DNA of 64,000 nucleotides from Candidatus Hatepunaea meridiana (GTDB lineage Bacteria > Electryoneota > AABM5-125-24 > Hatepunaeales > Hatepunaeaceae). Below the pieces are notes generated by a model. The model did not search any database and was not told the DNA's origin. It worked only from the letters and a program-made list of their open reading frames with translations. Within the stretch, counting starts at the first letter, position 1. Every line of letters starts with the position of its first letter. This document shows, one piece after another, positions 1-64,000 of the stretch. The stretch spans positions 7,033 through 71,032 of the forward strand of contig JAVCDD010000180.1 of assembly GCA_030765125.1 (NCBI GenBank). Reading direction: 5' to 3'. The position numbers were made by a program, and so were the translations under genes.

Positions 1-3000
1 ATACGGCGCGGGTCGGGATCTTCATCCAGTATTATATCCCCGATATCCTCAATGATTTCAGGTGGATCGTTGACCGGATTGATCACCAACCGGAAGTCCA
101 GATCGGTTGAAGCACCCGGTTCGTCGGTGGCTCGAATGGTAATTTCTACGCCGTCCGGGATATTGTAATTCGGTTCAGGTTCGAAATGCAGTACATTGAA
201 CTGGTCGACCTCCATATTCAACTCTTCTGGAGCGTCGATGACCGAAAAGTTCATTTCGTCTTCTTCTATATCGTAGAACACTTCGTCGAGGTCAGCCACG
301 TCAACCCGGTCAGGGTCTTCGTCAATCCTTATATTTTCAATCTGTTCGACAATCCGCGGTGCATCGTTGATGGCGTTAACGACGACTTCGAAGACGTCTT
401 CCGCCGTTTCTTCACCATCTGAAGCGGTGATCGTAACATCGACGTTCCCGTTCCAATCCGCTTCAGGCTGGACATAGAGCCTGCCCTGTACAATGCGAAT
501 ACTAAGCCCTTCAGCGTCGGACTCCTGGAACTCAAGATCGTCATCATCATCCGGGTCAACGAAGTGATCGTTCAGATCGGCAATTAGCCTTTCACCGTCG
601 TCCTCGTCAAATTCCTGATCGGGGATTTCCTCTACTAATATGGGTGGTTGATTTACGTGACCGACGGTAATATCAACCGTTGCGCGGGTCCTGCGACCTC
701 CCTGGTCACTTACTTCGAAGATCGGGCTGTATTCACCTTCATCATCAAGATCGGTCTGCCAGTTGAATGTGCCCGTGTTATCACCATTATCAGTGAATTC
801 CGCGCCGCGGTCTTCAGTTCCGTCGTCAACCAGCATTAACAGTTCCAGTTCGTCACCTTCAAACTCGATGTCAAAATCGTCAGCGGTCAGAGTGAATTCG
901 ATTTCATCGCCCTCATCAACATTTACCTCATCCAGCGGGTCAACCCAGAAGGGAGGGTCATTGACAGGGGTTATGGTAACCAGGAATACATCGTCAATGC
1001 TGTCATCACGGCGCGGGGAAGAAGAATTTTGGATTTTGGATTTTGAATGTTGAATGTCAGTAGCGTAAGCATTCCCGCTTGCGGAAACCATACACGCTGT
1101 TCGTAGCGCCGACGTCTTAACGGCATTACCGGAATTATAAGATGGTCTGAATACCATTAAGGCTCTACCGCCTTGATCATCGTCTGCTGTTACGGTTACT
1201 TCGAGATCATCACCGTTGAAATTCTCCGGAGCTTCCAACAGCAGCATATTATCATCGTCAATCTCTGCCGTAAGAGGTTCATCCGCTTCAACAGAGAATG
1301 ACAGATCATCGTCATCCGGGTCCTCGAATACCTCATCCAATACTGCGACTTCAAACTGACCGAAGTCCTCGGGTACACGCATATCCGCAATCGGGCTGAC
1401 TACCCGAGGTGGCTGGTTGATGTTGTTAACGGTGATATTAACCGTCAGATCATCGGTTCCATCATCTGTGTCGGTTACGCGGAAGACAGGGGTATAAGGA
1501 TCATCACGACTATCATCAGCGCCAGGCGTCCAGGTAAATTCTGCCGTGCCGTCGTCGTTATCAGCAAATTCCCATCCGTCAGGCAATTCACCTTCGTCGA
1601 ATACCGACCAGACCAGATCGTTGACATCATCTTCAACATCACTTGCCTGGAAGACGATATGGAGTTCTTCCTCTTCAGTAACATCAACGTCAATCTCATC
1701 GCCTAAAGCCTCGCCCTGATCGTCTTCGATAACAGGATCATCGTTAATCGAAAGGACGTTGATCGTGAATTCATCGGTAATTGATTCGTCTCTTCGAGGA
1801 GGAGAAGAATGTAGGATGAATTTTGAATGTTGAATGTTGAATGTTGAATGTTGATTATTGATTCGGGCGGCGATCATAATTCGCTGTCCCCAACTGTCCT
1901 CGGCTTCGATAATCACCTCTGATTCACCGAAGTAGTTCGGATCTGGTTCTACGGACAGGATGTGTGTTTCAATATCAATATTAGCGTTCAATTCTTGAAT
2001 CTCATTAGCTTCGATGATGTCAAACTCTAAATCATCACCATCCGGATCATCGAAAACATCGTCCAGGTCGGCGATTTCGATTACACCGGCGTCCTCGTCA
2101 ATATCTATATCGTCAATCGGATTTACAACTTCCGGAGGACGGTTGAAGTTGCCGACGGCGATGGTGATCTCCAGATCGACATCTTCCTCACCATCGGATA
2201 CCGTGAAGATTGGCGTATATTCACCTTCGTCTTCGAACGTTGTCTGCCAGGTAAAGCTTGCCGTACCGTGCTCGTTATCATTGAGTTCCGCTTCATCCGG
2301 CAGACCACCGCGGTCGCTGAATTCGATGGTCAGATCGTTGTTGTTGTCCACGTCATCCTGGGCAATAAGTTCGAAACGGGCAACGTTTCCTTCGTTTACC
2401 TCGTAACGATTGTCTTCAGGATAGCTCTCCCAGACCGGTGGATCGTTGAGCGGATTAACGGTAACAGTGAATTCATCGGATACGGTCTCGTCGCGGCGGG
2501 GTGGAGGGTTGAAATAGGGGGACAGTATACCTATTTCTGTTAATGGACCATCGTTCTTTTCAAGAGCACTCATGAAATAGGTATACTGTCCCCCTATTTC
2601 TGCGAGGCTTCGAGATGGCTGCACATTAACCATCAAACGCCCACCGTTCTCCTCATCATCTGCTGTCACGGTTACGATTAGATTCTCACCGTAAAAATCA
2701 TCCTCCGGTCTCAACGTCAGGATATTCTCATCGCTGATTTCCAGATTCAGTTCTTCAGTACCTTCCACCGAGAAAGTAAGATCGACGCCGTTCGGATCTA
2801 CGAAAATTTCATCCAGGTCGGCTACCTCCAACAGACCGGAATCTTCGTCGATTTCGACATCGTCAATCGGATTTACAACTTCGGGAGGATCGTTGATGGC
2901 TATGCCGGCGATATCAACCGTCAATTCAGCGTTGTCAGGATCGTTGGAGCTAATTGTTATTACGTCGCGGAACACACCGGCGTCTTCGGGAGCGAAGGTT

Positions 3001-6000
3001 ACAGTCAATTCATAGTTGTCTTCGGATTCAATAGTAAGTTCTTCGGCAAAGTCAAAACTGAAGTCCTCACCATCGGAAGTTATTTCGAATATTGTCAGGT
3101 CTCCATTGCCTTCGTTGCTTATGGTCAATATCAGTTCTTCGCTCTCGTGAATTGAAACGTTGCCAAAGTCCAGAACATTGGGGGATATGACAATTGCAGG
3201 ATGCGGGACAAAGTCTGTTACGTCAATGATTACCAAACCATTCTCACCGTCGGCGACGTATGCCATATCTCCCACGATCTGAACCCGTTTGGATAAGCCG
3301 TCTGTGTTATGGGCAGCAATCTCGCTCATATCTTCGGGGTCGGACACGTCGATAATTCCCAAGCCTTCCTCCCCGTCACAAACAAAGGCACTATTGCCTC
3401 GTACATCGATGCCCGTCGCTTCACCTTCGGTATCAAACGAGCCGACTTCAGCCGGATTTTCAGGATCGGATACATCGACCACAATAAGTCCATCATTCCA
3501 TTGTGCTACATAGGCGTAATCCCCGACGATAACGACATCCCAGGCTTGACCCGGAGTATCAAAGGATCCAATCTCATCCGGGTCCTCAGGATTGGAAACA
3601 TCGATAATACGAAGACCGCCTCCAGCAGCAGCTAAATATGCATAGTTCCCGTTAACGTCGACGCCTCGTGAATTACCCGGTGTTTCGACTGTGCTGATTT
3701 CATCAGGGTTCTCAGGGTCGGAAATGTCAATTATACTAAGTGCACTACTCCCTTGGCTCTCATCTGCTACATAGGCATAATCGCCCTCAACGCAGACATC
3801 CCAGGCATACATTTGCCACCTTTCGAGTGCGCCAACCTCTTCAGGGTTCTCAGGATCGGAAATATCGATTATGCGAAGCCCACTTCCGAAGTCCGCTACA
3901 TAAGCATAGTTTCCGATTACGAAGACCGCGCGAGATGTCCCTGGAGTATTGTAGAATCCGATTTCATCTGGGTTCTCCGGATCGGTTACGTCGATCATGC
4001 GAAGACCGCTGTTTCCATCTGCAACATATGCAAAGTCGTTTACAACAAAAATCCCCTGGGCATCTCCCGGTGTGTCGTAGGAGCCTACCTCGTCAATCTG
4101 CGGCTCCCGTCCTGTGCCGGTCAGGTCAACGGTCAGTTCATCGTTATTGGGATCGTCAGATGAAATGGTCATTGTGGCGGTGAAATCACCGGTTTCTTCA
4201 GGTATAAAGGAAACGATTAACTCGAAACTGCCTTCCGGTTCGATAACTAACTCGTCCTCGAAGTTGCTGCTGAAATAATTTTCATCAATTGAAATATCGG
4301 ATACGGTCAGGTCGGCGTTGCCTTCGTTGCCAATAGTGAGAATCAGATCACTCCGCTGGTGGACTGCCACTCCGCCGAAGTCCAGTGATGCCGGTGTTAC
4401 AGTAATACCTGCTTCCGGTTCTTGATGGAAGTAAAAAGCGCCCATATCCGCCTGTGTTTCATCAGGATCGTCCGGCGCGTCCGGATCACCGGAGTCGATG
4501 CAGGGGCTGTTGCGGGTCAGGGAATAATCATCATTGTCTATGTCCGCGAACAATGGATCGGAATCAATGTTCCCCGCTCCGGCGTATCCACCTTGAATAT
4601 CGGAGTAGGCGATGGTTAAACCAGCAGGAGTAGCTCCCGGTTGGTTACCCCAGAAGATCGAGTTCACGATTTGAGCGGAGGAGTTATCATAAGTATGAAT
4701 TCCACCATTGCCGGTCTCGCCGATGTTGCCGGTTATAGTTACGTTTATCAAAGTGGGATCGCTGTCGTGTGTGCTGTAGATAGCTCCACCCCAACGACGG
4801 GCGTTATTGCCCTGTATCAACAGATGATCCAGCGTCGGGGCAGCGTCATTGATGTATATTCCTCCGCCGTAGTTGGAATTTCCATTGCGGATAGTGAAGC
4901 CCATCAAGACCGCATCTACTCCAATTCCATCGCGCAAAGTAACCACACTGCCACCGGCGTTGCCGTCTATGATGGTCGATTCTATATAAGCCTGATCGCC
5001 GGTAGTCAATAACAGGCTGGCAACGACTATCTCCTTACCAATGAAGTTGATGCGTTCAGAATAGGTTCCGGAATGAACAAGCACGGTGTCACCGTTCTCG
5101 ACGGCGTTGATAGCCGCCTGGATGGTTCCATAGTCATCCGGGACGTTGAACAGATGCCTGCCGGGGATACCAATTCCGGTCAGTTCGATGGTGGTTACCC
5201 TTTCGTCAGGATCGTCCGAAATGAGGGTCATAAAGGCTTCAAAATCACCGATGTCGTCAGGTGTGAAGGTAACAGGCAGAGACGCCTGCCCTTCCGGTTG
5301 GATGACAATGGCGTTCTCGAAAGTCGGTACGAATGTCTCCGATCCGCGGATGGTAACTTCCGAGACGGTAAGATCGGCGGCGCCCTCGTTGCGGATAGTC
5401 AGGATCAGTTCTTCGCTGTCATCTATACTGACCTCGCCGAATTCCAGGATTTCCGGCTCAACGGCAATATCCGGAGCCACACCTGAACCGGTCAAGGTGA
5501 TTGTTATTTCATCCTCTTCAGGGTCGTTGGATGCTATGGTTATTATTCCCTCAAAATCGGCGACAGCATCCGGTGAGAAGGTGACGATCAGGTCGGTGTT
5601 GTCGTCGGGTTCAATATTGATTGCATCTTCAAAATCACTGTTGAAGTTGTCACCTTCAATTGTCACTTCGGATACGGTAAGAGGACCTTCGCCTTCGTTG
5701 CCGATGGTTAAATTCATCCGGGCATTATCATCGATTACAACTTCACCGAAGTCAAGATTGTACGTTGAAACTGTAATTGCCGGGTGCGGCATAAAGTCGG
5801 TCACGTTCAGGATGCGCAGTCCGCTGGCTCCATCAGCAACATAAGCGTGAGTTCCGATCACTGAAACATCGTAAGCCTCGTCAGGCGTGTTATAAGATGC
5901 GGTTTCACCAATATTTCCCAAGTCGGAAATGTCTATTACCTGCAGTCCACTCTCCATATCCGCAACGTAGGCGAATCTTCCCAAAACCGTTACGGCAACG

Positions 6001-9000
6001 GCGCGATCTGGCGTGTCAAGTTCACCGAGTTCTTCAATATTTTCGGGGTCGGATATATCGAGGATATGTAAACCACTCTCGTTGTCTGTAACGTAGGCGA
6101 TAGATTCGATGATGAATATTTCCGTTGCAATGTCGGGAGTATCGTAGCGTCCCGTTTCTTCGATATTCTCAGGATCGGAAATGTTCAATACTAACAATCC
6201 ATTAGCGCCGTCTGCTACGTAAGCATATTCACCAATGACTGTTACAGCGTGCGCCAATCCCTCTGTATTAAAGGATCCAACCTCGCTCGGATGCGCCCTG
6301 TTTGATATATTGACCACCCTCAGACCGCTCTCCATATCTGCTATATAAGCGATTGTGCCGACAACAGCGACATCAACGGCATTTCCGGGAGTGTCGAATT
6401 CACCTGTTGGATTGGGGTCTCCGGGATCAAAGACGTCTATGACTTGTAAGCCGTTTTCATCGGCGGCTACGAAAGCGTAGTCTTCCGACACAACAACGCT
6501 CATTGCGGTTCCGATATCACCGGCTGATGCGACCTCGTCAGGGTTCTCAGGGTCGGTTATGTCTATTACTCTTAAGCCTCCGTCACCATCTGCAACGAAA
6601 GCGAAATCTTCTATGACGGTAACTCCGTAAGCTGTTCCATCGGTGTCATAGTTTCCTACTTCGTCGATGTCCGGTTCGCGTCCGGCGCCGGATAACTGAA
6701 CAATTATTTCACCGTTTTCGGGATCGTTTGAGGTGATGGTTAATGTGCCTTCGAAATCACCTGCTTCTTGGGGGGCGAAGGTGACAGACAGGAATGTCTG
6801 TCCTACCGGGTCGATGACAATGGGGTCTTCGAAGCTGCTACTGAACCAGACTCCTTCAACGGTTACATCGGATACGGTTAAAGGACCGTCGCCTTCGTTG
6901 CTGATGGTGAGTCTTTGATCAATACTGCGTTCTATCTGTATAGCGCCGAAGTCCAGTTGTTCCGGTTCAACGACTATTATTGGAACTACGCCTGTGCCGG
7001 TTAATGCTATGGCTATTACCTCTTCATCCGGATCATCAGAGGATATGGTCAGTGTTGCTTCAAAATCACCTGATTCCTGTGGAGCGAAAGTAACGGTCAG
7101 ATCGAATTCCTCATCCGGTTGGATGACGAACGCTTCGTCGAAGTCGCTGCTGAAGTAATTCCCTTCAATTGCGATGTCAGAGACGTTCAATTCAACCAAA
7201 CCATCATTGCTTAATGTAAGCGTCAGATCAGCGCTCTCGCCTCCTGACACCTGACCGAAGTTCAATTCATTCGGATTAACCATTAGATTCGGTTCTTGCG
7301 CCTGGTGGTAGTAGAGTGCGCCCATATCGGCGCGGGTTTCGTCCGGGTCTTGATCGGCGTTGGGATCACCGGTGTCGACGCAGGGGCTGTTGCGCAAGAT
7401 TTGGTAGTCGCTGTTGTCTGCATCGGCAAATAAGGGATCTTCCTCGATGTTGCCTGCACCGGCATAGCTGCCTTCAATATCTGAGAAGGTGATCGTCATA
7501 CCGTTCTGCAGATCAGGCGGTTCGTTGCCCCATATAATAGAATTAATCACCTGAGCACTCGCTCCACCGCCGCCGATGCCAATAGCAGCGTTGTCGCTGT
7601 TTGCAGTGTTACCGGAGATGGTTACGTTGACGAGAATGGGAATGGAACCGCTGGTGGCGTATAGCCCACCGCCGCGTCCACTGGCGACGTTGTCGACTAT
7701 AGCGAGGTGATCGAGCGTGGGCGTGGTCTGATCGCCGTTGCAATAGATACCACCGCCCCAATCGGTGTCGGCATTTCTAACGGTAAAGCCGGTCAGGATT
7801 GCCGCTTCCGTTTCACCGTTGCGGAAGACGACCGTACTCCTGCCGTTTGCGCCGCCGTCAATTATGGTCGATTCGATGTATTCAGCCTCACCTGTGGTCA
7901 GGTACAGACTGCCGACGGTTACGTCTATGCCGTTGAAGTTGACGTTCTCTTCGTAGGTGCCGGGTTGAACCAGCACGATGTCACCGGCTATGGATACGTC
8001 GATTGCTTCCTGGATGGTTTCATAGTCATCCGGCACGTTGACGGTGCGCGCTTCGGTCTCTATACCGGTGCCACTCAAATCAACGGTTACTTCTCCTTCA
8101 TCGGGATCGTCGCTGGTTATGGTCAATACAGCTTGCAGATCGCCTGTTTCACCGGGCAAGAAGGTTACATTAACTTCAGAACTTTCGTCCGGTTGGATGA
8201 CAATGGGGTTTAAAAAGTCGCTGCTGTAGTAGGCGCCTGCAATCGTTATATCGGAGACGGTCAGTTCGATATTGCCTTCGTTAGAGATAGTTATGGCTAA
8301 CTGGGACGACCTGCCCATTTCAGTTTCAGGGAAGGCGAGGGCTTCGGGATCAACGGCGATGTCAGGTGTAAGTCCCGATCCGGTTAAGGGGATGTTTATC
8401 TCACCCTCATCGGGATCATTGGACGTTATGGTCAGCGTTCCTTCGAAATCACCGGTTTCATTCGGCTGGAAGTTTACGTTGAACTGCCGGTTGCCGTCCG
8501 GTGCAATTACGAATTCCTCCTCAAAGTCCGAGGAGAAATATTGACCTTCGATGGAAATATCCGAAACAGTAAGATCGGAATTTCCATCATTGGTGATTAT
8601 CAATGGCAGAGTGGATATTTGTCCCACCAGGCAGTCGCCAAATGGGAAGGAATTGCGGTTAACGGTAATATCCGGCGCCACGCCTGAACCGCTTAGCGCA
8701 ACCTCAACCTCCGGATCGTCCGGATCATCGGAAAGTATAGTCAGGGTTGCATCAAAATCGTTCACCTCTTCCGGCGCGAACGTAACGGTCAGCTCAAAGT
8801 CCTCAAACGGTTGGATGACGATTTCTTCATCAAAATCGGTCAGGAATGTCTGCGCTCCCCGGATTGAAATATCCGAAATGGTCAATTCCCAGTTGCCATC
8901 GTTGCTGATGGTTAACGTCAGGTCTTCAGTTTCACCGGTTACAACCTCACCGAAGTCGAACGCTTCGTCTGAAAGGGTGATTTCGGGGTATTGGACGAAG

Positions 9001-12000
9001 TCGGAGACGTCGAGGATTAATAAACCGTTATTCCCATCAGCCACATATGCATAGTTTCCTACAACAGAAACATCCCAAGAATGTTGAGTTCGGTGATTAC
9101 CAACCTCATCAGGATTCTCAGGATCTGAAACATCTATTAAACGTAGACTGCTTTGACCGGCGGGAGTAAAGCATGCAACATAAGCTATGTTACCTACAAC
9201 AGTTAAGTCTCGAGCATAATCACGTGTATCTTGAGATCCAACTTCGACCAATTCATCTGGGTTAGAAATATCAATAATTCTTAGACCTTCTGTATAATCT
9301 GCTACATAAGCATAGTTTTCTATGACTGAAACACCCAGAGCTGCACCTGGAGTATCATATATTCCTAATCCTCCAAGGTTACGAGCATTAATCAATATTA
9401 AACCTGTCTGATTATCTGCAACATAAGCGATCTCATCAACTATCACAACATCCCGTGCGATTTGCGGCGTGTTAAATGAACCGGTTAATCTTGGATCTTC
9501 AGGGTCGGATATGTTAATAGCTTGCAAACCGCTACGTCCATCAGCTATGTAAACATAATCTCCGCTGACCGCAATACCTTCTGCCCAATCAGGAGTATCA
9601 CAGCTTCCTATTTCATCAGGTTCCTCAGGATTAGACACATCAATAATACGGAGACCGCTCTCGTAATCCGCTACAAATGCCAAATTATCCGAAACCACCA
9701 CATCATAGGCATTTCCTGGAGTTTCACAGAAACCTATCTCATCTGGATTCTCTGGATCAGAGATATCTATTATCCGTAGACCCCCTGCATTATCTGCTAA
9801 ATAGGCAATATCCCCGACAATATCTATACCAAATGTTACACCATTAGTATTATAATGCCCCACTTCCGGTATCGCCGGTTCCCTGCCGACTCCCACCAAT
9901 GCAACATCCACTTCCCCATTATCCGGGTCGTCGGAAGTTATGGTCAGTGTCCCCTCGAAGTTGTTCTCGCTGTCCGGTGTGAACCGAACGGGTAGTTCGA
10001 AGGTGGCGTCCGGTTCGACGATCATCTCTTCATCGATATCCTCAAAGATACTGCTGAAGTTGTCGTGTCCGATTGATATATCGGATATGGTCAGGTCGCC
10101 GTCACCGTCGTTGCCGATGGTCAGGATGAGCTCGACGGTCTGGTCGATTACGACCTCGCCGAAGTTCAGCGATTCGGGATCATGCGTGAGGATAGGCGCA
10201 ACGCCCAGTCCGCTTAAGTTCACATCCAATTCTCCATTATCCGGATCATCGGATGTTATGGTCAGCGTTGCCTGCAGGTCTCCGGTCGCGTCAGGTGCAA
10301 AGGTTACGGTCAGTTCATAGGGCTCGTCCGGTTCGATGACGACCTCACCGTCGAAGTCGCTGGTGAAGTAGTCACCCGCGATTGATATGTCGGAAACGGT
10401 CAGAGGCGCGCGTCCCTCGTTGTTATCAATAGTGAGAATCATATCTGTCTCGTGACCGACTACCGTGTTGGGGAAGACAAGCTCTGCCGGTGTTACAGCG
10501 ATAACGGGAGCCGCTTCCTGGAAGAAGTAGAGGGCGCCCATATCGGCGCGCGTGGTGTCGGGGTCTTCGGGAGCGTCGGGATCGGCTGCGTCAACGCAGG
10601 GGCTGTCCTCAGTGATGTAGAAGTCGTTGTTGTCTGTGTCAGCGAAAATGGGATCGGAATCAAGGTTGTCTACTCCAGCGTAACCGCCCTCGATGTCGCA
10701 GTATGCAACGGTCAATCCGTTCGGCATTCCGGCGGGTTGGTTGCCCCAGACGATTGAGTTTCCGATAGTGGCTGAGGCGCCTGCAAAGATATTAATAGCG
10801 CCGACCTCTTCGTTTGCCGTGTTGCCGTAAAGGGTTATAAAGTTCAGATCAGGATTGGCGTTGTTGGTGGCGTAGATACCTCCACCGCGGCTGGTGGAGC
10901 TGTTTCCGTAGATTACCAGATGATCCAGCGTCGGGCTCGCGTCGTTGATATAGAGCCCACCGCCGAAGTCGGTTGAGCCGTTGCGAATGGTGAAGCCTAT
11001 CAGTTCCGCTTCGTCTGTCTCACCGTTGCGGAAGGCGACTACACTACGCCCGTTGTCGCCGCCGTCGATTATGGTTGAGGCTATGTCATCCGGATCGTCG
11101 CTCTCGATATATTGGCTGGCAACCGTGATGTTTTTGCCGCGGAAATTGATGTTCTCATTATAAACACCGGGGTCGACCAGAACGCGGTCGATGTCAATGG
11201 CTTCGTCAATGGCTGCCTGGATGGTCTCGAAGTCATCAGGGACGTTGTATTCGCGGGGCTGTGCTTCGATGCCGGTTCCTGACAGGGCAACAGCAAGCTC
11301 ACCGTTGTCGGGATCGTCTGAGGTGATGGTCATAGTGGCTTCGTGGTCACCGGTCTCGGTGGGGGAGAAAACGACAGACAGGAATGTCTGTCCTACCGGT
11401 TCTATGATTATTTCGTCTGTAAAGTCGCTGCTGAAATAATCCCCTTCAAAGGTTACGTCTGTAATGTACAGGTCTGTATCGCCGGTGTTGCTGATGGTTA
11501 TGACAGACAAGGATGTCCGTCCCACCTCAGTATCAGGGAATCCAATGGCTTCGGGGTCTATGGTGATTTCGGGGTATTCTACGATGCCGCCGGTAACTTC
11601 GGAACAGTTGAAGATGTAAAGCCCTTCATCCTCATCGGTGATATAGGCGTAATTGCCGGATACATACAAGCCGATAGCGTAGCCTGGAGTGTCGTGGAAA
11701 CCAATCTCTTCCGGTTCGGCAGGGTTTGAAACGTCTATCAAGCGCAATCCCTCGTCACCATCGGCAACATAAGCGAAATCATGCGCGACAAAGACGCTTT
11801 CGGATGAGCCGGGAGTGTTTACAAAGCCGACCTCTTCCGGTTCTGCGGGGTTTGATACGTTTATAATGCGAAGTCCACTGCCTGAAGCGGCGACATAAGC
11901 ATAGTCACCGGCTGCGAAAACTCCATAGGCACGACTCGGCATTTCGAGATTGCTCACTTCATCCGGATTTTCCGGGTCGGACACGTCGATTATGCGCAGT

Positions 12001-15000
12001 CCACCGGCTTGATCTGCAAGATAAGCGTAGTCACCTGAAACGTAAACTGAAAAAGCTTGACCGGGTGTGTCGAACGCTCCAATCTCATCGGGATCATCGG
12101 GGTTGGAGACATCAATTATACGCAGACCGCTGGCGCCGTCTGCAACGTAGGCAAGATTGTCTTTGTAATAAACAGCATACGCGGCACCCGGGGTGTCGAA
12201 GGTTCCGACCTCATTGGGATTTTCGGGGTCTGAGATGTCGATTATGCGCAGTCCGCTGGCAGCGTCCGCAACGTAAGCATACGAACCAGCAACGTCTATG
12301 CCGGTTGCTTCACCGGGGGTGTCGTAGGAACCGACAGCCTGCGGTTGACCGGGGTCGGATACGTCGACAATCTGCATACCTTCCCAGTAGTCAGCTATGT
12401 AAGCCAGCCCTCGCGAGACGTAGACGCCTTCGGACATTCCGGGCGTTTCGTAATGACCTACCTGCCGGATCTGCGGACCGGTTCCGATGCCGGTTAAATC
12501 AACTTCAATCTCCTCGTTTTGAGGGTCGTTGGAGGTGATGGTCAGTGTGCCAGCGTAATCGATTGTTTCTACAGGTGTAAATGTTACGGTCTGTTCGATG
12601 CTGTTGTCGGGTTCTATGGTGATTTCGTCCTCAAATACGGTTTGGAATACTTCGTCACCCTGAATGGTAATATCAGTGATGATAAGATCCTCATTTCCTA
12701 CATTGGTGATGGTGAGGATAAGATCGCGGTCAATGTCAATGGCAGACTCGCCGAAGTCGAGCGCACCCGGTGAGATCCTGATAGTCGGAGGCTGGGGTTG
12801 CTGTTGGTAGTAGAATGCGCCCATATCGGCACGTGTTTCATCGCTATCCTGGGGCGAGTTCGGATCACCGACGTCTATACAGGGGGAGTCTTCGGTCAGT
12901 TGGAAATCATCATTGTCAAAGTCGGCAAATAAGGGATCCTGATCGATGTTGCCGGCGCCGTTATAACCACCCTGAACGTCAGAATAGGTAATGGTTTGTC
13001 CACCAGGAAGCGCTGCCGGGGTGTTTCCCCAGAATATCGAGTTGACTGCCTGTGTTTGAGCGCCACCCCCTCCAACACCTATTCCGCCGTTACCGCCATC
13101 GGCGTCGTTGTTGGTGAATGTTATGTTATTCAGGAGCGGTTGCGCACCAGTGGTGACATAGATGCCTGCACCTCGTCCGCTGACGTGATTGCCTGTTATC
13201 AATAGATGATGCAATGTAGGATTAGCGCCACGGATGTAAGAGCCGCCGCCGAAGTCGGTATCTGCATTGCGGATTGTGAAGCCTGCGAGGACAGCTTCGT
13301 TTGTCTCACCGTTGCGGAAGACCGTTACGCTTCTGCCGTTGGCGTCACCGTCGATAATGGTCGAAGCGATGTAATCAGGATCACCGGTTGTGATATAGAG
13401 GCTGCCAACGACGATATTCTTACCAATAAAGTCAATGATCTCAGTATAGGTTTCAGGTTGAACCAGTACTGTGTCACCGTCAGCAGCGTTGTCGATTGCT
13501 TCCTGGATGGTGTCGTAGTCGTCCGGAACGTTGATTATAAAATCTCGTCCCGATCCGGAAAGAGCTACTGCGAGATCCTCGTTCTCAGGATCGTCAGATG
13601 CTATGGTAAGTGTTCCAACGAAATCATCAATGTCATCCGGTGAGAAGGTTACGGTTAATTCGCGACTTTCATTCGGTTGGATGACGATCTCATTCTCGAA
13701 ATCGCTGATGAAGTTGTCCCCTTCAATAGTTATATCGGATATAGTCAGATCACCGAAACCGGTGTTGCTGATAGTGAGTATCAGGTCTGCTTCGTCGTCA
13801 ATCGGAACAGCACCGAAGTCCAGGGCATCCGGAGATACGTCAATAGCGGGGATCGCTTCGACACCGATTCCGGTCAGGTTCACATCCAGGTTCTCGTTAT
13901 CCGGATCGTTAGATGTGATTACAAGCGTGCCGGCGAGATCACCGGTATCATCCGGCTGGAAGGTGACAGTTACATCAGAAGTGTTGCCCGGTTCGATGAC
14001 CACTTCATTCTCGAAATCTGAACTGAATATGTCTCCTTCAATAGTAATATCCGAGACATTCAGGTTTTCACGTCCTCTATTTCGGATGGTTAGAATCAGA
14101 TCGGCGCTCTGGTCGACTACTACCTCAGCAAAGTCAAGCGCTTCAGGAGAAACAACGATGCTCGGTCCCTCTGCCTGGAATAACGGGAATGTTCCCATAT
14201 CGGCGCGTGTGCCGTCCGGGTCTTCGGGTGCATCAGGATTGCCTGTATCTTTACAGGGGCTGTCATCGGTCAGGTGAAAATCATCATTGTCGGGATCAAC
14301 GAACAATGGATCTGTATCTATGTTGCCTCTGCCGTTATAACCGCCCTGGATATCAGAGAATGTGATCGTCTGGTTGGCGGGAATATCTGGTGGGGCATTA
14401 TCCCAGAATATGGAGTTTACAATAGTAACCACTGATCCACCGAAAACATCCAGAACACCGTTGTTTTGCTCAGAATCATTGCGGGTCAGGGTAACGTTTG
14501 TCATCGTAGGACTACCGCCGCCATAGGCAATTATCGCACCGCCCCATCTTACGGTATGGTTATCGGTGATCAATAAATGATCCAGTATCGGGCTGCCGCC
14601 ATTACAGAGTATTCCCCCTCCGAAATCAGCGGCGCCGTTGCGAATTGTAAAACCGGACAGGATGGAATTCACTGTCTCACCGTTGGCAAAGGTTACAACG
14701 CTAGTGTTATTAGCATCGCCATCGATTATGGTTGATTCAACGTAATCCGCATCACCTGTAGTAATAAACAGGCTGCCTACAATGATTTCCTTGCCGTTAA
14801 AGTTGATGTTTTCTGTGTATGTCCCGGGCGCTACCAAAACAGTATCCGTGTCGATGGCATTATCAATAGCTTCCTGTATAGTATCGAAATCATCAGGCAC
14901 ATCGTGTACATGATCGAGCGGTTCGATGCCAGTTCCAGTTAAAGCGACGTCAACTTCTTCTTCATTCGGGTCATCGGATGTAATAGTGAGCGTTCCCTGG

Positions 15001-18000
15001 TAATCTTCTATATCATCAGGTGCAAACGTTACCGTAACATCATAACTGTTGTCCGGTTCGATTACGATTTCATCTTCTTCGAAGTCGTGCGTGAAAACAT
15101 CACCTTCAATAGTGATGTCAGTTACGGTCAGATCGGTACGACCATTATTCCTGATTGTGAGCGACAGTTCAGCGCTCAATTCAAGCTCAACCTCTCCAAA
15201 GATAAGTTGAGCCGGTATTACCGATATGTTTGGCTCTTCCGGCAGCTCGAAGTAGAAGGCGCCCATATCATTGCGTGTTTCGTCAGGATCCTGTGGTGAA
15301 TTCGGATCACCTGCATTTATACAAGGGGAGTCTTCAGTTAATTGGAAATCATCATTATCAAAGTCGGCAAATAAGGGATCGGAATCAAGATTCCCTGCTC
15401 CGGCGTATCCACCCTGAACATCGGAATATGTAATAGTCTGACCGCCAGGAAGCGCTGCAGGTGTGTTTCCCCAGAATATCGAGTTGATTACCTGGGTTTG
15501 AGCGCCGCCCCCACCGACTCCGATTCCACCGTTGGCACCGTCGGCATCGTTGTTGGTGAATGTTATGTTATTCAGGAGCGGTTGTGCTCCGGTAGTGGCA
15601 TAAATCCCTGCGCCGCGTCCGCTGACATGGTTGGCGGTTATTAATAGGTGGTGCAATGTTGGACTGGCGTCACGGATGTATGAGCCGCCTCCGAAGTCGG
15701 TATCTGCATTGCGAATTGTGAAACCGGCAAGGACGGCTTCGTTTGTCTCGCCGTTGCGGAAGACCGTTACGCTTCTGCCGTTGGCGTCACCATCAATAAT
15801 GGTCGAAGCGATATAGTCGGGATCACCTGTGGTGATATACAAACTGCCGACAACGATGTTCTTGCCAATAAAGTCAATGATTTCAGTATAGGTCTCAGGT
15901 TGAACCAGCACCGTGTCGCCGTCAACAGCGTTGTCGATTGCTTCCTGAATGGTATCGTAGTCATCCGGAACATTGATTATGTAATCCCGTCCCGATCCTG
16001 AAAGAGCAACAGCGAGATCCTCGTTCTCCGGATCGTTAGATGCTATGGTTAACGTTCCATTAAAATCACCAACGTCATCCGGTGAGAAGGTCACATTTAA
16101 TTCATAGCTGTCATCCGGTTCGATTACAACCTCATTCTCGAAATCGCTGATGAAATTGTCACCTTCAATGGTTACATCGGATATAGTCAGATCACCGAAG
16201 CCGGTGTTGCTGATGGTTAGTATCAAGCCTGCCTCGTCGTCAACCGGAATTGCTCCAAAGTCCAGCGCATCCGGCAATACTACTATTGCAGGAATCGCTT
16301 CGACACCGATTCCGGTCAGGTTCACCTCCAGATCTTCATTGTCCGGATCGTTGGATGTGATTACAAGCGTACCAGCGAAATCTCCGGTAGCATTCGGCTG
16401 GAAGGTAACGATTACTTCAGAAGTGTTGCCTGGCTCGATGACTACTGCATTCTCAAAATTGCTGCGGAAGTTATCCCCCTCAATTGTTATATCGGATACC
16501 CTTAAGTCTTCACGTCCTCTATTTCGGATGGTGAGCGTCAGATCAGCGCCCTGGTCGACTACTACCTCAGCAAAGTCGAGAGCTTCAGGGGAAACAACGA
16601 TACTTGGTCCTTCAACCTGGAACAGCGGGAATGTTCCCATATCAGCGCGTGTGCCGTCCGGGTCTTCGGGTGCATCAGGATTGCCTGTGTCTTTACAGGG
16701 ACTGTCATCGGTCAGGTGAAAATCATCATTGTCGGGGTCAACGAACAATGGGTCTGTATCTATATTGCCTCTGCCGTTATAACCGCCCTGAATGTCGGAG
16801 AAGGTGATTGTTTGGTTAGCCGGTATATCAGGTGGGTCGTTATCCCAGAATATGGAGTTTACAATAGTAACCACTGATCCACCGAAAACATCCAGAGTGC
16901 CGCTATTTTGCTCGGAATCATTACCGGTCAGGGTAACGTTTCTCATCGTAGGACTACCGCCGCCATACGCAATTATCGCACCGCCCCATCTGACGGAATG
17001 GTTGTCGGTGATCAATAAATGATCCAGCATCGGGCTACCGCCATTACAGAGTATTCCCGCTCCGAAGTTAGCACCGCCATTGCGGATAGTAAAACCTGAC
17101 AGGACGGAATTCACTGTCTCACCGTTGGCAAAAGTTACTACGCTCGTGATATTCCCATCACCGTCAATAATTGTTGATTCGACGAAATCTGCATTACCTG
17201 TTGTAATAAATTGACTGCCGACGACGATTTCCTTGCCGCCAAAGTTGATGTTTTCAGTATAAGTTCCGGGCGCTACCAACACAGTATCCGTATCGATGGC
17301 GTTATCGATGGCTTCCTGAATGGTATCGTAGTCGTCGGGAACGTTGATCCTGAAACTTCTCCCGATTCCAGAAAGAGCGACAGCCAACTCTTCGTTCTCC
17401 GGATCATCTGATGCAATAGTAAGTGTCCCATTAAAATCACCTACGTCATCAGGAGAGAATGTAACCGTTAATTCATAACTGTCATCCGGTTCGATTACAA
17501 CCTCATTCTCAAAGTCGCTGCTGAAGTTATCGCCTTCAAAGGTAACGTCCGAAACGGTCAGGTCACCGAAACCCACGTTGGCGATAGTGAGTATCAGATC
17601 CGCATCGCCGTTAACCACTACCGCACCGAAGTCCAAAGCATCTGGAAATGGATCAATAGAAGGGATAGCTTCCACGCCGATTCCTGTCAGATTAACCTCC
17701 AATTCCTCGTTATCCGGATCATTGGATGTAATTACAAGCGTTCCGTTAAAATCACCTGTATCATCAGGCTGGAAAGTGACAGTTACTTCATAAGTGTTGC
17801 CCGGCTCGATGTCCACTTCATTATCAAAATCGCTTCTGAAGATGTTCCCCTCAATCGTTATATCAGATACATTTAAGTCTTCGCGTCCCCTGTTTCTGAT
17901 AGTGAGCGTTAGATCGGCACTCTGGTCGACTACAACCTCAGCAAAGTCAAGCGCTTCAGGAGAAACAACGATACTTGGTCCCTCTGCCTGGAATAGTGGG

Positions 18001-19862
18001 AATGTTCCCATATCGGCGCGTGTGCCGTCCGGGTCTTCTGGGGAGTCAGGATCACCTGTATCGATACAGGGGCTGTCGTCAGTCAGGTGATAATCATTAT
18101 TGTCGGGATCGGCAAATAAAGGATCCGTGTCGATGTTGCCTGCACCTGCATACCCACCCTGGACATCGGAGTAGGTAATCGTTTGATTGGCTGGTATATC
18201 GGGTGGATCGTTATCCCAGAAAATCGAGTTAACCATATTAACAACTGCACCGCTGAAAATGCTCAAAGCTCCGTTGCCTTGATCGGCGCTATTGCCTGTT
18301 AAGGTGATGTTTCGTATAGTAGGGCGGGCGTTGGCGTAAGCAATTATTCCTCCGCCTCGATTGACGGCGTTGTTGCCGGTTATCAGGAGATGATCCAGCG
18401 TCGGGGCAGAACCATTACAGAGTATTCCCGCTCCGAAGTTAGCCCTGCCATTGAAGATAGTAAAACCTGACAGGATGGAGTTCACTGTCTCACCGTTGGC
18501 AAAGGTTACTACACTCGTGTTATTCGCATCGCCGTCAATAATAGTTGATTCAACATAATCCGCATCACCCGTTGTAATAAAAAGGCTGCCGACAAGGATT
18601 TCCTTGCCGCTAAAGTTAATATTCTCCGTGTAAGTTCCGGGAGCAACCAGTACAGTATCCGTATCAAGCGCATTATCAATAGCTTCTTGTATAGTATCAT
18701 AATCATCCGGCACGTCTATTCTGTGATCGCGGGGTTCTACGCCCGTTCCTGTTAAAGCAACGTCAAGTTCTTCCTGGTCCGGGTCGTCGGAGGTAATAAT
18801 TAGCGTTCCCTGATAATCCTGCGTTTCCTCAGGGGCAAAGGTTACAATTACATCATAACTGTTATCCGGGTCGATAACTACTTCATCTTCTTCAAAGTCA
18901 TGCGTGAAACCATCTTCATGAATGGTAATATCCATTACAGTCAAGTCGGTGCGTCCAATATTGCTTATAGTAAGAGTTAATTCAGCGTTTTGTTCAAGCT
19001 CAACATCCCCAAAGTTAAGCTCAGCCGGTGACACGGCAATATTCGGTTCTTCCGGCTGATCGAAGTAGAACGCGCCCATATCGGCGCGTGTCTCGTCGGG
19101 ATCATCGTCTGAATTGGGGTCTCCGGTGTCAATACAGGGGGAGTTCTCTGTGATGTAAAAATCACCTTCACCAGGATCGACAAACAACGGATCCTGGTTG
19201 ATGTTTCCATTACCGGCATAACCACCCTGGATGTCGGAATATGTAACGGTCATCCCATTGGGTCTTCCGGCGGGTTGGTTGCCATAGGATATGCAGTTGA
19301 CCATATTAGCCGAGGCGCCGCCGTAGACATGAATTCCCCCATTGCCGCCTTCAGCCGTATTGTTGGCAATCGTAATGTTGGTCAAACTGGGAAGAGCGTC
19401 GCTGGTGCAATAGATGCCACCTCCCCACCTGGCAGCGTGGTTTCCGGTAATGAGCAGATGATCCAGCGTCGGTCGAGCGTTGTTAATGTATAGTCCACCA
19501 CCGTAATTTGCCGAACCGTTTGTGATCGTAAGACCAATCAACCGCGCTTCCGCGCCTACACCACCGCGAATTGAAACAATAGTACCACCACCACCGCCAT
19601 CGATGATAGTATTTTCGATGTGCTCCGGATCGTTTTCGTTCAGGTAGAGACTGGCAACGGTGATTTCCTTATCCAGGAAATTGATGTTTTCAACGTATCT
19701 ACCGGGCTGAATCAGCACGACATCGCCGTCTTCAGCTTCGATTATCGCTTCCTGAATGGTTTCAAAGTCGTCAGGAACGTTTATCACCTCAGCGTAAACG
19801 GTTGATACACCTGTGATTATTGCAAGTATAAAAGTAATAATTAGAGGAAATTTAGGACGCAT
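1..19862 (-). CDS. Giant secreted repetitive surface protein, partial (3' end beyond window start; >6620 codons in window). N-terminal signal peptide, then tandem modules of right-handed parallel beta-helix (pectate-lyase-like, NxxGG-rich) + choice-of-anchor-D/CARDB-like Ig domains (TIxNxG...SNDP) + four LVIVD beta-propellers, then cadherin-like (VNDxPxI) repeats with Arg-rich linkers
   Basis: ATG at 19862 (rc of cat 19860-19862) reads MRPKFPLIITFILAIITGVSTVYA|EVINVPDDFETIQEAI (signal peptide + mature start). The frame reads open by hand translation at several points (19.8 kb, 6.8 kb, 2.6-0 kb). No minus-strand ORF >=60 aa is listed anywhere in 1-19862 although the track lists all ORFs with in-window stops. 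This implies a single uninterrupted frame that leaves the window. All plus-strand ORFs in the region are low-complexity S/T/P-rich antisense artifacts. LVIVD-type motifs (GLRVIDISDPENP) lie at ~3.2-4.1, 5.8-6.7, 9.0-9.85 and 11.55-12.5 kb. Recurrent beta-helix segment starts are at ~19.47, 18.39, 17.02, 15.65, 14.58, 13.2, 10.93, 7.72 and 4.84 kb. Confidence 0.8.
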   Translation of the reverse strand, partial: MRPKFPLIITFILAIITGVSTVYAEVINVPDDFETIQEAIIEAEDGDVVLIQPGRYVENINFLDKEITVASLYLNENDPEHIENTIIDGGGGGTIVSIRGGVGAEARLIGLTITNGSANYGGGLYINNARPTLDHLLITGNHAARWGGGIYCTSDALPSLTNITIANNTAEGGNGGIHVYGGASANMVNCISYGNQPAGRPNGMTVTYSDIQGGYAGNGNINQDPLFVDPGEGDFYITENSPCIDTGDPNSDDDPDETRADMGAFYFDQPEEPNIAVSPAELNFGDVELEQNAELTLTISNIGRTDLTVMDITIHEDGFTHDFEEDEVVIDPDNSYDVIVTFAPEETQDYQGTLIITSDDPDQEELDVALTGTGVEPRDHRIDVPDDYDTIQEAIDNALDTDTVLVAPGTYTENINFSGKEILVGSLFITTGDADYVESTIIDGDANNTSVVTFANGETVNSILSGFTIFNGRANFGAGILCNGSAPTLDHLLITGNNAVNRGGGIIAYANARPTIRNITLTGNSADQGNGALSIFSGAVVNMVNSIFWDNDPPDIPANQTITYSDVQGGYAGAGNIDTDPLFADPDNNDYHLTDDSPCIDTGDPDSPEDPDGTRADMGTFPLFQAEGPSIVVSPEALDFAEVVVDQSADLTLTIRNRGREDLNVSDITIEGNIFRSDFDNEVDIEPGNTYEVTVTFQPDDTGDFNGTLVITSNDPDNEELEVNLTGIGVEAIPSIDPFPDALDFGAVVVNGDADLILTIANVGFGDLTVSDVTFEGDNFSSDFENEVVIEPDDSYELTVTFSPDDVGDFNGTLTIASDDPENEELAVALSGIGRSFRINVPDDYDTIQEAIDNAIDTDTVLVAPGTYTENINFGGKEIVVGSQFITTGNADFVESTIIDGDGNITSVVTFANGETVNSVLSGFTIRNGGANFGAGILCNGGSPMLDHLLITDNHSVRWGGAIIAYGGGSPTMRNVTLTGNDSEQNSGTLDVFGGSVVTIVNSIFWDNDPPDIPANQTITFSDIQGGYNGRGNIDTDPLFVDPDNDDFHLTDDSPCKDTGNPDAPEDPDGTRADMGTFPLFQVEGPSIVVSPEALDFAEVVVDQGADLTLTIRNRGREDLRVSDITIEGDNFRSNFENAVVIEPGNTSEVIVTFQPNATGDFAGTLVITSNDPDNEDLEVNLTGIGVEAIPAIVVLPDALDFGAIPVDDEAGLILTISNTGFGDLTISDVTIEGDNFISDFENEVVIEPDDSYELNVTFSPDDVGDFNGTLTIASNDPENEDLAVALSGSGRDYIINVPDDYDTIQEAIDNAVDGDTVLVQPETYTEIIDFIGKNIVVGSLYITTGDPDYIASTIIDGDANGRSVTVFRNGETNEAVLAGFTIRNADTDFGGGSYIRDASPTLHHLLITANHVSGRGAGIYATTGAQPLLNNITFTNNDADGANGGIGVGGGGAQTQVINSIFWGNTPAALPGGQTITYSDVQGGYAGAGNLDSDPLFADFDNDDFQLTEDSPCINAGDPNSPQDPDETRNDMGAFYFELPEEPNISVIPAQLIFGEVELELSAELSLTIRNNGRTDLTVTDITIEGDVFTHDFEEDEIVIEPDNSYDVTVTFAPDDIEDYQGTLTITSDDPNEEEVDVALTGTGIEPLDHVHDVPDDFDTIQEAIDNAIDTDTVLVAPGTYTENINFNGKEIIVGSLFITTGDADYVESTIIDGDANNTSVVTFANGETVNSILSGFTIRNGAADFGGGILCNGGSPILDHLLITDNHTVRWGGAIIAYGGGSPTMTNVTLTRNDSEQNNGVLDVFGGSVVTIVNSIFWDNAPPDIPANQTITFSDIQGGYNGRGNIDTDPLFVDPDNDDFHLTDDSPCKDTGNPDAPEDPDGTRADMGTFPLFQAEGPSIVVSPEALDFAEVVVDQSADLILTIRNRGRENLNVSDITIEGDIFSSDFENEVVIEPGNTSDVTVTFQPDDTGDLAGTLVITSNDPDNENLDVNLTGIGVEAIPAIDVSPDALDFGAVPIDDEADLILTISNTGFGDLTISDITIEGDNFISDFENEIVIQPNESRELTVTFSPDDIDDFVGTLTIASDDPENEDLAVALSGSGRDFIINVPDDYDTIQEAIDNAADGDTVLVQPETYTEIIDFIGKNIVVGSLYITTGDPDYIASTIIDGDANGRSVTVFRNGETNEAVLAGFTIRNADTDFGGGSYIRGANPTLHHLLITGNHVSGRGAGIYVTTGAQPLLNNITFTNNDADGGNGGIGVGGGGAQTQAVNSIFWGNTPAALPGGQTITYSDVQGGYNGAGNIDQDPLFADFDNDDFQLTEDSPCIDVGDPNSPQDSDETRADMGAFYYQQQPQPPTIRISPGALDFGESAIDIDRDLILTITNVGNEDLIITDITIQGDEVFQTVFEDEITIEPDNSIEQTVTFTPVETIDYAGTLTITSNDPQNEEIEVDLTGIGTGPQIRQVGHYETPGMSEGVYVSRGLAYIADYWEGMQIVDVSDPGQPQAVGSYDTPGEATGIDVAGSYAYVADAASGLRIIDISDPENPNEVGTFDTPGAAYAVYYKDNLAYVADGASGLRIIDVSNPDDPDEIGAFDTPGQAFSVYVSGDYAYLADQAGGLRIIDVSDPENPDEVSNLEMPSRAYGVFAAGDYAYVAASGSGLRIINVSNPAEPEEVGFVNTPGSSESVFVAHDFAYVADGDEGLRLIDVSNPAEPEEIGFHDTPGYAIGLYVSGNYAYITDEDEGLYIFNCSEVTGGIVEYPEITIDPEAIGFPDTEVGRTSLSVITISNTGDTDLYITDVTFEGDYFSSDFTDEIIIEPVGQTFLSVVFSPTETGDHEATMTITSDDPDNGELAVALSGTGIEAQPREYNVPDDFETIQAAIDEAIDIDRVLVDPGVYNENINFRGKNITVASQYIESDDPDDIASTIIDGGDNGRSVVAFRNGETDEAELIGFTIRNGSTDFGGGLYINDASPTLDHLVIYGNSSTSRGGGIYATNNANPDLNFITLYGNTANEEVGAINIFAGASATIGNSIVWGNQPAGMPNGLTVAYCDIEGGYAGVDNLDSDPIFADTDNNDFYITEDSPCVDAADPDAPEDPDTTRADMGALYFFQEAAPVIAVTPAELVFPNTVVGHETDMILTIDNNEGRAPLTVSDISIAGDYFTSDFDGEVVIEPDEPYELTVTFAPDATGDLQATLTITSDDPDNGELDVNLSGLGVAPILTHDPESLNFGEVVIDQTVELILTIGNDGDGDLTISDISIGHDNFSSIFEDIDEEMIVEPDATFELPVRFTPDSENNFEGTLTITSDDPDNGEVDVALVGVGREPAIPEVGHYNTNGVTFGIDIVGDIAYLADNAGGLRIIDISDPENPDEIGFCETPGNAYDVVVSDNLAFVADYESGLRIIDVSNPEEPDEIGSCDTPDWAEGIAVSGDYVYIADGRSGLQAINISDPEDPRLTGSFNTPQIARDVVIVDEIAYVADNQTGLILINARNLGGLGIYDTPGAALGVSVIENYAYVADYTEGLRIIDISNPDELVEVGSQDTRDYARDLTVVGNIAYVACFTPAGQSSLRLIDVSDPENPDEVGNHRTQHSWDVSVVGNYAYVADGNNGLLILDVSDFVQYPEITLSDEAFDFGEVVTGETEDLTLTISNDGNWELTISDISIRGAQTFLTDFDEEIVIQPFEDFELTVTFAPEEVNDFDATLTILSDDPDDPEVEVALSGSGVAPDITVNRNSFPFGDCLVGQISTLPLIITNDGNSDLTVSDISIEGQYFSSDFEEEFVIAPDGNRQFNVNFQPNETGDFEGTLTITSNDPDEGEINIPLTGSGLTPDIAVDPEALAFPETEMGRSSQLAITISNEGNIELTVSDITIAGAYYSSDFLNPIVIQPDESSEVNVTFLPGETGDLQAVLTITSDDPDEGEVTVDLSGTGIETEARTVNVPDDYETIQEAIDVSIAGDIVLVQPGTYEENVNFNGIDVTVGSLYLTTGEAEYIESTIIDGGANGRSTVVFRNGETEAAILTGFTVRNADTDWGGGIYCNGDQTTPTLDHLAIVDNVASGRGGGLYATSGSIPILVNVTISGNTANSDNAAIGIGGGGASAQVINSIIWGNEPPDLQNGMTITFSDIEGSYAGAGNIEEDPLFADADNSDYQILRNSPCVDTGDPNADQDPDETRADMGALYYHQAQEPNLMVNPNELNFGQVSGGESADLTLTLSNDGLVELNVSDIAIEGNYFSSDFDEAFVIQPDEEFDLTVTFAPQESGDFEATLTISSDDPDEEVIAIALTGTGVVPIIVVEPEQLDFGAIQIERSIDQRLTISNEGDGPLTVSDVTVEGVWFSSSFEDPIVIDPVGQTFLSVTFAPQEAGDFEGTLTITSNDPENGEIIVQLSGAGREPDIDEVGNYDTDGTAYGVTVIEDFAFVADGDGGLRVIDITDPENPDEVASAGDIGTAMSVVVSEDYAFVAADENGLQVIDVFDPGDPNPTGEFDTPGNAVDVAVVGTIAYIADMESGLRVVNISNRAHPSEVGSFNTEGLAHAVTVIGEYAYVADGANGLLVLNISDPENIEETGRYDTPDIATEIFIIESIAYVTDNESGLHILDISDPENIEELGELDTPDRAVAVTVLGRFAYVADMESGLQVIDISDLGNIGETASYNTPDEAYDVSVIGTHAYVADGASGLRILNVTDFMPHPAITVSTYNLDFGEVVIDDNARMNLTIGNEGEGPLTVSEVTIEGDNFNSDFEDAINIEPDDNTDLIVTFSPDAVADFEGIITIASNDPEEDEITITLTGSGVAPDIAVEPEILEFGEVSIDDSEELILTIRNEGAADLTVSEVTIRGSETFVPTFENAIVIQPEGQASLPVTFTPDDIGDFEAFMTLISDDPDERVTTIELTGIGIPGRHLFNVPDDYGTIQAAINAVENGDTVLVHSGTYSERINFIGKEIVVASLLLTTGDQAYIESTIIDGNAGGSVVTLRDGIGVDAVLMGFTIRNGNSNYGGGIYINDAAPTLDHLLIQGNNARRWGGAIYSTHDSDPTLINVTITGNIGETGNGGIHTYDNSSAQIVNSIFWGNQPGATPAGLTIAYSDIQGGYAGAGNIDSDPLFADIDNDDYSLTRNSPCIDSGDPDAPDDPDETQADMGAFYFHQEPEAGITVTPASLDFGGVAVHQRSDLILTIGNEGNADLTVSDISIDENYFSSNFEDELVIEPEGSFELIVSFIPEETGDFTATMTISSDDPNNDELTVDLTGTGREPQIDEVGSYDTPGDAQGIFVVNDFAYVADGNSGLRMIDVTDPENPDEIGFYNTPGTSRAVFVIGNYAYVADFGSGLRIIDISDPENPEEVGALERWQMYAWDVCVEGDYAYVADESQGSSALSIIDISDPENPDEISTVETPGNSRGVDVNGNYAYLAAAGGGLRIIDVSNPEDPDEIGSFDTPGQAWDVVIVGDYAYVAQWNDGLIVVDVSDPENPAEVGSFDTEGEATGIDVRGNSAFVCDGEEGLGIIDVSDPEDMSEIAAHNTDGLSKRVQIVGDMAYVADGENGLVIIDVTDFVPHPAIVISPNVLDFGNVSIHESEELILTISNEGNGDLTIFEITSDGEDFSFDFAEELTIESEDNYELTVTFAPEDAGVFRDVITISSNDPDNAELTVDIAGIAINDPPEVVNPIDDVEIDEDSGLLEVADLDEIFVDPNGVDLTFSVEGTEELNLEISDENILTLRPEDDFYGENLIVTVTADDEENGGRLMVNVQPSRSLAEIGGQYTYFMSALEKNDGPLTEIGILSPYFNPPPRRDETVSDEFTVTVNPLNDPPVWESYPEDNRYEVNEGNVARFELIAQDDVDNNNDLTIEFSDRGGLPDEAELNDNEHGTASFTWQTTFEDEGEYTPIFTVSDGEEDVDLEITIAVGNFNRPPEVVNPIDDIDIDEDAGVIEIADLDDVFDDPDGDDLEFDIIEANEIQELNANIDIETHILSVEPDPNYFGESEVIIEAEDSWGQRIMIAARINNQHSTFNIQHSKFILHSSPPRRDESITDEFTINVLSINDDPVIEDDQGEALGDEIDVDVTEEEELHIVFQASDVEDDVNDLVWSVFDEGELPDGWEFADNDDGTAEFTWTPGADDSRDDPYTPVFRVTDTDDGTDDLTVNITVNNINQPPRVVSPIADMRVPEDFGQFEVAVLDEVFEDPDDDDLSFSVEADEPLTAEIDDDNMLLLEAPENFNGDDLEVTVTADDDQGGRALMVFRPSYNSGNAVKTSALRTACMVSASGNAYATDIQHSKSKIQNSSSPRRDDSIDDVFLVTITPVNDPPFWVDPLDEVNVDEGDEIEFTLTADDFDIEFEGDELELLMLVDDGTEDRGAEFTDNGDNTGTFNWQTDLDDEGEYSPIFEVSDQGGRRTRATVDITVGHVNQPPILVEEIPDQEFDEDDGERLIADLNDHFVDPDDDDDLEFQESDAEGLSIRIVQGRLYVQPEADWNGNVDVTITASDGEETAEDVFEVVVNAINDAPRIVEQIENIRIDEDPDRVDVADLDEVFYDIEEDEMNFSVIDAPEELNMEVDQFNVLHFEPEPNYNIPDGVEITIRATDEPGASTDLDFRLVINPVNDPPEIIEDIGDIILDEDPDPRR
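1002..1172 (-). repeat. Coding low-complexity linker 1 of gene 1 (GGRALMV...SSSPRRDD) containing a degenerate heptanucleotide array (1027-1054: ttttgga ttttgga ttttgaa tgttgaa)
   Basis: Hand translation of rc 1002-1172: QGGRALMVFRPSYNSGNAVKTSALRTACMVSASGNAYATDIQHSKSKIQNSSSPRRDDSIDD. Tandem 7-mers are visible in the sequence. Confidence 0.7.
1786..1895 (-). repeat. Coding linker 2 of gene 1 (GQRIMIAARINNQHSTFNIQHSKFILHSSPPRRDE) containing a perfect heptanucleotide microsatellite (ttgaatg)x4 at 1822-1849
   Basis: Direct reading of the sequence. In-frame translation gives the low-complexity peptide ending in PRRD. Confidence 0.75.
2511..2600 (-). mobile_element. In-frame palindromic MITE-like element inside gene 1 coding sequence: 27-bp perfect inverted repeats (gaaatagggggacagtatacctatttc / gaaataggtatactgtccccctatttc) around a 36-nt spacer. 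Total 90 nt = 30 codons
   Basis: Arms 2511-2537 and 2574-2600 are exact reverse complements. The same arms flank an intergenic copy at 23858-23943. Translation through the element stays open (GGRLMVNVQPSRSLAEIGGQYTYFMSALEKNDGPLTEIGILSPYFNPPPRRDETVSDEF). Confidence 0.8.
6784..6808 (-). repeat. 25-nt palindromic motif gacagacaggaatgtctgtcctacc inside gene 1 coding sequence, identical to the copy at 11373-11397. Related copies are intergenic at 35253-35364 and 56609-56640
   Basis: Exact string match. Hairpin gacagaca-GGAA-tgtctgtc. Encodes GQTFLSV within a CARDB-like beta-strand. Confidence 0.7.
11373..11397 (-). repeat. Second exact coding copy of the gacagacaggaatgtctgtcctacc palindrome. A degenerate third copy lies at 11509-11533
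   Basis: Exact string match to 6784-6808. Confidence 0.7.
13500..18300 (-). repeat. Intragenic tandem duplications in gene 1: ~0.9-kb segments (approx. 13.5-14.4, 15.96-16.9, 17.34-18.25 kb) with ~85-95% nucleotide identity, encoding beta-helix + CARDB-like modules
   Basis: Near-identical runs, e.g. 14041-14460 vs 16480-16900. Antisense artifact ORFs 13531..14277, 16150..16719 and 17794..18090 share near-identical peptide strings. Confidence 0.75.
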
Positions 19863-20000
19863 GATGGGTACCTTTTGTATGATTTCTCGATTGAATTGTG
19901 AAGGTTATGATTGTAGATTATCTACAAAACAGCATTATAATTTAACTCTAAACCAGGTTCAAAGTCAAGTCTTTTCATAAGATGAAAATAGAAACTGAAA

Positions 20001-20082
20001 TCGAGAGACAGTATGCTTGTTTTTACCCATTTCCTTAATAAAGTTCCAGATTGTAATAAAATCAGGTATACTGTCCCCGATT
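20001..20082. repeat. Degenerate member of the GGGGACAGTATAC hairpin element family (arms gagagacagtatgc / caggtatactgtcccc) in the intergenic region upstream of gene 1
   Basis: Inverted repeat visible in the sequence, related to the 2511-2600 and 23858-23943 elements. Confidence 0.5.
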
Positions 20083-20317
20083 CCTTGATTCCTGTGAATA
20101 GATTTACCAATAGGTGTGAATCAGATTCGCATTTGAAAGGATAAAAACGTGTTCAGTTTAAACTGTTAGAGGATATGCTTTGAGTTACCAGTAGGAAGAA
20201 ATGATAACTTGAAACAGATAATAATAACCTAATAAGATGTGCAAAAACCTTGCCGGTTTATTCTATCACTGCGTTGAAAGGAAGCGTCGGGAAGGGCAGA
20301 CATTCTTGTCCGTCACG

Positions 20318-20704
20318 TTAATGATCTTTGTGTTTGTAGTGTCTCTTCCCTTGAGCAGAGCTAACGCTTATCTTCAACGTAGAAGTTGTAATCGGAGGAA
20401 CAAGATCGTTTTTTACCTTCTCAACAGCTTCTCTGACTTTCATACCATGACAAGAATAGACTGTCCAGCCGAAGTTGGCACAATTAGTGAAAGCTCCCGG
20501 TCCAATGTTGCCTACGATGATGCGACCTATATTCATACCTTGAAAACTATCCAAGCCGCGGAATGGTTCTTTTTCTCCTCCGCCCCTTATCGCACTAAAT
20601 TCCATCGTTTCAGGATCAACTATCAGATAATAGGATGCGTGACCGAAGCGTTTGTGAATCTTTGCATCTAAGCTTGGTTCGGTTGCGGTTACTAAGTATT
20701 TCAT
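20318..20704 (-). CDS. NifX/NifB-like dinitrogenase FeMo-cofactor-binding domain protein (128 aa)
   Basis: MKYLVTATEPSLDAKIHKRFGHASYYLIVDPETMEFSAIRGGGEKEPF...GIIVGNIGPGAF matches the PF02579-type pattern (MKIAVxS...HFGHAxxFxIyD...GGG...IGxGA). ATG at 20704 with an AAGGAAA SD. Confidence 0.7.
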   Translation of the reverse strand: MKYLVTATEPSLDAKIHKRFGHASYYLIVDPETMEFSAIRGGGEKEPFRGLDSFQGMNIGRIIVGNIGPGAFTNCANFGWTVYSCHGMKVREAVEKVKNDLVPPITTSTLKISVSSAQGKRHYKHKDH

Positions 20705-20726
20705 TGTGTTTTCCTTGATAATAAAC

Positions 20727-20806
20727 GTACTGAGTGCGCGCTTTAGGGCGTAAAGTTAATAATATAAACATAGTCAACACGCACTAAAGTGCGCACTCTG
20801 AACACA
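20727..20806. repeat. Hairpin MITE/REP-like element (arms gagtgcgcgctttag / ctaaagtgcgcactc) overlapping the radical-SAM stop codon
   Basis: Inverted repeats 20732-20746 and 20784-20798, with agagt/actct-type termini. Confidence 0.6.
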
Positions 20807-21824
20807 TGTATCGTTTAGGACAATCTCTACAGGGAACCGGTGGAAAATCGGAATTGACAGCTTTACGGAAATCGTGATATTCCTTACTATGCCAGATCGT
20901 AGAAAGAGACTGTTTGTTAATATTCCCAAATGTGAGAGGTTGATAATTATACTCTATTTTACCACTATAGTATAGAGCATTCTCAACTGGTAAACAAGTG
21001 AATACACAGGGAGATATATCACCGTTTGAAGATACGAAAAGAGCATTCTGTGAGCGCTCTGTGCATTGGGAAAGGTAGTTTTCCGGAGATCGTATCCGGT
21101 AATGTATTCTAACATTATTATCCGCTGCTGAACGTACAATCGTATCAAGTTGTACACATAGTTCATTAAATTCATTCATCGTTTTCGGCGCTATGGTCTC
21201 ACCGACAAGTTGAGTGGATGGAACGAAATCCAGTGTACTGATGATTCCTTCACTGACACCTGTTCCCTTCAACAACTCCGGCAGATTGTATATTTCATTC
21301 AATCCGCTTCGTAAAAGCAAATATGCAATATGAACTCTTGGCAGGTTCGATCCGTTCTTTTTCTTCAACCTGTCTAACTTGCGGATGGTTGTCAAGACCT
21401 GGTCAAGAGTTGTTCCAACTCGTATCCTGTCATTAGCTTCAGTTGCACCTGCCAGCGAGAATGCAATAATATCAATTTGACTAACTACCAAATGATCAAG
21501 CATTTCATCATCCAGGAGCATTCCATTAGTAGAAGTGCCTACTGTACAACCACTTTCCTTCACCATTGTTGCCATTTCAAAGAAGTTACGATTCATAAAC
21601 GGTTCACCCCAACCTTGCAAGAAAACCAAGCGGGTTTTACTGAAAACAGGTTGCAGCCGCTCGAAAGTACTCAACGGCATATATCGGTTTTGCCAACTAT
21701 CACGGTAAATGGTGTGAGGACAATAGATACAGGAAGCATTGCAGTAAGAGCTGATCTCAACCTGTATCCAATCTAAACGGGGGTTGCGTAGAGAAGTCCA
21801 TTGGTTTTGCAGATGTTTGAACAT
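20784..21824 (-). CDS. Radical SAM enzyme with C-terminal SPASM/twitch-type Cys-rich domain (peptide- or protein-modifying maturase class, e.g. anSME-like)
   Basis: CxxxCxxC motif (SSYCNASCIYCPH) near the N-terminus. C-terminal cysteines (CTERS...SPCVFTC...PCRDCPKRYMCSEC). ATG at 21822-21824. Confidence 0.8.
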   Translation of the reverse strand: MFKHLQNQWTSLRNPRLDWIQVEISSYCNASCIYCPHTIYRDSWQNRYMPLSTFERLQPVFSKTRLVFLQGWGEPFMNRNFFEMATMVKESGCTVGTSTNGMLLDDEMLDHLVVSQIDIIAFSLAGATEANDRIRVGTTLDQVLTTIRKLDRLKKKNGSNLPRVHIAYLLLRSGLNEIYNLPELLKGTGVSEGIISTLDFVPSTQLVGETIAPKTMNEFNELCVQLDTIVRSAADNNVRIHYRIRSPENYLSQCTERSQNALFVSSNGDISPCVFTCLPVENALYYSGKIEYNYQPLTFGNINKQSLSTIWHSKEYHDFRKAVNSDFPPVPCRDCPKRYMCSECAL

Positions 21825-21851
21825 TTGGGGTTTGGGTTTAGCGTGGTAAAA

Positions 21852-21918
21852 CCAGCCTGATGGTTGAACTCTGAACTTGAAAACAGCCTAAGGGCTGGAC
21901 TCTGAACTCTAAACTCTG
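21852..21918. repeat. Tandem pair of AGAGTCCAGCC-TTCAGG-CTG family hairpin elements between the OYE and rSAM genes
   Basis: cagcctgatggttgaactct / cagcctaagggctggactctgaactctaaactctg. Same family as 25746-25808, 50889-50917 and 63788-63891. Confidence 0.55.
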
Positions 21919-21922
21919 TACT

Positions 21923-23830
21923 TCATATTCTGCAAGCCAGTTCAAAACCATCCCGTACCGCGCTGAATATATTTGCTGGTTTGTTAGCGTCACCGATGCT
22001 GTGAACGCTGATGCCTCTGGTTAGAAGCTGTGACTTTAAGCGGTTTTGGGATTTCATACCAATCGCTATTATAACGGTATCAAACTCACCTAATAGTGAT
22101 TTTCCTTTTTTCCCTTTTATAAACGCTTTATCACCATCGAACCATTCAACCTTCGTATTGGTTAAGATAGTAACGTCTTTGGATGTTAGGCTTTTCATCG
22201 TCATTTTCTTGTTGATCGGTATCATATCCCGTCCTACTTCTTCCAACATTTCAACAACGGTAACCTTATGACCTTTCTGCGCCAGAAAATCGGCGGTTTC
22301 CAATCCGACCATACCACCACCTATTATGAGCGCATTTTGACCGATCTTCTCTTTCTCGAAAAGGACGTCATCGCTGAACAGTACTTTCCCCATACCCTTG
22401 ATCTCCGGTATTATCGGGATTGATCCTGTTGATAGAATCACATGATCGGGCTTTTCCCACAGGATATCCTCAGCGGTGGCGTGTTGGTTCAGTTTAAGCG
22501 TTACACTGCTATGCTTTATCTTATTTATCAACCCATCAAGAGGCTTTTTCATCATAGTTTTACCGGGTGGAATTACCGCAGATCTGAATTGACCGCCAAG
22601 CTTTCCCTCATCGAATAGAATGACGTTATGACCTCGTTTATCGGCGGTAACAGCCGCCTGGATACCGGCAGGACCGCCGCCAATAATCACGACCTTTGCG
22701 GGTTTTACGGCAGGTTCTACAGCTTCTGTTTCAAATCCTGCTTCAGGGTTAATCAAACAGCCTATACCCTCACCGGAATGAACCCTGGCAAAGCAACCTT
22801 GCAGACAGGCTCCGCACTGTGCAACCTCAATGTCTCGATTCTCCTTCATTTTCAAAGGTAGGTCCGGGTCAGCAAGCAACGGTCTGCCGAGTGATATTCC
22901 GTCAACGATTCCTTCATTAATGGCATGCCGAATATCAGCCGGATCACCCATTCGACCGGCTACAAAGACAGGAATATTTACCGATTTACGAATAGCGCCC
23001 GCCCACTCCAGATTCTTACCTGCAGGCAGACTCATATATTGAAAATACCAGGGAGGTGAATCGCAGGCTGAACCACTGACGACATGCAATGCTGCTATTC
23101 CCTGTTCTTCAAGGAATTGCGCCAGATTCACTGCATCGCGAAGTGTTATACCACCTTCGATCATTTCATTAGCTGATATTCGCGCAATAATGGGAATATG
23201 ATTGCCGACGGTGTCCTGCACGGCAGCGAGCACTTCTCTACCAAAGCGATAGCGATTGTCAAGGCTTCCGCCATATTCGTCATTTCGGTGATTTGTGTGT
23301 GATGAGATGAATTGCGAGATCAGATAACCGAGCCCGAATTGCAGCTCAATAATGTCAAATCCGGCGTTCACTGCACGTCCTGTTGCCCTGGCGAATTTCT
23401 CGATGATGGTATTAATGCGCTCAATGCTCAGGACTTCAGGCGTCTCACCTGTGCTCGGACAGGTAACAGTTGAAGGGGCTTCGGGGGTCATCCCGGAAGC
23501 TTTCGATCTTACCGCTCTGCCACCGTGGTTGAAGTGAGCTACAGCGAGAGAACCAGCTTGATGAATCGCTGAAGTCAAGTTCGATAATCCTTCAACATGA
23601 TCATCTGTCATTATACTCAGTTGCTTGGGATGTTCGCGGCAGGCTGGATCAATGACAAGAGGCTCGATGATGATTGCAGCGATTTTGCCTTCAGCGCGAC
23701 GCTGATAAAAGGCGATGTGTCTTTCATTTACCATTCCATCCGGCTTACCAAAAGCGGTCTTCAAAGGCGCCATAATAAGCCGGTTGGATAAAACGGTATT
23801 CCCAATCTCTATTTGGGAAAAAGGTTCCAT
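21923..23830 (-). CDS. Old-yellow-enzyme family NADH:flavin oxidoreductase with 4Fe-4S motif fused to an FAD/NAD(P)-binding pyridine-nucleotide-disulfide oxidoreductase domain (enoate/2,4-dienoyl-CoA reductase-like, 635 aa)
   Basis: TIM-barrel OYE N-terminus (LSNRLIMAPL...HFNHGGR). Cys cluster CGACLQGC. GGGPAG dinucleotide fold, and a second IIGGGMVGLE fold. Confidence 0.8.
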   Translation of the reverse strand: MEPFSQIEIGNTVLSNRLIMAPLKTAFGKPDGMVNERHIAFYQRRAEGKIAAIIIEPLVIDPACREHPKQLSIMTDDHVEGLSNLTSAIHQAGSLAVAHFNHGGRAVRSKASGMTPEAPSTVTCPSTGETPEVLSIERINTIIEKFARATGRAVNAGFDIIELQFGLGYLISQFISSHTNHRNDEYGGSLDNRYRFGREVLAAVQDTVGNHIPIIARISANEMIEGGITLRDAVNLAQFLEEQGIAALHVVSGSACDSPPWYFQYMSLPAGKNLEWAGAIRKSVNIPVFVAGRMGDPADIRHAINEGIVDGISLGRPLLADPDLPLKMKENRDIEVAQCGACLQGCFARVHSGEGIGCLINPEAGFETEAVEPAVKPAKVVIIGGGPAGIQAAVTADKRGHNVILFDEGKLGGQFRSAVIPPGKTMMKKPLDGLINKIKHSSVTLKLNQHATAEDILWEKPDHVILSTGSIPIIPEIKGMGKVLFSDDVLFEKEKIGQNALIIGGGMVGLETADFLAQKGHKVTVVEMLEEVGRDMIPINKKMTMKSLTSKDVTILTNTKVEWFDGDKAFIKGKKGKSLLGEFDTVIIAIGMKSQNRLKSQLLTRGISVHSIGDANKPANIFSAVRDGFELACRI

Positions 23831-23857
23831 TATCTTTACTCCTAAGATGGGATTGAT

Positions 23858-23943
23858 AAATAGGGGGACAGTATACCTATTTCATAAATACTCTTTGAAA
23901 TAACGACGGTCAATAAAGAAATAGGTATACTGTCCCCCTATTT
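23858..23943. mobile_element. Intergenic palindromic element with the same 26-27-bp arms as the coding copy at 2511-2600 (aaatagggggacagtatacctatttc ... gaaataggtatactgtccccctattt), 34-nt spacer
   Basis: Arms identical to the 2511-2537/2574-2600 arms and the spacer is unrelated. Lies between the Mrp-NifX stop (23962) and the OYE start (23830) on the same strand. Confidence 0.8.
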
Positions 23944-23961
23944 CCACTTTGTGGTGAGATA

Positions 23962-25176
23962 CTAATGATCACAGATATTCTCACCTGCTGTAAGTGTTCC
24001 ATCAAGATATGATTTTGCAATTACTTCAGGTGTTTCGCAAGGTCCACCGATGATGACATTGATGCCCAGTTGCGTAAATATATCTTTAGCCCGACCACCC
24101 ATACCACCGGCTACTACCACGTTGGTTCCATGCTCCTTAAGCCAACCCGGGAGCATTCCCGGTTGATGACCAGGAGGAGGTATATTAACGGTGTTCTTGA
24201 TTGAATGGCTGCTTTCATCTATGTCGACAAAAGCAAAGGTCTCACAATGACCGAAGTGTTCGCAAAGCTTACCTTGTGCGATAGGAACCGCAATTCGCAA
24301 TAGATCGTCTGTTTTCATTGAAACAGGCGGTTCTTTAATTACTTCAGATAACCCGGATGCATCTACAACCGGTATGGTTATCTGATTGACTATATCATTG
24401 AAAGCAGCCGCGGCGGCAGATGCCATAAAGCTCTTCAGATACGGATTCCCCGCTTCGGCAGCATCGGCAACCTGTTTGTCAAGAGGTATTGCACCCAGGA
24501 AAGGAACGCTCATCTCTGCTGCCATTCGAGCGCCTCCACCGGCGCCGAAGATGTTGACCCTTGCTCCGCAATCAGGGCATATAAAGCCGCTCATATTTTC
24601 AATGACGCCGATGACTTTCACATTCAACTTATGACAAAAATTGATACACTTACGAACATCATCTATTGATATTTGCTGAGGTGTTGTTACGATTATCGCA
24701 CCTTCCGGTTCGGGAAGCTTCTGGGCGATCGAGAGCGGTTCATCGCCAGTTCCCGGTGGTGAATCTATAATCAAATAGTCCAGTTCACCCCATTCTACGT
24801 CACTTAGGAACTGAGTTATCATTTTGTTCTTCAGCGGACCGCGCCAGATTACGGCGTCATCGCGATTTGGCAGCAGAACGCCGATTGACATAATCATAAG
24901 ATTATCGTTGTATTTAACCGGAAGAATCGTGTTCTCTTCCTGACCGATTTTAGCGTGCTGGTCCTGGAGGTTAAAGAGTTGTGGAATATTCGGACCGTGG
25001 ATATCAATGTCCATTAATCCGACCTTTTTGCCTTGCATTGCGAGCGAGGCAGCGAGGTTAGCAGCGACCATACTTTTCCCGACGCCGCCTTTGCCTGAAA
25101 GAACAAGTATCTTTTTATCTATTTTAGACATACGGTTTTTTATTGCTTGATCTTCGTGCGAGTTGTCTTTGTTCAA
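23962..25176 (-). CDS. Mrp/NBP35-family Fe-S cluster carrier ATPase fused to a C-terminal NifX/NifB-like cofactor-binding domain. TTG start at 25176 with an AGGAGA SD, or the alternative ATG at 25131
   Basis: P-loop ILVLSGKGGVGKS. ParA/Mrp core with CPDCG. C-terminal ~110 aa (AQGKLCEHFGHCETFAFVDI...VVAGGMGGRA) is NifX-like. Confidence 0.8.
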   Translation of the reverse strand: MNKDNSHEDQAIKNRMSKIDKKILVLSGKGGVGKSMVAANLAASLAMQGKKVGLMDIDIHGPNIPQLFNLQDQHAKIGQEENTILPVKYNDNLMIMSIGVLLPNRDDAVIWRGPLKNKMITQFLSDVEWGELDYLIIDSPPGTGDEPLSIAQKLPEPEGAIIVTTPQQISIDDVRKCINFCHKLNVKVIGVIENMSGFICPDCGARVNIFGAGGGARMAAEMSVPFLGAIPLDKQVADAAEAGNPYLKSFMASAAAAAFNDIVNQITIPVVDASGLSEVIKEPPVSMKTDDLLRIAVPIAQGKLCEHFGHCETFAFVDIDESSHSIKNTVNIPPPGHQPGMLPGWLKEHGTNVVVAGGMGGRAKDIFTQLGINVIIGGPCETPEVIAKSYLDGTLTAGENICDH

Positions 25177-25230
25177 GATTGTTTCTCCTGTTGAATTTAT
25201 TGTTTTTTTATTTTTGTCCGCAGATTAATG

Positions 25231-25689
25231 TTACCATTTCACTAACACCCGATCATCATCCCCATAGAACTGCGGTGTCTGCAAACCGCTTATCCTATTG
25301 GATGTATCCATAACATTCTCAATGACATAGGACTTTAATTCACCGAGTGTTACTTTCAGGTCATTATTGCCGTCCGCTTTTCCTTTCAAACCTAACGCTA
25401 TATAATACGTAAACAATCCGGTTTCAGATTGGTCGAATCCGAGCGAAGTTTCGCTTCCCGACGATGAATTGATAACTGTGAAATTTGGGTATTGCAGCCA
25501 AGGTTTCTTTATCCGTATACCGATACCGATCGCCTTGTCGGGGCTGAAGCAGGCAGATATAACAATCTTCGAATGCCCATCCAGTGTTTTCCACAGTGAC
25601 ACATCGAATTCGGTTTCATCGGCAGCATTGCAGTTTACTACGATCAGGGCAAGAACGGCTATGATAAGGGGTAAGATTTTAAATTTCAT
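25231..25689 (-). CDS. Small secreted hypothetical protein. The track ORF extends to 25755, but the start is more likely the ATG at 25689 followed by a signal peptide
   Basis: MKFKILPLIIAVLALIVVNCNA is signal-peptide-like. No recognisable domain. Confidence 0.45.
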   Translation of the reverse strand: MKFKILPLIIAVLALIVVNCNAADETEFDVSLWKTLDGHSKIVISACFSPDKAIGIGIRIKKPWLQYPNFTVINSSSGSETSLGFDQSETGLFTYYIALGLKGKADGNNDLKVTLGELKSYVIENVMDTSNRISGLQTPQFYGDDDRVLVKW

Positions 25690-25745
25690 TGTGATCGTCT
25701 CTTTTATGAACCACAGATTACGCGGATTTAACAGATTATTTTGTT

Positions 25746-25808
25746 TAGAGTCCAAGCTTCAGCTTGTTTTAGCTATCTAACCAGCAAGCTGAAGCTTGAA
25801 CTCTGAAC
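25746..25808. repeat. Hairpin MITE/REP-like element (tagagtccaagcttcagcttg ... caagctgaagcttgaactctgaac)
   Basis: Inverted repeat of the AGAGTCCA-xCTTCAGx family. Confidence 0.6.
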
Positions 25809-26276
25809 TGAAAAAATCTGCGTAATCTGCGGATGAAAAACAATATCAATTTACTAAAAAACAATTCCAAAGTCAATTATTTCAATCCTTTCTATTGATT
25901 TTGAATAAATGTAATTCCAGCATTTGGTGTGCATACGTTGCATATATTAACAACGGGGAATAAAACCCAATCCTTATTGCGATATGGTTTCTAATGTAAA
26001 AGATATTGGCACGACTTTTGCAACAGAATATTACAGAGAAGAAATTCCCTCGGTTCATATGATGATTTGTCCGCCTAACCTGGAAACGCGGCTTGAGCAG
26101 GTACGGTTTACATGGTTAGGACGCGCTGGTGGTCGGCGCGCTTCCCGGTAGGCGGAAAAAGTATGGGCTGAGGTTTTTTTATAGATCAATGCAGTCGCCG
26201 TTGGAGACAACTACAACTACAAATACCAATCAACGCCGGACATAATCCGGCGCTATTACTCTATAGGACAAAGAAA

Positions 26277-26891
26277 ATGTCGGAGAAATTCGAACCCATA
26301 ATAAAGCGCGCATTTCTGTTGTTGCTGGCAATCCTGATGCTTGCCGGCGCTGGGAATGCGCCTGAAAATAGAGCGGAATACCGCGAAGAGATGGCAAAGA
26401 TCGAGCTATTATTCGGTGAACTTGACGAATATAAAGGCTACCAGACATTGATGAACCAAATCGGGTTGGACGAAACAATCGAGGTTATTCAACTTATTGA
26501 GAACAGCGATTACCCGGAAATGGTTAAGGCAATTATTGAAGTTGAATCAGCGTGGAAAGTGAGAGCTTTGTCGAATATGGACGCAATCGGATTAATGCAG
26601 ATCAGAATGATTGCGGCAACCGAAGTTGAACCCGGGATTAATTCAAGTCAGTTGTATAACCCGACGGATAACGTTCGTATCGGTATCAGCATCTTTGAAA
26701 ACCACATGGCTTATTTTACAAACTACACCGATACCGAACATTGGGCGTTAACAGCTTACAATAGAGGGCGTACGGGAACGTTCAATCTGAAGCTTAAACC
26801 ACCTCGAACAAGATATTCAAACAAAGTGCTGGATATAAGATCTAACACCGGTTTTCACAGCATCGTAAGCGTCAACAATCAAGTGACATAA
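26277..26891 (+). CDS. Lytic transglycosylase (SLT-domain) protein with N-terminal signal/anchor
   Basis: SLT catalytic motif IIEVESAWKVRALSNMDAIGLMQI (E-S...GLMQ). ATG at 26277. Confidence 0.8.
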   Translation: MSEKFEPIIKRAFLLLLAILMLAGAGNAPENRAEYREEMAKIELLFGELDEYKGYQTLMNQIGLDETIEVIQLIENSDYPEMVKAIIEVESAWKVRALSNMDAIGLMQIRMIAATEVEPGINSSQLYNPTDNVRIGISIFENHMAYFTNYTDTEHWALTAYNRGRTGTFNLKLKPPRTRYSNKVLDIRSNTGFHSIVSVNNQVT

Positions 26892-27067
26892 TGACGGTAT
26901 AATATACGTATATACAATATGATAAGAATGATACAGGATTAATTAATAACGGAATTATGACGCTTATAACTCCATAAATGCACTAATAAAATGATTGGAT
27001 TGAGTTAAATTTAGTCATCTATACATTGACTTTCTAATGATGAGATTTGAGATAATAACAACCGTAC

Positions 27068-30000
27068 TTACTTCAAGTAAATCAGACGTTTATTAACGCT
27101 GTTACCGGAATCGCTGAACTTAATCATGTAAAATCCGTTACTCAGACAGAGTGGTCGCCAGGTTAGGGTATACCAACCTGGATGGTGATGTTTGTCAACC
27201 AACGACGATACTCGCCTGCCGCTAAGGTCATAAACTGTAATCTGAACGGGTCCACTTGTCGGAACCGCATACCTGATAGTTACGCTCGTGTTAAATGGAT
27301 TTGGATAAGGAAAATCAACTATAAACTCATCGGGTATTATTATATCTTCAATTTTATCACTATTGTTGGTTACTATCCTGATGTTATATTGTGAAAAAAC
27401 AACATCGTTTCCATCAGTAACTTCGTAAAGAACGGTATCATAACCGGGCACCCAGTAAAGAATAGAATCATGAAGTGCGTTATCATAAATCTCAACTCGA
27501 TCTTCTTCTAACCAGCTCCAATGGTAATAAAGTAATTCATCATCCTGATCCGATACAAAAGCATCAAAATTACGGTAGAGTCCAACTTCTAAAGTTATAT
27601 TATGAACTCCATTACTCAAAATATGAATCATTGGGCGATGATTTTCATGATCAAAAGGATATGCGCCAATATCAGCAACAGAACCATCCGGATCGCGTTC
27701 ATCATCCGGCATTCCCGCGTCAATTGCAGGTGAGCTTGATCTGATACCATATCTATTTTGTCCAAAACCGATGAATTCAGGCGGAAGATACACATTACCA
27801 TAAATATCACAGGAATCTTCATTAGCATTAAGACTATCGAGTTCTCCAATACCTTCTGGAAATCTTCTAAGATTGAAATCACCAGCGCCATTACTCGATA
27901 TTAAATTGTTTCGTATTTCGTATAAATTGCCTGAAGAACCATCAACACCCCAAACAGTGTTATTGGTAATTATATTATTTCGAATAGAGCCCGTTCGAAT
28001 ATCGTTTCGAGGCGATAAACTAATACCATATAAAACATTATAACTGATCACATTATTATAAACTTGATAATTTGAGATTAAATTCAGAACCATACCTGAG
28101 CGATTATGAGTTATAATATTGTGATGAATCAATCCATACCTGATGATGTTTAGTTGTAACCCGCAACAGTAATCAGGAATGGGGAAATTCAGTCCATTTT
28201 CATAAATATTGTTATCAGCAACAATTATAGAATCCGAATAAATATAAACACCCATTTCCCTGCATCCGTATATACTGTTGTTCGTAATCACAACATTCCT
28301 GCAAAATCTAATAATCTGAATTCCAGATGTACAATAGCCCAATGAGCATCCCTCAACACTGACAGTAGTGCAACTATCAATATCTAAACATTTACTTAGA
28401 CAATATTCTATGCTGGAATTTGACAGACTAACTGACGATCGTCCCGTTATATCCAATCCAGTATATGCATTTCTTATCATAGCAGCGTTGATCTCAACAG
28501 GGTTATCACCCGGATGGATATATATTCCCTCCCAGGCATTGAATTGGTTTTGAGGACAATCGCCTCTGAATATAATTTGAGAATCTTCATTGCCTCGAAA
28601 TTCAATGTCACCGTAGACAGTCATATTCTGACGTATTCTATCACTTATATAATTCATTGTATCATAAGGTGCATAAGGGAAGATTATTTCCACCCCAGGA
28701 AAAATGGTTAGATTTTCACCTTCAGGCACGATCAGATTATCTAATGCAATATAAGGTGAATGATCTCTTGTCAGTTCACCGGATATTTCACCACCTAAGA
28801 TAGTCTCGTCAATTATGTCCACGGAAACGGTTAAAGTATCTTCGCCTTCGTCCTCATCTGTTGCTCTGATAATAAATGTAAAATCCTGTTCATTTTCAGG
28901 TACAACACCCGATACGGTTATGCGATCTTCCGCGTCGTCTCTACGTTCAATTTCCAGCCAATCAGGTAAGCCGATAAAACTGATATCAACTCGATCCCCA
29001 TTGTCAACTGCAATAGCCTCATAGTTAAAATCCCAATCACGGCTTGCCTGTGCATACCAATAAGATGTTATTACGGGCGATGGATCTACTCTATTGTCAA
29101 AGGGAATTGCTCCAATATCCGACCAAGTGCCATCCGGATCATTATTAATGTCAGGATTGCCGGTGTTAATACAGGGACTGTCCCACCTAAGTTGCACTTC
29201 ATAAGGATTGCCTCCTGTAAATAGCGGATCCGCTTCAATATCTTTATCTCCCAATTCAATACCTTCAACCGATGTACCATTGTTATAAAAACAATTATAT
29301 GAAGCGCTGACATTACTTTCCGATACTGCTAGACCCGTGCAGGTAGGTCCGTTGCCAAAAAGGATGTTGTTTGTAAAATTTATTTCTGAATCATCTTCTA
29401 TTCTCACTACTTCACCTTGAGATTCAGGCAGGCGAAACATTATGGTATTGTTAATAATATCAGAATCGATTACTTCATGAATTACCATTGAACTGCTAAC
29501 TCTATTTCGATAAATCTGAATGTTTTCCGAATCAAAACAATACATTATAGAGCTTATAGAATTATTATAAACGCTAATATTATCTGAAATATTTACAACA
29601 ATGCTAATTATTTTATTACTAAATATCTCAATATTATGACCGCCTGTCAGGTTAATCCTACCGCCCTGATTGTTATGAATTGTAATATTGCTATTGTTTA
29701 GGATACCCAGCCTAATATCAAGTCCCGTATTATTATGAATTTCAATGTTGTATGCACCGCTTATCCTAATTTCTGAAACACTAATTCGAGGTGATCGGTT
29801 ATTAGCAATGATACAATCTCTTAGTTCTCTGAAATCGATCTGTGTATTAATAATCAAATTATCTTGAAATTCAAATATATCCGGACTATTATTAGATGCT
29901 ATAACGATTCCACCTCTTGAGAATTCATTATTTGTTACAATAAACTCGTTAACATCAAAAAGTCGTATATGATTACATCTTGAGTTTGTGATAGTTATTT

Positions 30001-30409
30001 TGTCAAATTCACCCCTGATTATACTTCGAAATTCAAAGGTTCTGACAAATCTCAATGTTATTTCTTCACCCATATCTTCCTGGCTGCTGAATCCTCGCCA
30101 GCCATATTCGTCTTGAATAAAAGTAATGGAATCGTTTTCTTCTCCCAGAGCGATTAAACTTCCATTTATCCAGAAGCTTTCAACTGTTCTATATCTTATT
30201 TCAACACCGGGATTTATTAAAAGAGTATCACCTGCAGGTAAGAATGTTTCACCAACGATTAGGTAAGGGTTTCCTTCCATATCCCAAACACCCGACACCT
30301 CCCCCTCAACTTCAGTCTGTGCTACCAAAGAAAACGGCAATGCCATTATAAATAAGACAGAGATTCCCCTGAGGAGTGCTTTAATAGAAGTAAGGTTTGA
30401 TTTCTGCAT
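27068..30409 (-). CDS. Right-handed parallel beta-helix repeat protein (1113 aa) with signal peptide and T9SS C-terminal sorting domain
   Basis: Repeated N/I-rich beta-helix rungs (NNxIxxNxxxGIxL). C-terminus YPNPFNTSVTIRY...ITVYDLSGRRV...GWYTLTW...GFYMIKF... is a canonical Por/T9SS CTD. Confidence 0.85.
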   Translation of the reverse strand: MQKSNLTSIKALLRGISVLFIMALPFSLVAQTEVEGEVSGVWDMEGNPYLIVGETFLPAGDTLLINPGVEIRYRTVESFWINGSLIALGEENDSITFIQDEYGWRGFSSQEDMGEEITLRFVRTFEFRSIIRGEFDKITITNSRCNHIRLFDVNEFIVTNNEFSRGGIVIASNNSPDIFEFQDNLIINTQIDFRELRDCIIANNRSPRISVSEIRISGAYNIEIHNNTGLDIRLGILNNSNITIHNNQGGRINLTGGHNIEIFSNKIISIVVNISDNISVYNNSISSIMYCFDSENIQIYRNRVSSSMVIHEVIDSDIINNTIMFRLPESQGEVVRIEDDSEINFTNNILFGNGPTCTGLAVSESNVSASYNCFYNNGTSVEGIELGDKDIEADPLFTGGNPYEVQLRWDSPCINTGNPDINNDPDGTWSDIGAIPFDNRVDPSPVITSYWYAQASRDWDFNYEAIAVDNGDRVDISFIGLPDWLEIERRDDAEDRITVSGVVPENEQDFTFIIRATDEDEGEDTLTVSVDIIDETILGGEISGELTRDHSPYIALDNLIVPEGENLTIFPGVEIIFPYAPYDTMNYISDRIRQNMTVYGDIEFRGNEDSQIIFRGDCPQNQFNAWEGIYIHPGDNPVEINAAMIRNAYTGLDITGRSSVSLSNSSIEYCLSKCLDIDSCTTVSVEGCSLGYCTSGIQIIRFCRNVVITNNSIYGCREMGVYIYSDSIIVADNNIYENGLNFPIPDYCCGLQLNIIRYGLIHHNIITHNRSGMVLNLISNYQVYNNVISYNVLYGISLSPRNDIRTGSIRNNIITNNTVWGVDGSSGNLYEIRNNLISSNGAGDFNLRRFPEGIGELDSLNANEDSCDIYGNVYLPPEFIGFGQNRYGIRSSSPAIDAGMPDDERDPDGSVADIGAYPFDHENHRPMIHILSNGVHNITLEVGLYRNFDAFVSDQDDELLYYHWSWLEEDRVEIYDNALHDSILYWVPGYDTVLYEVTDGNDVVFSQYNIRIVTNNSDKIEDIIIPDEFIVDFPYPNPFNTSVTIRYAVPTSGPVQITVYDLSGRRVSSLVDKHHHPGWYTLTWRPLCLSNGFYMIKFSDSGNSVNKRLIYLK

Positions 30410-31068
30410 GTTAGATTTCTACCTTTCATTATCACCATTGCCAAAGAAAACGAATTACAAATCTTGAGTTATAAAGTGGAAAGAAACAGGTTAAATTACT
30501 TGGTAATATAATATAATGAGGAAAAACGTTAATAGCAAGAGGTCTTAGGAGTGTCGCGTCTACTTAAGATAATCTAAGCAGGTGTAAAACAAGTGGAATG
30601 AAACACTTAAGTTAAGTATGATTAAGTCGTTTAAGATTAACTATTATTCCTTCAAGTAAACTAATCTTCATAATATCCATATCCCAAAAACTCACATTGG
30701 AACAAATATTGCAGCTATTTAACATAGAGGATGAATTGTACATTTATAATTATGTGATTGTTTGAGTATTCTAATCTACTGTCTTTCTGTATTATAACTG
30801 CGCAAGTTCAACCTCACCATCCAACAATAATATATTTACATAATCCGTAGAAAAATGCAATCGTTCAAATACAACGCATAATATGCACACATAATGATTG
30901 CATCACTTGTCAGAATATACGAGCTGAAATAGATTTAAATGAATCAGGATGCATAAAATGCACTGCAAACAAATATGCTCGTTTTTAAGAAACTAATCAT
31001 CCTGGGCACGGAATCATTCGCGCCTGAGGAAACTATATTCATCAATCACATTTAGCAAGGAGGACATC

Positions 31069-34000
31069 ATGCGCTGCATTATGTTACTAATTCTGTCCAC
31101 TCTGCTTTTATCAGCAGCTACCGGAGATATTTACGCCCAGACCAATTGGCTTAAATGGTCACCGGTGGAAGGCGTGCCTGTTCGTCAGGGTAACGAAATC
31201 AAGTGGACCAACAATGGCGCCACCTGCATTGAGGGTGAACGCGCCGGTGAGACCGCAATCGTCTGGGAAGACACCCGCAATGGCTTTCGTAATATCAGCA
31301 TTCAGATCATAGAAGCCGACGGAGAATTCCACTTTCCGGAAGGCGGCGTTAATATCTTCGAGTCGTCAACTATGCGGTATGACCCTGTTATCTGTTCGGG
31401 ACCGGACGGTGACTGGTTTATCGCCTGGATGGACGTCCAAACGGGTCTTCGCCCGGAAATCCGCTGTACGCGAATCAATGCAGACGGTGAACCGCAATGG
31501 GGCGCCGATGAGAACGGCATCAGCCTTGAGAACCGGGAAACATCAGGCTACCAACCGGCAATAATCAGCGATGACAACGGAGGTTGTATTATTCTCTGGT
31601 GGGGTCACGACGAGAACAACAACCGCGAAATATTTGCTATGCATGTTCTTGAAAACGGTGAACCGGACGAGAACTGGGCTGATGGCGGTTTACCCATTCC
31701 GAACCTGCCTGGATACGACTTAAGTTATAATATTGCATCCGATGGAGAAGGCGGGATTATTATTAGTTGGCTGCATTATCTGGAAAACTACACGCCGATT
31801 CTTATGATTCAACGGTTGTCAATCAATGGCGAATTGCTATGGGGTGATGGTGAAGCGGTTCAAATCTGTGACTCACCGTTTAACGGGGAATCTCCTAAGA
31901 TCGTCTCAGACGGAGACGGTGGAGCAATCATTGAATGGATGGATAGTCGTAACGAGGATGACCGAAATACGGACATCTATGTTCAGCGAGTTGACTCAGA
32001 AGGGAATACACTCTGGGAAGATAACGGCTCGCAACTAATATCAACGGAAGACTTCGAATTGGCGCCACAACTCGTTCCCGTTTCACAAGGTGAAGCCATA
32101 TCCGTATGGTATGTCTATAGACAAGAAAATCGAATATTCGATATCTACGCTATGCGTTTCGGCGGCAATGATGAACTTGAGAAGTTCTGGGAGCCTGAGG
32201 AGGGCCTACCTATCGTCGTTGAACAAGACGGTGAACGGGAACGTATTGATATCTTTCAGGATGGTGAAGGAGGCGTATTCATTACTTGGGTTGACGGTCG
32301 CAACGGTGGCTATTCGGGGGAATACGATATCTATGCGCAACGTCTCAATACCGACGGTGAACCATTGTGGGGTGAAAACGGTATACCGGTGAGTACCGCT
32401 GATGGAAAGCAGGATACCCCACTGATAGCGCCTGTTGCCGGTGATGGCTGTCTGGTTGTATGGGCTAACGGTCAATTCTCAGTCGTTAGAAACATCCAGG
32501 CTCAAATATTGGATTCTGAGGGAGAAGCTGTCTGGGATGAAGACAGTCGAGCCATTGTCAACGCCGATCCTGGTAGTGCATATCAGTCTCGACTTGTTAA
32601 AGCCGCGGACGATGTATTCGCAGTGGGATTCATAGAAAATTGCTTTGTTCGCTCGACTGCATTGCCAAAAGTCAAGTTCTACCGTGACCTGGGAAACCGG
32701 GTTGAATGTTTGAACGATGAAGGCAGCATCACAGTAGTTGACAACTCAAACATTGGATTTTCCGAGTTGGAAATAGCTGCAGATGGAGAAGGTGGCGTTA
32801 TTGTTTTCTGGTCTGAATATAGAGAAAACAATCGTTCTGTCTTTGCGCAGCGGATTACACAGGAAGGCGAACGACTCTGGGATAACGACGGCGTTTCTGT
32901 TTTCGAAACCGAAGGAGAAATATTCAATCCCATTATCTGCTCGGATGAGATGGGAGGTGTATTCATTGCCTGCAACTACTTCCGAGTAGATATGCAAGAA
33001 ATTCTCTTACAACATCTTAATGCAGACGGTGAACGACTCTGGGGTAATGAAGATGTTCGTCTTCTCGATGAAAACTCTGATATGCTTATCCAGGGTATCA
33101 TTCCGGACGGTGAAAACGGCGCTGCTGTGCTGTACTCCACTATTAATCGAAGTGAATATGGACTGCATATAAACCGCATCACTGCTAACGGTGAGCCGGT
33201 CTGGGGCAATGGCGATGGTATTGACATCAACTCCTCAGAAGAATTCCGCCAGGATCAATCCAGGATGTTGAAACACCCGGATGGTTACGCTGTTATCTGG
33301 CAACAAAATCGTTGGATTGATAATCATCGCAATACGTGTTTCGACGTCCTGATTCAGTTCGTAGATACGGATGGCAACACACTATGGGATGAAAACGGTA
33401 TTCAAGTTTGTAATCTGGATGCTCAAGCAAATAACCCGTTCGGAGTCGTTGACGAGGATGGCTACATCTGGGTATTATGGTCGGACGACCGACTGGATGA
33501 AGATCGTGCTTATTCGCTTTATCTGCAGAAAATTGATCCACTGTCAGATGAAAATGATGACCCAAGCTTTATGCTGGAAGAAAATGGTCAACAAGTTATT
33601 TCAGCCGAGGGCTCCCAGTATCAAAGCCTCCTCATACCAGATGACGATGGTGGGGTGTGGGCAGCGTGGACGGATAGTCGCAGGCAATATGAAACGGACA
33701 TCTATGCCACTCATCTCGACTCTCAAGGCGAGCGCTGCGAGGGTTGGGCTGATGACGGCAATATAGTTTGCGATGCAATAATGGGACAGTCTTTCCCGAG
33801 GGGTGCTATGTTACGTTCATCCGGTGAAACAGGGATAATCCTGCTTTGGGACGACTGGCGCAGCAGTCGAGACGAGGACGAGGGGGCAGTTTTGAACCTT
33901 TATTGCCAAAGGGTAGACGATCCATCAGAGAATTTTGCTGGTGACGCTGCGTCAACCGCGCCTGTCTCGTTTGAGATAACCGCTCTGTATCCAAATCCAT

Positions 34001-34227
34001 TCAACAGCAACGTTCGGATAGATTACAAGTTAGAAGCAAACCAGCAGGTTTCACTGAAAGTCTTCGATCTGTCAGGTCGGTTAATATTCAGCGCTGACCC
34101 GCAGTTACGCACCATAGGTTCACATTCGTTGACATTGGATGCGGTAAATTGGGCGTCAGGTATCTACATCGCTCAACTGAATGCAGACAAGAAGGTAAGA
34201 ACAAAACGGTTTGTCTGTCTGAAATAG
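31069..34227 (+). CDS. Tandem-repeat protein (1052 aa), ~14 copies of a ~57-aa repeat (...SDGxGGxIIxWxDxRN...DIYAQRLNxDGExLWGxNGIxV), probable double beta-propeller. Signal peptide. T9SS CTD
   Basis: AAGGAGG SD 6 nt before the ATG at 31069. Repeats are obvious in the translation. C-terminus LYPNPFNSNVRIDY...LKVFDLSGRLI...SGIYIAQL... is a T9SS CTD. Confidence 0.85.
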   Translation: MRCIMLLILSTLLLSAATGDIYAQTNWLKWSPVEGVPVRQGNEIKWTNNGATCIEGERAGETAIVWEDTRNGFRNISIQIIEADGEFHFPEGGVNIFESSTMRYDPVICSGPDGDWFIAWMDVQTGLRPEIRCTRINADGEPQWGADENGISLENRETSGYQPAIISDDNGGCIILWWGHDENNNREIFAMHVLENGEPDENWADGGLPIPNLPGYDLSYNIASDGEGGIIISWLHYLENYTPILMIQRLSINGELLWGDGEAVQICDSPFNGESPKIVSDGDGGAIIEWMDSRNEDDRNTDIYVQRVDSEGNTLWEDNGSQLISTEDFELAPQLVPVSQGEAISVWYVYRQENRIFDIYAMRFGGNDELEKFWEPEEGLPIVVEQDGERERIDIFQDGEGGVFITWVDGRNGGYSGEYDIYAQRLNTDGEPLWGENGIPVSTADGKQDTPLIAPVAGDGCLVVWANGQFSVVRNIQAQILDSEGEAVWDEDSRAIVNADPGSAYQSRLVKAADDVFAVGFIENCFVRSTALPKVKFYRDLGNRVECLNDEGSITVVDNSNIGFSELEIAADGEGGVIVFWSEYRENNRSVFAQRITQEGERLWDNDGVSVFETEGEIFNPIICSDEMGGVFIACNYFRVDMQEILLQHLNADGERLWGNEDVRLLDENSDMLIQGIIPDGENGAAVLYSTINRSEYGLHINRITANGEPVWGNGDGIDINSSEEFRQDQSRMLKHPDGYAVIWQQNRWIDNHRNTCFDVLIQFVDTDGNTLWDENGIQVCNLDAQANNPFGVVDEDGYIWVLWSDDRLDEDRAYSLYLQKIDPLSDENDDPSFMLEENGQQVISAEGSQYQSLLIPDDDGGVWAAWTDSRRQYETDIYATHLDSQGERCEGWADDGNIVCDAIMGQSFPRGAMLRSSGETGIILLWDDWRSSRDEDEGAVLNLYCQRVDDPSENFAGDAASTAPVSFEITALYPNPFNSNVRIDYKLEANQQVSLKVFDLSGRLIFSADPQLRTIGSHSLTLDAVNWASGIYIAQLNADKKVRTKRFVCLK

Positions 34228-34243
34228 TATAACCGCCAAATCG

Positions 34244-34377
34244 GGGATAGTATGCCTGTTTTCTGTAAACTTTCTGTCATGGCACCGTCCCTGCCAGCAA
34301 CGTTTACGACAATTCTATCAACCGTGGCAGGTTGACAGCAGTAAAAGCTATCTTTAGAAAAACAGTTATACTGTCCC
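34244..34377. repeat. Composite degenerate GGGGAtAGTATgCCTGTTTTCT-type inverted-repeat element carrying an internal caaccgtggcaggttgacagc hairpin (related to 50861-50883)
   Basis: Arms 34244-34266 and 34356-34377. Inner hairpin is similar to the 50.86 kb copy. Confidence 0.5.
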
Positions 34378-34385
34378 ATTTATTT

Positions 34386-34436
34386 ACTTGTAGTCGGGTT
34401 TGTGAACAAACCCGACTACAAGTAATGATGCTTTTT
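34386..34436 (+). terminator. Rho-independent terminator candidate downstream of 31069..34227
   Basis: Perfect hairpin acttgtagtcgggtttgt-gaa-caaacccgactacaagt followed by a T-rich tract. Confidence 0.55.
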
Positions 34437-34616
34437 CCCTCACTCAAGCGCTATAATTTTTAGATGACATAACCTGAAACGATCTCACCGATCATTTTAC
34501 CATCCCAGTTCACCTCAATAACTCCTCCGACTTCGAAATTGAAGTTGAAATATTTCCAATTAGCTGAACATCATTAATGATTCTGTTGATTAAGTCAACA
34601 ATTTCAGAATTACCCT

Positions 34617-34714
34617 CCCATTTTGTCATTCCCGCGAAGGCGGGAATCCAGAGTTTTCAAGTATTTAACAAACACCATCTGGATTCCCGGCCTTCGCGGG
34701 AATGACAAAATGGG
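34617..34714. repeat. Palindromic element cccattttgtcattcccgcgaaggcgggaatccag ... ctggattcccggccttcgcgggaatgacaaaatggg
   Basis: 35-bp near-perfect inverted repeats. ttttgtcattccc termini are shared with the composite element at 50647-50941. Confidence 0.65.
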
Positions 34715-34848
34715 AAGTATTTCAACAGGATCATTAATATAAGAGATTAAATATTTGGAATTGGGACATAACTCCTCTTGAAAGTGAAATGGATTTTACT
34801 ATATTAGGATAACTAATTCACATTTCCAAACACAAAAGGAGTTACAAA

Positions 34849-35202
34849 ATGGCGAAAAAACACATAGCCATCTTTTACTGCAAGCGCATTCAAGACCACA
34901 CCTGCATAGCTTGTGCTAAATGTTTCAAAGCTGCCCCCTTGAAAAACGGGAAATTCTCACAATACGATGAAGAAATCGAGATAGTGGCAATGACGGATTG
35001 CGGTGATTGTCCAGGGCTGTTAATGCCTCGAGTTCCGATGATCAGGACTCTGGGAGGACATGTGGACGCTGTTCACCTGGGCACCTGTGTCACTCAGGCA
35101 AAGGAACACGGTGAATGTCCGCTTGATCTTGAAGAAATGAAAGTGAAACTTGAAAAGAAATTGGGGATTCCTGTGATTATCGGGACGCATGATTATGTTT
35201 GA
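34849..35202 (+). CDS. CGGC-domain-like small Cys-rich protein (117 aa)
   Basis: Conserved Cys pattern (YCKRIQDHTCIAC...DCGDCPG...GTCV...GECP) resembles PF08821. AAGGAG SD before the ATG at 34849. Confidence 0.5.
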   Translation: MAKKHIAIFYCKRIQDHTCIACAKCFKAAPLKNGKFSQYDEEIEIVAMTDCGDCPGLLMPRVPMIRTLGGHVDAVHLGTCVTQAKEHGECPLDLEEMKVKLEKKLGIPVIIGTHDYV

Positions 35203-35252
35203 TTCACCTCACAGGCAGGGTCGCCTGCGGCTCCTGTATTTCGGCTAACATT

Positions 35253-35364
35253 GTCGGACAAGAGTGTCCAACCTACTAAAACATCGGTAGGATAGGCATT
35301 CCTGTCTGTCGTACACCTCTTAATTATAGGCATCGTTTGACAGACAAGAATGTCTGTCCTACCC
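35253..35364. repeat. Cluster of three GTAGGACAGACATTCCTGTCTGTC-family palindromes (35253-35276, 35286-35310, 35339-35364)
   Basis: String matches (0-3 mismatches) to the coding copies in gene 1. Confidence 0.65.
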
Positions 35365-35511
35365 TTCGTGTGATTGCTTAAACAAATGGCGGGCAATCCA
35401 CCACCCTCCATCCAGAAGTTTTCGCAGGCAGGGACGTCTACTCTACTGGTGAGGGCACTTGACAGCACAGATGACTTACTATCTAAAGCCAAACGCCCAA
35501 AGCTCAAAGAC

Positions 35512-35556
35512 TAAAACAAAAGCCCGTCCGGTTAATACCGGACGGGCTTTTGGGTT
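35512..35556. terminator. Bidirectional rho-independent terminator (hairpin aaagcccgtccggttaataccggacgggcttt flanked by an A-tract and a T-tract) between the convergent CGGC gene and the 4817-aa gene
   Basis: Perfect 13-bp stem, A-run upstream and T-run downstream on both strands. Confidence 0.6.
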
Positions 35557-35640
35557 TAATTAATATTGTTGCTTCAGGTGTTAACACCTTTGTTTATGTT
35601 GCGTCAGGTGTTAACACCTGACGCAACATAAACGCAGTGA

Positions 35641-38600
35641 TTACTTCACCAGCATTACCTTGCGTACGGACTTGAAGTTGGCAGCTTCCATCCGGACAAT
35701 GTAGATACCGGAGGTCATACCAGCTCCATCCCAGACCGCAGTGTAACGACCCGCTTTGAGTTCGTTGTTTATCAGAGTCGTAACCAGACGACCTGTCACA
35801 TCGAACACATTGATCGTAACTTTTGCAGCCTCAGGTAAGCCGTAGTTAATGCGTGTAACCGCATTAAATGGGTTAGGATAGTTCTGAGACAGACTGTACT
35901 CATCCGGTATGCCTGCATCAACCCTGACATCTATTATCGTCAAGGCGTTGGTGAGGTAAACAAGTCCCTTACCAGATTTGATGCTTGCTTTCAGGTTCAC
36001 TTCAGTCTCGTTGGCGTTATTCCACATGCGTAAGGTGAATGCTTCATCTTCCTGCAGACCGTCAACGACGTTTTTAGTGTGTTCAGAATCACCCCAGATA
36101 GGTAATCCACACATTTCGTCGGAAATTGTGCCGACACCTATTAGTTTACCGGAAGCGTCAAAGGCGGCAATCTGATCGCCGTCCTCAACAGGTGTTCCGA
36201 TAATCGAAGTTACCAGTACACTCATGTTGACATCGGTCTTTACAGGGGAAGCCCAGTGGCTGCCAGCTTCGCTTGCAGACATCAGAGCCGCGCCTTGGTC
36301 TTCATCCTCCGGATATAGTAATTCGACATCTTCGTCAACGTTGATCTGGTAACCTTGACCAGGTGTCCACGGTTCCATATTCGAGAAGCCATATGAAGGT
36401 ACCATGAAGCCACCTGGTCCATCTTTGGCAATGATAACATTGTCAACAATAGATGACACAACGTGGAAACCGCTACCGCGTGAAGCTTCCAGATCATAGG
36501 TTGGATAGTAGGCAACTATATTCCAACCTGCATCAACACCTGCAACCACAGTCTGTGGATGGATCGGAACGCCTAACCAAGAGGCTTCGAGTTCTTCGTT
36601 AACGTTCATCAGGTAACCTTCAGCGGTGTTCCAGAAGTCAATACCGTAAAAATCCCAATCCGGGACACAGAAATCACCAGCTTCGTCCTTCATAATAACT
36701 ACGTGGTGGTTATCATCCTCATCCTTGTACTGTTCGAGCATTAGCTCAACATCCGGACCATCATCATCATCGAGATTTTCCCAGTAATCAGCAATTGGAA
36801 TGATGTTCAATGAGATCATGTTCCAGCCTTCGAGATGAAGAATGGTCTGCTCGCGAAGTTGGTAGGCTGTTACACAAGTTACTATCGTTTCACCGTTGTT
36901 AACCCAGACACGCGGACCAGCATTATCTTCTATTTCAGCAGTGGCAAGAAGTTCTTCGTCAGCATCCGGGTCCCAGGCACGATAGTTAATATTATCGCCG
37001 TTTTCGAATCCTTCGACATCATCAGCCGCACCATAAGCGATTAACACAGAGCCTTCGCCACGCCAAACAACACCGCCGGCAAGGACGTCATCGTCAGTGT
37101 ATGCAGCGATTTCCCAACCGTTGGGAACAGGTTCTTCGTCAAATGCGACATCTAAAATGCTCAGATAGTGCATCAGGTTGGTCGTTTCGAATTCAGCGAA
37201 GTGCTGTATACGAGCGCCAAGCTGAAGTTCGACGTCAAAGACTATTTCTGCATTTTCAGGATCGTTAGTAAGGATAGTAACGGTAGCATGATAATCAATC
37301 CAGTCTTCAAGGTCTGCAGGATCAAATGTAAGTATTATCTCTGTCGATTCACCGGCATGTACATCACCTTCATCCGGTTCGGCAGTAACCCAGGTTGAAA
37401 CGTTTGCAAGGTGATCAAGATACCAGATGACAGCTTCGCCTGTTCTTCCCCAATGATAATTAGCTGGGACATTATGCAGATAGCCGTCAACCGTAGTAGA
37501 TACGAGGCAGAAGCCGCGACCGTATTGATAAGTCAGGATGATTGGCTCATTTGTAGGATTACCCATCGCCATTATTTGCACCCATTCGACGTTATCCATA
37601 TTGTCAATGTCCCTCTGGAGAAATACACCATGTGCGCATCCACCGCCGACCAGTCTCTGTCCTTCACCCCATTCCCAGTTAAAGGGATCGTTCTCGTTCA
37701 TATAATTGATGAGGAAGTTCTCTTCAGGGTCCAACTGGAGCGGACACTGATTCTGAGATTGACTACCATTATATACGAGACCACCAGGATTTGTCGGTCT
37801 GGTATTATGATTATTTGTCCCGGAACTGTGATAGAGGGCTCCGCCACCATCAACGAATTCCTCTATACGTTCAAGGTTCTGGTTATATTGAGCTACCCAC
37901 GCATCCGCCTCGTAGTTCCCGATCCACATAAAGTCGTACTCTGTGAAATCAACGTCCTGCACTTGATTCCAGGTGCGATAGCGATCATAATCCAGATCAT
38001 CTATCGCTTGGAAATATCGTTCGAAGTCCCAGTTCGACCAGCCGCAGCGCTCTGCAATCAGAATGCCTCGTCCTTCCGGCTGATCGCGGCGAGGTCCGAT
38101 TGCGCGTTTAGTTGAACGCAGGGAGCGAACAGCGTCATCGCGTTCCTCTTCCTCGATATCTTCGATCTCGATCTCAAAATGCAGGTCACGTCTTTCACCT
38201 TCTTCGTTGGCAAGTACGATGATTTCCTCAACAGGATCGTCACCCATTAGCATCTGAACGATGATTTCGGTTGGGTTATCCGGATCTGTTTCAGGATCGG
38301 TTGATGCGATCGGGGCTAATTCACCTACACCGATCAAATCCCACCAGATTCGGTCATCGTCACCAATATCCTGGTTTTCAGCGTCGGAAAAGATGCTGAA
38401 CGTCGCTTCACGTACTCCAGTCTGACTGGGACTGAAGGTTAATGTGAATGCGAGTTCCTGTTCAGGATCCAGGACCGCCTGGTCATCTATATCCGTGCTG
38501 TAATCGTCGGCAGCATCCCCAGTAAATTCGACACCGTCAATTATAAGATCTGTCGAACCGCAGTTCACGACTGTAATACTTATTTCGGAATCGCCATTTA

Positions 38601-41600
38601 CGTAGGTGTCTTCGAATTCAATATCCTGCGCATTTTCAAACGGTTGCGCTATCGGTTCATATTCCTCATCCCATATAGGAACACCGATAACATCCGCAAT
38701 GACGTTTACAACAAACTCGTCGTTTTCAGGATCGTTGGTAATGAAGATTATATCTGCTTCGTAAGTAAATTCGATCAAACCTTCAGTGTTAAGGGTTACG
38801 AAGACGTCCATATCAGCACCGGGGTCGATGCCACTATCATTTGGACGATCGGGATCCCATGGTGAAGTATCAGGATCAAGTGTGATCCATTTCGCGCCAC
38901 CCATCTCGGTCAGGTATAACAGGAGTTCTGATGCGATAGAGCCCCACTCACCACCGTTACGAGCATAATTGAACCAGCAGTGACCTGTCGAGTGACCGAC
39001 GGTCAGAACAGTACCCTTACCGAAGCCGTAAGCGACAGCGCCAGGTACGTCCTGATTCTGCTTAGTGGCAATAACCTGATACCATTCGAGAGTGCCGTCA
39101 TCTACCTTTTGAACGAACTGGTTTTCAAGGTAACCGGAATGCAGCCATGAGCCGCCTTCAATGAGTTCGCCCTCTTCCCAGTAGTTCGGTTCGGATCTGT
39201 GACAGATCTCGGCAAACAGACTGTAATTGTCATCATTCGGGTCAGGGCTGACAACCAATGTGCCGTTACTGGTTCCTCCGGCTGAATTGTTGACAATATC
39301 GCCGGGACCATGCATGGGGCTGTTGGCGTCAGCAGTTTCATAGTAACATGCGCCACCGTCCGCAACATACTCTTCCAGCCGCTCAAAGTTGTTCTGGTAA
39401 TTCTGGCTGTTCATTGTACTGCGAGCAGCTATTACGATGACGTCATAATCTTCGAATTCAACGTTATCCCAGTCGGCGGCTTGACGATAGGAATGATAGT
39501 TATCGTTGTTCAGGAGCGGATCCCTACGCATACCATCGTCCACCCAGCCCCATGTGGTGCTGGTCTGGAAGGCGGCAAACAACAGTCCGTCGAGTTCGTC
39601 ATCTTCGAGTGGGTCGCGACGCGCCCCAACCGAACCGACTGCATTCAGAGTACGAGCGTTGTTATCACGCTCAGGCTCGCTAATGATTTCGATCTCGGTT
39701 TCGAAATGGAGTTGAGCGCCGTCGTCCCCGGCTTCGTTGGCGACATTCAGGTTATGGATTTCTTCCTGACCGTTGGGAACCTCGGTATCAATCGACTGAG
39801 GTGCGACGGAGAACATTGGCGGTGAAAACGCTTGAGCTACTAAACTCACTGCATATTCCGCGTCGTCTTCGTCGTTATTGAATATAATCAGATCCGGGGT
39901 GAACTCACCGGTTTCACCAGGCATAAAGGTTAAGGTGACAACCTCTTCCTCTCCCGGACCGATTACGAAATCAGCATGATCAACCTCAAAGAATTCATGA
40001 TCAATCTCGCAACCTTCTATTTCAAGATCTTCGGTGCCGACGTTTTGAACGACTATTTCAAGGTCGTAATCGCCGTCAGCATATAATATTTCAGGCCAGA
40101 AGTGATCCTCTGATTCACTATAAGCTGCATTCCAGTCAACGATGCCATGATCGTCCGGATCATCCGGAATGTAGCCCCATTCTTCGGGCCAGATAACATT
40201 GATACCGGGAGCTCCAGATACGTGAATAAGGATATTTACAACTGCATCCTGATTAGCCGGATCGTTGCTTAAGAAATGGAGATTGACTTCGTATTCACCA
40301 CTATATAGACCGAATGTATTAATTGTGATGAATATATCCATTTCTTCATCAGCTCCAAGTCCATCTTCCGGGGATTCCTTTGGATCATACGAGAACCATC
40401 TGACTTCATCAACACCGTCATCGTAAACACGGATGTTTGCCTGCTGGTAGCCACTGCACCAGATATACTCACCGTCATGACCAACCGCACAATAAGGCTG
40501 ACCATTGTTGACTTGGAAGCTTACTACATCGTCTACCTCAACGCATGTCCAATCATCCCTGTCAACGCCAATCTGGTATACGTTGTTTTGGGCGGCATCA
40601 GTCATCCAGAGAGGAGCATCGACATGCGCCGGTACCCACTCAAGGGCAAAAGTAACGACATTGCCGTGGAATGCCTGATGATTGGCAATCACACCGATTT
40701 CCTCACCCACATCGAGACCGTCCACCTCATAGACGTGGATGGAATTAGGAGCGGCATTTTGCATTACGAATATAAGGCTTTCCTCAACGTCAGCCGCGAG
40801 ACCGTAAGCGACGAACGGGAAATTATGAGTTCCAACCAACTGACCATCGCCGTCATATCGACGTACCTGTGCATTTGACCAGTTACCTATCCATAGGTGA
40901 CCGTTAAGCCAGCATCCGTCCATGCAGCTACCGCCTGTGGCGATGCTAATTTCTTCATTGAAATTCTCATAATTAGCGTCATGGGAATAAGCCGCGGCAC
41001 GTTGATTATTGTAGTTAGACACCCACATGCGCTCGTTATCCCAGTCCCAACCAACGCAGGAGCTGTAATGGTTCACGACATTAATACCGTTGAACTGGGC
41101 AATCAGGTCGCCCGGCTCGTCGCGACGCGGACCGGTAGCGCTCCTGGTGCTGCGCAGAGTGCGTGAAGCATTATCACGCTCTTCTTCAGGACCTTCCTGA
41201 ATCATTTCAGCTTCAGTAGTGAAGTGAAGGTCTGCTCTACCTATGTTGGCAACGTTAATAGTCAGCTCTTCCTCGTCGCCGGTGTCCATTTCACGTTCAA
41301 TCTCTCCAGGATCAAGGGAGATCATGGGTGGATCTTGACAGTCTGCGCTTAAATCGAATATGAACTCTTCCAGATCCGGGTCGTTTGTGGATAAGGTAAC
41401 GGTTCCGATGTATTCACCCGCTTCTTCAGCCATGAAGCTGACGGTAATTATACCCTCTTGCGCAGCGATGATGGCGTTATCATCAACGAAGTCTGCAGGA
41501 TCAACGAAGAAGACTTCCACGTCGCCTTCGGTGTCCACGATGATTTCGTCAATAATCAGATCGTCCGTACCTACGTTAATGATAGTTACCGGAATCTGAT

Positions 41601-44600
41601 AGCGGTCATCAGCGCCGCCGTTGAACAGGTTCGGGTTGAATTCTACGTTGAAGTCAACTACACTGTTGGGAATATCATCAGGATCAAAGCCCGGACCCCA
41701 CTCTATAGCGAAGTCAGGAACACCTGTAACGTCAAGATTGACCGTTACGGTTACATTACGATGAGCAGGATCATTGGTTGTGAAGTACATTTCAGCAACG
41801 TACATACCACCAATCAAGCCATCAGCATTGAGGAGGACAATGATTTCCTCTATGTCATCCGCTTCAACTGTGCCTTCTTTGACCATTTCTTCTTCGCCTA
41901 CTCCGTAATCCAGCCATCTGACTTCGGAGACGCCGTCGTCGTAACAATAGAGCCTCGAGTCAGCATGACACGACACGTAGAGGTTTTCACCATCATGTGC
42001 GATCACTGCGTACTCGTTGTTGCTCCTCGTCGGGAAGTTGACGACCGCCTGGTTGCCCACGAACTCAAAATTATCGGTGTCAATATCGATCTGCCAGGCA
42101 CGGTCGCGGGTGTTAACCCACAGCTCGCCGTCCGGGTGCAACGCCACGAATTCAATGGAGCGGAACAGCTGGTTGTTCACAAAGGGCTGGATGTTGCCGA
42201 TTTGACCAATCCGTTCCCCTTCGAGGTTGAAGACACTCAGGTTGAATGGAGCGCCTGAACCCTCGACCGCGTAAATTAATCCTTCTTCCTGGTCTGTGGC
42301 AACGCCGTTGATGCCGCGGTGCCCCTGCAATGCAAGAGCGCCGAGGTTGTTACCCTCGATATCATAGCGGTTCAACGTGGGCACCCACAAATACATTATA
42401 TAGATCACTCCGTCGTAGTATGCCAGATCCATCGGGTTAAGTCCGGTGTTGAATCGTACCATTTCCTCACCATCCGAGGGATCAATGGCAGCCATCAGGT
42501 ACGGATTATTGTACTGCTGGAACCAGAACCACTCGTTGTCCGGGTCATAGCAGCCGTTTTTGTATTGATTGGCGGGAATCGGATGGTTGAAATCGAGGTC
42601 TTCGAGTCTATCACCGGGATTGTCACGGCGAGGACTGGTAACACTCTTTGTACTGCGCAGGGTGCGCGAGGCGTTGTCACGTTCCTCTTCATCACCCGGT
42701 TGGCGGATGATTTCGGCTTCAAGCCGCCATCTCAGCAAAGCGTCACCGGCATTGTAGATCTCCATAGCATGCTCTGCTTGCTCACCCGTAACGAGATCAT
42801 CGTTGATGACAGCGTCTTCATTATCGATATCAATTTGATCACCGTCAACCGAGAGCTCAAAGACCGGTGGAAGCGAGGCTTCTGCGTGCAGATTTACTAT
42901 GAGTTCATCCTCATCGGGATCGTTAGAGATGAATACCAACTCTGCTTCAAAATCATTCGGGTCGTCCACGTCGGCGTCAAAGGTAATCGTAACTACTACA
43001 TCCTCACCATCTTCCCATTCCAGAAAAGCCTCCTGTGGTTCAACGCTGAAGTAATCGTGATCACAGAAGATGTCTTCAACGTCGAGGTCAGCGGTTCCAA
43101 GGTTGGCAAGTATAACCGTCATTTCATAAGGACCGCCTGTAAACAGGTCCTCATACATTAGATTCCAGTCGACGACAGACTCATTGTTCTGATCCTCTAT
43201 CGGATCAATATAACCGTAGGCTTCATCCCATGTAACTTCAATGTCCGGAGCGCCGGTAACGTGTAACAACACGTTAACCGCTTCATCAGGACTTGCGGGA
43301 TCGTTGGAAAGGAAGTGTATATCAGCTTCCCAATCACCTTCAATCAAGCCGGCGGCGTCAAGGAATACGGTAACTGTCATCTCGTCGTCGCCTTCAACAG
43401 CGCCTTCGGCGGGATCAACGGAGACCCATCGCGTCCAGGCGCCTGCAGGACCGCAGCCGATGGCGCGACCCTCAACTATATAGTCTTGACCCTGTCCATA
43501 GTTGACCATACTGAAGCCGTACATGTTGTTATCAATGAAGGCACCGTTAATGCCGGTATGACTGGCTTGCCACCAACGAGGTATGTCATTTATACGATCA
43601 CCATACTGGAATGTGATCATTCCAGCATCATTCAGGATAATCTGGAAACAACCGCCGATACCACCACGAGAATTCCAATTGTGGTAAGTAATGACCATCA
43701 AATCTCTCTCGTTGGTCCATGTATATAATGGTCCACCGCCACCGGAACCGTGCCAGTCACCGTTTAGAATGGCGAGGGTATAGAACCACCCCGCTTGATT
43801 CTGCGGGAACGGACGAGGTGTGTTGATGCTTTGTGCCGAGCGGACGAATCCCGCCCAGCCATCAGTATCGATAAAGATCCGGTTGAAGTTCTCTACGTAG
43901 AACGGGAAGTCCCAACCAAGTTCGACAGCGCCAGTAATCGCATCATCACCCATAACGAACTCACGAACGCCTTCGAACTCCCGGATATCGATCCATTCAT
44001 ACTCAGGACCGTCATCCTCAAGATTATCACGCCACTCGTAGCCCATATCATCGGGGCCACCGCGACGGTCGCGACGGGGACCATCAGCGCGACGGGTGCT
44101 TCGCAGGGTGCGCGAGGCATTATCACGATCGTCGCCAGGCTCTACAATGATTTCAATATCAGTAGTGAATCGCAGCTCTGCATCGCCACTATTTTCAACA
44201 ACTAAGTCATGCTCTTCGAAGCCACCGGTGAAGAGATCGGTCTCGATTGAACCGGGAACGATACGGATAATCGGGGGCAACTCACAGATAACATGCATAG
44301 GAAGTTCAAAGTTTTCCTCATCCGGATCGTCACAGACGAAGGTCATTACTTCCTCATATTCACCCGGATCATCTGCTTCAGCTTCAAATGTTATGGTTAA
44401 ATTAGCGCTTGCGTCCGGTTCGAGAAGCATATCACCCTGATCAACGGTGAAGTATTCGTTATCACAGAAGATATCCTCGATGTCAAGGTCGGCAGTTCCT
44501 TCGTTGGAAACTTGGACGACCATTGTATAGGGACCGCCAGCGAAGACGTCTTCATAAGCAGGATTCCAGTTGAGAACATCGGGATAACCGAAGTCTTCAG

Positions 44601-47600
44601 ACCATTCGACTTCGATGTCCGACGCGGCGGTGAGATGAAGCTGGATATTTATCACCACTCCTTCTTCCTCATTGGGATCGTTGGAAAGGAAGGTCAGATC
44701 AGCTTCGTAATCACCCTCAGCTAAACCAGCGCCGTCAAGTGTAACGGTAACGATCATTGCATCGTCACCTGCAACGGTTCCTTCGACAGGATCGTACGCC
44801 AGCCAGTTTGTTTCAGCGATACCGTCATCGACGATCTGGAATTCCTGTACGACCCGGACGCCGAGCCAGAGGTTTTCACCGTCATGACCGGGGTCACTCC
44901 ACTGGTCGTTGCCGTTATTCCAGGCGGTGTTCTGGACTACTTCAACAAACGACCAATCATCTGTGTCAATCGAGACCTCCATAAGGCGGCTCTGAGTATT
45001 TATCCAGAGCTGACCGTCGGGATGCTCGTCAACCCAGCAGATGCCGCGGCTGAACTGGTTAACAAGAGGACCCTGTCGCCAGTTGATCGTGGCGACACGT
45101 TCCACATTATCGTTAACCGGTCTGACTACGTGCATTCCCCAGGCGCCTGTGCCTTCTATAGCGATAAGCACACCGTTCTCGGGGGAAGCAGCCAGGGCTG
45201 TAACCGAATTGAAGCCCATTGGCAGGTTGCCAAGGTTTTCTCCCTCAGCGTCATGCCTGCCGACAAAGGCGCCCGACCAGGCGACATTGTAGACAACGCC
45301 GTCCATCCAGGCAATGTCCATCACGTTTTGACCCTGGGGTTGATAGGCAATTTCCTCAGTGAAGTTTTCGTAATCACCGTCCCATGATATTGCGGCGATC
45401 CAGTTTGGACTGTAAGTAGCTACCCACATCCATTCGTTGTCAGTGTCGAAATTGGAAGAGTGCTTGTAACCGGCAGCTCCACGAGCCCACCTGTAGGTTG
45501 CTATCACGTCCATGAAATCATCACGACGCGGTCCTTCGGCATTCCTTGTGCTGCGCAGTGAGCGAGCGTTTGCATCGCGATCCGGTTCTGCGACAATCTC
45601 ATGCTCGACAGTGAAGCGCAGATCGGCTTCGCCTTCGTTGGCTACCGTTAGTTCAACATCGACAAGACCACCGGTATACAGATCTTCTTCGATAGAACCG
45701 GGATTAATAGCAATTTCCGGAGGCACGCCTGCATCAGCCAGCAGCGCTATTTCAAAATCCTCTTCATTTGGATCGTTCCAGACGATTACCATCGCCTCTT
45801 CAAACGCATCCCCGCTTGAAGCATCGAACGTAAATGTAAATTCATCGCTCTCGCCGGGTTCTAATGAAGCATCCACCGGATCTGATGTGAAGAGATCGTT
45901 TTCACAGTAGATATCTTCAATTTCCAGATCGTCTGTGCCTGTGTTTTCGATTTCAACGAGAACATCATACGTTTGGTCAACGAAAAGATTAAGATAAGCG
46001 AGATTCCAATCTATTACCGCTACTTCCGGATCTTCATCCCAGCCAATATCCGCAGACCATGTAGCTCCAAGCGCAGGCGCTCCGGTTACGTGCATTATTA
46101 TGTTAAATACTAATTCTTCATTGTCGGGATCGTTGGTAGTGAAAGTCATATCAGCTTCATAGTCACCAGTGAATAAACCTGAGCAATCAAGCGTAACGGT
46201 AACTTCTGCCTGATCGTCAGCTTCAATGGTTCCTTCATCCGGTTCATAAGCGAGCCACTTTGCGCCACCCATCTCGGTCAGGTATAACAGGATTTCAGAG
46301 GCCATGGAGCCCCACTCACCACCGTTACGAGCGTAATTGAACCAGCAGTGACCTGTCGGGTGACCGACGGTCAGAACAGTACCCTTACCGAAGCCGTAAG
46401 CGACAGCGCCAGGTACGTCCTGATTCTGCTTAGTGGCAATAACCTGGTACCATTCAAGAGTGCCGTCCTCTACCTTTTGAACGAACTGGTTTTCAAGGTA
46501 ACCGGAATGCAGCCATGAGCCGCCTTCAATGATTTCGCCCTCTTCCCAGTAGTTCGGTTCGGATCTGTGACAGATCTCGGCAAACAGACTGTAGTTGTCA
46601 TCATTCGGGTCAGGGCTGACAACCAATGTGCCGTTACTGGTTCCTCCGGCTGAATTGTTGACAATATCTCCGGGACCATGCATGGGGCTGTTGGCGTCAG
46701 CAGTTTCATAGTAACATGCGCCACCACCGTCAACATACTCTTCCAATCTTTCAAAGTTGTTCTGGTAATTCTGGCTGTTCATTGAACTGCGAGCAGCTAC
46801 TACGATGACATCATACTCGCTGAAGTCAACATTGTCCCAGTCGCCTGCTTGACGATAGGAATGATAGTTGTCGTTGTTCAGGAGCGGATCCTGACGCATA
46901 CCATCGTCCACCCAGCCCCATGTGCTGTTGATCTGGAAGGCGGCAAACAACAATCCGTCGAGTTCGTTATCTTCGAGTGGGTCACGACGGGGACCATCAG
47001 CGCGACGTGCTGTACTGCGCAGGGTGCGCGAGGCATTATCGCGATCGTCATCACCCGGTTCAGCGATGATCTCAGACGCAATACTCCAATTCAGATCCGC
47101 TCCACCGGTGTTGGAAAGTGTCAACACGTGTTCTTCAATGTCGCCGGTGAAGTAATCTTCCTCAACTGAACCGGGAGCTAACTCAAATGCAGGAGGTGTG
47201 AATGCCTGCGCAACAAGATTTATTTCAATATCCGCAGGCTCATCAGCCGGATCATTCCAAACGATTACCATAACCGCTTCGTGTTGATCCGTATCCTCGG
47301 AATTGAAGATAAAGTTAACTTCAAGGCTCGAATGTCCAATAATCACTGCATCGGCAGGATCACAGGTGAAGCGTTGGTTCTCACAGGTGATACTTTCTAT
47401 TTCGGTGTCGTCTGTTCCCGGATTAATCAATTCGATTGTGACGGGGTAGTCGTGCCCTGCATAAAGTTCTTCATGAGCGGCGTTAAAATCGACTACAGAA
47501 TCACCATTATCCGGATCGAAGCCGTGATCCTCAGACCATGCAACCTCAAGGGCAGGCACGCCTGTTACGTGCATTATAACACTAATTACGACTTCATCAT

Positions 47601-50094
47601 CATCAGGATCGTTAGTAAAGAAGGTCATATCGGCTTCATAGTCGCCACCAATTAAATCTGTAGCGTCAAGTGTAACGTCGATTTCAATCGGATCGCCATC
47701 AACCGCGATGGTACCTTCGTCAGGCTCGTACATCAGCCAGTACATCTCAGCGACGCCGTCGTCTATGATTCGGATCTGAGTTGAAGGATACTGTGACAGC
47801 CAGAGGTTATGACCATCGTGTCCGATGCCGTCCCATTCCTGACCATTTTCAGCGGGCCATGAAACGATGTGCGCTACCTGCTCGATGTAAGTCCAATCAT
47901 CGACATCGACAGAAACCTGCCACAGTTCATTACCGTTACCGTTTCGTCTTGTGTTGAACCACATCTGTCCATCAGGATGTTTGTCCACCCAGCATATACT
48001 GCGCGACGGGAAGTTACCGGTATACTGAAAGTGACTCGGAATGACCGCAATTTGCTCGAGATCGTTCTCAATGTCGAACACTCGTATCTCACGGTTATTA
48101 GCGTCGTTCATCACAAACAGTAATCCTTCTTCATGGCTAACCGTGACCGCAGTCGGTCGGAAGTTAGTCTGGATATTACCGAGGTTTTCACCTTCAGTAT
48201 TATAGTGGTATAGCCAGTTGTTTGACCAGTGTACTATGTAAAGTTCACCGTCATAGCAGGCAGCGCCCATCGGGTTGTTCTGCACCCGGAACTCACGCTC
48301 TACTTCGTAGTCGTTAGCCGGATCGATAGCAGAAACCAGGAAATTCGGGCTGTAATTAGTCATCCACATCCACTCGTTGTCCCAGTCCCAGGCGATACCG
48401 GCATTATACCGGTTTACTGCACCAGCGTTGGGAGATTGGAATGCATGAATCAGATCACCGAGGTCATCGCGACGAGGACCTGCTTCATTGTCATTCCCTT
48501 GAAGAGGTGAATCCACGCTACGCAAGGTGCGTAAAGCATTATCGCGCTCTTCATCATCACCCGGCTCGGAGATAATTTCAGATTCAATAGTGAAGCGCAG
48601 CTCCGCATCACCATCGTTGGAAACGGTCAAGGTGTGTTCCTCGACTTCGTTCGATACGAGATCGTCTTCGATGGAACCGGGGTCAATCTCAATCGCCGGT
48701 GGCAGTGTGCCTTCGGCGTGAAGCGCAACCACGTATTCACCATTGCTTGGATCGTTCGAGACGAAGACCATCGTGGCATCGAAATCATCCGGATCGTCAT
48801 CAGCAGCGTTGAAGATGAAGGTTACATCTGCGCTTGCATCCGGCTCCAACATCAAATCTTCCGGATCGGCGGAGAAGTAATCGTGCTCACTGTAGATATC
48901 CTCAATGTCGAGGTCTTCTATACCGGTATTGGTGACCGTTACGGTCATCTCATAAGGACCTCCGACAAAGACGTCGTCATAAGCCAAGTTCCAGTCAACG
49001 ACGCATGCATCCGGGTCTTCCGGGTCAAAGCCGTGATCTTCCGACCACTCGACCACGATATTGGGGGCGGCTTGAACGGTTAAATCAACTGCTATTACGA
49101 TATCTTGATCCTCAGAAGTAAGGATGTGAACATCGGCGCGGTAGTTTCCACCAATCAGCCCATCGGCGTCAAGGGTTAAAACCATTACGCCCGCATCGTC
49201 ACCATCAATGGAGCCATCGGTAGGATCAACGGTGATCCATTGTGTCCAGGCGTTAGGACCACCGAATGCAATCACGCGACCGGGTACTGCATACTGGTTA
49301 TTCCTAGCGCTGATAAACCAACCGTGCCTGTCTGCGCCGCGGTTTACACCGATTTCACCGGTGTTCTGGTTTATAGCTTCACCATACTGCATAACTCCCA
49401 AACCACTGCCGTACAGCAGGAGCTGGAACTTGAAGCGATGATCACCATGCCATTCGATGACAGCTTCATCGTTCTGGTTAGTCCAGATGTAGACTTCCGT
49501 ACCGGCAGTGTTGTCATCGTTAAAGATTGAGACGGTGTTTCCACCTCTTGCGCCATCGGCTGCATTATATGGGAAATTAGCTGCGGTTACCATAATGTCT
49601 CGACCACCGTAGGTGAACGACATCCATCCATCGGAATCGGCGAATACGCGTGAATGCATACGATCCCAGAACGGGAATTCCCAGCCAAGGTCAACGGCGC
49701 CTGTGTTGGCGTCGTCACCAAGACGGAACTCGCGAACACCATCCAATTCGGGAGTATCTATCCACACGAATTCTGGTGCGCCATCCGCGTTGTCGTCCAT
49801 ATTATCACGCCACTCCCAACCCATATCATCGGGTTCACTGCGGCGGTCACGACGAGGACCGACTCGTTCTTCATCAGGCTCCGCGGTGACCTCGATATCG
49901 GTATCCCAATCAATCGCATCATCACCGAGGTTACTGATGGTTACATCGGTCGCCTCAATATCTCCAGTGTTTAACTCTGTTTCGATTTCCTGAGGGTCAA
50001 CCTCAACGTCGGCATAAGCAGCGGGCGCGAGCCACAGATAACCTGCAAATGCAAGGCAAATCGCTAACAGAAAACGAATACTGGTTCCTTTCAT
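35641..50094 (-). CDS. Giant (4817 aa) highly acidic modular T9SS cargo protein. It has a signal peptide, nine ~490-aa modules separated by a conserved Arg-rich linker (ERDNASRTLRST..GPRRD) and a C-terminal T9SS sorting domain. Module types are a ~280-aa beta-propeller-like domain (x6), a GPDDMGYEW-type domain shared with the C25 peptidases, a duplicated ~240-aa domain, and triple CARDB-like Ig domains
   Basis: AGGAGG SD 6 nt upstream of the ATG at 50094. MKGTSIRFLLAICLAFAGYLWLAPAAYA is a signal peptide. PRRD codons lie at ~49846, 48473, 46982, 45519, 44066, 42621, 41116, 39611 and 38082, spaced about 1.45-1.5 kb apart. The linker is conserved at nucleotide level (ctgcgcagggtgcgcgaggc). CTD YPNPFNAVTRINY...INVFDVTGRLV...GIYIVRM. 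Confidence 0.9.
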   Translation of the reverse strand: MKGTSIRFLLAICLAFAGYLWLAPAAYADVEVDPQEIETELNTGDIEATDVTISNLGDDAIDWDTDIEVTAEPDEERVGPRRDRRSEPDDMGWEWRDNMDDNADGAPEFVWIDTPELDGVREFRLGDDANTGAVDLGWEFPFWDRMHSRVFADSDGWMSFTYGGRDIMVTAANFPYNAADGARGGNTVSIFNDDNTAGTEVYIWTNQNDEAVIEWHGDHRFKFQLLLYGSGLGVMQYGEAINQNTGEIGVNRGADRHGWFISARNNQYAVPGRVIAFGGPNAWTQWITVDPTDGSIDGDDAGVMVLTLDADGLIGGNYRADVHILTSEDQDIVIAVDLTVQAAPNIVVEWSEDHGFDPEDPDACVVDWNLAYDDVFVGGPYEMTVTVTNTGIEDLDIEDIYSEHDYFSADPEDLMLEPDASADVTFIFNAADDDPDDFDATMVFVSNDPSNGEYVVALHAEGTLPPAIEIDPGSIEDDLVSNEVEEHTLTVSNDGDAELRFTIESEIISEPGDDEERDNALRTLRSVDSPLQGNDNEAGPRRDDLGDLIHAFQSPNAGAVNRYNAGIAWDWDNEWMWMTNYSPNFLVSAIDPANDYEVEREFRVQNNPMGAACYDGELYIVHWSNNWLYHYNTEGENLGNIQTNFRPTAVTVSHEEGLLFVMNDANNREIRVFDIENDLEQIAVIPSHFQYTGNFPSRSICWVDKHPDGQMWFNTRRNGNGNELWQVSVDVDDWTYIEQVAHIVSWPAENGQEWDGIGHDGHNLWLSQYPSTQIRIIDDGVAEMYWLMYEPDEGTIAVDGDPIEIDVTLDATDLIGGDYEADMTFFTNDPDDDEVVISVIMHVTGVPALEVAWSEDHGFDPDNGDSVVDFNAAHEELYAGHDYPVTIELINPGTDDTEIESITCENQRFTCDPADAVIIGHSSLEVNFIFNSEDTDQHEAVMVIVWNDPADEPADIEINLVAQAFTPPAFELAPGSVEEDYFTGDIEEHVLTLSNTGGADLNWSIASEIIAEPGDDDRDNASRTLRSTARRADGPRRDPLEDNELDGLLFAAFQINSTWGWVDDGMRQDPLLNNDNYHSYRQAGDWDNVDFSEYDVIVVAARSSMNSQNYQNNFERLEEYVDGGGACYYETADANSPMHGPGDIVNNSAGGTSNGTLVVSPDPNDDNYSLFAEICHRSEPNYWEEGEIIEGGSWLHSGYLENQFVQKVEDGTLEWYQVIATKQNQDVPGAVAYGFGKGTVLTVGHPTGHCWFNYARNGGEWGSMASEILLYLTEMGGAKWLAYEPDEGTIEADDQAEVTVTLDCSGLFTGDYEADMTFTTNDPDNEELVFNIIMHVTGAPALGATWSADIGWDEDPEVAVIDWNLAYLNLFVDQTYDVLVEIENTGTDDLEIEDIYCENDLFTSDPVDASLEPGESDEFTFTFDASSGDAFEEAMVIVWNDPNEEDFEIALLADAGVPPEIAINPGSIEEDLYTGGLVDVELTVANEGEADLRFTVEHEIVAEPDRDANARSLRSTRNAEGPRRDDFMDVIATYRWARGAAGYKHSSNFDTDNEWMWVATYSPNWIAAISWDGDYENFTEEIAYQPQGQNVMDIAWMDGVVYNVAWSGAFVGRHDAEGENLGNLPMGFNSVTALAASPENGVLIAIEGTGAWGMHVVRPVNDNVERVATINWRQGPLVNQFSRGICWVDEHPDGQLWINTQSRLMEVSIDTDDWSFVEVVQNTAWNNGNDQWSDPGHDGENLWLGVRVVQEFQIVDDGIAETNWLAYDPVEGTVAGDDAMIVTVTLDGAGLAEGDYEADLTFLSNDPNEEEGVVINIQLHLTAASDIEVEWSEDFGYPDVLNWNPAYEDVFAGGPYTMVVQVSNEGTADLDIEDIFCDNEYFTVDQGDMLLEPDASANLTITFEAEADDPGEYEEVMTFVCDDPDEENFELPMHVICELPPIIRIVPGSIETDLFTGGFEEHDLVVENSGDAELRFTTDIEIIVEPGDDRDNASRTLRSTRRADGPRRDRRGGPDDMGYEWRDNLEDDGPEYEWIDIREFEGVREFVMGDDAITGAVELGWDFPFYVENFNRIFIDTDGWAGFVRSAQSINTPRPFPQNQAGWFYTLAILNGDWHGSGGGGPLYTWTNERDLMVITYHNWNSRGGIGGCFQIILNDAGMITFQYGDRINDIPRWWQASHTGINGAFIDNNMYGFSMVNYGQGQDYIVEGRAIGCGPAGAWTRWVSVDPAEGAVEGDDEMTVTVFLDAAGLIEGDWEADIHFLSNDPASPDEAVNVLLHVTGAPDIEVTWDEAYGYIDPIEDQNNESVVDWNLMYEDLFTGGPYEMTVILANLGTADLDVEDIFCDHDYFSVEPQEAFLEWEDGEDVVVTITFDADVDDPNDFEAELVFISNDPDEDELIVNLHAEASLPPVFELSVDGDQIDIDNEDAVINDDLVTGEQAEHAMEIYNAGDALLRWRLEAEIIRQPGDEEERDNASRTLRSTKSVTSPRRDNPGDRLEDLDFNHPIPANQYKNGCYDPDNEWFWFQQYNNPYLMAAIDPSDGEEMVRFNTGLNPMDLAYYDGVIYIMYLWVPTLNRYDIEGNNLGALALQGHRGINGVATDQEEGLIYAVEGSGAPFNLSVFNLEGERIGQIGNIQPFVNNQLFRSIEFVALHPDGELWVNTRDRAWQIDIDTDNFEFVGNQAVVNFPTRSNNEYAVIAHDGENLYVSCHADSRLYCYDDGVSEVRWLDYGVGEEEMVKEGTVEADDIEEIIVLLNADGLIGGMYVAEMYFTTNDPAHRNVTVTVNLDVTGVPDFAIEWGPGFDPDDIPNSVVDFNVEFNPNLFNGGADDRYQIPVTIINVGTDDLIIDEIIVDTEGDVEVFFVDPADFVDDNAIIAAQEGIITVSFMAEEAGEYIGTVTLSTNDPDLEEFIFDLSADCQDPPMISLDPGEIEREMDTGDEEELTINVANIGRADLHFTTEAEMIQEGPEEERDNASRTLRSTRSATGPRRDEPGDLIAQFNGINVVNHYSSCVGWDWDNERMWVSNYNNQRAAAYSHDANYENFNEEISIATGGSCMDGCWLNGHLWIGNWSNAQVRRYDGDGQLVGTHNFPFVAYGLAADVEESLIFVMQNAAPNSIHVYEVDGLDVGEEIGVIANHQAFHGNVVTFALEWVPAHVDAPLWMTDAAQNNVYQIGVDRDDWTCVEVDDVVSFQVNNGQPYCAVGHDGEYIWCSGYQQANIRVYDDGVDEVRWFSYDPKESPEDGLGADEEMDIFITINTFGLYSGEYEVNLHFLSNDPANQDAVVNILIHVSGAPGINVIWPEEWGYIPDDPDDHGIVDWNAAYSESEDHFWPEILYADGDYDLEIVVQNVGTEDLEIEGCEIDHEFFEVDHADFVIGPGEEEVVTLTFMPGETGEFTPDLIIFNNDEDDAEYAVSLVAQAFSPPMFSVAPQSIDTEVPNGQEEIHNLNVANEAGDDGAQLHFETEIEIISEPERDNNARTLNAVGSVGARRDPLEDDELDGLLFAAFQTSTTWGWVDDGMRRDPLLNNDNYHSYRQAADWDNVEFEDYDVIVIAARSTMNSQNYQNNFERLEEYVADGGACYYETADANSPMHGPGDIVNNSAGGTSNGTLVVSPDPNDDNYSLFAEICHRSEPNYWEEGELIEGGSWLHSGYLENQFVQKVDDGTLEWYQVIATKQNQDVPGAVAYGFGKGTVLTVGHSTGHCWFNYARNGGEWGSIASELLLYLTEMGGAKWITLDPDTSPWDPDRPNDSGIDPGADMDVFVTLNTEGLIEFTYEADIIFITNDPENDEFVVNVIADVIGVPIWDEEYEPIAQPFENAQDIEFEDTYVNGDSEISITVVNCGSTDLIIDGVEFTGDAADDYSTDIDDQAVLDPEQELAFTLTFSPSQTGVREATFSIFSDAENQDIGDDDRIWWDLIGVGELAPIASTDPETDPDNPTEIIVQMLMGDDPVEEIIVLANEEGERRDLHFEIEIEDIEEEERDDAVRSLRSTKRAIGPRRDQPEGRGILIAERCGWSNWDFERYFQAIDDLDYDRYRTWNQVQDVDFTEYDFMWIGNYEADAWVAQYNQNLERIEEFVDGGGALYHSSGTNNHNTRPTNPGGLVYNGSQSQNQCPLQLDPEENFLINYMNENDPFNWEWGEGQRLVGGGCAHGVFLQRDIDNMDNVEWVQIMAMGNPTNEPIILTYQYGRGFCLVSTTVDGYLHNVPANYHWGRTGEAVIWYLDHLANVSTWVTAEPDEGDVHAGESTEIILTFDPADLEDWIDYHATVTILTNDPENAEIVFDVELQLGARIQHFAEFETTNLMHYLSILDVAFDEEPVPNGWEIAAYTDDDVLAGGVVWRGEGSVLIAYGAADDVEGFENGDNINYRAWDPDADEELLATAEIEDNAGPRVWVNNGETIVTCVTAYQLREQTILHLEGWNMISLNIIPIADYWENLDDDDGPDVELMLEQYKDEDDNHHVVIMKDEAGDFCVPDWDFYGIDFWNTAEGYLMNVNEELEASWLGVPIHPQTVVAGVDAGWNIVAYYPTYDLEASRGSGFHVVSSIVDNVIIAKDGPGGFMVPSYGFSNMEPWTPGQGYQINVDEDVELLYPEDEDQGAALMSASEAGSHWASPVKTDVNMSVLVTSIIGTPVEDGDQIAAFDASGKLIGVGTISDEMCGLPIWGDSEHTKNVVDGLQEDEAFTLRMWNNANETEVNLKASIKSGKGLVYLTNALTIIDVRVDAGIPDEYSLSQNYPNPFNAVTRINYGLPEAAKVTINVFDVTGRLVTTLINNELKAGRYTAVWDGAGMTSGIYIVRMEAANFKSVRKVMLVK
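38893..39627 (-). repeat. ~735-bp intragenic direct repeat, ~95% identical to 46261-46996 (7.4 kb apart), encoding a ~240-aa domain (GDWDNVxFxxYDVIVxAARS...YYETADANSPMHGPGD)
   Basis: Long, nearly identical nucleotide runs are visible by eye in both copies. A diverged third copy is encoded at ~37.0-37.8 kb. Confidence 0.75.
46261..46996 (-). repeat. Second copy of the ~735-bp intragenic direct repeat (see 38893-39627)
   Basis: As above. Confidence 0.75.
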
Positions 50095-50142
50095 TGAAAC
50101 CTCCTAAATCTTTAATTTATGAATTATTATTTTTTTAATGAT

Positions 50143-50226
50143 GAGTTCAGAGTATGCGCTTCAGCGCGTTTTAGCTTCGCTCTTTAATTATAAGAGCTTT
50201 ACGTGCTGAAGCGCACTCTGAGCTTC
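50143..50226. repeat. Hairpin MITE/REP-like element (gagttcagagtatgcgcttcagcgcg ... cgtgctgaagcgcactctgagcttc) in the promoter region of the 4817-aa gene
   Basis: Inverted repeats with AGAGTTCAGAGT-type termini. Confidence 0.65.
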
Positions 50227-50646
50227 TGTTTTTCAAGAAAATTTATTCTGTGATATAATTCCAAATTGATGTTCTGGTGTGCAGTTCGGATAAGCAGTAC
50301 ATGAAACGTTCAAGGAATATATAATCTTTTTAATCTTTAAGCAAGTAATTTCAGTCATTATATGTAAATTTTTTAAGTTCAATTACAAGATTTTAATAGT
50401 TTGAATGAGCTTTTTACAATAGTAGATGCGACACTCCTGTCGCATGACTGCTGCGATTTTTAATTGTCTGCCGTATGATTGTTTCGATTTTCTAGGCTAT
50501 TCGATACTAAGATAAGTGATTTAATACGTAAGAAATGTGAGGTAGCGCACAATTTTGAATTTATTTTAATATTTTTTTTATTTTTTTCATAAACCGCAGA
50601 TTACTCAGATTTCACCGATTTCATCTTATTATCTGATCGAAACCCC

Positions 50647-50941
50647 CTTTTTGTCATTCCCTTTAAGAATAGAGTTCAGAGTGCGCGCTTCAGCGCGTAA
50701 TGCCTTTAGAATAAGGAAAATAGCCAACACGCGCTGAAGCGCGCACTCTAAACTCTATTCTTCATACTTGGTTGAGTCGCTGGCGACATGGCTTTTCCTT
50801 TGAAAGTAGCACCCCGCTATCAGGTCACCTCGCTTAACAGCAATGCTTATGACAGCGCTGTCAACCGCGGCGGGTTGACAGCGTAAAAACAGCCTGAAGG
50901 CTGGACTCTGAACTTCTATTTTTCAAGGGAATGACAAAACG
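50647..50941. mobile_element. Composite nested palindromic element. Outer IR ctttttgtcattccc/gggaatgacaaaacg encloses a 31-bp-arm hairpin (50666-50760), a caaccgcggcgggttgacagcg hairpin (50861-50883) and a cagcctgaaggctggactctgaac unit (50889-50917)
   Basis: All inverted repeats can be read directly from the sequence. The outer arms match the 34617-34714 family. Confidence 0.65.
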
Positions 50942-51069
50942 AAGGAATAAATAACAGAAAAGAGTCTTTTTCAGTAGATTTAAAATAATCCTTGACTATA
51001 CAAAGTGAATCTCCTTATATTATATGATGTATTTTGCTTAATGGAAACTAACCATAAGGGATAAAGACA

Positions 51070-54000
51070 ATGAACCGATTAACTCTATCTTTACTACTGT
51101 CTTTAATACTCACTTCTTACACAACAGCTTACGAGGGTCCTACATCATCAGCAGATCCGCATGCAGCAATCATCTCTTCCAGCGACCAGGCAATCCGCAT
51201 AGGTTTCGAGCTTGCCGACCTGGAAGTTCGGGAGGTCGTCAAAGATGACGAAACCTTTGATGCTCACATCCTGACCGGTGAGGGAACAACTTATGATTAC
51301 GGCAAACCGTTACTGCCTGCGATTAATAGATTCGTTGTCGTTCCTCCTCAATCGGCGCTCGAGTTGGTCATTGAGGCTGATGAGCCTCGTTGCATGCCTG
51401 CTTCAAATCCTCCGGCGCTATGCACCAATGATAACATCACGGGTTCGATTTGGGGAAATCTGCGCGAAAATGCCGTCTACCCCCCTGTTATAGCTGAAAT
51501 GAGCGAACCTACTATTATTCGGGGTGTTCGGATGGTCAAGATAACAACATATCCGATTCAATACAACCCCGTTACCAACGAATACCTGCACCGGGATCAC
51601 ATCCGTACCGAGATCCAGTTCAGCGACGGGGATCCAATCAATCCGGTCGAACATCCGGAACGCAGACACCGTAGCCAGACATTCCTTAAAGTTATCGAGA
51701 ACATGGCAATTAATGGCGATCAGGTCAGAAGAGACCAGCCGCCTGACGTCGAACCTCCCTATGTAGGGCATTATTGCGTAGTAACTAATTCACTTTGTTT
51801 GCAGTATATCCAGCCATTTATAGAATGGAGGCGTAAATCCGGTTATAAAGTCGACATTATCAGCCTCTCCGGTGGTAGCGCTACGAATGCTAACGGAATC
51901 AAGAATGCTATTCAGAACTTATACGATGAATACGATGAGAATGGTATTGATCCATTTGAATATCTGTTATTAGTAGGTGATCGTAGTGCCTATTCCTATT
52001 CCCCACCTGTTGGTTGGCAACTTGCAGCTCCAGCGGGGAATTCCTCCTGGGGTGGAGCACCTCACGCTGATTATGAGCTCGGTCTTCTCGAGGGCAATGA
52101 TATTCATCCTGACGTTGGTATTGGCAGATGGTGGGTTGGTCAACCAGACAAGCTCCAGCTTGCGGTCGGTAGAACATTGAACTATGAAGCAACCCCTTAT
52201 ATGGATGATACCGATTGGTTCAATGCTGCCGGAGCATTCTCACAACATTGGGGAAACCAGGCAAATATCGCCTGGCATATAACCATTCATACTACAGTCC
52301 GATGGGGTAAGGAAGTCTTAGAACACTTAGGTTATGAAGACGTGCGCACCTATGAACGGTATCAACATGATCAGATGGGTGGTGAGATTGGACCCGTTCT
52401 CACACGATGGTTTAATGATGGTATGAGCATTATGGTAGGCAGGGGGGAATTGTACAACTGGCGAAATAGCTTTGGAGGTGTGAATAATAGAAATGTTAAT
52501 CCTATTTTTATAACATTCAGCGGGCATGGTGAGTGGGCTTGTGAAGCAATGACCAGGACCGGTAACGGTAATAACACGATTGGTCCGGTAAATATGACCT
52601 GCGGTTGGGGCTGGAGTGTAATTCCGACAACTAATGCTATGTGGCTGGAGCTTGTCAATGCTGTTCTTGTCAAAGATATTCCAATGGGATGGGCATACTG
52701 TTCCGCTATTACCTTATTTGAGCTTTATTTTCCAAACGTAGCGGCTCATCGAAATACCATGCTTTATCCCAATATAAAAACAGACAACATACACTTCGGT
52801 GATCCAGGAATACTGCCCTGGATAGGCGTTCCGAGAGTCGTGGAAGCTGATTTTCCTGAAACTATTACCGATCACACAAGCACAATTTTAGTACACGTCT
52901 CAGAAGGAGAAAATGATACTGCTGTCGAAGGCGCTCAGGTTACGTTGTATGCACCTGGTGATATCCCTGATGCAGATGATAACGACTACGCTGAATATGA
53001 TGATATAAGTATGCTGACAACGTTAAGCGATGAAGATGGAAATGCCCGTTTTGTGCTTGAAGATGACTTTATATTAGAGAATGGAACAACCGCATACATA
53101 ACCGTTACCGGACGGGATATAAAACCATACTTTGGTGAGATAGACATCGAGGATCCGGACGTTGCAATTGAGATAGCCGAGTATGAATTGATTGAAGTTG
53201 ATGGTAATGATGATGATGAAGTCAATCCCGGTGAGACCTTCAGACTTGAGATCACTGCTGCTAACGTAGGTGGTGATGAAACCGCAGAAGATGTAACCGC
53301 TGTTGTTCGAACCCTCTCATCCTGGATTGAGGTCGAAAATCGTGATATTACCTTCGGTGATATTGAGGAGGGAGAAGAAGTTGAGGGAGACGGTGAAGTC
53401 AATCTGATTATATCCCCGGCTTGCCCTGATGGCGCCAGTCGTCCAATCACCAGACCTGAAATATTAATTACATTCGCAAGCGATGACATTGAATGGGAAT
53501 CTGCAATTGTGCTAACTCCTGAAGCACCGAACTATGAGGTTAAGGAGATAGTCGGTAATGACATCCTTGAAGTCGGCGCCCGCGATTTTGATGTTGAAAT
53601 AGAAAACATAGGAAGTCAAAACGGTCCCGCAGTTACCGCTGAATTATTTACCATCGGTATGGGCGCCAGTGTTGTTAACTCTGAATCCAGTTATCCATCA
53701 ATCCGAACAGGCAGATCCAGCCGACTATCCGGCAACGATTTCATCATTTCGGGCAACCGCCTTTCAGTTCCTGGATATATAAATGAGATGATGCTGATAT
53801 TTACAACTGAAGACGGCTTTAACGATACGGCGTACTTTGAGATTCAGGTGCGCGAACCGATGGATAACACTCCTATTGGACCGGATCCTTATGGTTATAT
53901 CTGCTTTGACGATACCGACGAAGGATGGGATATTTCCCCTGCTTATCGTTGGGTTGAGATAAGCCCGCGTGAAGATGAATTTGATTTTCGCGGGGAGCGG

Positions 54001-56562
54001 ATTGATTTCAGCGGTAGTTCAGATTTCAACATCGGTGAGTCTGAAGTTATCGACCTTGGGTTCACCACCAACTTCTACGGTTATTCTTATGATTGTATTA
54101 CCGTTGGTACCAACGGCTTCATCGCCCCGGGTGATCAGGGTGAAATCACCAACTTTATGAATTGGCCTATGGATCGGGCTATGGGTGGCGGCTGTGGAAT
54201 GATAGCTCCTCTATGGGATAATCTTAGACTAAGCGGTAATGATGCTGGTATTTACTATTACTATGATGAAGACCAGGGACGGTTTATTGTCGAATGGTAC
54301 AAACTGCGGCATAGAACTGGCGGGAATACGGATCTGACTTTCCAGGTAATACTTTACGACAGCGATGTATGGAGAACTGTAACCGGAGATCAGAACGTTC
54401 TTTTTCAATATAAAAGCGTTTCCAATGTAAGAGGGAATCAAGATCACGATTCTTCACCGACACCTTATGAGAACGCTTTTGCTTCTGTCGGCATCTCAAG
54501 TCCTGACGGCTTTGGTTTAAGCTATTCATATAAAGACGAATACCCAACCGGGGCAGCGGCATTAGCAAATCGCAGAGCGATCCTGTTCACGACGTCGCTC
54601 GTATATAAGAAAGGCGACCTTTTTGGAGAAGTCCTGGATGTGGCAACCGGTGATCCGATTCCCGATGTAACAGTCTATACCGAACACGGCTTCATCGGAA
54701 CTACCGATGAGGATGGGCAATGGATAATCGAGGAGGCTCTGGCAGAGATACACTTTGATATAACTGCATCGTTATTCGGGTATAACGATTCAACCTTAAC
54801 CGATATGGAAGTCGAAGAGGATGGTGAACTTGAAATTAATTTCTCTCTTCTCCACCCTGAATTCACACCGTCTATTCGTTCAATCGTTCATTATCTGGAT
54901 CCGGATCAAAGCTGGGTGTATAATTTCACTGTTGAGAATACGGGCAATGGGATAATGACGTGGGAACTGGATAGACGACTGCCGCTCGGTGCAGACGTGG
55001 AACCATGGGAACACCGTCTGTCCTATCCGGTTGGTCAAACGATAAATGACTCGCGAATTGAAGGTGTTGTGTTTTTTGATGGAAGATTTTATATATCCGG
55101 TTCCAATCAAGTTGGCAGAGAAAACGGTCCAAATATGATATATATCCTTAATCAGGAAGGTGAGGAAATAGACAGGTATGAACAGCCGTGTGATTCGAGT
55201 TCAAGATACGGTATGCGCGACCTTGCATATGATGGGGAACTGCTGTGGGGATCCGGTGAACGCAATGTATATGGATTCGTTCCGGAAACCGGAGAAGTAG
55301 TTGATACTATCGAGGGTGAATATTCTTCTCAGCAGGCGCTCGCCTGGGATACTGATCGGGAAATTCTCTGGACAAGCGGCATCACCAGCCAGGAAATCAT
55401 CGGTTTCAACAATAACGGTGAAGAGGTTGCTGACCTTCCGCGCAACGGTTTACGCATATATGGCTTGGCTTATTGGCCTGAAGACCCGGACGATCATCCT
55501 CTTTACATCTTCCACAGCCCGGGTGATGGAAGATCGGTCATTCATAAATACAACACTGTTGAAGAAGATACAATGTTTGTCAGGGAGTTGCAGCTGGAAC
55601 AAGGTGGCACGCCAAACGGCGCTTATGCAACTAACCAGTTCGACGTGTACAGTTGGGTATTTATGAACATAGCGAACGAAGGCGCTAATGACAGGATTGA
55701 CATCTGGCAGCTTGAAGCAAATCGCGACTGGTTCCGAGTATCTATGGATACCGATACCGGACACGTTCAGGCAGAGCACGGAACGGTTGAAGCAACCTGG
55801 GATAAGGAATTCACCTTAACACTTGATACAAGGGATCTGCCTGACTCAGTTGAATTCGAAGGCTATCTGATTTTTCGTCATAACGCCGGTATAGGTGTTG
55901 ATACAATCAATGTAATATTGGACGTTATCGGACCGGAACAACCTTTACCGTTCAGACTGCTCGTTCCCCGCAACGGTTCAGCTATTGATGCAAACGTTGA
56001 CGACACCGAGATGACGTTTGGCTGGGAACCTTCGGTTGATTATAATCATAACGATACTTTAAGATACCTTGCCTGGTTTAAGAGCGGTGATGATTCTACT
56101 ATGTTCAATACTGAGAACAACGTTATAACGCTTGACATCGCTGAAATTGCAGATAGTCTTGAACTATCGATAGAAGATGATTTTATCATAGACTGGTGGG
56201 TTAAGGCTATATCCGGTGAGGATACGGTTGCTTGTAATGATATTTTTATGTTCTTTTTCACACCTAACGCTACTGACGAATACGGAAACATACCGGTAGA
56301 ATTCGGTTTGCAATCAATCTATCCTTCACCGTTTAATTCAATGACGACGGTAAGATTCGGAATCGACCGTCCTGCGTCAGCGACGCTTCAGATTTACGAT
56401 CTTCGCGGGCGCGAAGTTACTACATTATATAATAATCACAATTCCTCAGTTGGTTATCACAACGTAGTCTGGGATGCATCATCAATGCCATCAGGACTGT
56501 ATATAGTTCGTCTCGAATCCGAAGGGCGGGTGCAAACGAAGAAGATTGCTCTTGTTAGATAA
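51070..56562 (+). CDS. Gingipain-like peptidase C25-family cysteine protease (1830 aa). It has a signal peptide, a propeptide ending at an RRD junction, a catalytic domain (candidate His in FSGHGEW, Cys in NMTCGWG), Ig-like domains, a GPDPYGYICFDD-type domain, a beta-propeller module and a T9SS CTD
   Basis: LYDEYDENGIDPFEYLLLVGD and the preceding W(R/K)xxxGY segment resemble the RgpB mature N-terminal region. ATG at 51070. CTD IYPSPFNSMTTVRFG...LQIYDLRGREV...GLYIVRLE. Confidence 0.8.
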   Translation: MNRLTLSLLLSLILTSYTTAYEGPTSSADPHAAIISSSDQAIRIGFELADLEVREVVKDDETFDAHILTGEGTTYDYGKPLLPAINRFVVVPPQSALELVIEADEPRCMPASNPPALCTNDNITGSIWGNLRENAVYPPVIAEMSEPTIIRGVRMVKITTYPIQYNPVTNEYLHRDHIRTEIQFSDGDPINPVEHPERRHRSQTFLKVIENMAINGDQVRRDQPPDVEPPYVGHYCVVTNSLCLQYIQPFIEWRRKSGYKVDIISLSGGSATNANGIKNAIQNLYDEYDENGIDPFEYLLLVGDRSAYSYSPPVGWQLAAPAGNSSWGGAPHADYELGLLEGNDIHPDVGIGRWWVGQPDKLQLAVGRTLNYEATPYMDDTDWFNAAGAFSQHWGNQANIAWHITIHTTVRWGKEVLEHLGYEDVRTYERYQHDQMGGEIGPVLTRWFNDGMSIMVGRGELYNWRNSFGGVNNRNVNPIFITFSGHGEWACEAMTRTGNGNNTIGPVNMTCGWGWSVIPTTNAMWLELVNAVLVKDIPMGWAYCSAITLFELYFPNVAAHRNTMLYPNIKTDNIHFGDPGILPWIGVPRVVEADFPETITDHTSTILVHVSEGENDTAVEGAQVTLYAPGDIPDADDNDYAEYDDISMLTTLSDEDGNARFVLEDDFILENGTTAYITVTGRDIKPYFGEIDIEDPDVAIEIAEYELIEVDGNDDDEVNPGETFRLEITAANVGGDETAEDVTAVVRTLSSWIEVENRDITFGDIEEGEEVEGDGEVNLIISPACPDGASRPITRPEILITFASDDIEWESAIVLTPEAPNYEVKEIVGNDILEVGARDFDVEIENIGSQNGPAVTAELFTIGMGASVVNSESSYPSIRTGRSSRLSGNDFIISGNRLSVPGYINEMMLIFTTEDGFNDTAYFEIQVREPMDNTPIGPDPYGYICFDDTDEGWDISPAYRWVEISPREDEFDFRGERIDFSGSSDFNIGESEVIDLGFTTNFYGYSYDCITVGTNGFIAPGDQGEITNFMNWPMDRAMGGGCGMIAPLWDNLRLSGNDAGIYYYYDEDQGRFIVEWYKLRHRTGGNTDLTFQVILYDSDVWRTVTGDQNVLFQYKSVSNVRGNQDHDSSPTPYENAFASVGISSPDGFGLSYSYKDEYPTGAAALANRRAILFTTSLVYKKGDLFGEVLDVATGDPIPDVTVYTEHGFIGTTDEDGQWIIEEALAEIHFDITASLFGYNDSTLTDMEVEEDGELEINFSLLHPEFTPSIRSIVHYLDPDQSWVYNFTVENTGNGIMTWELDRRLPLGADVEPWEHRLSYPVGQTINDSRIEGVVFFDGRFYISGSNQVGRENGPNMIYILNQEGEEIDRYEQPCDSSSRYGMRDLAYDGELLWGSGERNVYGFVPETGEVVDTIEGEYSSQQALAWDTDREILWTSGITSQEIIGFNNNGEEVADLPRNGLRIYGLAYWPEDPDDHPLYIFHSPGDGRSVIHKYNTVEEDTMFVRELQLEQGGTPNGAYATNQFDVYSWVFMNIANEGANDRIDIWQLEANRDWFRVSMDTDTGHVQAEHGTVEATWDKEFTLTLDTRDLPDSVEFEGYLIFRHNAGIGVDTINVILDVIGPEQPLPFRLLVPRNGSAIDANVDDTEMTFGWEPSVDYNHNDTLRYLAWFKSGDDSTMFNTENNVITLDIAEIADSLELSIEDDFIIDWWVKAISGEDTVACNDIFMFFFTPNATDEYGNIPVEFGLQSIYPSPFNSMTTVRFGIDRPASATLQIYDLRGREVTTLYNNHNSSVGYHNVVWDASSMPSGLYIVRLESEGRVQTKKIALVR

Positions 56563-56567
56563 TGTTT

Positions 56568-56599
56568 GTGGTGTCGTGGTGTCGTGGTGTTGTGGTGTC
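56568..56599. repeat. Octanucleotide array (gtggtgty)x4 immediately after the C25-1 stop codon
   Basis: gtggtgtc gtggtgtc gtggtgtt gtggtgtc. Confidence 0.6.
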
Positions 56600-56608
56600 G
56601 GGATTTAA

Positions 56609-56701
56609 GGGTAGGACAGACATTCCTATCTGTCGGTAGGTTGGACACTCCTGTCCGACAATCATCGTGTCAGACAATCCCGAAGTTTCGGGATGACCTA
56701 C
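56609..56701. repeat. Intergenic palindromic repeats: ggtaggacagacattcctatctgtcggtagg, ttggacactcctgtccgaca and cccgaagtttcggg
   Basis: String matches to the 35.25-35.36 kb cluster and to the coding copies in gene 1. Confidence 0.65.
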
Positions 56702-56735
56702 TGGAAAGTTTTAATCAAGATGGACACTTTTTAGA

Positions 56736-56768
56736 AACCAGCAGGCGTTTTGCTTGCTGGTTTTTTTA
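56736..56768 (+). terminator. Rho-independent terminator candidate for C25-1
   Basis: Hairpin ccagcaggcg-tttt-gcttgctgg (1 mismatch) followed by ttttttt. Confidence 0.55.
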
Positions 56769-56884
56769 TTAGCTTCTGTTTTATCTGATAAAAATGTCTT
56801 CGCAACTCTGTTTAATTCTTGGTAAGCAGGAGTTTTTTATATTATATTATAGAAACAGACGTTCAAGAACAACCGGAGAATAAA

Positions 56885-59800
56885 ATGTCCAAAAAAACCA
56901 TTCTTTTATTAGCATTTATAATCTTTTTAACATTAACCCTTTTCAATCAGGGGTATACAACCACCCGCCCAACGGGATTGTCAACCGGATCAAACGAATT
57001 CGCTCAAATCTTATCCCAATCCGGTACGGATCTACATATAAGATTCACACCACCGGCATCGCATAAACGGCTTCTTGATGAAATCACAGCATCGCAAAAT
57101 CAGAACATCACGAATCTTGCCTACACCTATTGGTTGGTCGTTCCGCCAATGGATCATGTTGAACTCGAAATAGTTGAGCAGAATGGACGGCGGTTGTCAA
57201 TCTCGGACAGGGATGCACCTGATCCGTACATAGATAGAGAAGATGTAAAAATTCAGACAGACAAGTATTATCCTCCAGCTCCTGTAATAATGGGCAAACC
57301 GCAGATTATGCGCGGTATCAGGATGGTTCCGATAACAGTTTTTCCAATACAGTTACTACAGGAATCATCACAGGCAGGGACGCCTGTGTCACCCGATGGT
57401 ATACAGAAATCACAGCATCACAACATCACAACATCACAACATCAAATTGCTGTTGAAAACAGTCAGATTGAAATAAAACTCAATTTCACTAATGACGAAG
57501 CAATAAATCCTTTATTGAATTCTGCCCCTCGACAGATGTCGCACAGCTTTGCCAATATAATCAATTCCTACACACTCAATCCCCCACCCCACTTGATCCC
57601 TCGACGGGATCTGGCAGCGACGGAACTCGCCAAATCGCTGATCCTGTACCCTCAAGTCTTTGATGATAACGAGGATGCCGCGGAAGCTATGATATGGCTC
57701 AATCATCTGGTTCATTGGAAGCGCCGACAGGGTTACTATGTTGAATTGGCAGCAGTTGAAGTCGACCGTGAAAACGAAGATAACAGCGATGATATAAAGG
57801 ACTTGATCGGTGACTACTATGAGGATGGTTTTGAGTTTGTAACCTTGATTGGCAACGAAGATTACGATGAGCTTAATACCGTTGAAGGAAACAATACCGA
57901 ACTCTATTTTCCATCCTGGATGTTTATCATCCGCGTTGTTCAGGATACTCTCGGGAATGACGTTATCATCCGGGGTTATCGCGAGCACGAGTATTCGCTG
58001 CTCGAAGGTGACGACGAGATGCCTGACATTATCATCAGCCGTATCAAAGTTCCCACTTACGACAGGCTTGTCGGTGCGCTCCGGAAAACTATCGCATATC
58101 AAATTGACCCGTATCTGGATAATGATAATGACTGGTATTCACATTCTCTGGTTACGATTGAAGAAGACTCGATTGGCATTATTGTCCTTTCCCCTGAATA
58201 TTTATCGCTGGCATATTGGGAACAAGCTCGGCTCACACAAAAAGGATATAATGATATTGATGTTATCCTCGGTCCTGTAGGATCATTTGAAGATGGCGTT
58301 TACGTTGGAGATGACATTAAAGAAGTACTTGAAGAAGGCGTTTCATTAGCATTAGGAGAGGGCTGGCTGTATGATTGTGTTGCACATCGTAACTGGGAAC
58401 AATGGGAAGATTACGCTGAAACCGGAAGGATGCACCCATTTGTCATCGCTAATCTATCCTATTACGAGCAACAGGTAATGTATCCGTTCTATGCTTCCGG
58501 AACTTCAGACAACCTGAATGGTCCTATCGCGGGATTGGGCATCTACGATACAGGAGGACGCTCAGTATATATGACTCATATAATCGGAAGCGCGCTTATG
58601 GCGATGACAATGAACGATGTTTATACACCCGGACATCTTCAGATTATTACAAAGATGTATCTGTCAGGTCTCATTGACAGTGTAAGAATCTACGAAGAGG
58701 ACCCGGAAGAAGCTTATATTAGCGGGATTATCACAGCCTTACGCCTCCATTGGACATTAGGAGATCCGACGGTTGACGTCTTTTCAGAATTTCCCGTTCA
58801 GATAACCGTTGATCATCCCGAATCATATCTAATTGGTGAAACATCAATAATACTAAATGTAATAGATGATAATGATAATAACGTTGCCGATGCTAACGTT
58901 TGCATTTATCAGGAAGATGGCATTCATTATGTAACCCAAACAAACGATGCAGGTATGGTAGTCTTCACCATCCCAGGAGATGGGCTCGAAGAAGGTGAAC
59001 TACTGATAACCGCCAGCAAACACAACTGCATACCATATCTTCCTCCCGATCCTGTACCTGTGAGAACGGGTAATATTAATCTTGTGCTTGAAGATGCTGG
59101 TTTCGACGATGAAGACAACGGCGACGATAATGATGATCACTTTCGGAACGGCGAAGAGGTCGTGCTGATTCTTACGCTGACTAACACCGGCGATCAGGAT
59201 GCGGAAGGCGTCTCTGCAACTCTTAGCTGCGACAGCGAATGGCTCAGTTTCTCACGGGAAGGAATTGAATTCGGGGATATAGATTCGGATGAAACGACTA
59301 CCTATCAAGGTGATCAGGTTATAATGACCCTTGATATGGACTGCCCTGATCGTTCTCTTCTACGAATCCAGGCAGACATTAATATTGATGAGGAAACAAT
59401 TACATCCGTTGCTTTTGAAATCACTACCTACGGACCGAAGCTCTTTACCGCACCACATCTGATTGATGTTGACGAGGGTTTTGTTGGGGGCGGAGAGAAT
59501 GCTTCTTTTTCACCGACTATTCAAAATCTGGGCAGGACAGGAATATCAACATTCACTGCTGAATTAGTAAGTCTCAACGAACTTATCACCGTTACTGAAG
59601 CTGAACGTAACTATGGTGCTATTGAGCCTTGGCTGGATCCTGAAGAGGATCCAGACGAACAATCGCCGAATGAACCGTTCATTATTGATTTTGACGAACT
59701 TTTCGTAGCTGGAAATGAAGCACGATTCGAACTGCGAATATCTGCTGAGGATGACTATGATACAACAATGATAATCTCCAAGTTCGTTCCCAGTCGTGAA

Positions 59801-64000: not shown

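Follow-up and report, generated by a model that had tools for sequence, protein, structure and literature searches.

An in-frame palindromic repeat with transposase-associated arms in a giant protein of Candidatus Hatepunaea meridiana

The stretch of DNA analysed here (64 000 nucleotides; hereafter the window) carries on its minus strand a giant gene whose product, MDP8239314.1 (P0154), is annotated as belonging to Ca. Hatepunaea meridiana of the phylum Ca. Electryoneota. This organism is an Antarctic lake bacterium, and Ace Lake metagenomes were included in our searches. The frame of the giant gene is open for 6634 codons within the window and for 6901 overall. A T9SS sorting domain closes the protein 1117 residues beyond the 90-nt repeat element described below, recognisable domains resume C-terminal to this insert and, on either side of it, the homologue P0001 can be aligned without a change of frame. 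A protein search returned no near-identical orthologue of the giant protein (the best match is 47% identical), which is the only member of its 90% cluster. The features of the locus are collected in Table 1.

Table 1. Positions of the element, its host gene and loop, and related features in the window
Feature	Position	Strand	Remarks
Giant gene (in-window part), MDP8239314.1	3..19862	-	6901 aa; choice-of-anchor D / LVIVD / Ig-like; T9SS C-terminal sorting domain
Paralogous expanded loop 3, GGRALMV...SPRRD	1005..1172	-	Holds heptamer array 1024-1055 (GAATTTT x4.6)
Paralogous expanded loop 2, GQRIMI...PPRRD	1788..1889	-	Holds heptamer array 1817-1854 (TGAATGT x5.4)
Expanded loop GGRLMV...PPPRRD of Ig-like (Big_9) domain	2490..2645	-	Holds the element; predicted disordered
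90-nt palindromic element, REPIN-like dimer of two hairpin arms	2511..2600		Residues 5755-5784 of the 6901-aa protein
Left arm GAAATAGGGGGACAGTATACCTATTTC, 27 nt	2511..2537	+	Single strand: 8-bp stem, 11-nt loop GGGACAGTATA
Spacer, 36 nt	2538..2573		Homologous to spacers of other family members
Right arm, 27 nt	2574..2600	-	Exact reverse complement of left arm
Degenerate intergenic copy	20007..20075		19-nt arms, 84% complementary
Intergenic copy, 88 nt, opposite orientation	23857..23944		Between OYE-like and Mrp/NifX-like genes; arm mismatches 0 and 1
Degenerate intergenic copy, longer spacer	34244..34377		19-nt arms, 84% complementary, 96 nt between

The first-pass annotation described a 90-nt element with perfect 27-bp inverted repeats inside this gene, and the description holds: the arms (2511–2537 and 2574–2600) are 100% complementary over 27 nt and enclose a 36-nt spacer (27 + 36 + 27 = 90 nt). 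Also as described, the element supplies exactly 30 codons without a stop to the minus-strand frame 3..19904, encoding EIGGQYTYFMSALEKNDGPLTEIGILSPYF between GGRLMV and PPPRRD. Only one of its six frames is stop-free, and this is the frame that the gene uses. The window contains four arms, with 0.00 expected from shuffles, and seven copies of the 15-nt arm core, with 0.89 expected. The RNA fold of the element has −50 kcal/mol (z = −8.4) and contains a perfect stem of 27 bp. No terminator-like tail or site was found at the element on the gene strand, the whole window gave no Rfam match at the gathering threshold and a literature search for a 12-mer of the arm returned only unrelated primer matches. 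A word search found the element peptide in no other protein, and phmmer over 1.84 billion representatives recovered nothing beyond the giant protein and a single spurious translation of a tandem repeat.

The site had been called a linker, which is imprecise: a loop predicted to be disordered, it belongs to an Ig-like domain and joins the last two strands of that domain. In the AlphaFold model of this domain the pLDDT is 86–92, with residues 83–132 (model numbering) at only 31–45; this low-confidence stretch lies between strands 69–80 and 137–147, includes the element as residues 99–128 and begins where the Big_9 profile match is interrupted (residue 83). In the paralogous domains the loop is longer by 0, 0, 34, 50 and 53 residues, and the homologues P0001 and P0006 carry other long sequences at the position of the element. 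Paralogues and homologues thus already have a long loop here, and it varies among them. The heptamer arrays reported in two of the paralogous loops are present; they are microsatellites of the ordinary in-frame kind, for which the intergenic DNA of the window showed no counterpart.

The intergenic copy between the OYE-like and Mrp/NifX-like genes had been credited with matching arms, correctly, and with an unrelated spacer, which it does not have. In reverse orientation the whole copy is 87.6% identical to the coding element over 89 nt, and the two spacers agree at 26 of 36 positions (72%) after reverse complementation, a score reached by none of 2000 shuffles. Both degenerate relatives mentioned in the first-pass annotation exist as well. 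Window and Ace Lake metagenome contigs together yield a subfamily of 15 distinct members with lengths of 82–93 nt and alignable spacers. Six of the 15, the coding copy included, have lengths divisible by three, and about nine of the 84 frames of the 14 non-coding members are free of stops. None of the metagenome members lies within a convincing gene; most have stops in all frames, and the few open frames are short or start at the element. At locus L019 the element is directly upstream of a sulfatase start. Arm pairs in general are dispersed over unrelated and mostly intergenic places, with one intragenic case among about 125 distinct elements examined; no second intragenic copy was found at ∼120 loci, where open frames were GC-driven or began at the element. 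Alignment of the 15 members revealed no flanking direct repeat, no target-site duplication and no conserved target.

Each arm is a hairpin of 7–8 bp with a conserved 11-nt loop, GGGACAGTATA. Folded as single-stranded DNA, the arm forms a stem of 8 bp with a loop of 11 nt, and the sequences flanking the core covary: in a set of 243 distinct arms drawn from many genomes, 3.55 of six possible Watson–Crick pairs are formed, compared with 2.61 ± 0.07 in 1000 shuffles (maximum 2.82), and the covarying pair types include TA and AT exchanges. The 12-nt arm core is identical across many phyla. There is no Y1 transposase gene inside the window. A contig represented by loci L109 and L123 carries a Y1_Tnp gene (Pfam E = 1.5e-13) with complete elements on both sides. 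Its product (P0034; 218 aa, motifs NHVHLI, LWQERF and YVELNP) matches 'transposase [Ca. Hatepunaea meridiana]' at 100% identity, a protein from the species that owns the giant protein of the window, and the contigs of both P0034 and P0154 are present in sample ERZ27315452. Among solved structures P0034 is closest to E. coli TnpA-REP (4ER8), to which its catalytic Tyr aligns, and its best NCBIfam match is REP_Tyr_transpos (72 bits; IS200 scores 18 bits). An extension of ∼80 residues follows the Y1 core, and Pfam at E ≤ 0.001 gives Y1_Tnp only. At six of six independent homologue loci, one of them from the same species, the transposase gene has arms on either side at a distance of 100 nt or less, and at all six they are inverted, with the + orientation upstream and the − orientation downstream. 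The arm motif at these loci is GGGGACAG, or GGGGACAC in variants, and variant cores accompany variant proteins.

Three published classifications meet in this type of enzyme: TIRYT/TIRtron (Di Nocera et al., 2013; PMC3733652), TnpAY1 subclass 2.1 (Quentin et al., 2018; PMC6006769) and RAYT group 1 (Bertels et al., 2017; PMC5581495). Subclass 2.1 proteins have a median length of about 238 aa and are characterized by NHVH, W[EQ] and YIELNP or Y[IV]HLNP (PMC6006769, Table 1), as well as by a C-terminal helix–turn–helix-like extension (Bac_DnaA_C / HTH_23 / HTH_28); the inverted-repeat motif of TIRYTs is GGGGWSAS (PMC3733652, PMC6006769). P0034 fits this group because of its NHVH, WQ and YVELNP motifs and because GGGGACAG matches GGGGWSAS. 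On this sequence comparison, the arms of the element family appear to flank transposase genes of the RAYT group 1 / TIRYT / TnpAY1 subclass 2.1 type.

The resemblance to TIRYT/TIRtron systems covers the ∼220-aa Y1/HUH transposase with NHVH, WQ and Y-x-x-x-NP, the bordering of its gene by GGGGWSAS inverted repeats, the partial self-complementarity of repeats that are dispersed over the genome in dimers and clusters, and the spread over many phyla. The present family differs in its Electryoneota host, in the identity of its 12-nt core across many phyla and in the clear stem-loop formed by each arm; no REP-like sequences or structures were found for subclass 2.1 in the earlier survey (PMC6006769). 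The literature that we consulted gave no earlier case of a TIRYT-type repeat lying in frame within a gene. With the REP/REPIN–RAYT systems of E. coli and Pseudomonas the element shares inverted hairpin pairs separated by a spacer, many mostly intergenic copies and units that flank the cognate Y1 transposase gene. In contrast to REPs, the arm GAAATAGGGGGACAGTATACCTATTTC contains neither GTAG nor GTGG, so that the hairpin foot lacks the GT[AG]G tetranucleotide. It is the loop of the arm that is conserved, not the foot, and the transposase belongs to another subclass.

Classical DDE-derived bacterial MITEs are likewise small, non-coding sequences with terminal inverted repeats and multiple copies. 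The first-pass annotation was right in recognizing a dispersed palindromic repeat of mobile type, but the name MITE does not suit it, because no target-site duplication is visible, no DDE-transposase partner was found and the arms, themselves hairpins, flank Y1/HUH (RAYT/TIRYT) tyrosine-enzyme genes. A LexA box, an attC site, a Tn3/Tn7-type transposon end and T4-like translational bypass were dropped as candidates after the Y1 transposase association had been found. Ogata et al. reportedly described in 2000 Rickettsia palindromic elements (RPEs) lying in frame in unrelated protein-coding genes at fold-compatible sites. A review treats RPEs in the same terms, as palindromic repeats in frame in unrelated protein genes whose peptides occupy fold-compatible sites (PMC10969869). 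The likeness to RPEs is one of behaviour, that is, of an in-frame intragenic palindrome in another host and with another sequence; RPEs are about 100–150 bp in length and frequently intragenic, whereas the present family has the single intragenic case among about 125, and no transposase partner is established for RPE-1. In-frame intragenic REP dimers encode 20–30 residues, which, it has been argued, flexible linkers or loops can accommodate (PMC3733652), and REPs also occur in frame inside transposase genes (PMC6006769). The kind of event proposed here is therefore not new, since both in-frame REP dimers and Rickettsia RPEs have been published.

We favor, with a probability of about three in four, the reading that the element is a non-autonomous repeat of REPIN layout from the RAYT group 1/TIRYT family that landed in a tolerant loop and was kept as an in-frame and near-neutral insert. 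The transposase gene would lie in another part of the Ca. Hatepunaea meridiana genome, and the enzyme, by analogy with its family, would presumably recognise the arm hairpins on single-stranded DNA and copy or move the dimer. One copy may then have arrived, by landing or by copying, in a surface loop that was long and disordered beforehand. This loop, in an Ig-like domain of the T9SS-secreted protein, would tolerate almost any sequence and would have gained only 30 residues; the copy would have persisted because its length is divisible by three and it is free of stops in the frame used. The effect on the protein is assumed to be most likely neutral or nearly so; apart from a very stable mRNA hairpin of 27 bp, no side effect is obvious. 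Against strict neutrality, a 27-bp RNA duplex within an open reading frame might be costly, and the perfect preservation of the arms could reflect either recency or some constraint. Against a mobile element, no case of transposition by a subclass 2.1 enzyme is known. We infer the insertion rather than observe it, because neither an insert-free allele nor a second assembly was found: no metagenome contig carrying the arm overlaps the element site, a search through the OYE-like neighbour protein found nothing, and one through the radical-SAM protein found only short contigs, all of which stop at window position 19408.

A first alternative is adaptive diversification, in which PRRD-ended loops would be dedicated insertion-tolerant sites that repeatedly take up repeat DNA in frame, a process selected because it varies the surface of the giant protein. 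Three paralogous loops with unrelated interiors (the element in one, heptamer arrays in two) are consistent with this proposal, as are an in-frame octamer array in a third gene about 50 residues before NPPPHLIPRRD, the different long loops of homologues at the element site and a longer linker in gene 2 (with an extra SPLQGNDNE) that shares an exact 16 nt with an intergenic repeat arm, a weak match (E = 0.011). However, a demonstrable mobile element is present in only one loop, nothing intergenic in the window corresponds to the microsatellite arrays, any unconstrained disordered loop is expected to vary, no population data show polymorphism and the other repeat-derived segments of the gene are outside such loops. 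We consider this alternative unlikely. The suggestion that these are insertion-tolerant sites thus stands for the loop in question, which is long, variable and predicted to be disordered; that PRRD loops in general 'capture' intergenic repeats is weakly supported, with one real case.

The repeat-derived segments outside the PRRD loops stem from a GTAG-type REP of 24 nt, whose family in the window is separate from that of the element. Two exact copies (6783–6806 and 11373–11396) occur in the giant gene, one in each of two diverged paralogous domains, at matching positions and with the length unchanged, and they encode a structured strand of another domain type. Palindromic repeats might accordingly act as templates that rewrite the coding DNA of giant surface proteins in frame, with the PRRD loops as the most permissive targets, a proposal that we regard as decidedly speculative and probably wrong.

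A role at the RNA level, with the 27-bp hairpin acting on the giant mRNA as an RNase III site, a stabiliser or a translational pause and the peptide being incidental, would be in keeping with the fold of −50 kcal/mol (z = −8.4) and its perfect stem, with the perfect arms of the coding copy beside two decayed intergenic ones and with the general proposal that REPs are RNA elements (PMC3733652). It is nevertheless very unlikely: the gene strand has no terminator-like tail, the family occupies unrelated and mostly intergenic places, no conservation is evident at the element site and a recent insertion explains perfect arms equally well. Less credible still is a repeat mis-assembly that put the element here. 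The site is supported by one MAG contig only, and short-read contigs from this organism come to an end within the giant gene, at 19408. Yet this copy is unique in sequence (the nearest is 87.6% identical), the sequences to its left and right are parts of a single Ig-like domain read in one frame, and an exact stop-free insert of 30 codons is unexpected from a chimeric join. A decaying gene broken by a stop or frameshift, the outcome that the first-pass annotation had kept in view, has nothing to recommend it beyond the presence of the insert and is already contradicted by 6901 open codons, domains beyond the insert and an intact terminal T9SS sorting domain.

On the landed-repeat reading, this locus shows cleanly that a protein can tolerate in frame a palindromic repeat associated with a transposase; the case comes from a little-known phylum and has a clear structural context, the predicted disordered loop of an Ig-like domain. 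If the template reading were true, it would imply templated patch conversion from repeats to genes and repeat-driven variation of surface proteins. A by-product of the analysis is of more use than the insertion: the arms of the group 1 / TIRYT family are stem-loops whose loop of 11–12 nt is identical across many phyla. Group 1 / TIRYT is the largest and least understood group of RAYTs, and these arms give a concrete DNA substrate for tests of its enzymes.

Two 27-nt arms (2511–2537 and 2574–2600), perfectly complementary and 36 nt apart, form a 90-nt element that makes up exactly 30 stop-free codons of a minus-strand frame that stays open for 6634 codons, from 19904 as far as the window edge. 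The element reads EIGGQYTYFMSALEKNDGPLTEIGILSPYF, preceded by ...GGRLMVNVQPSRSLA and followed by NPPPRRD..., and the arm and frame analysis bears out the first-pass annotation in its length, perfect arms and open codons. Four copies of the arm lie in the window versus none expected from shuffles, and seven of a 15-nt core versus 0.89 expected. The degenerate relatives described earlier are present as two decayed intergenic copies. A further, near-perfect intergenic copy (23857–23944) is 87.6% identical to the coding copy over 89 nt in the opposite orientation. Its spacer had been called unrelated; compared alone as reverse complements, the two spacers are 72% identical, with a score reached by 0 of 2000 shuffles, and that description no longer stands.

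Coordinates of the element copies and of other repeat and linker features (window positions, except for contig L106)
Feature	Position	Strand or frame	Remark
Coding copy of element	2511–2600	minus-strand frame	perfect arms
Near-perfect intergenic copy of element	23857–23944		opposite orientation to coding copy
Decayed intergenic copy of element	20007–20075
Decayed intergenic copy of element	34244–34377
GTAG-type REP GTAGGACAGACATTCCTGTCTGTC	6783–6806, 11373–11396	minus	exact sense-strand copies in giant gene
GTAG-type REP GTAGGACAGACATTCCTGTCTGTC, intergenic copies	35287–35310, 35339–35362, 56611–56634
GTAG-type REP GTAGGACAGACATTCCTGTCTGTC in contig L106	6123, 6169
Linker-motif region of second giant gene	35641–50094	minus	e.g. 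38083–38094, 41119–41130, 44068–44079, 46981–46992
PRRD loop end in third gene	57599–57610	plus
Further intergenic palindromic repeats	34616–34715, 50649–50939, 25703–25840, 63802–63891, 62249–62526, 35567–35633

Against 1.84 billion representative proteins, the 30-residue peptide has a single real match, residues 5755–5784 of a 6901-residue 'choice-of-anchor D domain-containing protein' (MDP8239314.1) from Candidatus Hatepunaea meridiana; no other carrier was found in public protein collections. This organism, a MAG recovered in the anoxic zone of Ace Lake (Antarctica), belongs to Ca. Electryoneota, a phylum of the FCB superphylum (PMC9324843). The record is identical to the window frame from the ATG at 19862. 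Downstream of the insert the protein has recognisable LVIVD, HYDIN-like, Big_9 and cadherin-like domains, and its C-terminus, outside the window, is a typical T9SS C-terminal sorting domain. A pseudogene at the insert is ruled out, since these domains continue and the terminal secretion signal is in frame. Look-ups by protein, cluster, metagenome contig and neighbour gene found neither an insert-free allele nor an independent assembly of the site. Two short-read contigs from different samples (L129 and L130) match the window at 100% identity and end at the same base, 19408, in the 5' part of the giant gene, which suggests a repeat-induced assembly break there.

The C-terminal part of the giant protein consists of two alternating Ig-like domain types. 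The element-bearing type spans 95–99 residues in its two plain copies and 133–152 in three others, owing to a loop that adds 34 to 53 residues between the two final strands. In an AlphaFold model built with paralogues and three homologues, the domain has a pLDDT of 86–92, and residues 83–132, between strands 69–80 and 137–147, fall to 31–45; the element encodes residues 99–128 of this segment. The Pfam Big_9 match ends at residue 83 (profile position 79 of 89). Among homologues from other organisms, P0003 lacks the loop, and P0001 and P0006 have long unrelated loops also ending in PRRD. Taken together, the domain lengths, model, profile break and homologues indicate that the insertion site is an old, long, hypervariable intradomain loop, predicted to be disordered. 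What the first-pass annotation called a 'linker' does not join domains; it is a loop inside one Ig-like domain.

A genome scan with the pattern GGGACAGTATAC-N37-67-GTATACTGTCCC, taking one genome per species, returned at least 98 loci (L001–L098). The matches listed include Alpha- and Gammaproteobacteria, Acidobacteria, Nitrospiraceae, Elusimicrobia, Aminicenantes, Hydrogenedentota, Planctomycetes, Thermodesulfobacteriota, Mycobacteriaceae and others, and among them one MAG frequently holds several copies. MAGs of many phyla share an identical 12-nt core, GGGACAGTATAC, which lies in the loop of a covarying stem (L001–L098 and L121–L128): its flanks differ by genome yet pair with one another. 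Over a set of 243 distinct arms, Watson–Crick pairing is seen at 3.55 of 6 positions versus 2.61 ± 0.07 in shuffles, and the same pair position shows both TA and AT. Because the flanks pair, each arm is a stem-loop, with a 7–8 bp stem and a conserved 11-nt loop (GGGACAGTATA), and two such hairpins in inverted orientation make up the element. Scanning metagenomes with the arm found in the window yielded 22 loci, mainly from Ace Lake samples, with lengths of 82–93 nt and alignable spacers. None of these lies in a convincing gene; most have stops in all frames, and the few open frames are short or start at the element. No second convincing intragenic copy of the family was found among about 120 loci, and no target-site duplication is visible around aligned members. 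Nested palindromes of several arm modules occur at L049 6234–6321, L062 2856–2956 and L116 2040–2200, the last a palindrome of ∼150 nt in which GAAATAGG units repeat and two core pairs are nested. Outside the arms, many loci have incomplete tandem copies of 'flank + GGGGAC'.

Clustering of ORFs from all fetched loci identified a Y1_Tnp protein adjoining the elements. One contig (L109/L123) carries its gene with a complete element on each side; the product matches a 'transposase' of Ca. Hatepunaea meridiana at 100% identity, and the sample from which this contig comes also contains one that is 100% identical to the window. In all six loci examined (Hatepunaea, Electryonea, Smithella and three other MAG or metagenome contigs), the transposase gene has arms at most 100 nt away on both sides, + upstream and − downstream, and the core variants GGGACAGTATAT, GGGACACCATAC and GGGACACCTTAC go with variant transposases. 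Among solved structures, E. coli TnpA-REP (4ER8) is the closest, and its catalytic tyrosine aligns. The top NCBIfam model, 'REP-associated tyrosine transposase', scores 72 bits, under its 80-bit equivalog cut-off (IS200, 18 bits), and there are at least 7999 homologues, with 60–70% identity across phyla. From its motifs (NHVH, WQ and YVELNP) and length of 218 aa, the protein is a predicted member of TnpAY1 subclass 2.1 by the criteria of PMC6006769; this subclass corresponds to Bertels' RAYT group 1 (PMC5581495) and Di Nocera's TIRYT (PMC3733652). The authors of PMC6006769 found no REP-like structures for subclass 2.1. TIRYT genes have flanking inverted repeats with a common GGGGWSAS motif, sometimes self-complementary and arranged in dimers and clusters (PMC3733652); GGGGACAG of the present arms matches this motif. 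The 'palindromic MITE' of the first-pass annotation is thus a palindromic repeat of mobile type that lies in frame within a tolerant loop, as proposed, but it is a RAYT/TIRYT-type hairpin dimer and not a classical MITE. In contig L125, tandem Y1 transposase genes (2221–2871 and 3001–3651) adjoin RHS/YD-repeat genes, with two + arms before each gene and two − arms after the pair. At L101 642–773 / L102 4007–4138, a 27-residue piece with 74% identity to the transposase N-terminus adjoins a solo arm; this piece may be left over from a transposase gene.

By analogy with its relatives, the Y1 enzyme would mobilise the dimer via single-stranded DNA, and the coding copy probably inserted at its site rather than arising in place. 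It would then persist by passing a reading-frame filter. This filter can be seen in the data: of six frames, only the one used by the giant gene is open in the coding copy. Among the 14 non-coding members about 9 of 84 frames are open, and length is divisible by three in 6 of 15 members. Perfect arms in the coding copy, beside decay in two intergenic copies, are consistent with a recent event. The predicted mRNA stem is 27 bp (−50 kcal/mol, z −8.4), and no terminator-like tail was found after it.

The proposed capture of repeat DNA by PRRD-terminated loops is solid in a single case, the 90-nt element. The heptamer arrays reported in both paralogous loops are real, but they have no intergenic counterpart in the window and are in-frame microsatellites. 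PRRD looks conserved at the protein level, because its three sites in the first giant gene use different arginine codons, and the arginine-rich ends suggest putative proteolytic processing sites. The linker motif RD-N-A-S-R-T-L-R-S-(4-15 residues)-G-P-R-R-D occurs about nine times in the second giant gene. One of its linkers, with an extra SPLQGNDNE relative to paralogous linkers, shares an exact 16-nt match (48488–48503 versus 50922–50937) with an arm of the intergenic 'GTCATTCCC' palindromic repeat (E 0.011), which could be chance. An octamer array (ATCACAAC ×4.5; 57409–57444, plus strand, gene 56816–62230) reads in frame as QKSQHHNITTSQHQ about 50 residues upstream of NPPPHLIPRRD, so that a further secreted giant protein contains an in-frame microsatellite. 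Intergenic palindromic repeats are unusually abundant in this genome, and at least four more families occur in the window (e.g. TTTTGTCATTCCCGCGAAGGCGGG and GTTTAGAGTCCAACCTTCAGGTTG), of which the TTTTGTCATTCCCGCGAAGGCGGG family is also found in contigs L115 and L119 from Ace Lake. Another REP family, of the canonical GTAG type (GTAGGACAGACATTCCTGTCTGTC, stem GACAGAC/GTCTGTC), is present both intergenically and in the giant gene, where the chance expectation is 0. The two coding copies specify PVGQTFLSV and occupy equivalent positions in two of the 17 paralogous choice-of-anchor-D-like domains; domain length is unchanged and the DNA beside the two copies has clearly diverged. Templated conversion is one possible source, and these copies bear on the idea of repeat capture.

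We found no report of such an in-frame insertion for this repeat family or for Ca. Electryoneota. REPs within coding regions are documented (PMC3733652), in-frame REPs occur inside transposase genes (PMC6006769) and the Rickettsia RPE precedent is summarised in a MITE review (PMC10969869). Because in-frame REPs and RPEs are already published, the insertion in the giant gene is a further example of a described phenomenon.

Follow-up and report, generated by a model that had tools for sequence, protein, structure and literature searches.

A GTAG-tagged REP unit in intergenic DNA and in a giant surface-protein gene of Candidatus Hatepunaea meridiana

Gene 1 and the palindromes of the window

The window analysed here, a 64-kb stretch of DNA from Candidatus Hatepunaea meridiana, begins within gene 1, whose minus-strand open reading frame (3..19904, 6634 open codons) continues past the window edge. 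The product is a giant surface protein with a signal-peptide-like N-terminus and about 21 ASH / choice-of-anchor D Ig-like domains of 101 aa, and it also carries LVIVD repeats and cadherin-like domains (Pfam PF22544, PF15780, PF08309). The domains hosting the repeat, which the initial annotation had called CARDB-like, match PF22544 (HYDIN/VesB Ig-like, E about 1e-133 to 2e-133) and PF15780 (ASH, E 3e-101) and score above the cut-off of NCBIfam NF012200 (choice-of-anchor D). These matches are far stronger than that to CARDB (PF07705), which is weak and overlapping (E 6.5e-9 and 1.8e-11, no stretch passing alone); CARDB was accordingly rejected as the best family match, and ASH / choice-of-anchor D is the correct label.

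The 25-mer GACAGACAGGAATGTCTGTCCTACC occurs exactly at 6783-6807 and 11373-11397; of the two exact copies described initially, the latter had been placed correctly and the former (as 6784-6808) one base off. Near copies lie at 35286-35310 (minus strand, 2 mismatches), 35339-35363 (plus, 1 mismatch) and 56610-56634 (minus, 1 mismatch), so that the intergenic copies previously reported near 35286, 35339 and 56609 could all be located, as could a degenerate coding copy (11502-11525). Dinucleotide-preserving shuffles gave a match in none of 100 cases (chance expectation 0), in agreement with the earlier view that the identity is not due to chance. A further coding copy, at 5271-5294, was absent from the initial list. 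All units are collected in Table 1, labelled as REPs (repetitive extragenic palindromes), the class to which they are assigned below.

Table 1. Gene 1 and the REP units of the 64-kb window.
Feature	Position	Strand	Remarks
Gene 1, giant, Candidatus Hatepunaea meridiana	3..19862	-	>6600 codons; 3' end beyond the window
Probable decayed REP-like unit GAAGGGCAGGCGTCTCTGCCTGTT	5271..5294	-	EGQASLPV in frame; domain aa 4811-4912; 16/24 bases
Exact REP unit GTAGGACAGACATTCCTGTCTGTC	6783..6806	-	VGQTFLSV in frame; domain aa 4308-4408; 8 native codons replaced
Second exact REP unit	11373..11396	-	frame and domain position as in the 6783..6806 copy; domain aa 2778-2878
Decayed REP-like unit GTGGGACGGACATCCTTGTCTGTC	11502..11525	-	20/24; VGRTSLSV in frame
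Degenerate intergenic REP unit GAAGGGCAGACATTCTTGTCCGTC	20291..20314	+	upstream of gene 1
Intergenic REP unit, second stem type, GTAGGTTGGACACTCTTGTCCGAC	35253..35276	-	from the window scan
Head-to-head REP dimer, REPIN-like	35287..35362	.	units 35287-35310 (+) and 35339-35362 (-); GTAG ends outward
Intergenic REP variant GTAGATGCGACACTCCTGTCGCAT	50422..50445	+	compensated stem, CTCC loop; structure-aware score 18/18
Tandem REP pair	56611..56659	+	56611-56634 (GACAGACA type) and 56636-56659 (GTTGGACA type)

In the window, the intergenic DNA (about 5.4 kb) contains 7 REP units and the coding DNA (about 58.6 kb) 4 REP-derived patches (5 if an antisense candidate at 1060-1083 is included), and all of the coding patches are in gene 1. 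The scan threshold of 15/18 was reached by the copies at 6783, 11373 and 11502, whereas the assignment of 5271-5294 rests instead on comparison of the paralogous sites. This last copy is probably a decayed REP-like unit, a call made with moderate confidence: its position in the domain is that of the two exact copies, and it agrees with the GGCA stem variant at 18/24 bases (hand comparison) and folds with -16.3 kcal/mol (z -2.8). The hairpin at 6783..6806 has a folding energy of -14.7 kcal/mol, and that at 11502..11525, situated in an earlier strand of domain aa 2778-2878, has been kept (-15.7 kcal/mol); at the equivalent site, the paralogues match the REP at 3-12 of 24 bases.

Within the window, the intergenic copies comprise REP singles and tandems of the ordinary kind together with a single head-to-head dimer, and they are situated in the 3' regions of genes. 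The unit at 20291..20314 lies 4 nt beyond the stop of a minus-strand NifX-like ORF (20318..20704), the tandem at 56611..56659 in the 3' region of an 1830-aa gene (stop at 56562), and the unit at 50422..50445 between giant genes 2 and 3, which are divergently oriented. The dimer, with a CGGC-domain gene on one side (stop at 35202) and a bidirectional terminator on the other (35517-35552), folds into a single long hairpin (-50.8 kcal/mol, z -6.4). None of the window's REP units was called as an intrinsic terminator by a terminator scan, and the terminator-like site in the spacer at 35 kb, a 16-bp hairpin (35517-35552), is distinct from them.

A dispersed REP family and its RAYT genes

Judged by its sequence, the 25-mer represents a single unit of a GTAG-tagged REP family and consists of a GTAG head, a G, an 8-bp stem (GACAGACA/TGTCTGTC) and a 4-nt TTCY loop. 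The stem is headed by GTAG in the exact copies and most of the window's units, and this head is degenerate (GAAG, GTGG) in decayed ones; it formed part of the family search pattern, yet recurs in independently found units beside RAYT genes. The stems covary (GTCAGACA/TGTCTGAC, GACAAACA/TGTTTGTC, GACAGGCA/TGCCTGTC, CACAGACA/TGTCTGTG), and the loop keeps one orientation with respect to the GTAG head (136 of 145 copies have YTCY), which is what one would expect if a RAYT recognises single-stranded DNA in a strand-specific manner. The 145 copies of the 24-mer family are spread over at least 119 loci, whose flanks are unrelated, in Acidobacteriota, Planctomycetota, Bacteroidota, Chloroflexota, Ignavibacteria, KSB1, Zixibacteria and others, and these dispersed loci have no neighbouring gene family in common. 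Head-to-head dimers are frequent, with many plus-then-minus pairs 50-110 bp apart in other genomes, and about 15 of 197 units lie deep within long open frames, most of which look spurious. The initial annotation had named restriction of the motif to the family of gene 1 as the outcome that would refute a repeat family; the motif turned up instead in over 100 unrelated contexts.

In other genomes, the association of the unit with RAYT genes is clear. The adjoining 155-aa ORFs match Pfam Y1_Tnp, pass NCBIfam NF047646 (REP-associated tyrosine transposase; 93.7 and 87.1 bits, cut-off 80) and have TnpAREP (4ER8) as their best PDB match, and RAYT genes are flanked there by inverted units. GTAG hairpins lie within 350 nt of 55 out of 80 metagenomic RAYT homologues, with 38 fitting the strict pattern of the family and 21 flanked on both sides; here, too, the stems covary and the loop is constant. 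The RAYTs accompanying the identical 24-mer are about 42-71% identical to each other and come from many phyla, which suggests an unusually frozen enzyme-substrate pair. On balance, we consider the unit to be the cognate single-stranded-DNA substrate of one clade of RAYT (TnpAREP) HUH/Y1 enzymes. As a tblastn search of the 64-kb window found no RAYT gene, a cognate RAYT in Candidatus Hatepunaea meridiana is assumed.

Since the unit is a dispersed REP that occurs beside RAYT genes, the intergenic copies are ordinary REPs and not gene remnants, and coding and intergenic DNA share the 25-mer because both carry one mobile REP unit. The alternative raised initially, that the intergenic copies derive from coding DNA, does not hold in view of the same dispersal across phyla and proximity to RAYT genes.

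The family resembles the GTAG-tagged REPs described with RAYT / TnpAREP (Nunvar 2010, PMC2817692; Di Nocera 2013, PMC3733652; Corneloup 2021, PMC8266576; structure 4ER8) in the GTAG head beside a short palindrome, in its high-copy, dispersed and mostly extragenic occurrence downstream of genes, in its head-to-head dimers and in the flanking of RAYT genes by inverted units. Compensatory stem changes and a conserved loop are shared with the small perfect-palindrome 'group 3' REPs. Unlike most described REP families, which are species- or genus-confined, the identical 24-mer is found here across many phyla; the literature that could be searched did not contain its exact sequence. The pair at 35287-35362 resembles a REPIN (Bertels and Rainey 2011, PMC3116915), with inverted REPs, a short spacer and one long hairpin, whereas the coding copies of gene 1 are single units without doublets.

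Coding copies in the Ig-like domains

Both exact copies read G GTA GGA CAG ACA TTC CTG TCT GTC, i.e., VGQTFLSV, and all coding copies lie inside the ORF with the frame open, uniformly in head-strand frame 0. When the 21 paralogous domains are aligned (HMM and MAFFT), VGQTFLSV stands in place of the native D-D-S-Y-E-L-T-V, and no gap is seen at the REP, at the nucleotide level likewise, so that an insertion adding residues is not observed. The 18 REP-less domains have unrelated native sequence at those eight codons (5-12 of 24 bases identical), compared to 24, 24 and 16 of 24 in the REP-bearing domains; the alignment of paralogous modules proposed in the initial annotation hence revealed a divergent native strand in the REP-less domains, and not a gap. 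The peptide VGQTFLSV is present in 0 of 120 among the best database homologues of the gene 1 segment, and length neutrality is based on the paralogues because the search for the closest orthologue returned none above 50% identity to this segment.

The REP-bearing domains are not sisters. The domain starting at residue 4308 is nearest to those at 1205, 748 and 2019, and that at 2778 is nearest to 3847; between 4308 and 2778, the identical run at the REP measures 27 nt, the flanks show 58% nucleotide identity, and the longest other identical run is 12 nt. In a structure model (pLDDT 96.8), QTFLSVTF forms a beta-strand and VG a turn, which bears out the beta-strand position suggested earlier; the REP residues of the model are not found in a surface loop or linker. 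These comparisons show the direction from REP to gene, the length neutrality and the placement of the copies in domains that are not sisters. In the explanation that we think, as a whole, more probable than not, the coding copies would be REP sequence written over exactly 24 nt (8 codons) of a beta-strand. A function of the coding hairpin need not be assumed: the initial annotation spoke of a repeat domesticated in frame, of which the dispersed repeat and its frame stand, while the data require tolerance alone and not domestication.

Intragenic GTAG REPs have been described by Di Nocera et al. 2013 in Opitutus terrae, Thauera and others, as residue-adding inserts (dimers adding 20-30 aa) proposed to lie in linkers or loops (PMC3733652). 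In common with these and with the Rickettsia palindromic elements (RPE; cited in PMC3733652), gene 1 has an in-frame palindrome in a gene that is probably still functional and makes recurrent use of the element's open reading frames. Unlike in both, single 24-nt units replace eight native codons with the length unchanged, and they form a core Ig-like beta-strand at homologous positions of non-sister paralogues. In-frame REPs as insertions are thus already known; what is unusual is that a beta-strand has been rewritten with its length unchanged.

Possible origins of the coding copies

In quasipalindrome template-switch mutation, a short imperfect inverted repeat is corrected from a template in association with replication and without net length change; in the classical form, the other arm of the same palindrome is copied. 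The gene 1 copies would likewise represent a templated change with no net length change; since their loop and GTAG head also match the family consensus, the template would be another REP copy. The most likely process may be a templated short-patch replacement of the target by REP sequence, with another REP copy as the source (by template switching or gene conversion) or through strand exchange catalysed by a RAYT on a folded single strand. The native sequence of the target (GAY GAC AGY ... ACT GTC in several paralogues) is already similar to the outer REP stem GACAG...CTGTC. This microhomology argument is weak, as GACAG is offset by 1 nt from the REP position and both ends occur together in no single extant paralogue. 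Selection would subsequently retain only in-frame, fold-compatible outcomes; VGQTFLSV keeps hydrophobics at the inward positions L, V and F of D-D-S-Y-E-L-T-V-T-F, and the coding copies presumably persist because this sole head-strand reading frame of the REP mimics the native turn-plus-strand. To our knowledge, equal-length segment replacement is documented for no known REP or RAYT reaction. The in vitro activity of RAYT comprises cleavage and strand transfer only (PMC8266576). The proposal that REP copies in this lineage arise both by insertion and by templated, length-neutral overwriting of hairpin-like host sequence is a tentative one, to which we attach a rather low probability.

An unlikely alternative is that a REP entered only once and was spread by domain duplication, after which most copies decayed and two were homogenised, staying identical to the REP pool of the genome, by REP-limited gene conversion or RAYT-mediated exchange. 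The common orientation and frame of the coding copies, the domain position shared by three of them, the decayed copies at 5271 and 11502 and an identity tract that ends at the REP borders, as REP-to-REP conversion would give, are all compatible with such a history. However, the REP-bearing domains do not form a clade, the closest paralogues of 4308 (1205, 748, 2019) are of the native DDSYELTV type with only 6/24 REP bases, homologues from other taxa are without the peptide, and the initial entry still requires a length-neutral event.

It is distinctly improbable that the coding hairpins are selected RNA elements of the 20-kb mRNA (stability, RNase processing or ribosome pausing), even though stable mRNA-strand hairpins exist at all four coding sites and are absent from the native paralogous sites, the decayed copies (5271, 11502) still pair via a G-U pair, which could hint at selection for structure, and REPs downstream of genes are thought to serve as RNA elements (PMC3733652). 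The loop, which the initial annotation had read as GNRA, is UUCC on the mRNA strand of gene 1, with GGAA on the antisense strand, and the orientation of the loop tracks the GTAG head in every context, as expected for DNA recognition by RAYT. Furthermore, stem mismatches are without significant strand bias (G-T versus A-C, 18 versus 11), no Rfam family matches the unit, only 2-4 of the 21 domains carry it, and an 8-bp stem would be unwound by translation; the RNA role in mRNA stability or processing suggested at first therefore finds no support.

Very improbable, in turn, is an ordinary REP insertion of +24 nt with a later, compensating loss of 24 nt that brought the domain back to its original length. 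Insertion is the form taken by the known intragenic REPs (PMC3733652), and in another locus REP arrays split a Type_ISP_C domain into three matched stretches, but two precise events per site would be needed at two or three sites, with zero offset in any alignment. That the intergenic copies are remnants of the gene family, near other giant repeat-protein genes as they are, or that the match reflects chance or convergence, is next to impossible and already refuted, given 0 expected matches, intergenic flanks without coding similarity to the domains, and a unit that flanks RAYT genes and recurs in many phyla, in more than 100 contexts unrelated to one another.

With the native sequence retained in 18 paralogous domains, gene 1 is a rare internal control for the site before REP arrival, and this before/after comparison is relevant to the question, still open in the field, of how REPs disseminate. 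Annotators should take such units neither for regulatory RNA motifs nor for evidence of gene fragments. Overwriting, if true, would provide direct evidence on REP dissemination and would mean that even a core beta-strand in a folded domain is open to being rewritten by a selfish palindrome. A weaker corollary of it is that the two exact units, which are identical direct REPs separated by 4590 nt (1530 codons), could drive in-frame variation in protein length.

The palindromic unit and its RAYT partners

The 25-mer GACAGACAGGAATGTCTGTCCTACC noted in the initial annotation occurs as two exact copies, at 6783-6807 and 11373-11397 of the window (the pair stands, with its first coordinate lowered by one base), and is accompanied by the near copies listed in the table; none of 100 dinucleotide-preserving shuffles contained a match. 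Read on the strand that begins with GTAG, the unit is GTAG-G-ACAGACA-TTCC-TGTCTGT-C, in which the GTAG head precedes a stem of 8 bp that carries a loop of 4 nt. Additional units were collected with a looser pattern, and a structure-aware score recovered the same set with 0.1 shuffle matches at threshold. Two stem types alternate in the window (GACAGACA with GTTGGACA), and a search of the whole window against all Rfam families at gathering thresholds gave no match. The intergenic units are placed in the 3′ regions of genes: unit 20291 lies 4 nt beyond the stop of a NifX-like ORF, those of 56611-56659 lie past the stop of the 1830-aa gene, and the units of 35253-35362 have a CGGC-domain gene stop on one side and a bidirectional terminator on the other. 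A head-to-head dimer, made up of units 35287 (+) and 35339 (-), is predicted to fold into a single hairpin of great length (-50.8 kcal/mol, z -6.4).

Among the database loci fetched for comparison (L001-L201), L013, L043, and L065 each have an ORF of ~155 aa immediately next to the unit, and L112 has an embedded copy. These ORFs share 42-50% mutual identity as well as the motifs RRHLPHW, HUH (HVHLLL), and Y-x3-NP, match Pfam Y1_Tnp, and score above the threshold of the NCBIfam equivalog "REP-associated tyrosine transposase" (RAYT; 93.7 and 87.1 bits, cut-off 80), the closest solved structure being that of E. coli TnpAREP (4ER8). Inverted units occupy both flanks of the RAYT gene in L013 and L043. 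When metagenomes were searched with an alignment built from these RAYTs, 482 relatives were recovered; in the best 80 of these 482 loci, a GTAG hairpin was found within 350 nt of the RAYT gene ends in 55, the strict family pattern fitted in 38, and units stood at both sides of the gene in 21. Stems beside these 80 RAYTs covary (GTCAGACA/TGTCTGAC, GACAAACA/TGTTTGTC, GACAGGCA/TGCCTGTC, and CACAGACA/TGTCTGTG), while the TTCY loop is constant. The same anatomy is known from GTAG-tagged REPs and their RAYTs (Nunvar 2010; Di Nocera 2013, PMC3733652), and the preference for downstream locations and the head-to-head dimers described there (PMC3733652) likewise match. Every REP feature tested was found in the unit. 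It is a REP, and in other genomes RAYTs serve its family; the 64-kb window itself contains no RAYT gene. The Mrp protein of the window is 100% identical to one encoded on a 74.6-kb contig of the MAG of Candidatus Hatepunaea meridiana (Ca. Electryoneota, FCB group), the source of the window.

Searching one genome per species for the pattern GTAGGACAGACA-NNNN-TGTCTGTC gave at least 119 loci. The matches listed include Acidobacteriota (Pyrinomonadaceae, Blastocatellia, Thermoanaerobaculia, Terriglobia), Planctomycetota, Verrucomicrobia, Chitinophagaceae, Ignavibacteria, Kapaibacterium, KSB1, Zixibacteria, Nitrospirae, Chloroflexi, and others; among them, the flanks of 145 copies are unrelated, many + then - pairs are spaced 50-110 bp apart, and the loop on the GTAG strand is YTCY in 136 of the 145 copies, so that the unit is oriented. 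Clustering of 2107 ORFs from the 119 loci among the matches listed revealed no gene family common to the copies except RAYT, in four loci. With such a spread and unrelated flanks, the idea that the intergenic copies are gene remnants finds no support. Across many phyla of L001-L201, the identical 24-mer GTAGGACAGACATTCCTGTCTGTC stands beside RAYTs that are only ~45-70% identical to one another, and two stem types alternate in many of these loci (GACAGACA with GTCAGACA or GTCGGACA). A comparison for empty sites across the 201 loci gave a single REP-related indel, an internal 18-nt difference.

One of these loci, L112:2365-7293 (+) on contig QNEE01000060.1 (Guaymas MAG B46_G16), encodes, in one open frame of 1643 aa, a Type ISP/IIG restriction-modification enzyme with HSDR_N, N6_Mtase, and Type_ISP_C domains, the last split into three matched stretches. 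The frame runs through four REP-unit clusters, read as VGQTFLSV or, in opposite orientation, EQAGMPVLP. It contains no stop codon and also spans a complete RAYT (Y1_Tnp) domain, which separates the methylase domain from the specificity domain.

Neighbouring features of the window

The cluster of very large secreted repeat proteins adjoins the gene of more than 6600 aa, and REP units occur in most of its intervening spacers. Its 1113- and 1052-aa proteins match Pfam Por_Secre_tail (the T9SS C-terminal sorting domain); the 4817-, 1830-, and 1804-aa proteins end in comparable C-terminal tails, as judged by eye only. The perfect palindrome behind the 4817-aa gene is distinct from the terminator. 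Two other GTAG/CTAC-tagged palindromes, one TGTAG-TCGGGTTTG-TGAA-CAAACCCGA-CTACA with tags at both ends and the other AATCCCGA-AGTT-TCGGGATG-ACCTAC, may be members of further REP families of the same genome. The 144-aa plus-strand ORF, which public gene calls choose on contigs L120 and L121, looks spurious; the minus-strand NifX-like ORF that overlaps it is taken to be the true gene. The antisense REP-like candidate within gene 1, the giant ORF at the window start, reads ASGNAYA in a cadherin-like domain stretch with indels among paralogues, and may be an inserted unit of opposite orientation or a chance match.

Positions of REP units, coding patches, and neighbouring features in the window
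Feature	Position	Strand	Remarks
25-mer near copy	35286-35310	-	2 mismatches
25-mer near copy	35339-35363	+	1 mismatch
25-mer near copy	56610-56634	-	1 mismatch
Intergenic REP units	20291, 35253, 35287, 35339, 50422, 56611, 56636		
Coding REP units	6783, 11373, 11502		
16/24 patch	5271-5294		domain aa 4811-4912; EGQASLPV
20/24 patch	11502-11525		earlier strand of domain aa 2778-2878; VGRTSLSV; paralogues 3-12/24
REP-like candidate GTAGCGTAAGCATTCCCGCTTGCG	1060-1083	+	antisense within gene 1; structure-aware score 16/18
144-aa ORF	20237-20671	+	unit 20291 in frame as EGQTFLSV
128-aa ORF	20318-20704	-	NifX/NifB-type likeness by eye only
Bidirectional terminator	35517-35552		16 bp
Perfect 42-nt palindrome	35592-35633		21-bp arms, centre GTTAAC; 8 nt downstream of 4817-aa gene stop
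Partial copy of the 42-nt palindrome, CAGGTGTTAACACCT	35575-35589		
GTGGTGTC / GTGGTGTT, four in tandem	56566-56600		directly 3′ of 1830-aa gene stop, just before REP pair
GTAG/CTAC-tagged palindromes, different stems	34392-34417, 56676-56701		
Cluster of very large secreted repeat proteins	27068-62233		1113, 1052, 4817, 1830, 1804 aa

In-frame copies in gene 1

A single minus-strand open frame of 6634 codons (gene 1) takes up the window's first 19.9 kb and continues past the window. Both exact copies lie within it and read G GTA GGA CAG ACA TTC CTG TCT GTC (VGQTFLSV). Gene 1 carries ~21 copies of a 101-aa Ig-like domain, assigned to HYDIN/VesB/ASH (Pfam) and choice-of-anchor D (NCBIfam); CARDB, to which the host domains had been likened, is a weak overlapping match by comparison. 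When the 21 paralogous domains were aligned, as the initial annotation had suggested, neither the HMM alignment nor an independent MAFFT alignment showed a gap at the REP site, and domains without the palindrome have divergent native codons there: VGQTFLSV fills eight columns, directly preceding a conserved T-F-x-P, that are held elsewhere by D-N-S-Y-D-V-T-V, G-N-T-Y-E-V-T-V, D-D-S-Y-E-L-T-V, etc. At this site, two domains (aa 2778-2878 and aa 4308-4408) are identical to the REP 24-mer at 24/24 nucleotides, 18 others at 5-12/24, and the domain at aa 4811-4912 at 16/24, probably as a decayed copy. Together with the decayed patch in an earlier strand (see the table), strand and frame are identical in all four coding patches.

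The early view of a palindromic repeat set in frame into Ig-domain strands proved right, the strand placement coming from an AlphaFold model of domain 4308-4408 (paralogues as alignment; pLDDT 96.8) that assigns V-G to a turn and QTFLSVTF to a β-strand, the inward-facing pattern changing from native Y-x-L-x-V-x-F to T-x-L-x-V-x-F with the REP. At the RNA level, the mRNA strand is predicted to form 8-bp hairpins with a UUCC loop at the REP sites (-14.7 and -11.8 kcal/mol), and the two decayed copies fold as well (-15.7 and -16.3 kcal/mol); no such hairpin is predicted at native paralogous sites (-5.7 and -3.5 kcal/mol, z near 0). The proposal of a GNRA loop with an RNA-level role found no support, as the loop in the mRNA is UUCC and its orientation tracks the GTAG head rather than transcription. 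Single stem mismatches, counted as a strand test for RNA-type pairing, were G-T in 18 and A-C in 11 cases (not significant). Since the loop follows the GTAG head, this test is not significant, and Rfam yields no family, nothing requires a function of the coding hairpins.

Origin of the coding copies and relation to known systems

The 120 best database homologues of this gene 1 segment all lack the VGQTFLSV peptide, which argues for transfer from the REP family to gene 1 and not the reverse; the closest database relatives of gene 1 reach at most 50% identity, and two contigs sharing the radical-SAM gene end short of the REP sites. On the evidence of these alignments, gene 1 is shown to have acquired sequence from the REP family, apparently with domain length unchanged (judged against the paralogues) and at the same position in non-sister domains. 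Outside the REP columns, domain 4308 is nearest to 1205, 748, and 2019 (60-65% aa identity), all three of which have native codons at the REP site, and domain 2778 is nearest to 3847 (60%), while 2778 and 4308 share 54% aa identity. By these identities, the two exact copies are not the product of a recent domain duplication. Between 2778 and 4308, the identical run at the REP is 27 nt (next longest 12 nt) and consists of the 24-nt unit plus a CCG present in nearly all paralogues; the shared tract is therefore bounded by the REP borders.

The process behind this length-neutral acquisition is one that we infer. We favour templated short-patch replacement from another REP copy, which could arise during replication, through gene conversion or template switching, or else through strand exchange by a RAYT on a folded single strand. 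The target's own likeness to the outer stem may have helped: several paralogues start with GAY GAC AG and some finish with ACT GTC (compare GACAG ... CTGTC in the REP), and the site has a native quasi-palindrome, GATGACAGTTATGAATTAACTGTC. This microhomology is a weak lead, since GACAG is offset by one base and both ends occur together in no extant paralogue. Selection would retain only in-frame, fold-compatible outcomes, which would also account for the single frame seen. REP insertion plus a matching deletion would also leave length unchanged but is unparsimonious, because a simple insertion adds eight residues and the matching deletion would have had to happen two or three times. As the sole cause, gene conversion from one of the two domains to the other is unlikely, given flanks of 58% nucleotide identity and an identity that ends at the REP borders.

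REPs, RAYTs, and REPINs are already well described, and in-frame REPs are known from Opitutus terrae, Thauera, and others, as are RPEs in Rickettsia (PMC3733652). The palindrome finding is real, and a known kind of element largely accounts for it. However, intragenic REPs and RPEs have been described as residue-adding inserts, proposed to lie in linkers or loops (PMC3733652), whereas the coding copies here add no residues and the modelled copy is predicted to form a core strand. No paper in the searchable full-text literature contains the sequence or its GGCA variant, and the supplements of Di Nocera 2013 (PMC3733652) are without the GQTFL or GMPVL peptide. REP dissemination is described as poorly understood (PMC8266576). 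Two aspects merit follow-up, namely the cross-phylum constancy of the 24-mer and the apparent length-neutral rewriting of a β-strand at homologous positions of non-sister domains.
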